Below, piece after piece: positions 1-40,573 of a stretch of DNA of 40,573 nucleotides. The DNA is from a virus. The stretch spans positions 1-40,573 of the IMG/VR virus record IMGVR_UViG_3300012347_000097. The stretch is one strand, 5' to 3'. How positions within the stretch are numbered: the stretch's first letter is position 1; each line of letters opens with the position of its first letter. The notes beneath the pieces were generated by a model. It worked only from the letters and a program-made list of their open reading frames with translations, had not been told where the DNA came from and did not search any database. The translations under genes and the position numbers were made by a program.

Positions 1-55
1 GACGGTGCTTCATCTGCAAAGGTGTACCGCACAATCATCGCTGGTAAGCAGGCAC
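1..55. repeat. 55-bp terminal overlap, identical to 40519..40573 (closure of a circular assembly)
   Basis: Base-by-base comparison: gacggtgcttcatctgcaaaggtgtaccgcacaatcatcgctggtaagcaggcac is present at both ends. Confidence 0.95.
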
Positions 56-213
56 TTGCTGAGGCTGTGGCAGAAGAGCCACACACAGTTATCGGACCAG
101 TCACAGACAAGTTGAACCGTTTCCGTCCAATCGGATGGTACGGCGTACTTGGCTTTGCTCGTTACCGCGAAGAGGCTCTCTATCGCATCGAGTCAGGTTC
201 ATCAATCGCTTAA
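1..213 (+). CDS. Major capsid protein, 3' portion (continues 39778..40573 across the circular junction)
   Basis: The frame of 22..213 is continuous with the open frame starting at 39778 once the 55-bp overlap is collapsed. The joined ORF is 317 aa and sits directly after the scaffold-like gene. Confidence 0.75.
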   Translation, partial: DGASSAKVYRTIIAGKQALAEAVAEEPHTVIGPVTDKLNRFRPIGWYGVLGFARYREEALYRIESGSSIA

Positions 214-277
214 TTGATTGACGCTGTGGCAGGGAAGTAAAACTCCCTGTCACGGAGTAAGTTCATTAAGGAGAACA

Positions 278-547
278 ATGACAACTTATATCTTTACAAC
301 GCCATACGTTGAAGAAGGCCCGTCGGGCCAGCACCGCTTGTTCTACTTTTTCAAGTTGCGACAAGGGCTAACAGTCTACCGAGTAGGTTCAACCTACCGC
401 ACTGGACGCTTCTTTACACAGGACCAGTTAGATTCATTTGATGAATACTGGCTCGGTGGACATGAGCACTCAGTGACAGAGGCCACAAAGAATGGCCTTA
501 TCGCATCTGGGCTAGACATTACAGAAGACAATTTCAAAGTAGAGTAG
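278..547 (+). CDS. Hypothetical head/connector-region protein (89 aa)
   Basis: Internal ATG of track ORF 218..547, preceded by AAGGAG. The upstream 20 codons look non-coding. No recognisable motif. Confidence 0.6.
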   Translation: MTTYIFTTPYVEEGPSGQHRLFYFFKLRQGLTVYRVGSTYRTGRFFTQDQLDSFDEYWLGGHEHSVTEATKNGLIASGLDITEDNFKVE

Positions 548-554
548 GGACAAA

Positions 555-992
555 ATGAATCATTGCAGCCATATCGGTAAAGTACTTGAGTGGGGATTTA
601 ACGAGCACCACGACTTTAAGGCAACCCTTTGGGGTTGCGTACTCTGCGATGAGACAAGCGATAAGCCGCTTTCATACGCAGATGAGATTGAGGTAGACCA
701 TACCAACTGTGACGATGATTGCTTTGGCTGCAAGGCCAGAGGTTTGATTCTAGATACAGGTGATGCTTCTAGGCCAGTTGCTAAGAAGTCTTGGGACAGC
801 AGACTTTCATTCTACAAGGAAGCACGTGAGCAAGGTATTCAGCCAGCAGGAACGCAGCGCGCTCAAGTCGAAGCAGCATACGAGGCTAGCGCCACACTTG
901 GCAAGGCATACGATGCAGGAACAATGTCAGTAAGAGCAGATAAAGTTACGAAGTCCGTAGCGGCAGTTATGAAAGAAACGGGAGAAGCATGA
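555..992 (+). CDS. Hypothetical Cys/His-rich protein (145 aa)
   Basis: Track ORF tightly packed in the late operon. CVLC and CDDDCFGC motifs suggest metal binding. Confidence 0.6.
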   Translation: MNHCSHIGKVLEWGFNEHHDFKATLWGCVLCDETSDKPLSYADEIEVDHTNCDDDCFGCKARGLILDTGDASRPVAKKSWDSRLSFYKEAREQGIQPAGTQRAQVEAAYEASATLGKAYDAGTMSVRADKVTKSVAAVMKETGEA

Positions 993-1135
993 TGATGAAG
1001 AAGAAGGCATACAAAATGGGCGAAAAGATGGAGTCCAAGAAGGAAAAGTTCATGGAGATGCAAATGGGCAAGAAGACCATGAAGAAGGCCGTTGCTAAGA
1101 AGGCTGTTGCAAAGAAGATGGACAAGAAGAAGTAA
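989..1135 (+). CDS. Lysine-rich mini-protein (48 aa, below the track cutoff)
   Basis: Hand translation: MMMKKKAYKMGEKMESKKEKFMEMQMGKKTMKKAVAKKAVAKKMDKKK. Its start overlaps the upstream stop (ATGA) and its stop overlaps the next ATG (TAATG). Confidence 0.55.
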   Translation: MMMKKKAYKMGEKMESKKEKFMEMQMGKKTMKKAVAKKAVAKKMDKKK

Positions 1136-1326
1136 TGGCAGTCGGAATGCCAGGAGCATACAGTGCCGCAGGCAGTGGTCCTAAGAAGCCAAAGGCTCCA
1201 GTAAAGAAGAAGACGAATCCAGAGAGCCTACTCCAGCAGTATCTCAAGCAAGGCATGAGCCTTGACCGAGCACGCAAGAAGGTTTCTGACCAAACAGGCG
1301 TATGGCCTAACGGATATACTAACTAA
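1135..1326 (+). CDS. Basic small protein (63 aa)
   Basis: Track ORF, translationally coupled on both sides. Contains the K/P-rich stretch GPKKPKAPVKKKTNP. Confidence 0.6.
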   Translation: MAVGMPGAYSAAGSGPKKPKAPVKKKTNPESLLQQYLKQGMSLDRARKKVSDQTGVWPNGYTN

Positions 1327-1335
1327 GGATTAAAC

Positions 1336-1593
1336 ATGGCTGATGCAAGATTAAAGAGAGCGGGCGTTTCTGGCTTTAACAAGCCAAAGCGTACTCCTTC
1401 TCATGCAACCAAGTCACATATCGTTGTTGCTAAAGAGGGTAGTAAGATTAAGACTATCCGCTTTGGCCAGCAAGGTGTAACTGGGGACAGGAAGCCAACT
1501 GCAAGACAAGCCTCATTCAAGGCACGTCACGCAAAGAACATCGCTAAGGGCAAAATGTCCGCAGCATATTGGGCCGATAAAGTTAAGTGGTAA
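1336..1593 (+). CDS. Basic small protein, DUF5872-like pattern (85 aa)
   Basis: The pattern KPKRTP...IRFGQQG...SFKARHAKNI...AAYWADKVKW resembles, from memory, a small conserved phage/virus family. The family name is uncertain. Confidence 0.6.
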   Translation: MADARLKRAGVSGFNKPKRTPSHATKSHIVVAKEGSKIKTIRFGQQGVTGDRKPTARQASFKARHAKNIAKGKMSAAYWADKVKW

Positions 1594-2288
1594 TGAAAGC
1601 AGGGACGATGAACGACAAGATGACTATCGCTTGGTGCGATAATGGTATGGTAGATGGCAAGTTCATGCAGGGTGTTACAGACGTTATGCTCCATTCAGGA
1701 GTAGAGGTTGTAACTACACTACGTAGCCAGGGCAATCAGATTGCGCGTCAGCGCGATAAGGTTATCAATCACTGGTATGAAAGCAATAAGTCAGACTGGT
1801 TACTCTGGGTAGACTCAGATGTAGTCATCAGTCCTGAGAAGTTCAAACTACTCTGGGACAACAAGGACGCCGTTGAGCGTCCAATTGTCAGCGGTGTCTA
1901 TTTTACCACAGATACTCCAGAAGAGCCACTCATGGACCCTAAGCCAACCTTGTTCTGGTTTGCATATAAGGACGATGAAGTTGGGCTCAAGCGGATTCAC
2001 CCACTGCCAAAGAATATGCTCATCAAGATTGGTGCGGCAGGCATGGGGTTTGTGTTGATGCACCGTAGCGTGGTCGACAGGATTCGTAAAGTATTGCCAG
2101 ACGTTCCACTGTTCAGTGACATGGGTCACGGAGCAAAGTTCATGGGTGAGGATATTTACTTCTTTGCTTTGTGCGACAAGGCTGATATTCCAGCATATGC
2201 GCATACAGACGCAACAGTTCCACACATGAAGAGATTTTCATTTGACGTTCATTTCTATGACGCATTGTACGGAGGAAAGAGGAAATAA
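1593..2288 (+). CDS. Glycosyltransferase (GT-A/GT2-like), 231 aa
   Basis: The ATG overlaps the upstream stop (TAATG). WLLWVDSDVV is DxD-like, and GAAGMGFVLMHRSV and GEDIYF are typical of GT-A fold enzymes. Confidence 0.6.
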   Translation: MKAGTMNDKMTIAWCDNGMVDGKFMQGVTDVMLHSGVEVVTTLRSQGNQIARQRDKVINHWYESNKSDWLLWVDSDVVISPEKFKLLWDNKDAVERPIVSGVYFTTDTPEEPLMDPKPTLFWFAYKDDEVGLKRIHPLPKNMLIKIGAAGMGFVLMHRSVVDRIRKVLPDVPLFSDMGHGAKFMGEDIYFFALCDKADIPAYAHTDATVPHMKRFSFDVHFYDALYGGKRK

Positions 2289-3211
2289 TGGCAACCCTAG
2301 CCGATATGATTAACGAGGTGCAGGTGAACCTTGCTGGTTACACATTCCAGCAGGACCGCTCTACCTATCTAAAGCATGCTGTGACTACACTCACATCATC
2401 TTCTACAGCACCACTTGTCTTATCTCTTGGTTCAACAGATAACGTCGGCAAAGGCATTATTGAAATTGATGAAGAGTTGATGTGGATTGATTCATTTGAC
2501 CGCGTAGCATCAACTGCAACTGTCTCGCCATATGGACGTGGATATCTTGGCACAACCCCCGCAACTCATGTTGTAGACTCTAAAGTCACAATCTCACCAA
2601 CATTCCCACGTTTTAACATCAAGCGTGCAATTAATGATACAATCCGCTCTCTTGGAGCGAATATCTTTGCAGTAAAAACAGCAACATTTACATTTAATGC
2701 TGCTCAGTCTACATATGCATTCAACGACTTAAACATTAAGAATATCATCTCCCTCTCATGGCAAAGCACAGGACCTTCTCAAGAGTGGGTTCCAATTCGC
2801 CGTTGGGACTTTGACTCAGTAGCAGATTCAGATGCATTTGGTTATCGTGCTCAGACTATCACACTTGGTGCTGATTCGCCTCAGCCAGGACGCACAGTGA
2901 AGGTTGTATACGCAACCGACCCTAATGCATTTACCAGCAACACCGAAGAATATGTAACTCAATCTGGTTTGCCAGAATCGACTCGGGACGTAGTAATCCT
3001 AGGAGCAGCATATCGTTTGCTATCCTTCTTGGACCCAGCACGTGCTGCACAGACATCACCACAGGCTGATGAAACTGACAGCAAGCGCCCTTATGGCGCA
3101 TCACAGTCTGCTACTAAGCAGTTGTATGCTCTATATACACAGCGCTTAAATGAAGAAACAAAAGCACAGCAACAGAACTACCCTCCACGAGTCCATTTCT
3201 CTCGCCGATAG
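2288..3211 (+). CDS. Hypothetical virion structural protein (307 aa)
   Basis: Track ORF, ATGA-coupled to the glycosyltransferase and immediately upstream of the tail fibre. No motif recognised. Confidence 0.6.
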   Translation: MATLADMINEVQVNLAGYTFQQDRSTYLKHAVTTLTSSSTAPLVLSLGSTDNVGKGIIEIDEELMWIDSFDRVASTATVSPYGRGYLGTTPATHVVDSKVTISPTFPRFNIKRAINDTIRSLGANIFAVKTATFTFNAAQSTYAFNDLNIKNIISLSWQSTGPSQEWVPIRRWDFDSVADSDAFGYRAQTITLGADSPQPGRTVKVVYATDPNAFTSNTEEYVTQSGLPESTRDVVILGAAYRLLSFLDPARAAQTSPQADETDSKRPYGASQSATKQLYALYTQRLNEETKAQQQNYPPRVHFSRR

Positions 3212-3220
3212 GAAGCGTAA

Positions 3221-5464
3221 ATGACAACAAGAAAATATACATCCCGTTCACAGAAGACTACACTTTCTGTTGCGCTTACATCAACAGCGACCACCGCTAC
3301 AGTTGGTTCCGCTTCTACGCTCCTCGGTGGAGCGACAGTATCCAGCGGAGAGACCTTTGCTGTCGTAATTGACCCAGATACAGCCCTCGAAGAAATTGTA
3401 TATGTAACTGCCGTATCTGGCAACAACCTTACAATCGTTCGCGGTGTTGATGGTTCTGGCACAGAAGGAGTTTCAGGACAGGCTCACTCTGCTGGCGCAG
3501 AAGTAAAGCACCAGTCAATTGCTCGTGACTTCCGCGAAGCCAATGAGCACCATGAAGCCGATAATGGCGTACACGGTATCACAGGTGTCGTCGTTGGAAC
3601 TACTGATGAGCAAACGCTCACAAATAAGAACTTGTCAAGTTCTACAAACATTCTTTCTACTGCGGTCGTAACTCTTACTGGCGCACAGACACTAACTAAC
3701 AAGACTCTAACAACACCAATAGTTGCTTCATTTGCAAGCGCACAGCACTCACATGCTGACGCAGCAGGTGGCGGGCAAATTCTTGCCTCCGCAATTTCTG
3801 ATATCACTGAGACGACCCAGGATATTGTTGGAACAATGGTCACTGGCAACACAGAGTCAGGCATTGATGTAACCTACGATGACGCAACTGGCAAGTTGAA
3901 CTTCAACGTCAATGACCCAGTAATCACAATATCTGGCGCAGTCTCAGGTTCAGCCACAATGACCAACCTTGGTAACGTCACAATTGCTACAACTAACGTA
4001 CCTGAGGCAATTGTCAATGCTGACATCAGCCCAACCGCAGGTATTGCTTATGGCAAGTTGAGCCTCAACGGCTCTATTACATCTGCAGATATTGTCAATG
4101 GCACTATCGTAGATGGCGACATTAGTTCATCTGCCGCAATTGCTGCAACCAAGGTAAGTGGCACAGCCGTAACTCAGGCTGACACTGGCACAGTAACAAA
4201 CACAATGCTTGCTGGCTCAATCGCAACCTCTAAGATTCCAACATTTGATACACAGGTCCGTACATCACGACTTGACCAGATGGCTACACCTACTGCAGCA
4301 GTCGCACTTGGTGCTCAAAAGATTACAGGTCTGGCTGACCCAACCAATGCACAGGATGCTGTTACTCTTAACTACATCACAACTGCAAAGGGTGCAGCAA
4401 ATGGTATTGCATCTCTTGACGGTTCAGGCAAGATTCCATCAGGACAACTTCCTGCAACAGCAATTGCCGAGACTTCTGTAGTTTCATCACAGGCTGCAAT
4501 GCTTGCACTTACAGCGCAGGTTGGAGACCTTGCTGTACGAACAGACCAGAGCAAGACATACATCTTGCAGGCTACCCCTGCTTCAACTCTTGGTAACTGG
4601 GTAGAACTTCTTAGCCCAACAGACGCAGTTCAGTCTGTTGATGGCAACACTGGCGTTATCGACCTTAGTGGTACATACCTCAATAAAACGACAGGTGTAC
4701 TTGCTGGCAACTTGGATGCAAATGGGTTTACAGTAACAGACCTTGCAACACCTTCTGCTGATTCAGATGCAGCAACTAAGGTGTACGTAGATACTGTTGC
4801 TGGTTCCGCTAGCGCTGCTGCTGCTTCTGCGGCCGCCGCTGCTGCTTCATACGACTCATTTGATGACCGTTACCTTGGTGCTAAGTCAAGCGCTCCAACA
4901 TTGGACAACGATGGAAACACACTTGTAACTGGCGCAATTTATTGGAACTCTGTTACAAATGCTATGTATGCATGGACTGGTACAGAGTGGGGTTCCATCT
5001 CATCAACAGCAGATGTATTCCGTTACTCATTTACCGTAACCGCTGGTGCTACATCAGTATCTGGCCCAGATGATAACTCAGTTACATTGAATTATATTCC
5101 AGGCAAAGAGCAGGTATATCTTAACGGCGTACTTCTTAAGCGCACAACTGATTACACGGCTACAACTGGAACAAGCATTACTGACTTTGCGGCAATGGCC
5201 GAAAATGACATTGTAACTATAATTACATTTACTGCTTTTGAACTTGCAGATGCTATACCCCTTAACGTGCTTAGCGCAAAGGGAGATATACTAACTGCAA
5301 CTGGTGCATCAACACCAGCCGTCCTTCCTGTTGGAACCAACGGACTTGTTCTTACTGCTGACTCATCAACTGCATCAGGTTTAGCCTGGTCTCCAGTTGA
5401 CTTCTCTGCAAGAGACGTTCTTGTAAATAATTTCCTCGTTATGTCCATTATGGACGTTCTCTAA
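3221..5464 (+). CDS. Tail fibre protein (747 aa)
   Basis: Thr/Ser/Ala/Gly-rich. Repeated TLTNKNL / TLTNKTL motifs, an alanine tract, then DDRYLGAK...DNDGN...GAIYWN..., a motif I associate with phage tail fibres. Confidence 0.8.
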   Translation: MTTRKYTSRSQKTTLSVALTSTATTATVGSASTLLGGATVSSGETFAVVIDPDTALEEIVYVTAVSGNNLTIVRGVDGSGTEGVSGQAHSAGAEVKHQSIARDFREANEHHEADNGVHGITGVVVGTTDEQTLTNKNLSSSTNILSTAVVTLTGAQTLTNKTLTTPIVASFASAQHSHADAAGGGQILASAISDITETTQDIVGTMVTGNTESGIDVTYDDATGKLNFNVNDPVITISGAVSGSATMTNLGNVTIATTNVPEAIVNADISPTAGIAYGKLSLNGSITSADIVNGTIVDGDISSSAAIAATKVSGTAVTQADTGTVTNTMLAGSIATSKIPTFDTQVRTSRLDQMATPTAAVALGAQKITGLADPTNAQDAVTLNYITTAKGAANGIASLDGSGKIPSGQLPATAIAETSVVSSQAAMLALTAQVGDLAVRTDQSKTYILQATPASTLGNWVELLSPTDAVQSVDGNTGVIDLSGTYLNKTTGVLAGNLDANGFTVTDLATPSADSDAATKVYVDTVAGSASAAAASAAAAAASYDSFDDRYLGAKSSAPTLDNDGNTLVTGAIYWNSVTNAMYAWTGTEWGSISSTADVFRYSFTVTAGATSVSGPDDNSVTLNYIPGKEQVYLNGVLLKRTTDYTATTGTSITDFAAMAENDIVTIITFTAFELADAIPLNVLSAKGDILTATGASTPAVLPVGTNGLVLTADSSTASGLAWSPVDFSARDVLVNNFLVMSIMDVL

Positions 5465-5478
5465 TCTAAGGAGTCATA

Positions 5479-6024
5479 ATGACAAAAGCAAGAGATTTAG
5501 CAAGCGCAGCAACTGCACTATCTGCTGTGACTCCAACCGAACTAAGTTACTTGGATGGCGTTACATCTGCTGTGCAAACACAGATTAACGCAAAGGCATC
5601 GTCTACTACGCCAACATTGACTGCACCAGTAGTCGTGTCTCCAGAAGAGCGTATGACGGTATCTGCTACGGCGGCAACTGGAACAATCAACTTCGATGCC
5701 GACACGCAGGGTGTTCTTTATTACACATCCAATGCGTCAGGTGACTGGACGTTGAATGTACGTGGCTCATCTGGAACTACCATTAACTCCAAGTTGGCAA
5801 CAGGAGACTCAACGACTGTTGCATTTTTAGTCACCAATGGTTCAACTGCGTATAAGCATTCAGCACTGACCATTGATGGCTCTGCTCAGACAGTTAAGTG
5901 GTCTGGTGGTACAGCGCCTGGCGCTGGTAATGCATCTGCTATCGATGCTTACTCATTTACAATTATTAAGACAGCCTCAGCAACCTACACCGTTCTTGGT
6001 GCTGGTCCGATTAAGTACGCATAA
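5479..6024 (+). CDS. Tail fibre-associated structural protein (181 aa)
   Basis: Track ORF with an AAGGAG RBS and T/S/A-rich beta-type composition, downstream of the fibre gene. Confidence 0.6.
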   Translation: MTKARDLASAATALSAVTPTELSYLDGVTSAVQTQINAKASSTTPTLTAPVVVSPEERMTVSATAATGTINFDADTQGVLYYTSNASGDWTLNVRGSSGTTINSKLATGDSTTVAFLVTNGSTAYKHSALTIDGSAQTVKWSGGTAPGAGNASAIDAYSFTIIKTASATYTVLGAGPIKYA

Positions 6025-6033
6025 GGAGACATA

Positions 6034-7023
6034 ATGCCTTTATTTACACCTATCGGTGGCGGTGGTGGTGGAAAGTTTACCGTTACGGCAGCATCCGCAA
6101 ACACTCTATACTCATCCAGCGGTTCTTTCGATACTGGTATTTATACAATTAACTGTGTTTCCTCAACGATTGCAACGGTTGATTTTTACAATGGTTCAAC
6201 ACGTATTGGAAGCACAGCGACTACATCGTCTGGAACTGTAACATACAACCTTGGAAGTCCAGCGACTAAAATTGTTTATTCAACAAATACTGGTACAAGT
6301 ATTGTTATTTATATTAATCTCACTGGAAATGCAATTTCGTCTGTAAGTGGAACCCTTGATACAATTACATCAAGCACTACGTACACTGGAACTGGCATAG
6401 GATATGTTGTTCTCGTCGGTGCAGGCGGTGGTGGCCAAGGTGGTGGGTTCGGCAACACTGGCGATATTCGTGGTGGTAATGGCGGCGGAGGTGGCGCAGT
6501 ATGCGCTGGCTATGTCTCGCTAACTGGTTCCATGTCTGCGGTTGTAGGTACAGGTGGAGGCGGCGGAGCCGCTGCAACTGGCTTTGGTCAGAACCCTGGC
6601 GGTGATGGAACTGCTGGAGGGGCAACAACATTTGGTGGCCTAACCGCAAATGGTGGTGGTGGCTCTGGTGCTGGCGGAACTGCCAGTGGCGGAACTATTA
6701 ATACCACAGGCGGTGCAGGTGGTGGCGGAGGTGCAGGCGGCGGTAGCGGCGCAGCAGGAAGCGCCAATACTGCAACTTGGGCATTTGTCAAAAGCGGTAC
6801 TACTGGAGGCGGCGGTGGTGGCGGAGGAAGAACAGGTGGCTCAGGTGGAACTGGCGGAGGTAGTGGCATAGGCACTGGTGGCACTGGTGGCACTGCAAAC
6901 AGCGGTGGTGGTAGTGGAAGCGGCTATGGTGCAGGAGGCGCAGGAGGCGGTGGACAATTCATTGCTGGTACTGCACCTGGTGGCAGCGGAACTAATGGCG
7001 TTATCTATATTTTAAGATTCTAA
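6034..7023 (+). CDS. Glycine-rich tail/fibre protein (329 aa), paralog of 7352..8182
   Basis: A non-Gly N-terminal domain is followed by VVLVGAGGGGQGGG and long GGx tracts, ending in the beta-like GVIYILRF. Confidence 0.7.
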   Translation: MPLFTPIGGGGGGKFTVTAASANTLYSSSGSFDTGIYTINCVSSTIATVDFYNGSTRIGSTATTSSGTVTYNLGSPATKIVYSTNTGTSIVIYINLTGNAISSVSGTLDTITSSTTYTGTGIGYVVLVGAGGGGQGGGFGNTGDIRGGNGGGGGAVCAGYVSLTGSMSAVVGTGGGGGAAATGFGQNPGGDGTAGGATTFGGLTANGGGGSGAGGTASGGTINTTGGAGGGGGAGGGSGAAGSANTATWAFVKSGTTGGGGGGGGRTGGSGGTGGGSGIGTGGTGGTANSGGGSGSGYGAGGAGGGGQFIAGTAPGGSGTNGVIYILRF

Positions 7024-7049
7024 TTAACCAACTGAAAGGGTAGTAACTA

Positions 7050-7352
7050 ATGGCTACAACAACTAAATTAATGGCTCGCACTGCTGCGAGTCTTACAACA
7101 GCAACACTTTACACAGTACCATCAGCAACGACTGCTGTTGTTTCTAACATTATTGTTACAAACACATCAAGTTCTGCTCAAACATTTACACTGAGCCTTA
7201 ATGGTTCAGCATTGTTTACGACAACAGCAATTGCCGCTAACTCAACAGCAATGTTTGACCTTAAGCAAGTACTTGCTACAACTCAAACAATTACTGGTCT
7301 TGCATCAGCAACATCAGTTAATTTTCACATTAGCGGAGTGGAGATAGCGTAA
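7050..7352 (+). CDS. Small T/S/A-rich structural protein (100 aa)
   Basis: Track ORF between the two Gly-rich genes, coupled to the next gene (TAATG). Confidence 0.55.
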   Translation: MATTTKLMARTAASLTTATLYTVPSATTAVVSNIIVTNTSSSAQTFTLSLNGSALFTTTAIAANSTAMFDLKQVLATTQTITGLASATSVNFHISGVEIA

Positions 7353-8182
7353 TGGGTCAATCAATATTTCCAGTTCCAGCAACACCTAATAATACGGTTC
7401 CATCTTTATTTTCTCTGCCTCATATGCCACCTGGTGTAACACTTAAAAATAGTTACACTTCCTCGACAAGCGGAATTACTGGTCTGCCAGACTGGGTTTT
7501 TGTTGTAATGGTGGGCGCTGGTGGAAACGGCGGTAATGGTGGCGGAGGTGCAGGAGGAGGCGGAGGCGGTGGTGGCGGTGTCATTATGGCTTGGGTTCCT
7601 AAATTTACTGCAGTAACTGTTGGCGCGACAGCAAGCCAGCCTACTTATGTGAACTCTGCTCCATACTACGTAGCACCTGGCGGTAACGGTGGAGAAGCAG
7701 GTGGCTCATCTAACGGCGGTCGTGGCGGAGATGGTGGCGCACTTGCGCTTACCCCGCCAACATCAACCTCCGTTTATTACTCTGGTGGTTCTGGTGGCAA
7801 CGGAAGTGGCCAAACAGGACAGGTTGGATATGCATCCACGACAGTAAGTGGCGGTGGCGCTGGTGGAGCAGGAACTAACCCTGGAAGCGGAAGCGGAAAT
7901 ACTGGCGGTGCTGGATATTATGCTGGAGGCGGCGGAAGCGGCTCTACAAATGGAAATGGTGGCGCAGGAGGAGCATCTACTGGCTACAGCAAGGCAGGCG
8001 GAACTGCAATAGTTACCACCAATGCTGCTGGCGCAGGTGGCGCAGGAATATTTGCTGATGGCGTAAGTGCATCTGGCACAACTGGTGGCGCTGGTGGCGC
8101 TGGCGGTGGTGGCGGAGGCGGTGGCGGTCGCGGTGGCGTAGGTGGCGCAGGCGGCCCTGGCGCTGTTTTCGTTTATTACTAA
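7352..8182 (+). CDS. Glycine-rich tail/fibre protein (276 aa), paralog of 6034..7023
   Basis: VFVVMVGAGGNGGNGGGG motif, GGx tracts and the C-terminal GAVFVYY. The architecture matches 6034..7023. Confidence 0.7.
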   Translation: MGQSIFPVPATPNNTVPSLFSLPHMPPGVTLKNSYTSSTSGITGLPDWVFVVMVGAGGNGGNGGGGAGGGGGGGGGVIMAWVPKFTAVTVGATASQPTYVNSAPYYVAPGGNGGEAGGSSNGGRGGDGGALALTPPTSTSVYYSGGSGGNGSGQTGQVGYASTTVSGGGAGGAGTNPGSGSGNTGGAGYYAGGGGSGSTNGNGGAGGASTGYSKAGGTAIVTTNAAGAGGAGIFADGVSASGTTGGAGGAGGGGGGGGGRGGVGGAGGPGAVFVYY

Positions 8183-8198
8183 AATAAATCATAACCCC

Positions 8199-8230
8199 TG
8201 AGCATGGGTCTAAACTGCTCATTTAACTTT
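8199..8230 (+). terminator. Weak stem-loop plus T-rich tail after the Gly-rich gene
   Basis: TGAGCA (8199-8204) pairs with TGCTCA (8216-8221), followed by TTTAACTTTT. Confidence 0.3.
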
Positions 8231-8247
8231 TCTACTTAAGGAGTAAC

Positions 8248-10482
8248 GTGGCTGGTCGCGACATAACAGAACCGATTCTGCACCCAATTGGAATTGAATC
8301 CACTGGTGCAATCTGGCAGAATACTGACATTGCCTATGACGTTGCTCTAGGTGGTATGCCGTTTATCCTTGCAACCAATGATGCACGCCCTAAACTTCGT
8401 GGCACAGCACCATTTAAGAAGGACCAGTTTGACAATGGCGCAGAAGCAGGAGAAGCATCCCTTACAGGATGGTGGCTCCGCTCACAGATGTCATTCCACT
8501 CTGGTGAGGGCATCAAGTTCTATGACCCAGCAACTACTGCTGAGGTAGGACACTATCGCTTTGCCGAGTCAGAAGGACTCGATGTATGGACAAAGGGTGA
8601 GACCAAACTTCTCAATAAGACTAACATCATTGGATACCCTGCAGCGGGCCTGCAGTCCAATGGTCGCTCAACCCACCATACTTCCTCTATCAAGTGGACA
8701 GTATCTGGAACTTTATACCAAGGCGTACTAGATGGTGGCGACTTTAACATTGTCCGCGTTACGAACACTGGGGCTATTCAGCCGCTTGTCGTATTGACTG
8801 GCACGCAAGATAAAATTTACTCAATGTGCAACGATGGCGAATATGTATACTACATTGTCAATGAAGTATCTGGTTCACTCAAGATGCACATGTACAAGAA
8901 GTCTCTTAACGCAGCAGTCGGCGATGCGCCGACCCTTATGTTCAACAACTCTGTCGTGGTATCCAACTCAACAATGGCTTACATTAAAGAGCGTATTGTT
9001 GCTGGCGTAAACAACGGCATCTATGAACTGACTGCAGTTTCATCATCTTTGCCTACGGCAGTATACGCACACCCAACTGCAAGCCATATTTGGTCATCGG
9101 TTGCAGCGTCAGGTTCAGCAATCTATGTATCTGGCTGGAACGGGTTACTCTCCAGTATTGTTAAGTTTACACTTACCACATCTGGTACTATGCCAACTTT
9201 GACTTCTGCTATCACAACTGCAGAACTTCCAGATGGCGAGCGCATCTACGCTCTCCGCTACTACCTAGGTCGTCTTATGATTGGCACACTTAAGGGTGTG
9301 CGTGCGGCAAGCATTTCAGAAAACGATGGTTCTGTAATTTATGGTCCACTTATTGTTGAGACACATCAGCCAGTATTTGGCTTTGCCTCACGACAGAGTT
9401 ATGTATGGTGTGCCTCTGGCACAACAACAGGCAAGCAGGGCTTGATTCGCATTGACTTGTCCAATGAACTTGAGCCACTTCGCTATGCTTATGCAAATGA
9501 CTTGCAGATTTCTACACCAATTGACGGTGGACAAACTGTATCAGTTGGGTTCCTCGGTGAGACCGATGAGATTTTCTTCTCTAACTGCTCATCTGCTGGT
9601 CGTGTAACACAGAGCATCACTAACAAGCAATTGACTGACAATGTGGCTACACTTACTACTGCAACAGCCCATAGTTACATGGTGGGTCAGGCTGTATACA
9701 TAACTGGAGTTGGCGCTCCATTTGATTCAGCAGCCAACTTCCCAGTCGGTAGCCATAAGATTATCACAGCAGTATCTACCGATATGCTTTCATTCAGTTA
9801 CGCAGTGACTAATGCTGATATTGCATCAACTGCTGTGTCACCTGCTGGAACTGCTTTTGCCGCAGGTACTGCATGCATTGAGTCTGCTACAGAACTTACT
9901 GAAACTGGCTATCTAACTACAGGTAACATTCGCTACAACACGCTAGAACCTAAGAACTTCAAGCGTCTTCTTGGGCGCGGAGACTTCACCTACGGCTCTA
10001 TGTCATTGCAGACAGTAGATGCCAAGGGTGTACAGTATGACCACATCACTTACGATGCTGGCATTGAACCAGTAGAAGTTACAACCTCTAGCCCATCAAG
10101 GGCTCAGGAGTATGTAGCCTACAAGTTTGTGTTGGCTCGTCATGGGGCAGACGTAACTAAGGGTCCAGTATTCAAGGGATACCAAGCAAAGTCTACAATC
10201 GCAACACCGCGTCAGCGGGTTATGCAGTTCTATGTCTACAATATGGATGTTGAAACAGACAGATACAATGTCGAGTTCGGCTACAATGGCCGAGCATTTG
10301 AACGCCAGATGCAACTTGAGGACATTGAAGAGTCAGGCGATATCATCACCTACCAGGACTTAAATACTGGTGAGTCTCGCCAGGTTCAAATCGAAAACAT
10401 CCAACTTATGGGAACCACACCACCAGATAAGGAAAACACTGGTTTTGGTGGAATCCTCCAGATTACAATTAGGACCGTATAG
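8248..10482 (+). CDS. Large tail / host-adsorption apparatus protein (744 aa)
   Basis: GTG start 5 nt after AAGGAG. Called from its size and its position between the fibre genes and the lysis cassette. No motif recognised. Confidence 0.6.
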   Translation: MAGRDITEPILHPIGIESTGAIWQNTDIAYDVALGGMPFILATNDARPKLRGTAPFKKDQFDNGAEAGEASLTGWWLRSQMSFHSGEGIKFYDPATTAEVGHYRFAESEGLDVWTKGETKLLNKTNIIGYPAAGLQSNGRSTHHTSSIKWTVSGTLYQGVLDGGDFNIVRVTNTGAIQPLVVLTGTQDKIYSMCNDGEYVYYIVNEVSGSLKMHMYKKSLNAAVGDAPTLMFNNSVVVSNSTMAYIKERIVAGVNNGIYELTAVSSSLPTAVYAHPTASHIWSSVAASGSAIYVSGWNGLLSSIVKFTLTTSGTMPTLTSAITTAELPDGERIYALRYYLGRLMIGTLKGVRAASISENDGSVIYGPLIVETHQPVFGFASRQSYVWCASGTTTGKQGLIRIDLSNELEPLRYAYANDLQISTPIDGGQTVSVGFLGETDEIFFSNCSSAGRVTQSITNKQLTDNVATLTTATAHSYMVGQAVYITGVGAPFDSAANFPVGSHKIITAVSTDMLSFSYAVTNADIASTAVSPAGTAFAAGTACIESATELTETGYLTTGNIRYNTLEPKNFKRLLGRGDFTYGSMSLQTVDAKGVQYDHITYDAGIEPVEVTTSSPSRAQEYVAYKFVLARHGADVTKGPVFKGYQAKSTIATPRQRVMQFYVYNMDVETDRYNVEFGYNGRAFERQMQLEDIEESGDIITYQDLNTGESRQVQIENIQLMGTTPPDKENTGFGGILQITIRTV

Positions 10483-10760
10483 TGACTATCGAACAAGTAC
10501 TTGGTGGCATAGCAATACTCGGTGCGGGCCTGGCGATTATGCGCTGGGTTATCCGCAACGAGGTGCGAGAAGTATCTCAGGACACCAAGGAGATTAAGCA
10601 TGAAGTAACCCCTAATAGTGGTTCATCAATGAATGACTATATCAAGAAGGAGATACTTCCCCTGCTCAAGGAAATGCGTTCTGACCAGATTGAGATTAAG
10701 GTCAACGTCGGTACACTAGAAGGCAAGTTCGAACAACATGTAAGGGAGCATAATGCATGA
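10482..10760 (+). CDS. Membrane-anchored coiled-coil protein of the lysis cassette (92 aa)
   Basis: The GTG start overlaps the upstream TAG. N-terminal TM helix GGIAILGAGLAIMRWVI, then a charged helical tail. Directly upstream of the peptidase. Confidence 0.55.
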   Translation: MTIEQVLGGIAILGAGLAIMRWVIRNEVREVSQDTKEIKHEVTPNSGSSMNDYIKKEILPLLKEMRSDQIEIKVNVGTLEGKFEQHVREHNA

Positions 10761-11206
10761 CCATTGCAAAGACGGCTGCACCTGCGGCCAAAGCACTTTT
10801 GCGCCAGGCGACGGCATTGAGACCGAAGCGCAACAAGGCATCGGATGGATTACTTCCGAGTCTCGCGCATCAGAAACAGAATCCTTCCTCAGACCACAAC
10901 ACGGGTTTCGCCGTAGACTTAACACATGACCCAGTGTTTGGTATTAGCGGTGACGACGTGTTCTTCGAACTCCAGAAGGACAAGCGCGTAAAGTACCTTA
11001 TCTTCAAAGGCCGTATCTGGTCCAAGGAGAAGGGCAACCGTGAGTATACAGGTTCCAACCAGCATAAGAAGCATGTCCATGTCTCCATCAAGGAGACCGC
11101 TGGAAATGATACTTCCAACTGGTTCCCATGGCTTCCTGAGCCAACTCAGGTAAACAAAATGAAAGCAGCGGTTCTCCCGCTTCCTAAGAAGAAGGTAGCA
11201 AAATGA
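10757..11206 (+). CDS. Peptidase M15-family cell-wall hydrolase (endolysin candidate, 149 aa)
   Basis: Zn-ligand pattern SDHNTGFAVD (H-x6-D) plus HVHVS, as in the VanY/hedgehog-type M15 fold. Followed by a holin-like gene. Confidence 0.7.
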   Translation: MTIAKTAAPAAKALLRQATALRPKRNKASDGLLPSLAHQKQNPSSDHNTGFAVDLTHDPVFGISGDDVFFELQKDKRVKYLIFKGRIWSKEKGNREYTGSNQHKKHVHVSIKETAGNDTSNWFPWLPEPTQVNKMKAAVLPLPKKKVAK

Positions 11207-11406
11207 AGAAGTTCCTTACCCCAGCACGCGTCAAGGCTGTCAAGGCTTGGGCTACAGCAGTACTGGCAGTTGCAGTATTTTCTGGAGTTCAGTTGGTGAC
11301 AGACCTAGCACCACAGTACGCAGCCCTTATCGCTGCTCTTGCCGCTCCTGCTATCAAGTGGGCAGACAAGAACGACGATGCATTTGGACTAGGCTCCAAG
11401 AAATAG
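11203..11406 (+). CDS. Holin-like small membrane protein (67 aa)
   Basis: Two hydrophobic segments (AWATAVLAVAVFSGVQLV and YAALIAALAAPAI) and a charged C-terminus. ATGA-coupled to the peptidase. Confidence 0.55.
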   Translation: MKKFLTPARVKAVKAWATAVLAVAVFSGVQLVTDLAPQYAALIAALAAPAIKWADKNDDAFGLGSKK

Positions 11407-11442
11407 CCTAAATAAGCCTTCTAAGGCCCTTTTAAGACAAGA

Positions 11443-11487
11443 AACCCCCTTACTCTAGTAAATATACTAGGGCGAGGGGGTCTTTTG
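11443..11487. terminator. Bidirectional stem-loop terminator between convergent genes
   Basis: ACCCCCTTACTCTAGTA ... TACTAGGGCGAGGGGGT, followed by CTTTTGT on the + strand and preceded by an A-run for the - strand. Confidence 0.6.
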
Positions 11488-11500
11488 TCGTTTCTAGAGG

Positions 11501-11668
11501 TTATTCGTTGGCAAGTTCTTCTTGCTCTTCTTCCCATTCAAGGAAGATTTTCGTGTCTTGCCAGTCGTAATACTTGTTCACTGCCCAGTCGATTGCCTTA
11601 ACTCCTAGGTTGGCGAGAGCCAATGCAGTGAGGACACCGATGACCAGTTGTGCATAAGAAATTGACAT
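11501..11668 (-). CDS. Orphan small membrane protein (55 aa, below the track cutoff)
   Basis: Hand translation: MSISYAQLVIGVLTALALANLGVKAIDWAVNKYYDWQDTKIFLEWEEEQEELANE. One TM helix and an acidic tail. AAGGAG lies 5 nt upstream of the ATG. Confidence 0.55.
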   Translation of the reverse strand: MSISYAQLVIGVLTALALANLGVKAIDWAVNKYYDWQDTKIFLEWEEEQEELANE

Positions 11669-11703
11669 AGTACTCCTTAGAGATATATAATTATATATTA
11701 TAT

Positions 11704-11725
11704 ACGAACGCCTAGAAGCGTTCGT
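11704..11725. promoter_or_regulatory. Perfect 8-bp inverted repeat ACGAACGC-N6-GCGTTCGT in an AT-rich control region
   Basis: Read directly. The half-sites CGAAC/GTTCG match the SOS boxes at 25677, 25822 and 26168, but the spacing is 10 nt. Confidence 0.4.
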
Positions 11726-11794
11726 TATTATATATTGTTTATTATATAGAAATTATACAGACCAGATAACCAACTGTCAAATCATTTTAACCAT

Positions 11795-11823
11795 TTGACA
11801 TCTACCAACTGTAGAGTTATACT
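11795..11823 (+). promoter_or_regulatory. Sigma70-type promoter giving a leaderless transcript for the replication operon
   Basis: TTGACA (11795-11800), a 17-nt spacer, then TATACT (11818-11823). The ATG at 11830 lies 6 nt after the -10 element. ACCAACTGT repeats flank the -35 element. Confidence 0.6.
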
Positions 11824-11829
11824 GGAATA

Positions 11830-12021
11830 ATGTCAATTGAACTAGAAGAATATACCCTACCAGAGCACATGTCGTACTCTGCGTTCACTACATACCTAAC
11901 CTGTGGCTACCAATATTACCTCGGTAGACTACTCAACAAGAAAGAATCACCGTCTGTTTGGTCTGTCGGAGGTACGGCATTCCACTTAGCATGCGAGAAT
12001 TGGGACAAGGAAAATGGCTAA
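11830..12021 (+). CDS. Cas4/RecB-family PD-(D/E)XK exonuclease, N-terminal fragment (63 aa)
   Basis: MSYSAFTTYLTCGYQYYLGRLL...WSVGGTAFHLACENW matches the N-terminal Cys plus the GTAxH motif of phage Cas4-like exonucleases. It stops after WDKENG. Confidence 0.65.
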   Translation: MSIELEEYTLPEHMSYSAFTTYLTCGYQYYLGRLLNKKESPSVWSVGGTAFHLACENWDKENG

Positions 12022-12421
12022 AAAGACACTACTTGGCAAGTTGAAGGAAGAAGTAATCGCTAACCCTACTGGAAGAACAGACGATGAAGTTCTTGGCGAA
12101 CTCATCGATATGGCTACCACAGAGGCTCAGTTGCAGTACCTGACACGTAAGAACCACATCGATGACCCAACTAAGGTCAGAGACCTTGAGTGGAAACTCA
12201 GTTCTAAGCAACGCGAAGTGGATAGTTTTGCCGAGAGATACACCAGTACTCTTGCTCAGAACAGGACAATTCAGGAGACTATCAACCTACTCAGCAAGAT
12301 GATGGTAGACCAGAACCTCAAGACAGTAGAACTGCTAACAGATAAACTGACAGAGCAAGCAACCAAGTCAGTGCCAACTAAATCAAAGGATGAATATGAC
12401 TGCTGTGAAGACTGCGGCTAG
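12014..12421 (+). CDS. Embedded coiled-coil ORF splitting the nuclease gene (135 aa)
   Basis: Track ORF whose ATG overlaps the stop of the N-fragment and whose end (CCEDCG*) overlaps the start of the C-fragment. No nuclease motif seen. Confidence 0.55.
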   Translation: MAKKTLLGKLKEEVIANPTGRTDDEVLGELIDMATTEAQLQYLTRKNHIDDPTKVRDLEWKLSSKQREVDSFAERYTSTLAQNRTIQETINLLSKMMVDQNLKTVELLTDKLTEQATKSVPTKSKDEYDCCEDCG

Positions 12422-13019
12422 CCTGTTCCAGGCTGCATGGGATGAGAGCAAGGGCGATATTGACCTAAGCACAGCCCGTGTAGGAGGTCGCGAGACCAAG
12501 GCTAACCCTAACAAGGAAGACGTAAACTTCTGGCTTGCAGCAGGTCCACGATGGGTAGATGGCTACATTGCTTGGCGCAAGGCTAACCCTCATTGGAAAA
12601 TCTGGACAACACCAGAAGGTGCTAAGGCCATCGAACTCGAACTCAACCCAATTGTGGCTGGTGTTCAAGTCAAGATGGTCATTGACCGCATCTTTGAAGT
12701 TGATGGTCAGTTGGTCATCTGTGACCTTAAGACGTCTCAGAAGACACCCGCTAACACACTCCAACTCGGCTTCTATAAACTAGGAGTCGAACAGACATTC
12801 GGACGTGAGGTTAAGTGGGGTAACTACTACATGGCTCGAGGCTCAGGAGTCTCAGAGTTCGTAGACCTATCAGAGTATACATTTGACAAGATGGAGTATC
12901 TGATAAAACAATTTGACACTGCACGTCGTGCAGGTGTATTCTTACCCAACACAAACAATTGCCAGTACATGTGCGGTTTAACGGACTACTGTCAATTCTC
13001 TACAAAGAAGGAAATCTAA
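12390..13019 (+). CDS. Cas4/RecB-family PD-(D/E)XK exonuclease, C-terminal fragment (209 aa)
   Basis: Catalytic core IDRIFEVDGQLVICDLKTSQK, QLGFY, and the C-terminal cysteine cluster CQYMCGLTDYC. Confidence 0.7.
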   Translation: MNMTAVKTAASLFQAAWDESKGDIDLSTARVGGRETKANPNKEDVNFWLAAGPRWVDGYIAWRKANPHWKIWTTPEGAKAIELELNPIVAGVQVKMVIDRIFEVDGQLVICDLKTSQKTPANTLQLGFYKLGVEQTFGREVKWGNYYMARGSGVSEFVDLSEYTFDKMEYLIKQFDTARRAGVFLPNTNNCQYMCGLTDYCQFSTKKEI

Positions 13020-13421
13020 ATGGCAGAAGATTGGAAGTTGCAAGTCTCCTATAAGTTATCAACTGGAGACCTCATTAACATCCGCGCTAACACAGCAGAT
13101 GAACTCAGTGTGTTCCTTGAGAACATTGGTGACTATGCCACACAGATTCATGCAACCCAGAAGTTGCTGACTCAGGCAGGTACACTAGCCCCCCTGTCGA
13201 CTGCGCCTACCACTACAGGCACAACGCCACCGCCTTACTCACCTCCAACCCAGGCGAATACTCCACCCGCTACAGCAGCACCAGGAGCGACATCGGGACC
13301 GACATGCGTTCACGGAGCACGCAAGTACAAGTCGGGAATCTCAAGCAAGACGGGAAACCCATACTCAATGTGGGTATGTCCGATGCCTCAGGGCGCGGAC
13401 CAGTGCAAGCCAGTCAACTAA
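13020..13421 (+). CDS. Hypothetical protein with a Pro/Thr linker and C-terminal Cys motif (133 aa)
   Basis: Track ORF with an N-terminal domain, the linker PTTTGTTPPPYSPPTQANTPP, and then CVHG...WVCP...QC. Confidence 0.55.
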   Translation: MAEDWKLQVSYKLSTGDLINIRANTADELSVFLENIGDYATQIHATQKLLTQAGTLAPLSTAPTTTGTTPPPYSPPTQANTPPATAAPGATSGPTCVHGARKYKSGISSKTGNPYSMWVCPMPQGADQCKPVN

Positions 13422-13460
13422 CACCAGAAGTGATACCATTCTAAGAAGGAGTTCTCCAAA

Positions 13461-14243
13461 ATGCGCACACTCGTACGTTCTGTCGGCAAGGCGTCCATAG
13501 GCGGAGAACCCCTTCCTAGTTGCTTCAAAGCATTTGCACAAAACCAGATTGTAATTAGACGTTCAGAAGTTTCTATGTTTGCAGCAGCACCAGGGGCAGG
13601 TAAATCAACACTTGCTTTGGCTCTTGCACTCAAGACCAATGTACCAACTTTGTATTTCTCAGCAGATACAAATGCACATACAATGGCAATGCGTCTAGCC
13701 TCTATGATTTCGGGGAAGAGTCAGTCAGAGGTAGAGCATAAACTTAATACTGATGTTGGATGGACAAAGGCAGTCCTCCAAAGAGGAAGTCACATAGTCT
13801 GGTCGTTCGAGTCAGCGCCTAGTCTCGAAGATATCATTGAAGAAGTACAAGCATTTGAAGAACTTTGGGGATGCTCCCCATCAATGATTGTACTTGACAA
13901 CTTAACAGATATTGCCACAGATGGTGGCGAAGAGTTCGCATCAATGCGAGCCATTATGAAGGAGTTGAAGTATCTTGCTAGAGCGACTAATGCAGCAGTG
14001 GTCCTACTACACCATACTTCGGAAGCAGTACCAGGCAACCCTTGTCAGCCCCGCTCGGCTATCCAAGGTAAGGTCTCTGCGATGCCTGCTCTCATATGTA
14101 CGCTCGGAGTGGTCGGCACATCGCTTGGCGTGGCGACTGTTAAGAATCGCTATGGAAGAGCAGACCAGAACGGAACGCTAATGACGTGGCTTGCATTCAA
14201 CCCTGAATACATGTATGTAGAGGATATACCAGAGAACGTATGA
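13461..14243 (+). CDS. DnaB-like helicase / RecA-fold ATPase (260 aa)
   Basis: Walker A AAPGAGKST, Walker B MIVLDNL, and ATNAAVVLLHHTSE. AAGGAG RBS. Confidence 0.65.
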   Translation: MRTLVRSVGKASIGGEPLPSCFKAFAQNQIVIRRSEVSMFAAAPGAGKSTLALALALKTNVPTLYFSADTNAHTMAMRLASMISGKSQSEVEHKLNTDVGWTKAVLQRGSHIVWSFESAPSLEDIIEEVQAFEELWGCSPSMIVLDNLTDIATDGGEEFASMRAIMKELKYLARATNAAVVLLHHTSEAVPGNPCQPRSAIQGKVSAMPALICTLGVVGTSLGVATVKNRYGRADQNGTLMTWLAFNPEYMYVEDIPENV

Positions 14244-14407
14244 CACTCGATGAATTGCGTAACGAATTAAAGCAAAAGTTTATGGCTCATTATTACGATT
14301 GTGCCAGGAGAGAATTGTTCGAAGAGGGCGCTGTATGGGAACATGCATACGTCATTGCTGACGGTGGATACAAAGCAGGAGATGAGTTGTTGTATGACCC
14401 ACGGTGA
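14240..14407 (+). CDS. Small hypothetical protein (55 aa, below the track cutoff)
   Basis: ATGA-coupled to the helicase. Hand translation: MTLDELRNELKQKFMAHYYDCARRELFEEGAVWEHAYVIADGGYKAGDELLYDPR. Confidence 0.5.
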   Translation: MTLDELRNELKQKFMAHYYDCARRELFEEGAVWEHAYVIADGGYKAGDELLYDPR

Positions 14408-14600
14408 ATTGGTATCTGCCCTCAAGAAGGGCATTGTTATGACTGGCAATAGGCTGGCATCACACGAAGAAAGTGCAAACCTATATCGTAGAACTATTCT
14501 TGCGGTAGTGGAATTGTGTAAGCCATCTGATTGGGATAATGACGATAACTTCTACTGGAAGCAAGAAATCCTAAAGACACTTGAACGGAACCTTAAATGA
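14394..14600 (+). CDS. Small hypothetical protein (68 aa)
   Basis: Internal ATG (MTHGELVSAL...) of track ORF 14301..14600. The upstream part of that ORF overlaps the better-looking 14240 ORF. Confidence 0.5.
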   Translation: MTHGELVSALKKGIVMTGNRLASHEESANLYRRTILAVVELCKPSDWDNDDNFYWKQEILKTLERNLK

Positions 14601-14971
14601 CAACACGCAAGTCGCACAAAGCAAGAGGAGCAACATATGAGACAGACCTCAAAGATTACTTTCGAGGACTTGGATATGACGCTGAACGCCTTGCTCGCAG
14701 AGGTAGCAAAGATGAAGGCGACATTGTTGTCCGAGCAGACTTCCTTGGAGCGAACATTGGAATCATTGAAGCAAAAGCCCCAGGCGCAGGCAATGCCATT
14801 GACCTCTCGGGGTGGAGCAAAGAGGCCCAAGTTGAAGCAACCAACTACGCAGAGGCTCGCGGCTTGGACCGCAAGGCAATTCTTCCGACGGTCCTAATCA
14901 AAGCACGTGGCAAATCAATTGCCGATTCATATCTAGTATTAAGGTTGGGCGATGTCTTCTCTAAAGAATGA
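14597..14971 (+). CDS. Holliday-junction-resolvase-like PD-(D/E)XK endonuclease (124 aa)
   Basis: ETDLKDYFRGLGYDAERLARRGSKDEGDIVV...IIEAKA gives an E...D...E-x-K arrangement like Hjc-type resolvases. Confidence 0.6.
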   Translation: MTTRKSHKARGATYETDLKDYFRGLGYDAERLARRGSKDEGDIVVRADFLGANIGIIEAKAPGAGNAIDLSGWSKEAQVEATNYAEARGLDRKAILPTVLIKARGKSIADSYLVLRLGDVFSKE

Positions 14972-15329
14972 CTTACCAGACATTATAGCAGTTCTGGAAC
15001 ACTACGGAGCAACCGTTCGTCGCTCCTCTGGACAAGTTAATATCAAGTGTCCGTTCCACAATGACTCGCACGCTAGTGCTAGTTACAATACAAGAAATAA
15101 TATTTTCAATTGCTTCGCGTGTGGTATGCAAGGCAATAGTATCCAAATTATTGCGAAGCAGGAAGGGTGTGACATACGTGAAGCAAAATCAATTGCAGAA
15201 GGATTTACTGGGACGAGCAACAACGAAGTACGCAGCGAATATTCATCTGGCCGCAGATTACCTAGTAAGTCGGGGAATAACAAAAGAAGTAGCATTGGCG
15301 GCTCGATTAGGCGTAGTATCGGAGCCTGA
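14952..15329 (+). CDS. DNA primase, CHC2 zinc-finger part (reading frame A)
   Basis: CPFHNDSHASASYNTRNNIFNCFACGMQGNSIQ is a DnaG-type CHC2 finger. After about aa 85 the translation becomes low-complexity (SGRRLPSKSGNNKRSS). Confidence 0.7.
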   Translation: MSSLKNDLPDIIAVLEHYGATVRRSSGQVNIKCPFHNDSHASASYNTRNNIFNCFACGMQGNSIQIIAKQEGCDIREAKSIAEGFTGTSNNEVRSEYSSGRRLPSKSGNNKRSSIGGSIRRSIGA

Positions 15330-15813
15330 ACCTGGACATGAAGCATACAAGAATCGTTTATCCATTCCTTACATTACTAAAACTGGTGTTGTCGATTTGC
15401 GGTTTAGGTCTCTTGATTCGGCGGTTGAGCCGAAGTATATGGGAATGACAGGCGCAGAGACAAAGATGTACAACGTACAAGATATTGAGAGGGCAGGTGA
15501 TTGGATTGGAGTATGCGAGGGAGAACTCGACACACTCACTCTATCAGCCCTCGTTGGAATTCCCTGCATTGGAGTCCCAGGAGCCAACTCTTGGAAGAAG
15601 CATTACACCAGACTCCTCGCAGACTTTGAACGAGTCTTTGTATTTGCAGATGGCGATGAGCCAGGTAGAGAATTTGCTCGAGGACTTGCAAAGGAACTAC
15701 CTGTCACAACTATCACAATGGAAGACGGCGAAGACGTTAATAGCACTTACGTTAAACACGGAGCAGAAGTAATTAGAGAGAAGATGGGTATGACAAATGA
15801 CTATGATGAATGA
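15061..15813 (+). CDS. DNA primase, TOPRIM part (reading frame A+1; no ATG near the domain start)
   Basis: AADYLVSRGITKEVALAARLGV...VCEGELDTLTL...VFADGDEPGREFA carries the TOPRIM E and DxD motifs. The meaningful sequence begins around 15200-15225. Confidence 0.7.
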   Translation: MTRTLVLVTIQEIIFSIASRVVCKAIVSKLLRSRKGVTYVKQNQLQKDLLGRATTKYAANIHLAADYLVSRGITKEVALAARLGVVSEPEPGHEAYKNRLSIPYITKTGVVDLRFRSLDSAVEPKYMGMTGAETKMYNVQDIERAGDWIGVCEGELDTLTLSALVGIPCIGVPGANSWKKHYTRLLADFERVFVFADGDEPGREFARGLAKELPVTTITMEDGEDVNSTYVKHGAEVIREKMGMTNDYDE

Positions 15814-16156
15814 GATTCCACCATGCCCCACCTGCGGTGAGCGCTTTGAGAATGTCTTTGAAGCAACAGACCATCTGCTTGAAGATGACGAGAATGAGTT
15901 CGACCCAGAGTTGGCCTTGCCTAACGGCTACTCTTTAGGTGTAGGCAGTCTACTGCGTTGCTTGTACTCACACGCATACGAACCAGAGCGCATCAAGGAG
16001 ATTACGCAGAATACATATGCAACTCTCTACGCATCCTCTATTGACCCAGATAGCATGATTGAACACATTGAAGACATCATAGTAGATACAGCAATGCACA
16101 ATGTTGAAGAAGAATTGGAATCGTTACTAAGTGATAACAGAGATGGAAAGGAATGA
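15797..16156 (+). CDS. Acidic hypothetical protein with an N-terminal CPTCG motif (119 aa)
   Basis: Track ORF overlapping the primase end. Confidence 0.55.
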   Translation: MTMMNEIPPCPTCGERFENVFEATDHLLEDDENEFDPELALPNGYSLGVGSLLRCLYSHAYEPERIKEITQNTYATLYASSIDPDSMIEHIEDIIVDTAMHNVEEELESLLSDNRDGKE

Positions 16157-16159
16157 GAT

Positions 16160-16606
16160 ATGGCAGATTATAACCCTACTGGTAAACCAAGGACTGAACG
16201 TAACAGAATATACGCTAACCTCCCCGTCATCAAGCCAGGGACAGAATACTACGGAGACCCAATCGGTAGCACCACTATCGCTGGGGGAGTGTACAAAGTA
16301 CCTGAGGGTGGTATTGCAGATTCCTCTCTTAAGTTCAACAACGACGTAGCAGATATTACATCAGGTCTATTCGACCTACTGATTAAGAAGCATGCGGACT
16401 ATGGTCCAAAGAATATCTCTCAGAGTCCAGGTGGCCCAGTCAACGGTCTACGTGTACGTATGTGGGACAAGATAGCGCGAATCAATAACCTTATTGATAG
16501 CGGTGCAACACCAGAGAACGAAAGCCTCATCGATTCCTATCGCGATTTGGCTAACTATTCAATCATAGCAATCATGGTATTGGAAGGAAAGTGGCCTAAT
16601 GAATAA
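16160..16606 (+). CDS. DUF1599-like protein (nucleotide-modification-associated domain 1) (148 aa)
   Basis: KKHADYGPKNI...GLRVRMWDKIARINNL...ESLIDSYRDLANYSIIA matches my recollection of the DUF1599 pattern. Confidence 0.55.
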   Translation: MADYNPTGKPRTERNRIYANLPVIKPGTEYYGDPIGSTTIAGGVYKVPEGGIADSSLKFNNDVADITSGLFDLLIKKHADYGPKNISQSPGGPVNGLRVRMWDKIARINNLIDSGATPENESLIDSYRDLANYSIIAIMVLEGKWPNE

Positions 16607-16961
16607 CCCATTTACTAAGAAGAAGAAACTAGAGCAGATTCGCAAGGATAATAATGGTATCCTTCAATATGTTCAAGCAAAAGTTGATAAACTTGAGCAT
16701 GACTATTTTGGCAACGTGTGGGGTCTTTCAACTGGCTTCAAGACTGCTACAGAAAGTTCATTGCGACATCTCAACAAGACAGTCGATGACCTCACTAAGC
16801 GCGTCAAAGAACTCGAGAACGTTATCCGTCTTTCTGGCATTGTAGAGGAACTCGATACTACCGATGTAGTTAAGTTGCCTAGGGCTAACTTTACCCTTGC
16901 AGATGTCATAGATGGTCAAGCAAACGTAACACGGCAGTTCGTAGTTAACAAGGTGAAGTAA
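16599..16961 (+). CDS. Hypothetical coiled-coil protein (120 aa)
   Basis: Track ORF overlapping both neighbours. Confidence 0.5.
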   Translation: MNNPFTKKKKLEQIRKDNNGILQYVQAKVDKLEHDYFGNVWGLSTGFKTATESSLRHLNKTVDDLTKRVKELENVIRLSGIVEELDTTDVVKLPRANFTLADVIDGQANVTRQFVVNKVK

Positions 16962-17278
16962 TGAAAATATTCGGACCTTACAAGGGGAGTAAGCAAAATG
17001 GCGGACGCCCCATATATGTTTTTAAGCGCAAGAAGAAGGATGGAACTACGGTTACTACTTCTAGTAATAAGGCTCGGGTCGATTACGAGAAAAATACTGG
17101 ACGCACTCTTCCGAAAAGCGTGGATGTTGACCACAAGGATAATGGTGGCCGCGCAGGACGCGATGGCCAGAAGAATCTTCAAGCAATGAGTCACTCAAAG
17201 AATGTAGCAAAAGAGAACAAGCGCAGAGCAACAGTCAAGAAATCTACTGTGAAGAAAGCGGTTAAAAAGAAACCATGA
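16961..17278 (+). CDS. HNH endonuclease (105 aa)
   Basis: VDVDHKDNGG...NLQAMSHSKN is an H-N-H arrangement, with a basic C-terminal tail. Confidence 0.65.
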   Translation: MKIFGPYKGSKQNGGRPIYVFKRKKKDGTTVTTSSNKARVDYEKNTGRTLPKSVDVDHKDNGGRAGRDGQKNLQAMSHSKNVAKENKRRATVKKSTVKKAVKKKP

Positions 17279-18018
17279 AGACAATAGTCTGTGTATCTGA
17301 CCTACAGATACCGTATCACGATAAGCGAGCAGTTAATAACCTCGCTAAGTTTATCAAGGCTTACAAGCCTACTGAGGTAGTATCAGTTGGTGACGAGATG
17401 GATATGCAGACTATCTCTAAGTGGGCAAAGGGTACACCCCTTGAATATGAGCGTTCTATCGGACGGGATAGAGACGAAACAACTCGGGTACTCGAGCAAC
17501 TGAAAATCAAGCACATCATCAGGTCGAACCACACCGACCGCCTGTTTAACACAGTGATGATGCGTTCGCCAGGACTGCTTGGGCTACCCGAGTTGGAACT
17601 CCCAGAGTTCCTTCGACTCGATTCAATTGGTGCTACATACCATGAGAAGCCTTACGAGTTAGCACCCAACTGGTTGCTTATGCATGGAGATGAAGGCGCT
17701 ATGAACTCTACTGGAGGGCTTACTGCCCTCGGTCTAGCAAAGCGTACTGGTAAGTCAGTTGTATGTGGTCACACGCACCGCATGGGTCTGGCTCATCATA
17801 CGACAGCCTACACAGGCGGTACTGCTAAGACTGTATGGGGATTAGAAGTTGGAAACCTCATGGACTACCGCAAGGCAAAGTATATTAAGGGTGGCTTGTT
17901 CACCTGGCAGCAAGGATTTGGAATCTTGTACGTAGACGGCAAGACCGTCATACCAGCAACAATTCCAATCGCTCGTGATGGCTCATTTATTGTAGAAGGA
18001 AAGGTGTGGGGACGATGA
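17275..18018 (+). CDS. Calcineurin-like metallophosphoesterase (247 aa)
   Basis: SDLQIPYHD, VGDEMD, SNHTDR, HGDE and GHTHR are the canonical metallophosphatase motifs. Confidence 0.8.
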   Translation: MKTIVCVSDLQIPYHDKRAVNNLAKFIKAYKPTEVVSVGDEMDMQTISKWAKGTPLEYERSIGRDRDETTRVLEQLKIKHIIRSNHTDRLFNTVMMRSPGLLGLPELELPEFLRLDSIGATYHEKPYELAPNWLLMHGDEGAMNSTGGLTALGLAKRTGKSVVCGHTHRMGLAHHTTAYTGGTAKTVWGLEVGNLMDYRKAKYIKGGLFTWQQGFGILYVDGKTVIPATIPIARDGSFIVEGKVWGR

Positions 18019-18716
18019 ACTGGGAACGTATTGAACCTTGGAACTACATCGTCACTAACGTAGCCTCTGAATACCACCGTAAGTACGATATGGTTGACTT
18101 GGACGATATCCAACAGGAATTGTACCAATGGTTCTTAGAGCATCCTAACAAGTTGGACGATTGGGAAGCAATCGGTCACAAGGATGCAAAGAACTTGCTA
18201 TATCGCTCACTACGTAATCAGGCTCTTGACTACTGTCAGAAGTGGAAGGCTAAGTCAATTGGATACGAAGTATCCGACTTGTTCTACTACGAGCCTGATG
18301 TAGTGGAGGCATTGCTTCCAGCAATCCTTCGTAAAGAGTTCGCAGTAATGCCAGTGCTTAACCTCGGTAAAATAGGAACGCCACCAGCACCGTCAGAAGG
18401 CGGTAACATGATGGCGATGATGGTCGAAATCGACAATGCATACTCCAAGTTAAGTACCGAGGATAAGGCAGTACTCTTCTTGAAGTATGCAGAGGCATTT
18501 GACTTTGCTGAGATTGCTAAGGAGTTAGGTATTGGTTCAGAAGATGCGGCGCGTATGCGCCATAACAGAGCAATCAAGAAGTTGATTACTCGCATTGGAG
18601 GATTCAAACCTTACTTAGAGAATGATACTCCCAATGAAGCCCCCGACGACCCAGACGAAGTTGTAAGCGCCGATAATGACGGCGAGCAAAGCGAACGGGA
18701 AGACGACGGCGAATAG
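18015..18716 (+). CDS. Phage-encoded sigma-70-family (ECF-like) sigma factor (233 aa)
   Basis: ATGA-coupled. Region-2-like DIQQELYQWFLEH...LYRSLRNQALDY and region-4 HTH LSTEDKAVLFLKYAEAFDFAEIAKELGIGSEDAARMRHNRAIKKL. Confidence 0.7.
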   Translation: MNWERIEPWNYIVTNVASEYHRKYDMVDLDDIQQELYQWFLEHPNKLDDWEAIGHKDAKNLLYRSLRNQALDYCQKWKAKSIGYEVSDLFYYEPDVVEALLPAILRKEFAVMPVLNLGKIGTPPAPSEGGNMMAMMVEIDNAYSKLSTEDKAVLFLKYAEAFDFAEIAKELGIGSEDAARMRHNRAIKKLITRIGGFKPYLENDTPNEAPDDPDEVVSADNDGEQSEREDDGE

Positions 18717-18717
18717 G

Positions 18718-19137
18718 CTAGATAGTTTGTGTCGGTGCTTGTGCATGTCCCTCCTCAGTCCATCGCTTAAAGTTCTTTTCTTGCTGGAGAATATCCTCTG
18801 GCTTAATAAGAAAACCTTTAGATGGATTAGGAGGGATATTGCATGCTATGGGTCTACCGTAGGCACGAACCGCAGCCTTTAGTGTAGACAAGTCAGTGAT
18901 GAGGACGGTATCCTCTAGTACAAATGCCCAGTGTGTTGCCTTACTAACACTCATACCAGATGGCTCCCAAGACTGTGATGCTTGGTAGAAGCATTCAGTC
19001 TCGATATAGATATTACCTGTATCCCACCAACGACGGTCGGTTTTAACTTCGATAGTGTCAGCAGAGAGCAGGTCCGCAATCTTCTGCTCGCCTGCCTCTC
19101 CTGCTCGAAGGTCTAAGTCCCAGTTAGAGTTCTTCAA
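18718..19137 (-). CDS. Hypothetical protein, possibly PD-(D/E)XK-like (139 aa)
   Basis: GEAGEQKIADLL...IEVKTD...GNIYIE pattern. Its stop lies 1 nt from the convergent sigma-factor stop. Confidence 0.45.
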   Translation of the reverse strand: MKNSNWDLDLRAGEAGEQKIADLLSADTIEVKTDRRWWDTGNIYIETECFYQASQSWEPSGMSVSKATHWAFVLEDTVLITDLSTLKAAVRAYGRPIACNIPPNPSKGFLIKPEDILQQEKNFKRWTEEGHAQAPTQTI

Positions 19138-19228
19138 CCTTTTCTACTCCTAGTTCTTTTAGTAGGTGCTCGATATCTGCAATGAGTTGGTCACGATACG
19201 CTAGTTCTGCTGGTGAGTATGTTGTCAT
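19124..19228 (-). CDS. Mini-ORF (34 aa), low confidence
   Basis: MTTYSPAELAYRDQLIADIEHLLKELGVEKVEEL. TAATG-coupled to the lipoprotein gene and overlaps the next start. Confidence 0.3.
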   Translation of the reverse strand: MTTYSPAELAYRDQLIADIEHLLKELGVEKVEEL

Positions 19229-19644
19229 TACTTTCCAATCTGTGTCTTGAGGTCGAAGTCAGGAATGATTACATCTGGCTTGAAGATTACCTTGTAACGG
19301 TAAGCACTTACAGTTGCTCCATCAATCTGCTCTACTAAGTAAGATACGTTGTCACTTAGACCGAGGAAGTGCTTCTTGTACTGCGATGCACCGACCTTGC
19401 AGGTCACTTCGAGTGAGCCAGATAGTGCAGAACTACCAGACTCTACCGAGCATAGACCCTGTATCTCTAGCAGATACTTATCTGTGATTCCGTTGAAGAA
19501 TACAATGCGACGATTGACTTCGAACTGTTCTGCTGCAACCGACAGGTTGCGTGCTGCTACGTCTGCATCACTACTACAACTTGATAGTGATACCGCTCCT
19601 GCTACTGCCACTAGGGCAAGCGCTAACTTCTTCTTGTGCTTCAT
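19228..19644 (-). CDS. Secreted lipoprotein (138 aa)
   Basis: Signal peptide MKHKKKLALALVAVAGAVSLSSC with the lipobox LSSC. Confidence 0.75.
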   Translation of the reverse strand: MKHKKKLALALVAVAGAVSLSSCSSDADVAARNLSVAAEQFEVNRRIVFFNGITDKYLLEIQGLCSVESGSSALSGSLEVTCKVGASQYKKHFLGLSDNVSYLVEQIDGATVSAYRYKVIFKPDVIIPDFDLKTQIGK

Positions 19645-19808
19645 TTATCTCCCTTGTTTAAGTCGATTAACCAGTTCCATTCACGATAGAATAGAATTAT
19701 ACTAAACCCATAGTCGGCCTCATCCCAAGGATACCAGCCTGCATAGAGTACATCACGCCAACCGTCAGGGTTGGAGATGCGTCGCGTGCCATCATATTTG
19801 ATTCTCAT
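19641..19808 (-). CDS. Trp/Tyr-rich mini-protein (55 aa, below the track cutoff)
   Basis: Hand translation: MRIKYDGTRRISNPDGWRDVLYAGWYPWDEADYGFSIILFYREWNWLIDLNKGDK. ATGA-coupled to the lipoprotein gene. Confidence 0.45.
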   Translation of the reverse strand: MRIKYDGTRRISNPDGWRDVLYAGWYPWDEADYGFSIILFYREWNWLIDLNKGDK

Positions 19809-19810
19809 CC

Positions 19811-19987
19811 TTATCCTCCTGTCGAGTAAAAGCCTGGGCCATTGAACTTGATTGGTGTTACATCATATACACGTTTTAACTTGTCACCGCACTTCTCACA
19901 GAAGTAGTCGGGCTCATCATCTGCCATAGGTCGGCGGATAATAACCTTCTCGCCTTCCCCTGGGCATTCATACTCGTATGTTGCCAC
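19811..19987 (-). CDS. FmdB-family zinc-ribbon protein (58 aa, GTG start, below the track cutoff)
   Basis: Hand translation: (M)ATYEYECPGEGEKVIIRRPMADDEPDYFCEKCGDKLKRVYDVTPIKFNGPGFYSTGG. It carries the YEYxC...CxxCG...GxGFY signature. Confidence 0.65.
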   Translation of the reverse strand: MATYEYECPGEGEKVIIRRPMADDEPDYFCEKCGDKLKRVYDVTPIKFNGPGFYSTGG

Positions 19988-20273
19988 GTTGTGCCTCCAT
20001 TCGTTGCTCTAGGATTGACTTAGTACGTACTGGTACACGTGTATGATTATCATACAGTGCTTTCATAGTTGCTTGCGTTCTTGCCCTGATTTCTTCTAGT
20101 CTATCATATTTCTGCATATTATCCAAAATCTCGTACGCAATACGTCGTGCCTCAATCTTGCCGTAGCCGAAGTTCTCTACGAGGTTATCCTTTATCTTCT
20201 TTACCTTGGGTGGTTCGGCGTAAGCACCTTCGTAGAAGTGCTCAACCTTGCCATTCCTAACTCGTGTTATCAT
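19968..20273 (-). CDS. Hypothetical protein (101 aa)
   Basis: Track ORF. Its 3' end contains palindrome copy 1. Confidence 0.5.
   Translation of the reverse strand: MITRVRNGKVEHFYEGAYAEPPKVKKIKDNLVENFGYGKIEARRIAYEILDNMQKYDRLEEIRARTQATMKALYDNHTRVPVRTKSILEQRMEAQRGNIRV
20040..20056. promoter_or_regulatory. 17-bp palindrome copy 1: TGTATGATTATCATACA
   Basis: Perfect palindrome, 52 bp upstream of the FmdB-like start (19987). Confidence 0.7.
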
Positions 20274-20515
20274 TTTTTCTCCTTCTCAACTAAAGGGTAT
20301 TCATCAGCCCAGTCAGTTATCTTCTTATCAAGTGCATAGGCTGCCTTGGTAGCCTTGACAAAGGCTTGGTGGGATACCTTGAGTTCATCAATCAAGTCCT
20401 CATAAGATAGATTATCCTTGAGCATAGCAGGGTCACGTAGTACAGCATGACCCGCCAAGTCTTGCGCTAGTTCTAGAGATTCTCTTGCTATGTCGAACGC
20501 TTCTTGACGATTCAT
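20270..20515 (-). CDS. Hypothetical protein (81 aa)
   Basis: Track ORF, ATGA-coupled on both sides. Confidence 0.5.
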   Translation of the reverse strand: MNRQEAFDIARESLELAQDLAGHAVLRDPAMLKDNLSYEDLIDELKVSHQAFVKATKAAYALDKKITDWADEYPLVEKEKK

Positions 20516-20919
20516 TAGTACCAGTTATTCTTCTTGTGGAATTTCCATGCCTCGCATGGCGTGCCGTATCTATGGTAGATGTAGTCCAACCCTCTATCAA
20601 TTTGGATAGTTGGTGGTGTCAGTGGTGACATACCCAACAACTGCGGGATACCGCCTGCATGCTTACCCATCACCTTCTCTGGATTGAGAGCAGTAGGTTT
20701 CCATGCTGATTCCTTACCCCACATAGATGCCAAGCACTTGTACTGCTTATGCGCCCAGTCATTAAGTGAATCCTTGGCGTAAGCCTTGCTATCTCTCTCA
20801 CTCCATGTGCGCTCGGTCTTGACTTGCTTGGTGTCCTGCATACTTCCCACCTCGAACATGAGGCTACCAGTTACAAGTGCGATGCACAATGCGATTACTA
20901 CGTTAGCATTTTTATACAT
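20515..20919 (-). CDS. Membrane-anchored transglycosylase-like (SLT/APF C-terminal type) protein (134 aa)
   Basis: N-terminal TM helix VVIALCIALVTGSLMF, then CLASMWGKESAWKPTALN...GGIPQ...GLDYIYHRYGTPCEAW...NNWY. Confidence 0.6.
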   Translation of the reverse strand: MYKNANVVIALCIALVTGSLMFEVGSMQDTKQVKTERTWSERDSKAYAKDSLNDWAHKQYKCLASMWGKESAWKPTALNPEKVMGKHAGGIPQLLGMSPLTPPTIQIDRGLDYIYHRYGTPCEAWKFHKKNNWY

Positions 20920-21313
20920 CTTTACCCTCCAGATATGGTCTCATTCTTTCGTACACGTCCATAGCCTTACCCTTCTCTGATTGTTGAGCGAAGTCACTAC
21001 GTACGTGACCTAACTTCATCAACCTCTCGCCAGCGTGTAACCCACCCCATATACCGTAGGGTAGATTGTCTTCTTCCATGCCTTCTGCAAGGCACGCATT
21101 CTTGATTGGACACGCCTCACACAGCGCTACTGCTTCCTTTGCCTCTTGAATTATCGCAAGGAACTTTGTAGTACTCGGCCTGCCTGTACCAAAGTCTACG
21201 AACCAGATATCTGGATTGATATGGTCCGAGCATAACCCTCTGGGGCTAGTCGTCAAAGAACCCGTCATGGAGCCTATCAGGGTCGATACCGTCATAGTCA
21301 TCCTCCTCTTCAT
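20912..21313 (-). CDS. whiB: WhiB-family Fe-S transcription factor
   Basis: Four Cys residues (LCSDH, CEAC, then C after x5) and the GIWGG turn. The start is uncertain; alternative ATGs include 21268. Confidence 0.85.
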   Translation of the reverse strand: MKRRMTMTVSTLIGSMTGSLTTSPRGLCSDHINPDIWFVDFGTGRPSTTKFLAIIQEAKEAVALCEACPIKNACLAEGMEEDNLPYGIWGGLHAGERLMKLGHVRSDFAQQSEKGKAMDVYERMRPYLEGKDV

Positions 21314-21377
21314 CTAGTTCTAGGTCATCATCAAGGGCGATGTCATCGCCTTCCATCCATAGTGGGTCTCTAGCCAT
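21246..21377 (-). CDS. Highly acidic mini-ORF (43 aa), low confidence
   Basis: MARDPLWMEGDDIALDDDLELDEEEDDYDGIDPDRLHDGFFDD. It overlaps the 5' extension of the whiB ORF. Confidence 0.3.
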   Translation of the reverse strand: MARDPLWMEGDDIALDDDLELDEEEDDYDGIDPDRLHDGFFDD

Positions 21378-21636
21378 TTACTCCTCCTAAGATTGCATCT
21401 AATACGTACTCGAAGTCTTCATACTCGTGCCATTCGTTTGGCGATAAGCCATCCCAGAATATCTCGAATCCTTCATCCACATCCCAGTACAGCGTGCCAC
21501 TATACTCTGCGCCCGAGTTTGTGTCGGACATCGAGAACGTGCGTCGATAGGATGCTAACTGCTTCCGATACTGCTTGACGTCAAACTTATCAAGCATCTC
21601 CTTCTTACTAATTGGCCTTACGTTCGAGGCGTTCAT
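21370..21636 (-). CDS. Hypothetical protein (88 aa from MNASNVRP; track start 21681 possible)
   Basis: Track ORF. The internal ATG lies 58 bp downstream of palindrome copy 2. Confidence 0.5.
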   Translation of the reverse strand: MNASNVRPISKKEMLDKFDVKQYRKQLASYRRTFSMSDTNSGAEYSGTLYWDVDEGFEIFWDGLSPNEWHEYEDFEYVLDAILGGVNG

Positions 21637-21775
21637 AATCCATCTCCTCCAATTCCTTGAGCATAAGTCTAGCATCTGCAATCTTAGTGTTCAATGTATG
21701 ATTATCATACACTCCGTTACTGGATGTAACGTAGATGTAGTCAATCAGCAGGTCGCGTATCTTCTCTATCTCCAT
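21608..21775 (-). CDS. Hypothetical protein (55 aa from MEIEKIRD)
   Basis: TAATG-coupled to the amidotransferase-like gene. Contains palindrome copy 2 in its coding region. Confidence 0.4.
   Translation of the reverse strand: MEIEKIRDLLIDYIYVTSSNGVYDNHTLNTKIADARLMLKELEEMDYERLERKAN
21695..21711. promoter_or_regulatory. 17-bp palindrome copy 2: TGTATGATTATCATACA
   Basis: Perfect palindrome, 58 bp upstream of the ATG at 21636. Confidence 0.7.
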
Positions 21776-22584
21776 TAGAATGTGAACTCCTTCTGTGAAT
21801 ACCACTGGTTACTCTTGGTGTGGTTGGCTGGTACATAGCATAGGCAGGTGTCGCCGTAACTACCTTGGCAGTCGTGGCAAGTGTAGCACATCTCGCAGTA
21901 GTACGGGTTGGCGTCCTCGAACGCTTGAGCACCGCACGCTTGGCAGTCAGCATCTTGGTCAGAGAACGCATCAGGAAACGCAGACTTGACAGGTGAGGCA
22001 GTTGATTCCCATGACCACGTAGACTTCTTGTATGTGGTATTAGACCACCAGATACCGTCATTGTCCCAGTGACCTAACTCCTCATTGACGATATAGCAAT
22101 CGTACTTAGCGGCTGGGTCAAGGGTGAAGATAACTAACTTGTTACCACTAGCCCACTTGCTGACCATGCCGAGTACATTGTCGTCGTCGAGGGCAGAGAC
22201 ACCGCCTATGCTAGGTAGAATATCCTCCGCGAATACTCTAGTATCACTGCGCTTGTCTCCGCCCGCAATCTTAACGTCGAGCACACCGTTGTGCGCTAGA
22301 TAGGTATCGTCACGACCGCCTACCTTGAACGGGTGACAGTTAGCCTCGTTCTTTACACCATGCGTAGCAAAGCGTGCATGGAACATGGCGTACCCGTCTG
22401 GGTATTGCTTGCGTACTTCGAGGAACTCCTTGATTAACTTACGAGCAGACATACTGTGACCCGTCACGATACCGTTGGGTGTAATGATAGCGTAGCCGAA
22501 GCCGTGTGGGTTGTTACATGAGGCACACTCGAGGTCTGCCTTCTTAGGTGTTGAGTTAGGTGAAGCAACTAATAGTAAGCACAT
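21775..22584 (-). CDS. Class-II glutamine-amidotransferase-like Ntn thiol hydrolase with a Cys-rich C-terminal tail (269 aa)
   Basis: N-terminal MC (Cys nucleophile), HARFATHG...NCHPF...LAHNG, and the C-terminal CQAC..CEMC..CHDC..CLC. Confidence 0.75.
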   Translation of the reverse strand: MCLLLVASPNSTPKKADLECASCNNPHGFGYAIITPNGIVTGHSMSARKLIKEFLEVRKQYPDGYAMFHARFATHGVKNEANCHPFKVGGRDDTYLAHNGVLDVKIAGGDKRSDTRVFAEDILPSIGGVSALDDDNVLGMVSKWASGNKLVIFTLDPAAKYDCYIVNEELGHWDNDGIWWSNTTYKKSTWSWESTASPVKSAFPDAFSDQDADCQACGAQAFEDANPYYCEMCYTCHDCQGSYGDTCLCYVPANHTKSNQWYSQKEFTF

Positions 22585-22602
22585 AATTTATCCTTTGGTT
22601 AG

Positions 22603-22619
22603 TGTATGATAATCATACA
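22603..22619. promoter_or_regulatory. 17-bp palindrome copy 3: TGTATGATAATCATACA
   Basis: Perfect palindrome, 18 bp upstream of the amidotransferase-like ATG (22584). It contains the amidoligase stop codon. Confidence 0.7.
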
Positions 22620-23806
22620 GTTGTGAGAGTTGGGATGATGCGGTTGATACGTTCTGTTAGTTCTGGATAGGTCTCTGCATTACTGATGATGTAAGCGATA
22701 AAGTTCTCACGCTTAAGAGCACCATCTTTGATGTCTTGCAGGGAGAGTCGGCGAGTATACTCAACGCTGGCGTGCGCTAGTGAAATCTGTGCCTTGACTA
22801 CGTTCTTGTTGATTGAACTCCTAAAGATACGCATCTCTAGGGTGTGGGCGTTCTGTGTATTGACGGCAGAGTAACGGTCAGAGGCGCGACCATGCTCAAT
22901 CTTATTCTTGAATGACTTGTAAGCAACCCACTTGCGCTCACCGTCGACAACTACCGAGGTGTTGGCTACTACGTCATCATACTTAGCCCAGCGTGCAGAG
23001 TTACGACCTGCTAACTCGGAGAAGAAGTACTCATTAGAGTAGACGAGGTTAAGGAAGCGGTGCATATGAGCACCACCACTAAACCCTGTGCGTGAGATAT
23101 GGATATGTAGACCAGCGGTGCTGGCATCCCATGCTCGCATCTTGTGGACGTCGCGCAGTGTATCTAGTACACCCCATAGTTCATGCGCCTCATTCTGGTA
23201 GTAGTCATGACTCATAGGGTGAGTCACTAACTCCATACCACAGTTGAGAGAGCCATCACTCTTGAGATAGGCGTGGTCGGTATCTTCTAGCATATGAGCA
23301 GTCTCAGCCGCTTGACGTAGTATGGATGTATCGCCATGTGGTGACTCCATCTCTATCTCTATGCCAAAGAATAGACGTTCATCCTTATCGGTAGAGTGGA
23401 ACACGGGGTCAGGGCGGTAACTGTAATCATGAATCTCATGAATACTATCCTCGCAACTGTCGCATCCGTCCACGTTGTACTCGTCGCAGTACTCGCAGTA
23501 GGTTGCATAGTTCTCAGTACATGACTCGCAGAATGACTCACTTCTATCTTGGATATAGATAGTATAGTCGCTACTCCACTCATTACATGAGTCGCAGTAG
23601 TGTGCATAGTAGTCGGTGCAAGCCTCGCACCATAACTGGTCATCTACTGTGGTGTAGTTCTCGTGACCTACGTCGCTCGTAGTCGAACAGCGCTCGCAAG
23701 TTCTGAAACAATCAGAACACGCTAAGCGACCATCTTCTGTTTCGTAAGCGTCATCTTCGGTCAGGCTTGTTGCACATACATCACATTCAAGTGTGTTTTC
23801 GGTCAT
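22613..23806 (-). CDS. Amidoligase (Amidoligase_2 / carboxylate-amine ligase type) with an N-terminal array of eight CxxC pairs (397 aa)
   Basis: The core motifs LFFGIEIEMES and AGLHIHISR match my recollection of the amidoligase family. The N-terminal ~125 aa contain CDVC, CSDC, CERC, CEAC, CDSC, CESC, CEYC and CDSC. Confidence 0.7.
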   Translation of the reverse strand: MTENTLECDVCATSLTEDDAYETEDGRLACSDCFRTCERCSTTSDVGHENYTTVDDQLWCEACTDYYAHYCDSCNEWSSDYTIYIQDRSESFCESCTENYATYCEYCDEYNVDGCDSCEDSIHEIHDYSYRPDPVFHSTDKDERLFFGIEIEMESPHGDTSILRQAAETAHMLEDTDHAYLKSDGSLNCGMELVTHPMSHDYYQNEAHELWGVLDTLRDVHKMRAWDASTAGLHIHISRTGFSGGAHMHRFLNLVYSNEYFFSELAGRNSARWAKYDDVVANTSVVVDGERKWVAYKSFKNKIEHGRASDRYSAVNTQNAHTLEMRIFRSSINKNVVKAQISLAHASVEYTRRLSLQDIKDGALKRENFIAYIISNAETYPELTERINRIIPTLTTV

Positions 23807-23829
23807 TGCCTTATCCTTTCGATTAACTG

Positions 23830-23846
23830 TGTATGATTATCATACA
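23830..23846. promoter_or_regulatory. 17-bp palindrome copy 4: TGTATGATTATCATACA
   Basis: Perfect palindrome, 23 bp upstream of the amidoligase ATG (23806). Confidence 0.7.
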
Positions 23847-23879
23847 TCAGGCGGTGCTTATTAAGTTATAGGTAGAACC

Positions 23880-24053
23880 TTACACTCTTGCCAGTTTAGT
23901 GTCAATAATCGCGTCACTAATTTTTGAGCGTAACTCCTGCACTTCCAAGGTGAGAGCCTTGAAATCGTTACGCTTATGCTTATCTTCCTCGGCACGTAAA
24001 GCCATGCGAATCACTTCGACTTCGCGCTCGGTCAGGTCAAGTAGTAGGCTCAT
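23880..24053 (-). CDS. Small helical protein (57 aa, below the track cutoff)
   Basis: MSLLLDLTEREVEVIRMALRAEEDKHKRNDFKALTLEVQELRSKISDAIIDTKLARV. ATGA-coupled. Confidence 0.45.
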   Translation of the reverse strand: MSLLLDLTEREVEVIRMALRAEEDKHKRNDFKALTLEVQELRSKISDAIIDTKLARV

Positions 24054-24193
24054 AGTACCACCGTAGCCAATACGCCAGCAATGGCGTCGTCGAGTCTATC
24101 CTGCACGTCAGACCACTCTTGGTCGGTCATGTTTGTGTTGAGAATCTCCTCAATTTCTTCACGAGATACTACATTCTCCCATTGTCCGTTCAT
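24050..24193 (-). CDS. Small acidic protein (47 aa, below the track cutoff)
   Basis: MNGQWENVVSREEIEEILNTNMTDQEWSDVQDRLDDAIAGVLATVVL. ATGA-coupled on both sides. Confidence 0.45.
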   Translation of the reverse strand: MNGQWENVVSREEIEEILNTNMTDQEWSDVQDRLDDAIAGVLATVVL

Positions 24194-24345
24194 GACTGAT
24201 TCTCCTCAAGTGATAGGGCGTAAGACTTCCACTCTGAAAGTCGCTCGGTTAGTTTCCAATTTCTTACTGCGGTTGTGATTACTAGCGTTGTGGACATAAG
24301 GAGAGCGACGCTCGCCCAAAATATGTCGGCTACTTCTAGGTACAT
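24190..24345 (-). CDS. Small membrane protein (51 aa, below the track cutoff)
   Basis: MYLEVADIFWASVALLMSTTLVITTAVRNWKLTERLSEWKSYALSLEENQS. One TM helix. AAAGGAG lies upstream of the start. Confidence 0.45.
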   Translation of the reverse strand: MYLEVADIFWASVALLMSTTLVITTAVRNWKLTERLSEWKSYALSLEENQS

Positions 24346-24365
24346 CTTAACTCCTTTGCTAAAGG

Positions 24366-24382
24366 CGTATGATTATCATACA
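24366..24382. promoter_or_regulatory. 17-bp palindrome copy 5: CGTATGATTATCATACA
   Basis: The 15-bp core is perfect. It lies 20 bp upstream of the ATG at 24345 and directly downstream of the tRNA-like element. Confidence 0.7.
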
Positions 24383-24386
24383 CCAG

Positions 24387-24451
24387 CGCTTGCCGTTGGA
24401 ATCGAACCAACGCGGGGAACCTTCGCAAGCGGTTACGCCCACCGCAAGGGC
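24387..24451 (-). other. tRNA-like element (perfect T-arm plus acceptor-like stem; no canonical cloverleaf)
   Basis: The - strand reads GTTGG-TTCGATT-CCAAC, flanked by the GCTTGC/GCAAGC stem, with a D-arm-like GCGG-TGGGCGTAA-CCGC upstream. It is only ~65 nt and I could not fold an anticodon arm. Confidence 0.35.
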
Positions 24452-24519
24452 ATAACTTCGACCAACAAGAGAATACTATCTTAGTGCGGTAACTAAGTCA
24501 ATTTACGCGGGAAACTATT

Positions 24520-24660
24520 TTAAGCCATGCCGAGCGCCTTGAGTCGGTCAAGGTTGGGCTTGGTGCGGTTCTCATCTTCCGCCTTATTCTTTGCTATCTG
24601 CTCGCGCACGTCAGCCGTAAGGCGGGCGATTGCTAGTTCTGCTTCTTCCAATATGTCCAT
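24520..24660 (-). CDS. Small helical protein (46 aa from MDILEE)
   Basis: Internal ATG of track ORF 24520..24717. The upstream codons are just palindrome copy 6 translated (ALYDNHT). Confidence 0.45.
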   Translation of the reverse strand: MDILEEAELAIARLTADVREQIAKNKAEDENRTKPNLDRLKALGMA

Positions 24661-24681
24661 GCTAACTTGCTCCGTTCTTAT

Positions 24682-24698
24682 CGTATGATTATCATACA
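24682..24698. promoter_or_regulatory. 17-bp palindrome copy 6: CGTATGATTATCATACA
   Basis: The 15-bp core is perfect. It lies 21 bp upstream of the ATG at 24660. Confidence 0.7.
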
Positions 24699-24851
24699 AG
24701 GCTCGCGCCCTGTTCAACTGATAAAGAGAACTTTACTCCTACCCCCTAACTTATGCAAGTCATGGCGGAAATTATTTTCTGGCGAAGTCATGCGCGTCAT
24801 ACCTCGGCCACATGAAAGTTTGTGTTGGTTTGTGTCGGCCGCTCCCCACGC

Positions 24852-24866
24852 GGTCGGGCGTGTCGC
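24852..24866 (+). repeat. 15-bp direct repeat GGTCGGGCGTGTCGC, copy A
   Basis: Identical to 25800..25814. Lies just beyond the terminator of the 211-aa gene. Confidence 0.8.
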
Positions 24867-24872
24867 GCAGGG

Positions 24873-24908
24873 ATAAAAAAATAACCCCCGACCCGTTAGG
24901 GTCGAGGG
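24873..24908 (-). terminator. Rho-independent terminator of the 211-aa gene
   Basis: On the - strand, CCCTCGACCC-TAAC-GGGTCGGGGG is followed by TTATTTTTTTATCC. Confidence 0.75.
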
Positions 24909-24927
24909 CTATCCTTTGCGCTAGGGG

Positions 24928-25563
24928 TTAGGCGTTAGCCTTTGCGCGGGTGTTCTTCTCGATATTGACCAACACGCCGAGGAGGGCGCGGAGGGTGTCG
25001 AGGTCGGCGGTAGTTGCCTCCTTGAGATTCTTCCCTCCGACTCGGCGGATAGCCTCAAGGGAGGTAGCGAGTGCGAGTTCAAGGGTAAGCGGTGCGACCT
25101 TTGGAGAGTTCTTTCCGCCGTTCTTGCGGGCGTTGGTTTGTGTTGGTGATTCTTCTTCTAGTTGCTCAACGTTTGCAACGTTTGCGATTACGGCGCGAGA
25201 TTCCTTGCCATGATTACGGCGGACACGCTCCGCGAGTTTTAGGAGGTCGGCTACTGGCTTATCCTTTGCACCCTCCACGGTGCGGATAATCTCGGCAAGG
25301 ATAGGGAAGTCTTGCGCGTGTGACTTGCGGATAGTTGGGGCAGTTCCGACGGTTGAGGCGATAGCCTCCTGAACGGTGCGGAGGTTGGTTTGTCCGTTGG
25401 TCATGAGGTCGGCGGTGTTGAGGATAAAGGCGAGTTCTCCGTCATGGTTGATGAGGCTTGAGTACTCGGCAGAAATTGTCGCGGTGACTGAATCTGCATA
25501 AGCGGTGAAAGTAGCGTTTTTAACTGACTTTGGAGCGGTGTTCTTTGTTGTCTTTGTTGCCAT
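24928..25563 (-). CDS. Hypothetical protein (211 aa), first gene downstream of the SOS boxes; visibly more G+C-rich than its neighbours
   Basis: Track ORF forming a monocistronic unit between palindrome copy 7/LexA box 1 and its own terminator. No motif recognised. Confidence 0.65.
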   Translation of the reverse strand: MATKTTKNTAPKSVKNATFTAYADSVTATISAEYSSLINHDGELAFILNTADLMTNGQTNLRTVQEAIASTVGTAPTIRKSHAQDFPILAEIIRTVEGAKDKPVADLLKLAERVRRNHGKESRAVIANVANVEQLEEESPTQTNARKNGGKNSPKVAPLTLELALATSLEAIRRVGGKNLKEATTADLDTLRALLGVLVNIEKNTRAKANA

Positions 25564-25659
25564 GATTTTTACATCCTTTGCGGTTAGGTCAGCCCGTTTG
25601 GCTGATGAGAGAACAATACCATCATTCCCGAGATTTCAACACCATTCGCGGGTCGAGTT

Positions 25660-25676
25660 TGTATGATAATCATAAA
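25660..25676. promoter_or_regulatory. 17-bp palindrome copy 7: TGTATGATAATCATAAA (one mismatch), abutting LexA box 1
   Basis: Read directly. It lies 96 bp upstream of the ATG at 25563. Confidence 0.65.
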
Positions 25677-25692
25677 TCGAACAGATGTTCGA
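25677..25692. promoter_or_regulatory. LexA (SOS) box 1: TCGAACAGATGTTCGA
   Basis: Perfect match to the actinobacterial/Gram-positive consensus TCGAAC-N4-GTTCGA. Confidence 0.7.
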
Positions 25693-25799
25693 AAGTCGAT
25701 TTATCGACAATTCCCTATCCCCCTATTTAGTTGAAATTTCAACTACTTTGTTCTCCCTGCGATTATCCCATGAGATGAGGTTACTGCAAAGTAACTTAG

Positions 25800-25814
25800 G
25801 GTCGGGCGTGTCGC
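25800..25814 (+). repeat. 15-bp direct repeat GGTCGGGCGTGTCGC, copy B
   Basis: Identical to 24852..24866. Lies between the hairpin GTTACTGCAAAGTAAC (25780-25795) and LexA box 2. Confidence 0.8.
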
Positions 25815-25821
25815 AGTTCTA

Positions 25822-25837
25822 TCGAACAGATGTTCGT
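25822..25837. promoter_or_regulatory. LexA (SOS) box 2: TCGAACAGATGTTCGT
   Basis: Same 14-bp core CGAACAGATGTTCG as box 1. Confidence 0.65.
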
Positions 25838-25870
25838 GTGACGTGGGTCACATTGCGGAAGGTTGGGAAC

Positions 25871-25967
25871 CTGAGAGTTTCCTGAGAATTATCTGAGAAG
25901 AACGGCTCTAGTTTTGGCTGAGAGATTCCTGAGAAATTCCTGATAGCCCCCCGAGAGTTTGCTGAGG
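25871..25967 (+). repeat. Iteron-like array of CTGAGA-type hexamers at 11-bp phasing (two blocks)
   Basis: Block 1 starts at 25871, 25882 and 25893. Block 2 starts at 25918 and 25929 (CTGAGA), 25940 (CTGATA), 25951 (CCGAGA) and 25962 (CTGAGG). Confidence 0.75.
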
Positions 25968-26055
25968 GGATAGTCACATCATTACAAAAAGTTATAAGCC
26001 GATAATATTTTATTATGTAAAGTAGTTTTGACCCTAGGCATAGTGAATTCGGTCC

Positions 26056-26108
26056 CACCCCCCTCTTATAGTGTCCCATAAAAATTCTCTGTTATATAAG
26101 GGGGGTGA
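26056..26108. repeat. Imperfect inverted repeat CACCCCCCTCTTATA ... TATAAGGGGGGGTG
   Basis: Read directly. The arms are separated by 24 nt of AT-rich sequence. Confidence 0.55.
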
Positions 26109-26114
26109 TTTATA

Positions 26115-26147
26115 AGTCGCCAGAATGCGACTTTTATAAGTTTTTTA
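26115..26147 (+). terminator. Stem-loop AAGTCGC-cagaat-GCGACTT followed by TTATAAGTTTTTT
   Basis: Read directly. This could be a terminator or a small-RNA 3' end. It is flanked by TTATAAG motifs. Confidence 0.35.
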
Positions 26148-26167
26148 CGCTCAAATAAAAATATTTT

Positions 26168-26183
26168 CCGAACTGCTGTTCGG
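26168..26183. promoter_or_regulatory. LexA (SOS) box 3: CCGAACTGCTGTTCGG
   Basis: CGAAC-N4-GTTCG core within a 16-bp palindrome. Confidence 0.6.
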
Positions 26184-26433
26184 TTTTACCCGTTTGAACG
26201 GGTTATCTTATATGTATAAATACATATACGGAGTCGCTCCGTTTAAGACTCCGCTCCTCCTATATAATATATAATTATTTATATATAATGGGATTTCTAT
26301 GCGCCAAACCCAACCGTTAATATAGCGTTTTATAACCACTCCCTTCTCTTCGAAGTTGTAGGTTTTGACCTACGGGAATGCCAGATATTCCGGGATGCGC
26401 CCGCCTCTGTTTAAGGCGGTCTGGCAACTATTA

Positions 26434-26504
26434 TTGGACGTGGCGCAAAGGCAGCGCGTCGGGTTGAAGCCCCGAAGGTGTAGGTTCGAGCCCTGCCGAC
26501 CAAT
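26434..26504 (+). tRNA. tRNA-Phe (GAA)
   Basis: Hand-folded. Acceptor TTGGACG/CGACCAA has one A-A mismatch. D arm GCGC-AAAGGCA-GCGC, anticodon arm TCGGG-TTGAAGC-CCCGA, T arm GTAGG-TTCGAGC-CCTGC. Confidence 0.6.
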
Positions 26505-26548
26505 CCTTTTAGTGCTGACCCAACCACAGTTTGGTGTAGGTACTAGCC

Positions 26549-26577
26549 GCCCCTCATATAGATGGCGAGGGGCTTTT
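26549..26577 (+). terminator. GC-rich hairpin plus TTTT immediately before tRNA-Ser
   Basis: GCCCCTC (26549-55) pairs with GAGGGGC (26567-73), followed by TTTT. Confidence 0.45.
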
Positions 26578-26666
26578 GGAAGAGTGGGTGAGTGGCTAAA
26601 ACCACCTGCTTGCTAAGCAGTCGGGGTTAGTAGCCCCCGCAGGTTCGAATCCTGCCTCTTCCGCCA
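26578..26666 (+). tRNA. tRNA-Ser (GCT), class II with a long variable arm and encoded CCA
   Basis: Acceptor GGAAGAG/CTCTTCC, anticodon loop TTGCTAA, variable arm CGGGG-TTAGTAG-CCCCG, T arm GCAGG-TTCGAAT-CCTGC, then G-CCA. Confidence 0.8.
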
Positions 26667-26694
26667 ACCCCAGTTCCTAGTGTTCTGGGCTTTT

Positions 26695-26765
26695 TGGTTC
26701 TTAGTGTAACGGCAGCACAGCGGCTTCCAAACCCGCTTGTCAAGGTTCGAATCCTTGGGAATCAG
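26695..26765 (+). tRNA. tRNA-Trp (CCA)
   Basis: Acceptor TGGTTCT/GGAATCA has two G-U pairs. D arm GTGT-AACGGCA-GCAC, anticodon loop TTCCAAA with a C-C mismatch at 31-39, T arm CAAGG-TTCGAAT-CCTTG. Confidence 0.65.
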
Positions 26766-26785
26766 CAATTATAGATGGGACAATC

Positions 26786-28654
26786 ATGGGACGCAAGCCT
26801 GGGGTACAATCTGTACCTAAAGACGAGGCGCAAGCCAAAGTCTTAGCCCTACTGGAACAGGGTGCTACTATCACAGCCGCTATGGCCGCTGTTGGTCGTA
26901 ATGACACTACCTTTCGCCAATGGTCTATGGTCAATGCCGACTTCAAGGAGAAGGCTGACAAGGCCCGCCTGGCAGGCAAGGGAATCAAGGCCGACATGGC
27001 CGACCTCAAGAACATCTCATTTGCAGACTTCTCTGAGCAGTTCCTAGGCTCTAAACTTTTCCCTCACCAGTTAAACTGGATTGATATGATTGAGGGCCGC
27101 GAACCTTCCTGGCAGCCAACTGGCATGCGCTATGAGAAGGGCGACCTTGCCCGTGTACTTATTAACGTGCCACCTGAGCATGCTAAGTCCACAACCATTA
27201 CCACCAACTATGTAACCTACCGTGTAGTAACTAACCCTAATATTCGAGTCCTTGTCGTCTCTAAGACGAACAACATGGCTAAGAAGTTTTTAACTGCTAT
27301 TAAGACCCGCCTTGACCATCCTTCATTTATGAAGATGCAAACGGCTTTCGGCCCTAATGGCGGCTATAAGAAGGATGCCACACAGTGGTCTGCTGACAGT
27401 ATCTATCTTGGTACTGGCCGCGACTCTGGTGAGAAGGACCCTACTATCCAGGCCCTAGGTATCCGTTCACAGATTTATGGTGCTCGTGCTGACCTCATCA
27501 TTTTGGATGACGTCGTTATGGACTCCAATGCTCACGACTGGGAAGCCCAGATTGAGTGGATTCAAAAGATGGTTATTACCCGTCTTGGTCGCCACGGTAA
27601 GTTGATTATCGTAGGAACCCGCGTATCCCCAATTGACCTTTATCAGCAACTCCGTGAGCCAATGCACTGGTCTGGTGGCAAGAGCCCCTTTACATATTGC
27701 GCAATGCCCGCAGTGCTTGAATTTGACGAAGACCCAGCCAAATGGAAAACCCTATGGCCTGAATCAGAGCAACAGGAAAACGAACTAGATGAGCAACTCC
27801 CAAATGGGCTATACCCCAAATGGGATGGACCCTCGCTATTTAAGCGCCGCTCTGAGGTCACTCCCTCAACTTGGGCAATGGTTTACCAGCAGGAAGACGT
27901 TATCGAAGATTCCATCTTCTCACCTACCTGTATCGCAGGAAGTGTGCAAGGAGCCAGAAAGCGCGGGCCTCTAAAGCCTGGTGCTATGGGTCATCCTAGA
28001 CACGTTGAAGGTACTTATACAGTTATCGGTCTTGACCCTGCTATGGCAGGTGCTACTGGCGCTGTTGTAGTTACTTACAATAAGGCAGATGGCAAGGTCT
28101 ATGTACTAGATTGCGTCAACATGACCGACCCTAGTCCCGCTAAGATTCAGAATCTTATTCAGGAGTGGGTCGAGAAGTACAAGCCGCAAGAACTGCGCAT
28201 CGAAATTAACGCACACCAGAAGGCTTACGCCCTGGATAATGACTTGAGAGACTACCTAGCCATTCATGGCTGTAGGCTTGAGTCGCACTTTACTGGAAAG
28301 AACAAGTGGGATACATCCTTCGGCGTTGCCTCTATGGCAATGCTCTTTGGTAGTACCCGCGATGGTCGCTTCCAGGATAACAACATTATCGAACTACCAA
28401 GTAACGAAGGCTCTGAGGGTATCAAAACCCTAGTGCAGCAGTTGATTACCTGGAAGGCTGATACCAAGAACGCCACAGATACAGTTATGGCTCTGTGGTT
28501 TGCTATCATCCGTGTTCGTGAACTGATGCAGCATTCTTCTCACATGGCTCAGTACCAGAACAACAGGTGGGCCACTAGAGCACAACGCTCAACGCGTGGC
28601 TCAATCAATTTAGATGAAGCATTTGCCGACCAATGGGCAGATAACTACGGATAA
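26786..28654 (+). CDS. terL: Terminase large subunit with an N-terminal HTH-like extension (622 aa)
   Basis: Walker A-like NVPPEHAKST, Walker B ADLIILDDV and the nuclease-domain motif VIGLDPA. The first ~70 aa (LLEQGATITAAMAAVGRNDTTFRQW) look like a small-terminase/HTH module. Confidence 0.85.
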   Translation: MGRKPGVQSVPKDEAQAKVLALLEQGATITAAMAAVGRNDTTFRQWSMVNADFKEKADKARLAGKGIKADMADLKNISFADFSEQFLGSKLFPHQLNWIDMIEGREPSWQPTGMRYEKGDLARVLINVPPEHAKSTTITTNYVTYRVVTNPNIRVLVVSKTNNMAKKFLTAIKTRLDHPSFMKMQTAFGPNGGYKKDATQWSADSIYLGTGRDSGEKDPTIQALGIRSQIYGARADLIILDDVVMDSNAHDWEAQIEWIQKMVITRLGRHGKLIIVGTRVSPIDLYQQLREPMHWSGGKSPFTYCAMPAVLEFDEDPAKWKTLWPESEQQENELDEQLPNGLYPKWDGPSLFKRRSEVTPSTWAMVYQQEDVIEDSIFSPTCIAGSVQGARKRGPLKPGAMGHPRHVEGTYTVIGLDPAMAGATGAVVVTYNKADGKVYVLDCVNMTDPSPAKIQNLIQEWVEKYKPQELRIEINAHQKAYALDNDLRDYLAIHGCRLESHFTGKNKWDTSFGVASMAMLFGSTRDGRFQDNNIIELPSNEGSEGIKTLVQQLITWKADTKNATDTVMALWFAIIRVRELMQHSSHMAQYQNNRWATRAQRSTRGSINLDEAFADQWADNYG

Positions 28655-28662
28655 GGAAACCA

Positions 28663-30426
28663 ATGGCATTATCAATGGAACAGGTTGCAGCGAGAGTTGA
28701 TTCTCTACGCCTACGCAACGTCGAGCGCGATGCTCGCAACCTAGATGTCCTTTCCGTACGTAAGGGTCGTATCTCTGATGTATATCCAGATTTCTTCCCA
28801 GACGGCGTAGATGCCAACGTAGTAGCCAACTTTATCGACATTGTGGCACGTGACCTCTCTGAGGTTATGGCCCCATTGCCTGCTGTTAACTGCTCCGCAG
28901 TGAGCCAGACTGATGACAAGGCTCGCAAGTTTGCTGACAAGCGTACTCGCATTGCATCAAACTACTTCTCCCACTCAGACCTAGCAGTACAAATGTACTC
29001 TGGTGCTGACTGGTACATCACATATGGTTTCGTCCCGTTCATTATTGAACTAGACGAAGAAAGCAAATTGCCACGTATCCGCGTAGAAAACCCTATTGGG
29101 GCTTACCCAGAATTTGACCGCTACGGACGTTGCGTTGCATTTGCAAAGCGCTACTCAATGACATTAGGCGAACTCGTATCTCAGTTCCCTGACTACGAAT
29201 CTCAGTTGCTTGGCCGTCGAGGCTACGACCAGGATTTAACAAGTCAGTTAGAGATGATTCGCTACTATGATAAAGACCAATCAATCATCTATATTCCAGA
29301 GCGCAAGAACCTAGTTCTTTCTCGTGCAGCGAATCCGCTTGGTAAGATGATGATTGTCGTAGCGCGTAAGCCATCTATTGATGGTGAACTTCGCGGACAA
29401 TTCGATGACGTTCTCGGAATCCAGTTACTTCGTAACCGTTTTGCTCTCCTTGCAATGGAAGCAGCAGAGAAGTCAGTCCAGGCTCCTATCGTACTTCCAC
29501 AGGATGTACAGGAACTCCAACTTGGTGGCGATGCGGTTATCCGTACATCCAACCCAGCAGGTGTCCGTCGAGTCGAACTCACACTCCCACAAGGCGCATT
29601 CACCGAGCAGACATTGCTCAACCAGGAATTGCGCGTCGGTTCTCGCTACCCAGAGGGCCGCACAGGAAACATTGATGCTTCTGTCGTCACAGGACAGGGC
29701 GTACAGGCACTCATGGGTGCTTTTGATACACAGGTTAAGTCTGCCCAGGCAATCTTTGCTGCAGCACTTCGTGATGTTATCTCAATTGCTTTTGAAGTAG
29801 ATGAGATGATTTACCCAGCAGAGAAGACTATTCGTGGTGTGGACTCAGGTTCACCTTACGAAATCAAGTATAAGCCAACCAAGGACATCAAGGGTGACTA
29901 CTCTGCTGATGTTCGCTACGGTATGCTTGCTGGTTTGAACCCTGCACAGGGTCTCATCTTCATGCTCCAGGCACTTGGTGGCGGACTTATCTCTAAGGAC
30001 ATGGCAATGCGTGAACTTCCCTTCACTGTCAATGTCACACAAGAACTTGAGAAGATTGAAATTGAGAATCTTCGCCAAGGTTTGCTTAGTGCTATTACAG
30101 CAACTGCTCAAGCGATTCCGCAAATGGCAGTTCAGGGCCAAGACCCAACTAAGATTATTGCAAATATTGCTTCGGTAATCAAGGCTCGCCAGAATGGTAT
30201 GGCTCTTGAGGATGCTATCGCAGATACATTCACACCTGAGCCACAAGTTCCTCCTGTTGGGGCTCCAGGTTCTCCTGTCGAGCAGCCGTCCCCTGTTCCA
30301 GGTGGTGCTCCAGCAGGAGGCTCTCCAGCCCCTGCGGGTCCACCGCAAGATGTAATGAGCGTCATTTCAGGTCTTACTGGAAGCGGCGCAGCACAGTCAA
30401 GAGTAAGTACTACAAGCAGAGGATAA
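28663..30426 (+). CDS. Portal protein (587 aa)
   Basis: Called from its position immediately after the terminase and its size, plus a Pro/Gly-rich C-terminal tail. No motif verified. Confidence 0.65.
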   Translation: MALSMEQVAARVDSLRLRNVERDARNLDVLSVRKGRISDVYPDFFPDGVDANVVANFIDIVARDLSEVMAPLPAVNCSAVSQTDDKARKFADKRTRIASNYFSHSDLAVQMYSGADWYITYGFVPFIIELDEESKLPRIRVENPIGAYPEFDRYGRCVAFAKRYSMTLGELVSQFPDYESQLLGRRGYDQDLTSQLEMIRYYDKDQSIIYIPERKNLVLSRAANPLGKMMIVVARKPSIDGELRGQFDDVLGIQLLRNRFALLAMEAAEKSVQAPIVLPQDVQELQLGGDAVIRTSNPAGVRRVELTLPQGAFTEQTLLNQELRVGSRYPEGRTGNIDASVVTGQGVQALMGAFDTQVKSAQAIFAAALRDVISIAFEVDEMIYPAEKTIRGVDSGSPYEIKYKPTKDIKGDYSADVRYGMLAGLNPAQGLIFMLQALGGGLISKDMAMRELPFTVNVTQELEKIEIENLRQGLLSAITATAQAIPQMAVQGQDPTKIIANIASVIKARQNGMALEDAIADTFTPEPQVPPVGAPGSPVEQPSPVPGGAPAGGSPAPAGPPQDVMSVISGLTGSGAAQSRVSTTSRG

Positions 30427-30432
30427 GGGACA

Positions 30433-30978
30433 ATGACAACAATCGTAGGAGTGCAGTATGACGGCTTCTGCGAACTTGTTGCCGATAGTCTAGTATCCAA
30501 TGATGCTGGTCGCATGTGGACTCATCCAGATATGACCAAGATTAACCGCAGAGGAGCATTCCTCATTGCGGGTGCAGGTGAAGTTGCAGCATGCGACGTA
30601 GCCCAGCATATCTGGGAACCACCAGTACCAACCGAAAAAGACAAACGTGACGTGTACCACTTCATGATTACCAAGGTTATTCCATCACTTCGTGATTGCC
30701 TCAAGGCAAATGGATGGAACTTTGATAAGGAAGAAGAAGGCGCTACTACAAGTCGCTTCCAATTCCTTATGGCGGTCAATGGAGAACTATTCGACATTGG
30801 CGATGACCTATCAGTGATGCGTGATGCAGACGGTTTCTACGGTGTAGGCTCTGGCGCGGACATTGCACTAGGTGCGCTACACGCAGGAGCGGATGCGGAA
30901 GAAGCAGTAGAGATTGCTTGCAAGATTAGCGCCTACTCAAGCCTTCCGTTGCAAAAAGAAATTCAACATTCATATTAA
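30433..30978 (+). CDS. HslV / proteasome-beta-like Ntn threonine peptidase (181 aa)
   Basis: MTTIVGV (Thr directly after Met), FLIAGAGEVAA, and FYGVGSGADIALGAL parallel E. coli HslV TTIVSV, IAGFAGGTADA and IAIGSGG as I recall them. Confidence 0.6.
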   Translation: MTTIVGVQYDGFCELVADSLVSNDAGRMWTHPDMTKINRRGAFLIAGAGEVAACDVAQHIWEPPVPTEKDKRDVYHFMITKVIPSLRDCLKANGWNFDKEEEGATTSRFQFLMAVNGELFDIGDDLSVMRDADGFYGVGSGADIALGALHAGADAEEAVEIACKISAYSSLPLQKEIQHSY

Positions 30979-30996
30979 AATTAAGTAGGAGGAAAC

Positions 30997-31425
30997 ATGA
31001 CCAGTGGAGGCAACCGCCCAACTGCACCGCAGAACAATCCTGGGAACGTTTCAGCAACAGGTGGAGCAGGTCAGAGCGGACAGGCTAAGACTTATATCCC
31101 TGGTATGGCAGCACTAGGTTCTTCTGGAACCGAGACAATGGCACAGCAGAGCGGTGCAGCAATGTACAAGGCTCCAACTGAGCCAGAAATGCCACCAGCA
31201 ACACCTCTTACAGCACCAACCATGAACCCAAATGAGCCAGTAACAAGTGGCGCACCTGTCGGTGCTGGGCCAAACAACATTCCTGGTCTTCCTCAGCCAA
31301 TATCTGATGACCCAGACCTCGAAGCAGCACGTAACTACTTCCCACTATTGCAGTTCTGGGCATCACAGCCTGGTGCATCACAGGGTACTAAGGACTACGT
31401 GCAATACCTAGGGACGATACTTTAA
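30997..31425 (+). CDS. Pro/Ala/Gly-rich hypothetical virion protein (142 aa)
   Basis: Track ORF with an AGGAGG RBS, TAATG-coupled to the giant gene. Confidence 0.55.
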   Translation: MTSGGNRPTAPQNNPGNVSATGGAGQSGQAKTYIPGMAALGSSGTETMAQQSGAAMYKAPTEPEMPPATPLTAPTMNPNEPVTSGAPVGAGPNNIPGLPQPISDDPDLEAARNYFPLLQFWASQPGASQGTKDYVQYLGTIL

Positions 31426-34400
31426 TGACGGCGCTTGAGAGACTCGGAGAAATCCAGGCAAACTTCAAAAGAAGCGCTGGCGGAACAAATCCCGCACTCA
31501 ATAAGGACGGAAGAGTTCCTTTCGGTCCTACACTAGATATCGCACAGGGCTTGCCACGCAACCCTCAGTCATTTAATGACCAAATTGAGGACTGGCGTCA
31601 GTCAGCAACCAAGGCTGTTGGTGAAAACCTAGGAACTGGTAAGGCTATTGGAGTTTCAGCAGCCATTACGCCAGTTCTTCCTGTACTTGGCGTGCCACTT
31701 TTAACTATTAACACTGCAGCAATGGGCTTAACAGCCCTTGATAAGAAGACAGATGGTAAGACATCTAAGATTCTTATGGCTGGAGCCAAGAACGTACGTT
31801 CTAACTACGCATTCGTAGCCGATGTTGCAAAGCATGACGCTGCAATGGGCTTTCTTGCTACACTTACAATGGTTGCTGGTGGTACTCTTGGTGCTATTGG
31901 TGGCTTTGCAGTAGCAGGTCCAGCAGGAGCATTCGCTGGCGCAGCACTTGGTGTCGCTATTGCTGGTAAGGCAGAGCGTGACATAGCAGAAACTGGCGCG
32001 CTTGGCAAGTCTTTAGAGATGTCAGCCAAGTTGTCGGAGTCTGCAGCAGGTCAAGAGACCTATAACTTCGGTCGTGACTCAGTTCACCTTGCATCAAAGA
32101 TTACTGGATGGCAGACACTCGGAGATACCTCTAAGGGTATTGGAGCAGTCACCTCTGGTCTTATCAACTTTGGTTTCGAATCAGCAGTTGCACCTGACAT
32201 TAAGGCTGTTAGCCTTGGCGGTAAGGTAGTTCGTCAGTCACTTGTTGGTGGCATCACGCCTCCTTTGGCTGGCGTTGTTGCTAAGAAGACTGCGCAATCA
32301 TCGTTCGGTGTCGAACGTATAGGAAGGCGTCTTCAAGAAGATGTAGACCTTCTTAAGGCAACTGCTGCTGGCGAGAAGACATCATATACACCTGTATTCG
32401 AGTTCTACCGTAACAATGACGCTGCTACAATTCTCGAGCGCGTCGAGTTCCGTAACAATGAGTACGGCCAGATTGGCGCTAACCTTGTAGCAGGCAAGTC
32501 CGATGAAGTTATCAGCCTTGTTCTTCGCATCGGTCGTGGTGACAAGACAGCAATCGATGAGATTGCAGTCAAGCATCCAGCAACATTTGCTGAGATTCTT
32601 CGCTATGAAGGCATCCTAGATACAGTCGCACAGACTGGCACAGGACGTATCTCATACGGCTTTACTCGCGCCAACAAAGAGACTATTGTTCTCTCTAAGA
32701 AGTTGCCTGACAACACAGCAATCATCGAAGCAGAAATTGGCGACCTTCGTAGCCAGTATTCATGGCTCGATAAGTCACTCAAGTTGGATAGCGCACTCCA
32801 GGAGCGTACAGTATCTGTATTCCCAAGCGTTGAGAAGTTCCGTAATGACATTGCGCTACAGCGTGCCAACAACAAGTTGTCTAATACTGCAGGAGATATC
32901 ACTACACGTGAGACGCTCGCTGGCAATGTAGTACAAAAACTTTACCAGAAGAGCCCACTATCTGTCCCAATCCGTTGGATTGAACGCAGAACAGATGATG
33001 CTCCTCACGCTACAGTAAACTTTAATGACTCTATCCAGAGTGCAACTCGTGTACGTACAACAATGCGTGCTACAGTTGATAACAAGGTACTTCCTGGTAT
33101 TGAGGCTAAGGCTCTCTATGACGAGTTTATTGGCGCTAAGACAGAAGGTGCTAAGTTAGCAGCCGTTGAGAAGATTAACTCACGTGTTGTTGAGCAGGTA
33201 GCCAACAAGTATGGCGTACCATCAAGCATCAAAGACCTAGTTCTTAACGAGTACATTAACCTTACAAAGCGTAACAAGGCCAAGGCTCAAGCAGCCCAGG
33301 CCAAGAATCAAGCCTACATGATTGATGACGCAGGTGAGGTCGTAGTAGACCCACAACTCATCTCCCAACTGGCTAACGGTTCTTACCTTGTAGATGTCGC
33401 ACTCTTTGACAAAGCATTTGCTCGCTACTCAAAGCGTATGGGCGAGGAAGCAAGCCTTCCAGTCAATACTGCTATGATGGGTAAGGTAGTTCTAGATGAG
33501 TTTAACTCAATCTGGCGTTACTTTACTCTTGCGCGTACAGGCTTCCCAATCAACGTTATGCGTGACTCTACGCTACGTACTTGGGGCGATGGAGCCATGT
33601 TCTACTCACTCAAGGCACTTGGTGAGCAGTCAATGGAAGCAATCGTCAATAAGTCATCACGTGTCAGCGATATGCGTCGTTTTGGTGAGGGTATCCTTGA
33701 CCCAAAGAAAAACATTCGCAAGATTCGCACACAGATTGAACTTTACGAAAACTCTTTAGGTGCTGCAAAGCAAGCACTCAAGAATGAGAAGTATGACCCA
33801 CTTAAGCCACCTAAGGACATGTCTCCTGAGTTGACTCGTTTATTGGATTATACCAACAAGATTGAGAAGACTGTTGCAGAACTTCGTCGTCAAGAAAACG
33901 CAGTGATTCAAGGTATTGATTCAAAGCGCGTAGGACGCGATAAGATTACAGTTGAAGGATACAACTTCCCAGCAGCCTTCTCAGGCCGCTTTGGTGATAT
34001 CAGTTTCCAGAAGTTGCGTGGTAAGGATGACATTCGTGGCCTTCTTGCTTCCGTAAAGGAACTCGAAGTAGCCTCTGTTCGTCGCGACCGTACTGGTGGC
34101 CATGCGATTAAGGCTGTTGAAAACGAGCAACTTCACATTAAGTCATGGGATAACGTTCTAAACAACATCCTTCGTAACGACCCTGTATCACGTGAGATTA
34201 TGTCTCGCAATGTGAAGGGCCTCTCGCCTGCACAGGTAGAGAAGGAAATCGTTGATTGGATTCGTAGCCCTAAGTCTGGCGATATTGTAGAGCGCTTTGG
34301 ATATGATGCCAAGTTAAACCGTAGTCTTCGCTACAGTGACGCTAAGGTAATCTACCAGCGCGCTCTTGCAGCGCTTAACCAGTTTGCCCCAGATATCAAG

Positions 34401-36254
34401 TTGCAAAAACTTGTAATGGAAGATAAGGCAAACGTTCTTGAACTCAAGAAGATGTATCCAGATATTACTACGCGTCCAGATATGATTTCTGACTTGGCTC
34501 TTGACCTTCTAGGTCAAAGCACATTGACTCGTCGATTTGCTAACGCAACTAAGGATGTAGTAACATGGATGGCAACAGTTCCAACTAGCCGCCTATCTTA
34601 CAACCCTTACTTCCAGGCTAAGTACGAGCACAAGTTGCAAAACATGGTCGCTGTTGCCAACGCACAGGGACGTAAACTCAGCGAGTTCGATAAGAACCAG
34701 TTTGAGTCTGTTGCCCGTAACCATGCTCTTAACGAGTATCGTTCAAAGATTAACTCATTCAACCGAGACATGAACTACCCAGCGTGGATTAACTACGTAA
34801 TGGCGTTCTTCCCTGCGGTAGTTGAGCAGTATCGTGCATATGGCAAGTTGACAATGGAACATCCTGAGTTCCCAATGAAGATTATGGCTATGTCGACAAT
34901 CCCAAGTCAAATTGGAAACGTCAAGGTGGATGAGTTTGGAACTGAGTACACAGAAGTTACACTTCCTGTACTTGGCATCAATGCTCGACTCCCTGTTTCA
35001 TGGTTCAACGCAGTTAACCCAACTGGAGGACATATCCTCTCAGCAGGTCCTGTGGCAACAGCAACCGTCAATGAAGTGGCGAAGCGTACTAATCTAGAGA
35101 ATAAGTTCACAAGAGCAATTCTGCCGTTTGGTACACAGTCTAACTCACTAGGAGCGCTTACACCTAACACGATTCGTCGTGCAGGTCAAGCCTTTCAAGC
35201 ATTCGTCTTGAAGAGTGGAGACCAGTACAACAAGGATATGAACATGTTCATTGAATTGAAGCGCAAGGATTTCCAAGACGAGTATCATCGCCAGCCAAGT
35301 GCAAAAGAACTTGCTGGTATGTACAACGAGGCTAGCAACGATAGCATAAGTTTGGCAATTGTTCGTGCGCTAGGCGCTGGCATTCTGCCATCACAGCCAC
35401 GATATGTTAGCCCTCTCCAGCAGTATGCTGACTTACTATCTAAGTATAACAAAGAGTACGGCGTAGAAGGTAACGAGCGATTCGTTAATGACTACCCAGA
35501 GTACTTTATGCTTGTAGATAAGTTGACAGATTCTACTTCTGGTATTCGTGCAGATGAGACGGCAGTTGAACTCGTTCGCAAGAACGGCAAAGTCGTCGAA
35601 GAGATGGTTGCATCAATCGGCAAGGAGAACCTCAGTGTTCTCGGCGCTGTATTCAATGATGATGACTATAACTTCTCAAGTCTAGCAAATGCTTATCTCT
35701 CAACCAACTCAGTTCCAGGAACTCGAACAAAGTTCAAGGAATCTGGAGATGCGCTAGAGAATAGCCGCTCATCCATTGTAACTAAGGGATGGCGCGACTG
35801 GAACAAGATGATTGAAGTCGTTACCCAGAACCTTAAGGATAACAACTACACAACTGCAAAGGGTTACGGCAAGGCCGTCCTGGACAAGTATAAAGCATCA
35901 TTCGTTAAGCAAGCCCAAATCGACAATCCACTGTGGTATGACGAGAAGGCTGGTGCAGGATTTACCAACAAGCGTAATGCGACAATTCGTGCATTAACAA
36001 TTGCCGCTAACTCTGACGAGATGTGGAAAGACTTGGCCAAGCAGCCACGTTGGCACACTATCGTAGAATATCTTAACTTCCGTTATGATGTATACGATGA
36101 ACTCAAGGCGCGTGGCAAGACACTTGCAAGCGCAGAAGACATAGAAGAAAAAGCAAATGCGATGGTTGCTCACTTACGTAGCAAGGACATCAACTTTGGT
36201 AAGTTCTATGATAGATATTTCGAAGGCGATACATTTGATTATGTACCCGACTAA
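31425..36254 (+). CDS. Giant virion-associated protein (1609 aa), ejection/internal-protein or tape-measure-like
   Basis: The longest ORF. Gly/Ala-rich hydrophobic helices near the N-terminus (AITPVLPVLGVPLL; LATLTMVAGGTLGAIGGFAVAGPAGAFAGAALGVAIAG). Located in the head module. Confidence 0.6.
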   Translation: MTALERLGEIQANFKRSAGGTNPALNKDGRVPFGPTLDIAQGLPRNPQSFNDQIEDWRQSATKAVGENLGTGKAIGVSAAITPVLPVLGVPLLTINTAAMGLTALDKKTDGKTSKILMAGAKNVRSNYAFVADVAKHDAAMGFLATLTMVAGGTLGAIGGFAVAGPAGAFAGAALGVAIAGKAERDIAETGALGKSLEMSAKLSESAAGQETYNFGRDSVHLASKITGWQTLGDTSKGIGAVTSGLINFGFESAVAPDIKAVSLGGKVVRQSLVGGITPPLAGVVAKKTAQSSFGVERIGRRLQEDVDLLKATAAGEKTSYTPVFEFYRNNDAATILERVEFRNNEYGQIGANLVAGKSDEVISLVLRIGRGDKTAIDEIAVKHPATFAEILRYEGILDTVAQTGTGRISYGFTRANKETIVLSKKLPDNTAIIEAEIGDLRSQYSWLDKSLKLDSALQERTVSVFPSVEKFRNDIALQRANNKLSNTAGDITTRETLAGNVVQKLYQKSPLSVPIRWIERRTDDAPHATVNFNDSIQSATRVRTTMRATVDNKVLPGIEAKALYDEFIGAKTEGAKLAAVEKINSRVVEQVANKYGVPSSIKDLVLNEYINLTKRNKAKAQAAQAKNQAYMIDDAGEVVVDPQLISQLANGSYLVDVALFDKAFARYSKRMGEEASLPVNTAMMGKVVLDEFNSIWRYFTLARTGFPINVMRDSTLRTWGDGAMFYSLKALGEQSMEAIVNKSSRVSDMRRFGEGILDPKKNIRKIRTQIELYENSLGAAKQALKNEKYDPLKPPKDMSPELTRLLDYTNKIEKTVAELRRQENAVIQGIDSKRVGRDKITVEGYNFPAAFSGRFGDISFQKLRGKDDIRGLLASVKELEVASVRRDRTGGHAIKAVENEQLHIKSWDNVLNNILRNDPVSREIMSRNVKGLSPAQVEKEIVDWIRSPKSGDIVERFGYDAKLNRSLRYSDAKVIYQRALAALNQFAPDIKLQKLVMEDKANVLELKKMYPDITTRPDMISDLALDLLGQSTLTRRFANATKDVVTWMATVPTSRLSYNPYFQAKYEHKLQNMVAVANAQGRKLSEFDKNQFESVARNHALNEYRSKINSFNRDMNYPAWINYVMAFFPAVVEQYRAYGKLTMEHPEFPMKIMAMSTIPSQIGNVKVDEFGTEYTEVTLPVLGINARLPVSWFNAVNPTGGHILSAGPVATATVNEVAKRTNLENKFTRAILPFGTQSNSLGALTPNTIRRAGQAFQAFVLKSGDQYNKDMNMFIELKRKDFQDEYHRQPSAKELAGMYNEASNDSISLAIVRALGAGILPSQPRYVSPLQQYADLLSKYNKEYGVEGNERFVNDYPEYFMLVDKLTDSTSGIRADETAVELVRKNGKVVEEMVASIGKENLSVLGAVFNDDDYNFSSLANAYLSTNSVPGTRTKFKESGDALENSRSSIVTKGWRDWNKMIEVVTQNLKDNNYTTAKGYGKAVLDKYKASFVKQAQIDNPLWYDEKAGAGFTNKRNATIRALTIAANSDEMWKDLAKQPRWHTIVEYLNFRYDVYDELKARGKTLASAEDIEEKANAMVAHLRSKDINFGKFYDRYFEGDTFDYVPD

Positions 36255-36274
36255 ACACGTACTGGAGGAAGGCA

Positions 36275-37021
36275 ATGGCTTTCAAGAATGAAACACGAGT
36301 AGGGCGAGACACCCCTGCTACTACAACCACGCCAACCTCCAGTACTGTTTCGGGATTCGGTTCAGTTACTGCTGGCCTCTTCACTAATATCGATGCCAAA
36401 CTAGCCGCAAATGGTATTAACTTTAACACTAGCGATGTAGCAAGCCTTGGCTTGATTGATGGATTTAACTCTGCTCAGATTGCATCTCTCGGAGTAATGC
36501 TTAAGAAGTTGGGTTACACAGTCAAGAACTCAGTAGGAGATATCAAGCGCCTTATGGCGAGTGACCCTGTACTAATTGAGTACGCAGATGGTGCTACTAA
36601 CTTCAACGAACTAGCATCAGTTATTGCTGCAGACTACCTACCAGCGCTTGACACATCAGCGGCTGCGCCTAATCTGCCATCACGTTCTGTATACAAGTAC
36701 AGCGATGATGATATCGACAGCCTTATCAATGAGACATACAAGACTGCCCTTGGTCGCACAGCGACACCAGAGGAACTTGCAGCACGTCGCTCAACAGTCC
36801 GACCACAACTTGAAGTAGGAACCCTATCTACTACAAAGAAGGTTAAGAACAAGAAGACTGGCGTTCTAGAGCAGGTAACAGTTCAGACACCTGGACCATC
36901 TAAGACAGACGTTCAGACAAGCATTACAGATGAACTTAAGAAACTTAACCCAGATGAGGCCGACTTAAAGAGTCGCATTGACTTCTCATCATGGCTCACA
37001 CAGAATGCGGCGGGTGCTTAA
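36275..37021 (+). CDS. Hypothetical virion protein (248 aa)
   Basis: Track ORF with a GGAGGAAGG RBS. Confidence 0.55.
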   Translation: MAFKNETRVGRDTPATTTTPTSSTVSGFGSVTAGLFTNIDAKLAANGINFNTSDVASLGLIDGFNSAQIASLGVMLKKLGYTVKNSVGDIKRLMASDPVLIEYADGATNFNELASVIAADYLPALDTSAAAPNLPSRSVYKYSDDDIDSLINETYKTALGRTATPEELAARRSTVRPQLEVGTLSTTKKVKNKKTGVLEQVTVQTPGPSKTDVQTSITDELKKLNPDEADLKSRIDFSSWLTQNAAGA

Positions 37022-37917
37022 TGCTACCAACAACAACCGAAGGTGGAGCGTCACCAGTTGCCTCAACAGGCACTGCAGATGCAGCCAAGTATGGTATCAG
37101 CGAAGCGCTTCTTAATGACCCAGTGTACGGCAATGAAATCAAGACAGTATACGACTTGTTCAAGGCTGGCAATGAGGCAGGCGCTCTAGAAGCGCTCTAC
37201 AAGAGTTCTTATTATACCACACTTAGTTCAACTGTACGTTCACGTCGCAAGGAGCAACTTGAGCAGCCAGAAGTCTACAAGGATAACCTTGAGAAGTTTG
37301 GACTTGCTACTCGTCGCCGCCTTACACAGGCTGGCATCAAGATTGACGAAGCAGCACTTACAGAGGTAATTAACAACGCTTATGCTACTGGCATGAGCGA
37401 TGCTCAGATTGATAACGCAATCATTACATCAGGTAAGGTTACAGGCTTCGGCGGTAACGTACTTGGTGACACATCAGCACTTAAGTCATATGCCAACTCA
37501 TTTGGTGTATCTAACCTGATGCCAGATTCCTACTGGAAGCAAAGGGAACAAGAACTCTTTTCTGGCGCAATTACTACAGAAGATATCCAAGCAGATATCC
37601 GCGCCAAGTCAGCAAGTGCATTCCCAGGATATGCAGACCAGATTAACAACGGAGTAAGTGTTGATGCGCTAGCATCTGCTTACAAGGGTGCTATGGCTAC
37701 AATCCTAGAGCGTGATGCTGATTCAATCGATTATACAGACCCTCACCTTCGTGCTGCTTTGCAGTATGCTGGACCTGATGGCAAGCCAATGGTTAAGCCA
37801 CTATGGCAGTTCGAAAAGGAACTCCGTTCCACAGTAGAATGGCAGTATACAAACAACGCACGCGATTCAATTGATACATTGTCTCTTAAAGTACTTAAAG
37901 ATTGGGGACTTGCATAA
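37021..37917 (+). CDS. Hypothetical virion protein (298 aa)
   Basis: ATG overlapping the upstream TAA (TAATG). The track start at 36991 would overlap the upstream gene. Confidence 0.55.
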   Translation: MLPTTTEGGASPVASTGTADAAKYGISEALLNDPVYGNEIKTVYDLFKAGNEAGALEALYKSSYYTTLSSTVRSRRKEQLEQPEVYKDNLEKFGLATRRRLTQAGIKIDEAALTEVINNAYATGMSDAQIDNAIITSGKVTGFGGNVLGDTSALKSYANSFGVSNLMPDSYWKQREQELFSGAITTEDIQADIRAKSASAFPGYADQINNGVSVDALASAYKGAMATILERDADSIDYTDPHLRAALQYAGPDGKPMVKPLWQFEKELRSTVEWQYTNNARDSIDTLSLKVLKDWGLA

Positions 37918-39140
37918 TGGCTAGAGCACCACAAGATTCTACCAGCGCTGCAGGAACCTCCACTGCTATAACTAAGCAAGCAGCAACAGAGGCTTCAAAT
38001 GCAATCCTAACTGGCAAGGCTATTCCAGAATCAGCAACTACTTCTGGATATGCAGCCGCTCAGGCTGCTGATGCCAAGGCGAAGGCTGACGCGGACGCTA
38101 AGGCTGCTGCAGAGGCGGCTGCTGCCGCTGAGACCGCTGCCCAGATTAAGGCTGCCAAAGATGCTGCTGCGGCTGCTGAGGCTGCTCGCAAGAAGGCTGA
38201 GGATGACCTAGCCGCTGCTAAGGCTGCTAATAATGGAGCGAACTCAGCAAGCAATGCTCTTGCACAGCAGGCTATTGCAGCCCAAACGGCTGCTGCTGCT
38301 CAGAAGGAACTAGAAAAGCAGCAGGCACGTGAGTCTACAATTGCAGTCATGCAGGCACGATTCAAGCAGTACGGCCTTCAAGCACTTGCTACGAAGATTC
38401 AGCAGTTGGCTGTCGAAGGAGCAAACGAAGCAACTATCACGCTTCAACTCCAGGAGACACCAGAGTATCAGCAGCGCTTTAAGGCTAATGCAACTCGTCT
38501 AAAGAACAATCTACAGGTGCTTACACCTGCTGAGTATTTGCAGACAGAGGATACGTACCGTCAGGTGCTTCGTGCGTATGGACTTAAGCAGTTTGATACA
38601 GATGATTACGTAAGCCAATTCTTGGCTAATGACGTATCACCAACAGAACTTTCTAACCGTGTTCAGACCGCCGTACAGCGTGTCCAGAACGCGGACCCTG
38701 CAGTATCTAAGACTCTCCGTGACTACTACGGAATTGGTCAGGCTGATTTAGTTGGGTATGTACTTGACCCAGCAACTAACTATCAGAAGATTCAGAAGCA
38801 AGTTGCAGCAGCAGAAATCGGTACAGCAGCAAGAGTCCAAGGACTTGAGGCTGGAGTATCAGTTGCAGAACAACTTGCAGCACAGGGAATCACAGCAGCA
38901 GAAGCACAGAAGGGTTACGCAACAATTGCGGACATTCTTCCAACTGCAGAGAAACTCAGTTCCATCTATGGCAACATGGAAGGTTACGGACAATCTTCTG
39001 CGGAGCAGGAAGTATTCAACTCTCTAGCATCTGCACAGCGAGCGCGTCAAAGGTTGACTGCTCGTGAAGTCGCACAGTTCAGCGGTTCATCAGGAACGAA
39101 CAGTTCGTCTCTGAGCAACAAGACATCTGGCGCATTTTAA
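37917..39140 (+). CDS. Alanine-rich coiled-coil head-module protein (407 aa)
   Basis: TAATG-coupled. Contains the tract AQAADAKAKADADAKAAAEAAAAAETAAQIKAAKDAAAAAEAARKKAEDDLAAAKAA. Confidence 0.55.
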   Translation: MARAPQDSTSAAGTSTAITKQAATEASNAILTGKAIPESATTSGYAAAQAADAKAKADADAKAAAEAAAAAETAAQIKAAKDAAAAAEAARKKAEDDLAAAKAANNGANSASNALAQQAIAAQTAAAAQKELEKQQARESTIAVMQARFKQYGLQALATKIQQLAVEGANEATITLQLQETPEYQQRFKANATRLKNNLQVLTPAEYLQTEDTYRQVLRAYGLKQFDTDDYVSQFLANDVSPTELSNRVQTAVQRVQNADPAVSKTLRDYYGIGQADLVGYVLDPATNYQKIQKQVAAAEIGTAARVQGLEAGVSVAEQLAAQGITAAEAQKGYATIADILPTAEKLSSIYGNMEGYGQSSAEQEVFNSLASAQRARQRLTAREVAQFSGSSGTNSSSLSNKTSGAF

Positions 39141-39263
39141 TATCCTGACGTGGACCCACCAGCCCCACGCAGCGTAACTAGACTGGTAGCAAGAGCCAGC
39201 CCGATTCCCCGATTGGTCACTGTGGCTTGCGAACTAAAACGAATAGAAGGGTGGACAGTTGCT

Positions 39264-39737
39264 ATGAGCAACAACTACTGGGATGATGAAGACGATAACG
39301 ATGACGTTATCACAGGCAACGAAACAGAAAGCGACCTTCATAAGAAGTTGCGCAAGAAGATTCGTGCAGATGAAAAGCGCATCAAGGAACTCGAGGAAAA
39401 ACTTGGTACTATTACCAAAAGTGACCGCGAGCGAAGCGTCAAAGAATTCCTAGAAAAAGAAGGTGTTAATCCTAAGGCCGCACGCTATATCCTTAAGGAC
39501 ATCGAAGGCGACATCAGCGAAGACGCAATCCGCGACTGGCTTGATGCTGAAAGCGATGTCTGGCAGTCAAGCAAGTCTGAGGGCGCATCTAACGTATCAG
39601 AGGAAGACCGACAGGCACTACGCCAACAGGACCGACTCACAGAAGGTGCATTAACACCTGACCGAGCAAGTGATATCGAAATGAGAATCGACCAGGCACA
39701 GTCCGTCGAAGACCTCGAACGAATCATTTTTTCATAA
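39264..39737 (+). CDS. Scaffolding protein candidate (157 aa)
   Basis: Internal ATG with a GAAGGGTGG RBS. Acidic helical protein (MSNNYWDDEDDNDD...KRIKELEEKL...) directly upstream of the capsid gene. The upstream 38 track codons look non-coding. Confidence 0.55.
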   Translation: MSNNYWDDEDDNDDVITGNETESDLHKKLRKKIRADEKRIKELEEKLGTITKSDRERSVKEFLEKEGVNPKAARYILKDIEGDISEDAIRDWLDAESDVWQSSKSEGASNVSEEDRQALRQQDRLTEGALTPDRASDIEMRIDQAQSVEDLERIIFS

Positions 39738-39777
39738 CCAACCAATCATAGTTTCTAATTCACCTTGGAGGTGACAC

Positions 39778-40573
39778 ATGGCTACACAGTTTACATCAAC
39801 TGATTCTGCTTCCCTCGGCGGAACAGCAGGTAGCGCAGGTCTAGTACAGAAGGCGTACGATAAGTATATCGAATTCGCTCTTCGTGACGAACCACTTATT
39901 CGTTCAGTAGCAGACAAGCGCCCAGTTTCCCCAACCAACAACGGTAACGTAGTTGTTCTCCAGAAGCACGCAGACCTCGCACTTGCGACAACTGCTCTCA
40001 CAGAGACATCTGACATTGACGGCGTTGCAGTTGGAACACCAACATCAGTAACAATCACAATGCAGGAGTTCGGTAACGCTACAACAAACACACGTGCGTT
40101 GAAGTTGTTCTCACTCTCAAACGTTGACCCAGATATCGTTACACTTATGGCACGTAACCAGGCAGATTCAATCGACGCACTTGCTATGACAGCACTTCGC
40201 GGCGGTACAAACGTAATCTACTCAGGTGCTACAGCAACATCTACAGCAACTATCACAGCAGCAGCAACAATCTCTACAGCGAACATCGCTAAGGCAGTTG
40301 CTAAACTTCGTGGTAACAAGGCATCAGGCAAGCGTGGTCAGGAGTACTGGGCTGGAATTCACCCAGACGTTGCTCACGACCTCATGCTTGAGGCAACAGC
40401 CGCAGGCTGGGTTGTTCCAAACGCATACGGTATCTCACAGGACCGTATCTGGGCTGGAGAAGTTGGCCGCTACAAGGGTGCATACTTCATCGAGTCACCA
40501 CGTCTCTACTCAGCAACAGACGGTGCTTCATCTGCAAAGGTGTACCGCACAATCATCGCTGGTAAGCAGGCAC
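39778..40573 (+). CDS. Major capsid protein, 5' portion (open to the window end; continues at 56..213)
   Basis: ATG 6 nt after TGGAGGTG. The frame stays open to the end of the window and is in frame with 22..213 through the 55-bp overlap. Ala/Thr-rich composition typical of capsid proteins. Confidence 0.75.
   Translation, partial: MATQFTSTDSASLGGTAGSAGLVQKAYDKYIEFALRDEPLIRSVADKRPVSPTNNGNVVVLQKHADLALATTALTETSDIDGVAVGTPTSVTITMQEFGNATTNTRALKLFSLSNVDPDIVTLMARNQADSIDALAMTALRGGTNVIYSGATATSTATITAAATISTANIAKAVAKLRGNKASGKRGQEYWAGIHPDVAHDLMLEATAAGWVVPNAYGISQDRIWAGEVGRYKGAYFIESPRLYSATDGASSAKVYRTIIAGKQA
40519..40573. repeat. 55-bp terminal overlap, identical to 1..55
   Basis: Direct comparison of the two ends. 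Confidence 0.95.

Follow-up and report, generated by a model that had tools for sequence, protein, structure and literature searches.

Cluster O mycobacteriophages (Corndog and its relatives) carry more than 30 copies of a 17-bp dyad repeat, TGTTCGG-NNN-CCGAACA (PMC4351075). The authors reported that most of these repeats are not linked to promoters, so that binding must serve beyond the control of initiation; a dimeric binding protein was predicted, with neither the protein nor its function known (PMC4351075). The stoperators of Cluster A mycobacteriophages are asymmetric sites of 13-14 bp bound by a monomer of the immunity repressor of the L5 gp71 type (PMC9283540, PMC6550527). They are orientated with transcription, occur in both genome arms and serve lysogenic immunity. 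The Streptomyces actinophage phiC31 reportedly possesses conserved 17-bp inverted repeats bound by its c repressor. In RK2, the ParB-family protein KorB is a global repressor that acts at a distance and binds 12 OB palindromes, scattered over the replicon with variable spacing from promoters.

The window analysed here, 40.6 kb in length, is the complete contig of a freshwater actinophage that looks lytic and whose terminase shares 76% identity with those of the 'Ca. Planktophila' phages E7 and F5. Neither a prophage copy nor an integrase was found in searches, and a classical immunity-repressor role is therefore without support. The early leftward block of this phage is about 6 kb long and carries seven copies of a 17-bp palindrome with the consensus YGTATGAT-W-ATCATACR. 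The seven coordinates listed in the earlier note were all recovered by motif search, but its description of seven perfect copies was overstated. Namely, the copies at 20040, 21695, 22603 and 23830 are perfect, while those at 24366 and 24682 (CGTATGAT...ACA on the plus strand) and at 25660 (...ATCATAAA) have one outer mismatch each. The 14-nt core GTATGATWATCATA is common to all seven. Dinucleotide-preserving shuffles gave a chance expectation of 0.00 for exact matches and of 0.07 when as many as three mismatches were allowed, versus seven sites observed. Since the window holds no further match with four or fewer mismatches, the confinement of the copies to positions 20040-25676, within the leftward block, is real. 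A minus-strand start codon follows each copy at the distance proposed before (18-96 bp), with gaps of 52, 58, 18, 23, 20, 21 and 96 nt for copies 1 to 7.

The sites, to which no strand is assigned, differ in their surroundings. Site 1 (20040-20056) lies inside the 3' part of a 101-aa ORF (19968-20273), upstream of the GTG of a Zn-ribbon gene, and an orthologous site is present in type A relatives. Site 2 (21695-21711) is located inside a conserved 55-aa ORF (21608-21775). Homologues of both ORFs also read through their own sites in relatives, so copies 1 and 2 are genuinely intragenic. All three ORFs with the peptide YDNHT do read through the element, but as a flag for a false 5' extension the peptide is valid only for ORF 24520-24717, which is spurious in that part, and not for the other two. 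Site 3 (22603-22619) contains the TGA stop codon of the amidoligase gene, as noticed earlier, and is followed by the ATG of a glutamine-amidotransferase-like gene. Site 4 (23830-23846) is intergenic and precedes the amidoligase ATG; its equivalent in relative L001 is TGTCGGGATATCCCGACA. Site 5 (24366-24382) lies directly 3' of a tRNA-like element and is followed by an ATG, a layout also found in relatives of types A, B and C. Site 6 (24682-24698) starts 31 nt downstream of the -10 element of promoter P2 and is followed by the ATG of a 46-aa gene. Site 7 (25660-25676) is placed 20 nt upstream of the -35 element of promoter P1 and abuts a LexA box, TCGAACAGATGTTCGA (25677-25692), in agreement with the reported junction of the two. 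Comparison with the closest relative also revealed one clear indel cassette, at window positions 19228-19808, with no sites at its borders.

Separate promoters can be recognized on the minus strand. P1 (25613-25639; TTGAAA, 15 nt ending with TGg, TATTGT) is a promoter-like element with an extended -10, read from the sequence before the leftward block's first gene (24928-25563); its equivalent in relatives is ggtgTTG(A/C)AA...TGnTAnnnT. P2 (24730-24758; TTGCAT-17-TAAAGT), read in the same way, and P3 (24473-24501; TTGACT-17-TAGTAT), in front of the tRNA-like element, are of the SigA type. A minus-strand intrinsic terminator, a hairpin with a U-run (24876-24917; -29.4 kcal/mol, z = -4.7), directly follows the first gene, which thus forms its own transcription unit. 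Promoter units homologous to P2 are flanked by sites in relatives. Sites there do not coincide with -10 elements; they precede a -35 element by about 21 nt or follow promoters downstream.

The palindrome had been taken for a phage-specific promoter, with TATGAT as its -10 element, possibly read by a phage sigma factor and yielding one transcript per gene. The hexamer does match the actinobacterial TANNNT pattern, start codons are found 18-23 nt past copies 3-6, and the phage encodes a sigma-like protein (18006-18716). However, bona fide -35/-10 promoters adjoin the sites rather than lie within them, several copies are located inside conserved coding sequence, and the positional equivalents TGTCGGGATATCCCGACA, GTTCGGTTAACCGAAC and GGTCGGCCAGCCGACC in relatives, including GC-rich types, are free of any TANNNT; perfect dyad symmetry is also not a property of promoters. 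The element is therefore not a promoter by these observations, and such a role appears highly improbable. Across palindrome types the sigma-like protein has one and the same region-4 recognition helix, so this protein is not the specificity partner; the identity of WhiB, another partner suggested before, does not follow palindrome type either. We found no evidence for a division of the block into at least seven separately controlled units.

Syntenic relatives carry the same motif in 5-11 copies each. In eight relatives for which DNA on both sides of the terminase was fetched, 68 sites were counted on the early side versus none in approximately 77 kb of terminase and structural DNA. Among 100 type-A sites from non-identical contexts, positions 2-8 and 10-16 were conserved at 92-100%, and 11 of these 14 positions were invariant. 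Only the outer pair varies, independently at each end, as Y1 and R17; in 21 of the 100 sites it is a C/A combination, which could not pair in RNA. The centre base on the early strand is A in 81 of the 100. Where a copy lies inside a gene, the site is maintained at the expense of the encoded protein. The 55-aa ORF reads YDYHT or YDNHT in relatives, the centre base of site 2 switching the amino acid while the DNA dyad stays; the amidoligase has VYDNQT in relatives versus VYSNEY in the window. In addition, a type-C site is written into the 3' end of the amidoligase gene. This comparison shows that selection on the sites acts on the DNA sequence and not on the encoded peptide.

In other relatives these gene junctions are occupied by a palindrome of another sequence, for example TGTATTAA-W-TTAATACA, TGTCGGGATATCCCGACA or GTTCGGTTAACCGAAC. 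At the junction before the ATG of the glutamine-amidotransferase-like gene, palindromes located 12-21 nt upstream vary by phage, and six were recorded: TGTATGATWATCATACA, GGTCGGCTAGCCGACC, GTTCGGTTAACCGAAC, GTTCGGTTAGCCGAAC, CACTATATAATATAGT and GTCGGGTTAGCCCGAC. No palindrome was present at this junction in relatives lacking the first gene. The pair L082 and L091 can be aligned: the flanks share 73-88% identity, one of them being identical over 50 nt, yet each of the five orthologous sites in the alignment shows one and the same set of symmetric base changes. The first gene, which lies between aligned sites, displays no nucleotide similarity in this pair. Sites at orthologous positions in relatives are thus shown to be exchanged together for other palindromes.

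The first gene (24928-25563, minus strand) encodes a previously undescribed all-alpha protein of 211 aa, which we propose as the cognate site-binding protein. Searches of Pfam, PHROG families and PDB sequences were empty. Its structural model is confident (pLDDT 90.9) and has no significant fold match in the PDB; no DNA-binding domain, canonical helix-turn-helix, or nuclease, recombinase or ParB signature was detected. The tails of the protein are rich in Lys, Pro and Ala, a feature typical of actinobacterial DNA-binding proteins.

In a set of 36 distinct relatives, both the type and the presence of the palindrome follow the first-gene family. All 17 relatives with a gene of this family carry a multi-copy palindrome: family F1 (10 loci) is associated with 17-bp AT-rich odd palindromes and family F0 (7 loci) with 16-bp GC-rich even ones. 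None of the 15 loci without any of three first-gene families has a multi-copy palindrome, and cultured phage F5 has neither the gene nor such a palindrome. The two families, F1 and F0, proved homologous by hhalign (probability 96%, E = 4e-9), and the best-conserved segment of the protein, G73-L88 in the window (GTAPTIRKSHAQDFPIL), differs with palindrome type. For a blind test, contigs were retrieved for four divergent members of the family; in three of the four, the gene was flanked by new palindromes of its own (TGTCTGA-AAA-TCAGACA, TGTCGGA-RAW-TCCGACA and YGTACGAT-W-ATCGTACR). The association is confounded by shared ancestry, since in the terminase tree the phages with neither gene nor palindrome fall mostly into one clade and F0 forms one clade, so that it represents few independent transitions.

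With reasonable probability, the palindromes form an array of operators to which a dimer of the first-gene protein binds. The earlier proposal of an operator for a dimeric regulator is well supported by comparison, namely by the constancy of the DNA over about 100 sites, the concerted swaps and the covariation with one gene. The first gene would be expressed as its own unit from P1 up to the strong terminator, and a dimer of its product would contact both arms of every site through the half-site YGTATGAT. The sites adjoin early SigA-type promoters and gene junctions along the block of about 6 kb, a few being within genes, and their occupation by accumulated protein would turn the early block down, possibly by looping or occlusion around promoters and by roadblocks within the operon. 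Promoters next to the sites come close to the consensus (TTGACT-17-TAGTAT and the like), so an activator should be unneeded and repression is favoured. The array thus probably damps early transcription, although we infer binding, action as DNA rather than RNA, and repression alike. No site overlaps a core promoter, which counts against a simple repressor, as these usually bind there; the place of the first site with respect to P1 also varies, being upstream in part of the relatives and around +20 to +40 in other ones. The bias of the centre base to A is not explained by a symmetric dimer. Moreover, every perfect palindrome in DNA makes a hairpin in RNA as well, and most sites are transcribed, many of them just 5' of a ribosome-binding site.

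We consider it unlikely that the transcribed palindrome acts as a hairpin 5' of ribosome-binding sites, read by the first-gene product or a host factor; such a hairpin might act on translation, on the processing or stability of the mRNA, or on antitermination, by analogy with lambda N, which is encoded first in an early operon and has type-specific boxB hairpins. A ribosome-binding site with a start codon lies 14-26 nt downstream in 36% of 133 sites versus 6.5% at random, the symmetric base changes between types keep pairing, the centre base is biased on the transcribed strand, and site 5 and its equivalents directly follow the tRNA-like element, whose processing, if it occurs, would leave the hairpin at a new 5' end. 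Opposed to these features are hairpin stabilities that vary widely by type at the same positions (-4.8, -2.5 and -11.1 kcal/mol), would-be loop bases as invariant as the stem, and the non-pairing outer pairs in 21 of 100 type-A sites. In the window, as in many relatives, one site precedes the first promoter, others precede a -35 element by about 21 nt, the 7-11 copies per operon differ from a single element per promoter-proximal leader, and neither an arginine-rich motif nor a partner resembling boxA was seen. Quite unlikely, too, are DNA sites with another role, such as a ParB/KorB-like complex, replication or partition, nuclease protection or targeting, or linkers for cassette recombination. 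The Cluster O repeats, mostly not promoter-linked (PMC4351075), would provide an analogy, and the sites lie at gene boundaries, the gene content between them varying among relatives. However, they are limited to one transcription block and enriched next to its promoters, extend along 6 kb instead of clustering as in an origin or centromere, and do not bound the clear cassette indel; the first-gene protein lacks the corresponding signatures. A host global regulator, for example of the Fur family, can hardly account for the array. The central ATGATAATCAT equals the core of the classical Fur box, and LexA boxes show that the phage uses host regulators in the same control region, but at least ten palindromes occur at the same positions in close relatives, each tracking a phage gene, and the type varies between relatives whose terminases are near-identical and whose hosts are probably the same.

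The predicted operator array resembles the lambda Cro/CI system in that a small regulator, here a putative one, is encoded by the first gene of the early unit, each site is a dyad of 17 bp around an odd centre base, and specificity types vary between related phages. Lambda operators, six in number, overlap core promoters, whereas here sites occur throughout the operon with no -35/-10 overlap and no helix-turn-helix was detected. Similar to RK2 KorB, a single palindromic (here putative) operator is scattered at variable promoter distances; the first-gene protein, however, has no ParB-family signature. In phiC31, too, highly conserved 17-bp inverted repeats reportedly occupy many intergenic regions of an actinophage and are bound by a phage regulator, but phiC31 is temperate and its repressor is of a known family. 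With Cluster A stoperators the sites share the repetition of one short motif many times within transcribed DNA, chiefly in narrow gaps between genes, a divergence of the motif together with its phage-encoded (here candidate) binding protein, and a proposed block of transcription; they differ in being dyad-symmetric, confined to a single block, and present in a phage without sign of lysogeny that encodes an unrelated protein. The likeness to Cluster O lies in the 17-bp length, in inverted arms that are invariant around a variable centre, in many copies in a non-temperate actinophage, in a higher density in the leftward small-gene block, and in a partly intergenic, about one third intragenic placement; GTTCGG half-sites are even used by some relatives of the window phage. 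Here, however, 7-11 copies occupy one block rather than being spread through the genome, and a candidate cognate protein with a series of specificity variants has been identified. The array is a new form within a known kind, that of Cluster O dyad repeats and stoperators.

The window is a complete contig of 40,573 bp. Pfam scans of its approximately 49 ORFs identified rightward genes for a terminase, a portal protein, structural proteins (SU10-adaptor and T7-tail-like matches), a Cas4-like nuclease, a DnaB-like helicase, a primase, and a sigma-like protein. The leftward block (25563-18718) encodes a 211-aa protein without known family, small ORFs, an amidoligase, a glutamine-amidotransferase-like protein, WhiB, a Zn-ribbon protein, and a VG64-like protein. 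The ORFs scanned include neither an integrase nor a partition gene (ParA) nor a member of a repressor family. The terminase had four matches in 185,579 species genomes, all on phage-sized MAG contigs; lysogeny was rejected, since no prophage copies occurred in these genome collections. The phage family includes more than 599 related contigs in IMG/VR. The nearest cultured relatives are two 39-kb records matching 'Ca. Planktophila' phages E7 and F5 (terminase identity 76%). 'Ca. Planktophila' belongs to an actinobacterial order that is abundant in freshwaters. The early (leftward) block has no close relatives among GenBank phages, and E7 and F5, which are unannotated, were reached through the terminase only. 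Both phages likewise encode whiB and a sigma factor (PMC10202952).

The PD-(D/E)XK (Cas4-like) nuclease gene at 11830-13019 (plus strand) is apparently split into two ORFs, of which 11830-12021 covers profile positions 1-49 and 12390-13019 covers positions 83-247. The 135-aa ORF between the halves (12014-12421) has no homologue in any relative, and its flanks are 67-90% conserved. This insert may be a mobile element (intron, intein, or homing-endonuclease-like) or a frameshifted gene.

The early block holds a 17-bp palindrome (consensus YGTATGAT-W-ATCATACR, type A), of which the earlier note had reported seven perfect copies. All seven coordinates hold, but only four copies are exact. Namely, a pattern scan of the window found TGTATGATWATCATACA at 20040, 21695, 22603, and 23830 (copies 1-4), and the same sequence with one outer mismatch each at 24366, 24682, and 25660 (copies 5-7). 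The numbers expected by shuffling are 0.00 for exact matches and 0.07 for matches with up to three mismatches. No eighth match was found anywhere in the window, even allowing up to four mismatches, so that the copies are indeed restricted to the leftward block. The reported distance of 18-96 nt to the next minus-strand start codon was also confirmed, as was the fusion of copy 7 to a LexA box, since this palindrome directly abuts TCGAACAGATGTTCGA. On the minus strand, copies 3-6 lie 18-23 nt ahead of a start codon and immediately 5' of the ribosome-binding site, while copy 7 lies 96 nt ahead of the first gene of the block (24928-25563, minus strand), which encodes the 211-aa protein. Copies 1 and 2 are intragenic and are translated as YDNHT. 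The flanks of the seven copies show no conservation outside the 17 bp. Helical phasing of the approximately 100-bp site spacing was considered and dropped, as spacings of 94-113 bp showed no consistent phase.

The VG64-like gene (PF25682, E = 1.5e-52) and a 55-aa ORF at 19228-19808 (minus strand) occur in the window only. The former resembles mycobacteriophage genes annotated as recombination directionality factor. The absence of both from every relative fetched suggests a recent acquisition from another actinophage lineage. This insertion is not flanked by sites, and a function of the sites as cassette boundaries was therefore rejected.

An exact-motif scan of IMG/VR returned 32 stretches, among which the multi-copy ones are syntenic relatives with 50-90% amino-acid identity. 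Conservation in relatives, a check proposed by the earlier note, was found: they carry up to 10-11 copies, every one in the homologous block. For eight relatives, sequence was fetched on either side of the terminase; the early side contains 68 sites, and approximately 77 kb of terminase and structural DNA contain none. The sites in relatives occur between the LexA box and the first promoter, on either side of two tandem promoter units of approximately 100 bp each, directly 3' of a tRNA-like element, at junctions of stop codon and ribosome-binding site, and within the amidoligase gene, the amidotransferase-like gene, and a 55-aa ORF. Among 100 sites with non-identical contexts, conservation is 92-100% at positions 2-8 and 10-16, 11 of these 14 positions being invariant. 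The outer positions 1 (T in 67, C in 31) and 17 (A in 77, G in 23) vary independently, with 21 C/A combinations. These 100 sites are dyad-symmetric and each half-site is conserved independently, as expected of a dimer operator. In coding sites, a change of the centre base swaps Asn for Tyr with the dyad retained, which indicates that selection acts on the nucleic acid and not on the peptide.

Related phages carry palindromes of other sequence (types B, C, and so on) at orthologous positions. Contig L001 is devoid of the window motif and has TGTCGGGATATCCCGACA where the window has copies 4, 3, and roughly 2, as well as before a transglycosylase-like gene. Further such phages were found, including L047 and L048, in which TGTATTAA-W-TTAATACA occurs ten times, arranged in the same way. 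Sampling of 80 loci, anchored on the terminase, out of more than 599 matches added the palindromes GTTCGGCTAACCGAAC, GTTCGGTTAACCGAAC, GGTCGGC-NN-GCCGACC, GTCGGGYTAGCCCGAC, and CACTATAT-A-ATATAGTG. At the junction before the ATG of the amidotransferase-like gene, six different palindromes occur among the phages, 12-21 nt upstream; the same junction has no palindrome in phages without the module. A uniform orientation of the asymmetric centre of type G was dropped, because both orientations occur in L070 and L072. Six contigs (L053, L054, L077, L078, L095, and L113) have an SprT-like first gene (HExxH, Zn-ribbon) and a motif centred on CTTAAG (GTCTTAAGACA or ACTTAAGACAGGAG), present 3-7 times and in part merging with ribosome-binding sites; this looks like a different, start-associated kind of repeat.

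The occurrence of palindromes follows that of the first gene of the block. The comparison covered 36 distinct loci that include 4 kb or more of the early region. Ten of them encode a homologue of the window first gene (family F1), and in each an AT-rich, odd-centred palindrome of 17 bp occurs 5-10 times. In seven others a second family, F0, takes this place, and in each a GC-rich, even palindrome of 16 bp occurs 3-9 times. The two families are homologous (hhalign probability 96%, E = 4e-9, 177 columns). Four loci with the SprT-like first gene and CTTAAG-centred repeats were treated separately. None of the 15 loci without any of the three first-gene families contains a multi-copy palindrome, and the cultured phage F5 has neither first gene nor repeat. 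In a terminase tree, the phages with none of the three families fall mostly into one clade and those with F0 into one clade, which implies few independent events. Type A, however, is split between two clades, and type I clusters with one of the phages that have none of the three families.

The site sequence also co-varies with the first gene: at least ten palindrome types each have their own family variant, shared ancestry being only partly controlled in this comparison. The best-conserved segment of the first-gene protein, GTAPTIRKSHAQDFPIL (window residues 73-89), differs in each type, reading IRPAHAQFF in type C, VKHGHIPSI in type I, VKSSHAPALPTW in types F/G, VKVSHVEGLPTM in type E, ITSSQVRTLPTF in type D, and LLTSQIEALPVF in type B. 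Other genes of the block do not track palindrome type. The sigma-like protein was rejected as a partner because its region-4 helix is identical across all types; WhiB, the Zn-ribbon protein, and a 57-aa protein were rejected because their identity does not follow type. The contigs L082 and L091 have near-identical terminases, control regions 88% identical, and early genes 73% identical, and no nucleotide similarity between their first genes. All five aligned orthologous sites of this pair differ by GTTCGG versus GGTCGG plus the mirror change on the other arm, and one of them adjoins an identical flank of 50 nt.

A blind test was made on contigs of four divergent members from the 77 family clusters, and new palindromes were present in three of them: three copies of TGTCTGA-AAA-TCAGACA in L136, five copies of TGTCGGA-RAW-TCCGACA in L137 (the first directly after a LexA box), and two copies of YGTACGAT-W-ATCGTACR in L139. 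The fourth, L138, offered little flanking sequence and had direct repeats in place of a palindrome. In the region 7600-8852 of this contig, the distant member of the first-gene family is flanked by ATGTCCG(T/A)TTT, six times, and TTCAACACAAAC, five times. L136, L138, L139, and other short contigs often end a few hundred bases past the first gene, at tandem site/promoter units. Short-read assembly is probably interrupted by the repeats, and fragmentary contigs therefore give minimum copy numbers.

The first-gene family comprises proteins of approximately 200 aa; among 1.84 billion representative proteins, it forms 77 clusters when grouped at 50% identity. None of 82 members matched Pfam, and the 211-aa protein had no PHROG match and no sequence-profile match in PDB. 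Two models (pLDDT 74.8 and 90.9) gave no match at E <= 0.001 against PDB, nor did the first against BFVD; the best PDB match of the second had E = 1.3. This second model, built from a deeper alignment, is confident and all-alpha (pTM 0.67). As no fold was recognised, DNA binding is inferred from genomics and from the basic Lys/Pro/Ala-rich tails.

The earlier note had taken the palindrome for a phage-specific promoter/operator. As a sigma-70/SigA-type promoter, which requires a -10-like hexamer either paired with a -35 at 16-18 nt spacing or as an extended -10, the palindrome fails: the equivalent sites of types B, D, E, F, and G are without any TANNNT, and separate consensus promoters adjoin the sites in the window and in relatives. 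In the window, these promoter-like elements are P1 at 25613-25639 (TTGAAA, 15-nt spacer ending TGg, TATTGT), P2 at 24730-24758 (TTGCAT-17-TAAAGT), and P3 at 24473-24501 (TTGACT-17-TAGTAT), all on the minus strand. Of 133 sites in 17 phages, 11% have a SigA-type -35 located 20-22 nt downstream (0.4% for random positions), which places the site centre near -65, and 36% have a ribosome-binding site and start codon 14-26 nt downstream (6.5% for random positions). The sites thus bracket promoters and fill gene junctions. A strong terminator (-29.4 kcal/mol) lies 3' of the 211-aa gene, which makes this gene its own transcription unit. A role of the palindrome at the RNA level is possible but fits less well than a DNA operator: between equivalent types the predicted hairpin energy varies from -2.5 to -11.1 kcal/mol, the would-be loop bases are invariant, outer pairs are often unable to pair, and some sites lie upstream of the first promoter. 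An intrinsic terminator or stable RNA hairpin, for which a stable GC-rich stem ahead of a U-run is expected, was rejected, since the window palindrome folds with just -4.8 kcal/mol and has no U-run.

Judging from these sequence comparisons, we think that the sites are putative operators for a dimer of the first-gene product. Repression would act via looping around promoters and via roadblocks along the operon. The near-consensus promoters make repression likelier than activation, and this direction of control is a guess. The early block would be shut off with a delay, perhaps when the sigma-like protein of the phage takes over.

Several other elements lie near the sites. A tRNA-like element occupies 24386-24470 (minus strand), between P3 and site 5. 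ARAGORN reports it as an 85-nt tRNA-Arg(gcg) whose anticodon is oddly placed; it stays below the threshold of the Rfam tRNA model, which the three plus-strand tRNAs exceed. Relatives of all types have a T-arm-like GGTTCGATTCC, GAGTTCGATTCTC, or GGTGCGAGTCCTGC at the same place, with their own palindrome directly after. The actinobacterial LexA (SOS) box consensus is TCGAAC-N4-GTTCGA. Two identical LexA-box-like 15-mers, TCGAACAGATGTTCG, occur 145 bp apart in the control region (25677-25692 and 25822-25836), and a weaker third, CCGAACTGCTGTTCGG, at 26167-26182. The palindrome itself was rejected as a LexA box, because it mismatches the consensus; the true boxes beside it are those at 25677-25692 and 25822-25836. 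A LexA box recurs near the first palindrome in relatives, with gaps of 0, ~5, 10, ~33, and ~45 nt; SOS boxes are present at the early control region despite the lytic-looking character of the phage. A perfect TGTGA-N6-TCACA dyad, TGTGACGTGGGTCACA (25837-25852), overlaps the end of the upstream LexA box and has the CRP/GlxR-type consensus; part of it, CACGTCACA, is also found in L016 and L097. CTGAGA(R)-type direct repeats with an 11-bp period lie at 25871-25965, close to the terminase gene; they could serve in packaging or form a further binding array. In relatives, CCTGAGAGTTTCCTGAGAG lies between the LexA box and the first palindrome. The dyads GTCGATTTATCGAC (25695-25708) and TAGTTGAAATTTCAACTA (25728-25745) lie upstream of the LexA box. 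Similar dyads occur in relatives of other types (L047/L048, L049, L082, L091, and L111), and their conservation does not depend on the type-switching palindrome.

Palindromes in many copies within transcription units have precedents in lytic actinophages, notably in Cluster O. Among described features, the repeat TGTTCGG-NNN-CCGAACA of Cluster O mycobacteriophages, which are non-temperate, comes closest; it has more than 30 copies, one third of them intragenic, and neither a function nor a binding protein has been assigned to it (PMC4351075). This repeat and the window palindrome are both 17-bp elements of non-temperate actinophages with invariant inverted arms and intergenic as well as intragenic copies. 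They differ in that TGTTCGGNNNCCGAACA occurs in more than 30 copies genome-wide, whereas the window has another sequence in seven copies within one block. Cluster A stoperators resemble the sites in being numerous inside operons and in diverging jointly with their protein; they are asymmetric, monomer-bound, genome-wide, and linked to lysogeny (PMC9283540, PMC6550527). Stoperators are transcription-oriented sites of 13-14 bp in both early and late arms, in contrast to the 17-bp palindrome, which is absent outside the early block in the window and in 77 kb of relatives. Also, they serve a temperate-phage immunity repressor, Rep, to which the first-gene protein is unrelated. Start-associated sequences of Cluster K are asymmetric motifs of 13 bp, located 3-8 bp ahead of start codons and with the ribosome-binding site as part of the motif. 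The palindrome differs from these sequences, mentioned in PMC4351075, in that it stands apart from the ribosome-binding site, has a distance of 18-96 nt to the start codon, and also occurs within genes or upstream of promoters. Antitermination of the lambda N/boxB kind would suit the position of the first gene and its co-variation with type, and would not suit the 7-11 copies, the sites upstream of promoters, and the lack of boxA. Lambda N, an arginine-rich peptide, uses one promoter-proximal boxB hairpin per early operon with boxA as partner.

What is new here is that the protein family differs, that the dyad sites keep to one block, and that the specificity switches form a clear series. The repeat is paired with a specific candidate partner family, one without Pfam family or PDB fold match, and at least ten operator variants form a natural series at the same genomic positions. 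If confirmed, the module would reveal how the early programme is timed or defended in these phages and would add a new DNA-recognition scaffold. A more far-reaching reading, which we consider rather doubtful, is that the first-gene family represents a new fold of sequence-specific DNA-binding regulators whose operator types act like immunity groups without lysogeny. Specificity would then be framed by TGT...ACA, and in strictly lytic phages that infect very abundant freshwater Actinobacteria it would have diversified into at least 12 operator types that exclude one another. A resident phage would silence the early block of a co-infecting phage of the same type, and this pressure would drive operator switching. 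If true, this would provide a function for the unexplained multi-copy dyad repeats of other lytic actinophages and a set of orthogonal repressor/operator pairs.

Follow-up and report, generated by a model that had tools for sequence, protein, structure and literature searches.

Predicted host LexA operators at an early promoter of a phage related to lytic Planktophila phages

Why would a phage with no recognisable repressor or integrase carry sites that match the SOS operator of an actinobacterial host? This question is raised by the window analysed here, which is the whole stretch of 40,573 nt. A first-pass annotation had identified three sites of the form CGAAC-N4-GTTCG in what it took to be the main control region of this phage, and had suggested that early or accessory transcription is gated by host DNA-damage signalling, either in a pseudolysogenic or carrier state or as SOS-timed expression.

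The 55 nt with which the window opens are repeated at its end, so that the window represents a complete, circularly assembled genome of ~40.5 kb (GC ~47-48%). The genome encodes terminase, portal, protease and tail genes, a glycosyltransferase, a phage sigma factor, a rightward replication block (exonuclease, DnaB-like helicase, primase and RusA) and a leftward accessory block that includes WhiB, an Rpf-like transglycosylase, and a pair of amidoligase and glutamine-amidotransferase-like genes. When the complete circular genome was annotated with Pfam and PHROG, neither an integrase nor a CI-like or HTH repressor nor a partition protein was detected. LexA was searched for by tblastn, using M. 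tuberculosis and B. subtilis LexA sequences as queries; this search found LexA in five bacterial loci and no homologue in any phage locus, the window included. The absence of a recognisable repressor and integrase, as originally described, therefore holds for the complete genome, and a recognisable LexA homologue is likewise absent.

The TerL protein is 76% identical to those of OX376640 and OX376641, which are the Planktophila phages LanE43AprE7 and LanE43AprF5 (hereafter E7 and F5). These were the first cultured phages of 'Ca. Nanopelagicales'; they lyse their host, whose GC is 46.5% (PMC10202952). By DNA similarity, matches to named phages consisted of tRNA matches and of E7 and F5 alone. 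At least 599 IMG/VR contigs encode a relative, and TerL identity was 77-80% among the 80 relatives that were retrieved from IMG/VR. Judged by these sequence relationships, the phage is a member of the family of lytic 'Ca. Planktophila' (Nanopelagicales, acI) phages that contains E7 and F5. Because of this TerL kinship and the similar GC of the host, the host is almost certainly a Nanopelagicales (acI) actinobacterium, in keeping with the actinobacterial host first proposed and with the presence of WhiB. The family is lytic according to its cultured members E7 and F5, and the phage described here is, as far as known, apparently strictly lytic as well.

A scan of the whole window for CGAAC-N4-GTTCG returned exactly three matches, starting at 25678, 25823 and 26169 (Table 1). 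All three fall within 25678-26182, inside an 870-bp non-coding gap (25564-26433) that separates the leftward 211-aa gene, referred to here as gp211, from tRNA-Phe (at 26434), and the sites are thus located where they had first been placed. Dinucleotide-preserving shuffles gave an expectation of 0.02 matches, and none of 100 shuffles contained three. The motif is not equally common in coding sequence, a possibility that had been raised against the original proposal: the whole-window scan found zero coding matches vs three in the gap, and the looser pattern GAAC-N4-GTTC adds a single coding match, at 31790. Scored over the 14 positions that TCGAACANNTGTTCGA specifies, box 1 has no mismatch, box 2 one and box 3 three; a coding match at 12787 also has three mismatches, and 1.6 such matches are expected by chance. 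Relative to the 16-mer TCGAAC-N4-GTTCGA, box 1 matches 12/12 specified positions and box 2 matches 11/12.

Table 1. Features in and next to the non-coding gap, by position in the window
Feature	Position	Strand	Remark
gp211, first gene of the leftward block	24928-25563	-	211 aa, all-alpha protein; downstream of box 1
Palindrome copy 7, TATGAT(A/T)ATCATA	25662-25674	-	presumed -10 element and operator of the gp211 promoter
Predicted LexA box 1, TCGAACAGATGTTCGA	25677-25692		16-mer with a perfect match to the actinobacterial SOS box; palindrome copy 7 is 3 nt away
Palindrome GTCGATTTATCGAC	25695-25708		flanks box 1 on the side opposite the promoter
Sigma-70-like promoter match, TTTGCA-17-GATAAT with upstream TG	25762-25790	-	consensus match only; 32 nt downstream of box 2 (minus strand)
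Predicted LexA box 2, TCGAACAGATGTTCGT	25822-25837		abuts the CRP-like palindrome, 1 nt common to both
CRP/GlxR-type palindrome (TGTGA-N6-TCACA), TGTGACGTGGGTCACA	25837-25852		motif match
CTGAGA iterons, ~11-nt phase, then AT-rich DNA	25871-25965		resembles a replication origin (motif content)
'Box 3', CCGAACTGCTGTTCGG	26168-26183	+	hairpin 1 of the conserved four-hairpin element, no LexA site
Four-hairpin array	26168-26253	+	precedes the tRNA/terminase block; sequence nearly invariant in the family

An Rfam search of 25400-26900 returned three tRNAs only. An 86-aa ORF on the minus strand (25819-26079) was considered as a hidden gene in the gap and rejected; its boundaries vary in every relative, and it reads through the iterons, a LexA box and the CRP-like site. 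More generally, ORFs within the gap are regarded as spurious because they differ from relative to relative and run across iterons and AT-rich DNA.

To obtain a reference operator from the host clade, recA loci were fetched from reference genomes with the RecA sequence of strain LanE-43, which was taken from the supplement of PMC10202952. Six of these loci are from Nanopelagicales, with RecA 87-95% identical to that of LanE-43 and a GC of 46-50%. Each of the six carries exactly one CGAAC-N4-GTTCG, located 143-210 nt upstream of recA, and no second copy was present within the 3-21 kb of each locus. The box reads TTCGAACAGATGTTCG followed by G or T (that is, TTCGAACAGATGTTCGG or TTCGAACAGATGTTCGT) in five of the six loci, and TTCGAACAAATGTTCGG in the sixth. 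Four of the six boxes are directly 3' of a TTGTCAGTG-N8-TACCTT promoter (TTGTCA(G/T)(T/C)(G/A)-N8-TACCTT), which we take to be of the mycobacterial 'RecA-NDp' type. This promoter class is named in PMC3381160, where the M. tuberculosis LexA consensus is TCGAAC(N4)GTTCGA. Other actinobacterial recA loci in the same set exhibit a box of the same type.

Phage boxes 1 and 2 share the 15-mer TCGAACAGATGTTCG, which the Nanopelagicales recA box reproduces exactly, and for these two sites the proposed match to an actinobacterial LexA operator is therefore borne out by the SOS box of the host clade itself. Apart from this 15-16-nt box, the phage region and the host recA loci share no extended similarity. 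Capture of a host recA promoter fragment was ruled out on this account, since the similarity is limited to the box. Using the same LexA queries, tblastn did not find lexA within 10 kb of recA in the retrieved Nanopelagicales loci; nor was lexA found in the examined part of the LanE-43 annotation, and no statement on Nanopelagicales lexA was found in the literature. Given the conservation of the recA box, we infer that a Nanopelagicales lexA exists. These recA boxes appear to provide the first, indirect evidence for a canonical SOS box in Nanopelagicales, literature searches having found no published description of one.

Relatives of the phage were then used to examine how the CGAAC and GTTCG arms vary. 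The phage loci, 734 kb in total, contain 27 matches with a 4-nt spacer vs 0.7 expected, an enrichment of ~40-fold, and the arms form two classes. Class A, which includes boxes 1 and 2, comprises 25 occurrences with 20 distinct sequences and the consensus T-CGAAC-A-NN-T-GTTCG-A, and its spacer is 4 nt in 25/25. At positions outside the search pattern, the flanking T/A is found in 35 of 40 half-sites and the inner A/T in 38 of 40; class A thus reproduces the TCGAAC(N4)GTTCGA of M. tuberculosis LexA. Several relatives carry the TCGAACAGATGTTCG core in either orientation (AGAT or ATCT). We consider it highly probable, from this sequence agreement, that boxes 1 and 2 would be bound by host LexA.

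Class B, to which box 3 belongs, has the arms CCGAAC...GTTCGG, usually followed by TTTTA. Between these arms, 14 loci have a 3-nt loop and a further 14 a 5-nt loop; in that set of loci a 4-nt loop occurs in the window and L168 only, and L171, outside the set, provides a third. The loop sequence varies freely among relatives. The arms in L174 read GCGAAC...GTTCGC, a compensatory change of the outer pair from C-G to G-C, and L175 and L176 no longer have a left arm. The array that begins with box 3 has a minimum free energy of -33.1 kcal/mol (z = -5.2) and contains a promoter-like TTGAAC-17-TAAATA. LexA requires a fixed spacing between its half-sites, whereas the homologous loops measure 3 or 5 nt, and box 3 is therefore a conserved hairpin and a LexA false positive. 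It is flanked by C/G rather than T/A, and its three mismatches over 14 positions correspond to background, so that the third of the operators claimed initially has to be discarded.

Box 3 illustrates that arms of this kind can be structural alone, and in a terminator scan box 1 comes up as a weak hairpin with a T-rich tail on the minus strand. For boxes 1 and 2, an origin by chance or as structural hairpins that play no part in regulation is nevertheless barely credible given the constancy of the class A spacer, the fit of inner and flanking bases to the LexA consensus, the identity of the 15-mer to the host recA box and the ~40-fold enrichment.

The position of box 1 suggests which gene it may regulate. 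The palindrome TATGAT(A/T)ATCATA is present in seven copies, all in the leftward block and each ~20-100 nt upstream of a leftward start codon. Read on the minus strand, box 1 is followed by 3 nt, by TATGATTATCATA, and after ~100 nt by the start codon of gp211, which agrees with the original description of box 1 as lying beside palindrome copy 7. If TATGAT is the -10 element, the core of box 1 covers ~-16 to -29. Homologues of gp211 occupy the same position in 24 of 82 phage loci. Closer relatives were obtained via gp211 homologues in a protein database and the contigs that encode them, as well as by a composite DNA pattern; a search of IMG/VR by peptide patterns confirmed no gp211 relatives. 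In nine lineages, the box is within 0-6 nt of the TATGATNATCATA palindrome at the presumed promoter of the first leftward gene (0 nt in L170, L171 and L175; 3 nt in the window; 4 nt in L166 and L168; 5 nt in L169 and L176; 6 nt in L164/L165). Among the more distant box-bearing relatives, the box is perfect while the adjacent gp211 drops to 25-46% identity. The GTCGATTTATCGAC palindrome is also found beside the box in L164, L166, L168 and L169, and the palindrome is present in more distant relatives as well. This conserved arrangement supports the earlier suggestion that box 1 occupies a repressor position at a palindrome-type promoter. For gp211 itself, profile searches of Pfam, PHROG and PDB gave no match, and Foldseek searches with an AlphaFold2 model (pLDDT 75) against PDB and BFVD gave none below E = 0.05.

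Together, these observations suggest that boxes 1 and 2 are probably LexA operators through which the gp211 promoter would be kept off or low in undamaged cells, until released by LexA cleavage. The sites could instead be read by a protein other than LexA, such as the uncharacterised gp211 encoded beside them, which would then regulate its own expression, or they could act as decoys that titrate LexA and thereby turn on host SOS genes to the benefit of the phage, with two perfect boxes per genome copy adding up at high copy number. Either is very unlikely: many relatives possess gp211 without boxes and one has a box without a neighbouring gp211, the site has the sequence of the host recA operator, and a decoy would have no need of a fixed position relative to a promoter element.

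Box 2 is found in a different setting. Its composite with the abutting TGTGAC-N4-GTCACA also occurs in L168, L174, L037 and L047. The CRP-like motif itself precedes TerL in 42 of the 54 relatives whose sequence extends 900 nt or more upstream of this gene, and it occurs in E7 and F5 as well. No recognisable core promoter overlaps box 2, the sole consensus match being 32 nt away, and the promoter scan returned fewer sigma-70-like matches than were obtained in shuffles. At the place of the putative origin, relatives exhibit the same iterons and/or clusters of TTATCCACA DnaA boxes, followed by AT-rich DNA, and the boxes of every lineage are placed between the gp211 promoter and this iteron or DnaA-box stretch. 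This constant placement, together with the location of box 2 at the edge of the iteron array and outside any recognisable core promoter, would be compatible with LexA modulating origin firing or origin-activating transcription and so coupling replication to host damage. We regard such a role as rather improbable. The origin itself is assigned from motif content only, the tight coupling of 0-6 nt is to the promoter palindrome rather than to the iterons, and we know of no precedent for direct action of LexA at an origin.

The boxes are distributed patchily, without family-wide spread. Of the 54 relatives that extend 900 nt or more upstream of TerL, 13 carry a class A box, and the cultured lytic relatives E7 and F5 have no box at all. 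In L163, where gp211 is 80% identical and the flanks are near-identical, both boxes are absent, one being replaced by unrelated sequence and the other, box 2, by extra iterons. Furthermore, L174 is without box 1, 15 further relatives have the gp211 gene and no box, and L075 has a box without an adjacent gp211. The boxes appear to be dispensable in view of their absence from E7, F5, L163 and the 15 further gp211-bearing relatives; they look like an accessory, mobile add-on that may often have been gained and lost within a lytic phage family. Conservation in related phages, named in the first-pass annotation as a check on its claim, is accordingly mixed, with boxes of the type of 1 and 2 kept at the palindrome in nine lineages and absent from E7, F5 and L163.

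Within the window, the box is found on only one of the seven palindrome promoters, the six other copies having none. LexA control therefore looks like no master switch of the family, since E7, F5 and L163 are also without boxes, and the description of the sites as belonging to the main control region is not supported. Of the proposed SOS gating of early or accessory transcription, what stands is the predicted control of one gene or operon (gp211) at one of seven promoters. A more far-reaching version would have host LexA replace a phage repressor and keep the whole early and accessory programme off, in a carrier state like that of Bacillus tectivirus GIL01 that is ended by SOS. Such a state would suit a complete circular genome without a CI-like repressor or integrase, and the boxes lie beside origin-like iterons and before the adjacent gene, comparable to the P1 promoter of GIL01 (PMC6182141). 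It is quite unlikely for several reasons besides the single box-bearing promoter. The helicase, primase and exonuclease genes (12.4-15.8 kb) are in a separate rightward block that has no box, cultured family members lyse their host and carry no boxes, the close relative L163 lacks both boxes, a LexA homologue is absent and no partition functions were detected. We found nothing in support of pseudolysogeny or a carrier state, while the alternative of SOS-timed expression survives.

The likeliest role of the boxes is thus the SOS-timed expression of one gene, gp211, beside an origin-like region. Identity to the host recA box, spacing, conservation and placement beside the palindrome are observed in the sequences; that LexA binds here, which promoter it acts on and in which direction, and what gp211 contributes are inferences, and the following model is built on them. 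In the undamaged cell, LexA on box 1 would block RNA polymerase at the gp211 promoter, because the box covers ~-16 to -29. UV or other DNA damage, or infection itself, would lead to RecA-stimulated self-cleavage of LexA and to release of this promoter. Box 2 and the CRP-like palindrome would form a composite site at the edge of the iteron array, where box 2 probably controls a second, upstream promoter or the access of an activator. Box 3, the first stem-loop of the element before the late tRNA/terminase block, is unrelated to LexA. LexA control would then constitute an accessory module, and no stand-in for a phage repressor.

One point against the LexA reading is that it is hard to see what a lytic phage would gain from having an early gene repressed by LexA. 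A bolder proposal is that a strictly lytic phage directly reads two host sensors, LexA (responding, e.g., to sunlight UV) and a CRP-like regulator, through operators crowded next to its origin and first accessory promoter, so as to defer or accelerate infection, which would amount to a repressor-less switch for 'lytic deferment' or pseudolysogeny; we consider this unlikely. If this two-sensor reading were true, such a repressor-less switch would operate in nature at a very large scale, in the most abundant freshwater bacteria.

What the locus presents is perfect copies of the host recA operator at an early promoter, in a phage with cultured relatives that are lytic, and the hosts, 'Ca. Nanopelagicales', are the numerically dominant lake bacteria. 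If the boxes work, gene expression of a surface-water phage would depend on host DNA damage such as that caused by UV, and freshwater models of infection dynamics, day-night cycles and viral lysis would be affected. The patchy occurrence of the boxes, which are present, moved or absent among near-identical genomes, also supplies natural controls for the contribution of the module.

Mobile elements are well known to exploit host LexA, and the documented phage cases of this cited below are temperate. We found no report in the literature of LexA boxes in actinophages of this kind; Streptomyces tectiviruses have been searched for LexA boxes, and none were found (PMC6950372). Boxes 1 and 2 resemble the SOS box of M. 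tuberculosis (PMC3381160) in their strict 4-nt spacer, their promoter-proximal, non-coding location and their identity to the host recA box. They differ from it in that they are predicted sites on a phage genome, and box 3 shares with it the 5-nt arms only.

In GIL01, host LexA together with phage gp7 and gp6 controls the lytic switch, and the P1 promoter controls replication genes, according to PMC4551915 and PMC6182141 (the latter for P1). Like the phage described here, GIL01 has no CI-type repressor and has several host SOS boxes of the Gram-positive type at an early promoter near replication functions. GIL01, however, is temperate, persists as a linear plasmid and encodes both a LexA co-factor and a LexA homologue, whereas here the cultured relatives are lytic and a LexA homologue is absent by tblastn, a search that a small gp7-like protein might escape. 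In addition, only one promoter out of seven similar ones would be under LexA here, and close relatives can dispense with the boxes. Box 1 is at the presumed promoter of the uncharacterised gp211, and the block of helicase, primase and exonuclease has no box.

LexA-controlled antirepressor or regulator genes are known from the temperate coliphage 186 (Tum), CTXphi and SPC32H (Fornelos et al. 2016, as cited in PMC9437464). The likeness lies in a single phage gene under host LexA, expressed only upon DNA damage, which is a prediction in the present case. Those phages are lysogenic and have a repressor as the target; by contrast, gp211 has no similarity to antirepressors, and a repressor is absent here.

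Virulent phages that co-opt host regulators include phi29, with Spo0A, and phages of Alphaproteobacteria, with CtrA-dependent 'lytic deferment' (PMC9437464). This use of host master regulators is, by analogy, conceptually closest to the arrangement proposed here: in each case a phage that seems to be virulent has conserved sites at its promoters for a master regulator of the host, which would tie the phage programme to the state of the host. The present phage differs from these examples in that the regulator would be LexA, the sites are far fewer, and they are found in a subset of the family only.

The 17-bp palindrome TG-TATGAT(A/T)ATCATA-CA occurs seven times in the window, exclusively in the leftward block, and a leftward gene starts a short distance downstream of every copy. 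This palindrome is probably a promoter combined with an operator for a putative dimeric regulator, because its conservation exceeds what a -10 element requires. The same block includes an Amidoligase_2 gene paired with a glutamine-amidotransferase-like gene, a pair that is kept in related phage loci L164-L172 and that may act in peptide or metabolite modification. ARAGORN also reports in this block a tRNA-Arg(gcg), with a palindrome copy just downstream on the tRNA's own strand; this assignment looks doubtful.

Two further conserved palindromes lie between LexA boxes 1 and 2, the candidate host SOS operators. A repeat, GTCGGGCGTGTCGC, is present as one copy on each side of gp211, the first gene of the leftward block, and may mark a recombination boundary or serve as a further operator. 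The 13-nt core GTCGGGCGTGTCG was found 15 times in the phage loci versus 0.02 expected, and the shorter CGACACGC precedes the -35 element of the host's recA gene.

CRP/GlxR-type palindromes, TGTGA-N6-TCACA and frequently TGTGAnnTAnnTCACA, were found in the window and in relatives L002-L082, among which they are far more widespread than LexA boxes. Among the 54 relatives whose sequence reaches at least 900 nt upstream of TerL, 42 have such a palindrome there, and E7 and F5, which are cultured phages, also carry the type. None occurs in the 79 kb of host recA loci. One of the window copies adjoins LexA box 2. These palindromes may serve to bind a regulator, either a second one from the host or one of the phage's own.

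Farther along the gap, CTGAGA iterons with a phase of about 11 nt are followed by AT-rich DNA. At the same place, six relatives (L047, L058, L074, L075, L175 and L176) carry CTGAGA iterons, DnaA-box clusters of three to four perfect TTATCCACA copies, or both. Judged by sequence, this arrangement looks like a replication origin, in which use of host DnaA would be lineage-specific. Just before the tRNA/terminase block is a conserved four-hairpin array that includes a nearly invariant ACGGAGTCGCTCCGTTTAAGACTCCGCTCC and, in hairpin 2, a compensatory change from CCCGT/ACGGG to CCTGT/ACAGG. Many contigs of this family in IMG/VR end within a few hundred nucleotides of the array. Candidate identities for this array are a packaging site, a small RNA, and a late promoter or leader. 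The ends of the window itself are identical over 55 nt; this terminal repeat is an assembly overlap, and therefore indicates a complete genome, circular or circularly permuted, of about 40,518 bp.

Features of the phage genome and of the host recA loci
Feature	Location	Strand	Remark
TATGAT(A/T)ATCATA palindrome (13-mers)	20042, 21697, 22605, 23832, 24368, 24684, 25662		
Amidoligase_2/glutamine-amidotransferase-like pair	21775-23806	-	accessory block
tRNA-Arg(gcg)	24386-24470	-	85 nt; anticodon at unusual position 26
GTCGGGCGTGTCGC	24853-24866, 25801-25814		
GTCGATTTATCGAC palindrome	25695-25708		conserved well past box-bearing lineages
AGTTGAA-NN-TTCAACT palindrome	25729-25744		centre varies
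CRP/GlxR-type palindrome	2380-2395, 25837-25852		
CTGAGA iterons, AT-rich DNA	25871-25965		
Four-hairpin array	26168-26253		z = -5.2
Terminal repeat	1-55, 40519-40573		
RecA-NDp-type promoter and LexA box	host loci L083-L088		~140-230 nt upstream of recA; combination in four of the six loci

On the host side, four of the six Nanopelagicales (acI) recA loci carry a RecA-NDp-type promoter, TTGTCAGTG-N8-TACCTT, with a LexA box directly after it. This layout suggests that acI recA would be under dual control, LexA-dependent and LexA-independent, as is recA in mycobacteria.
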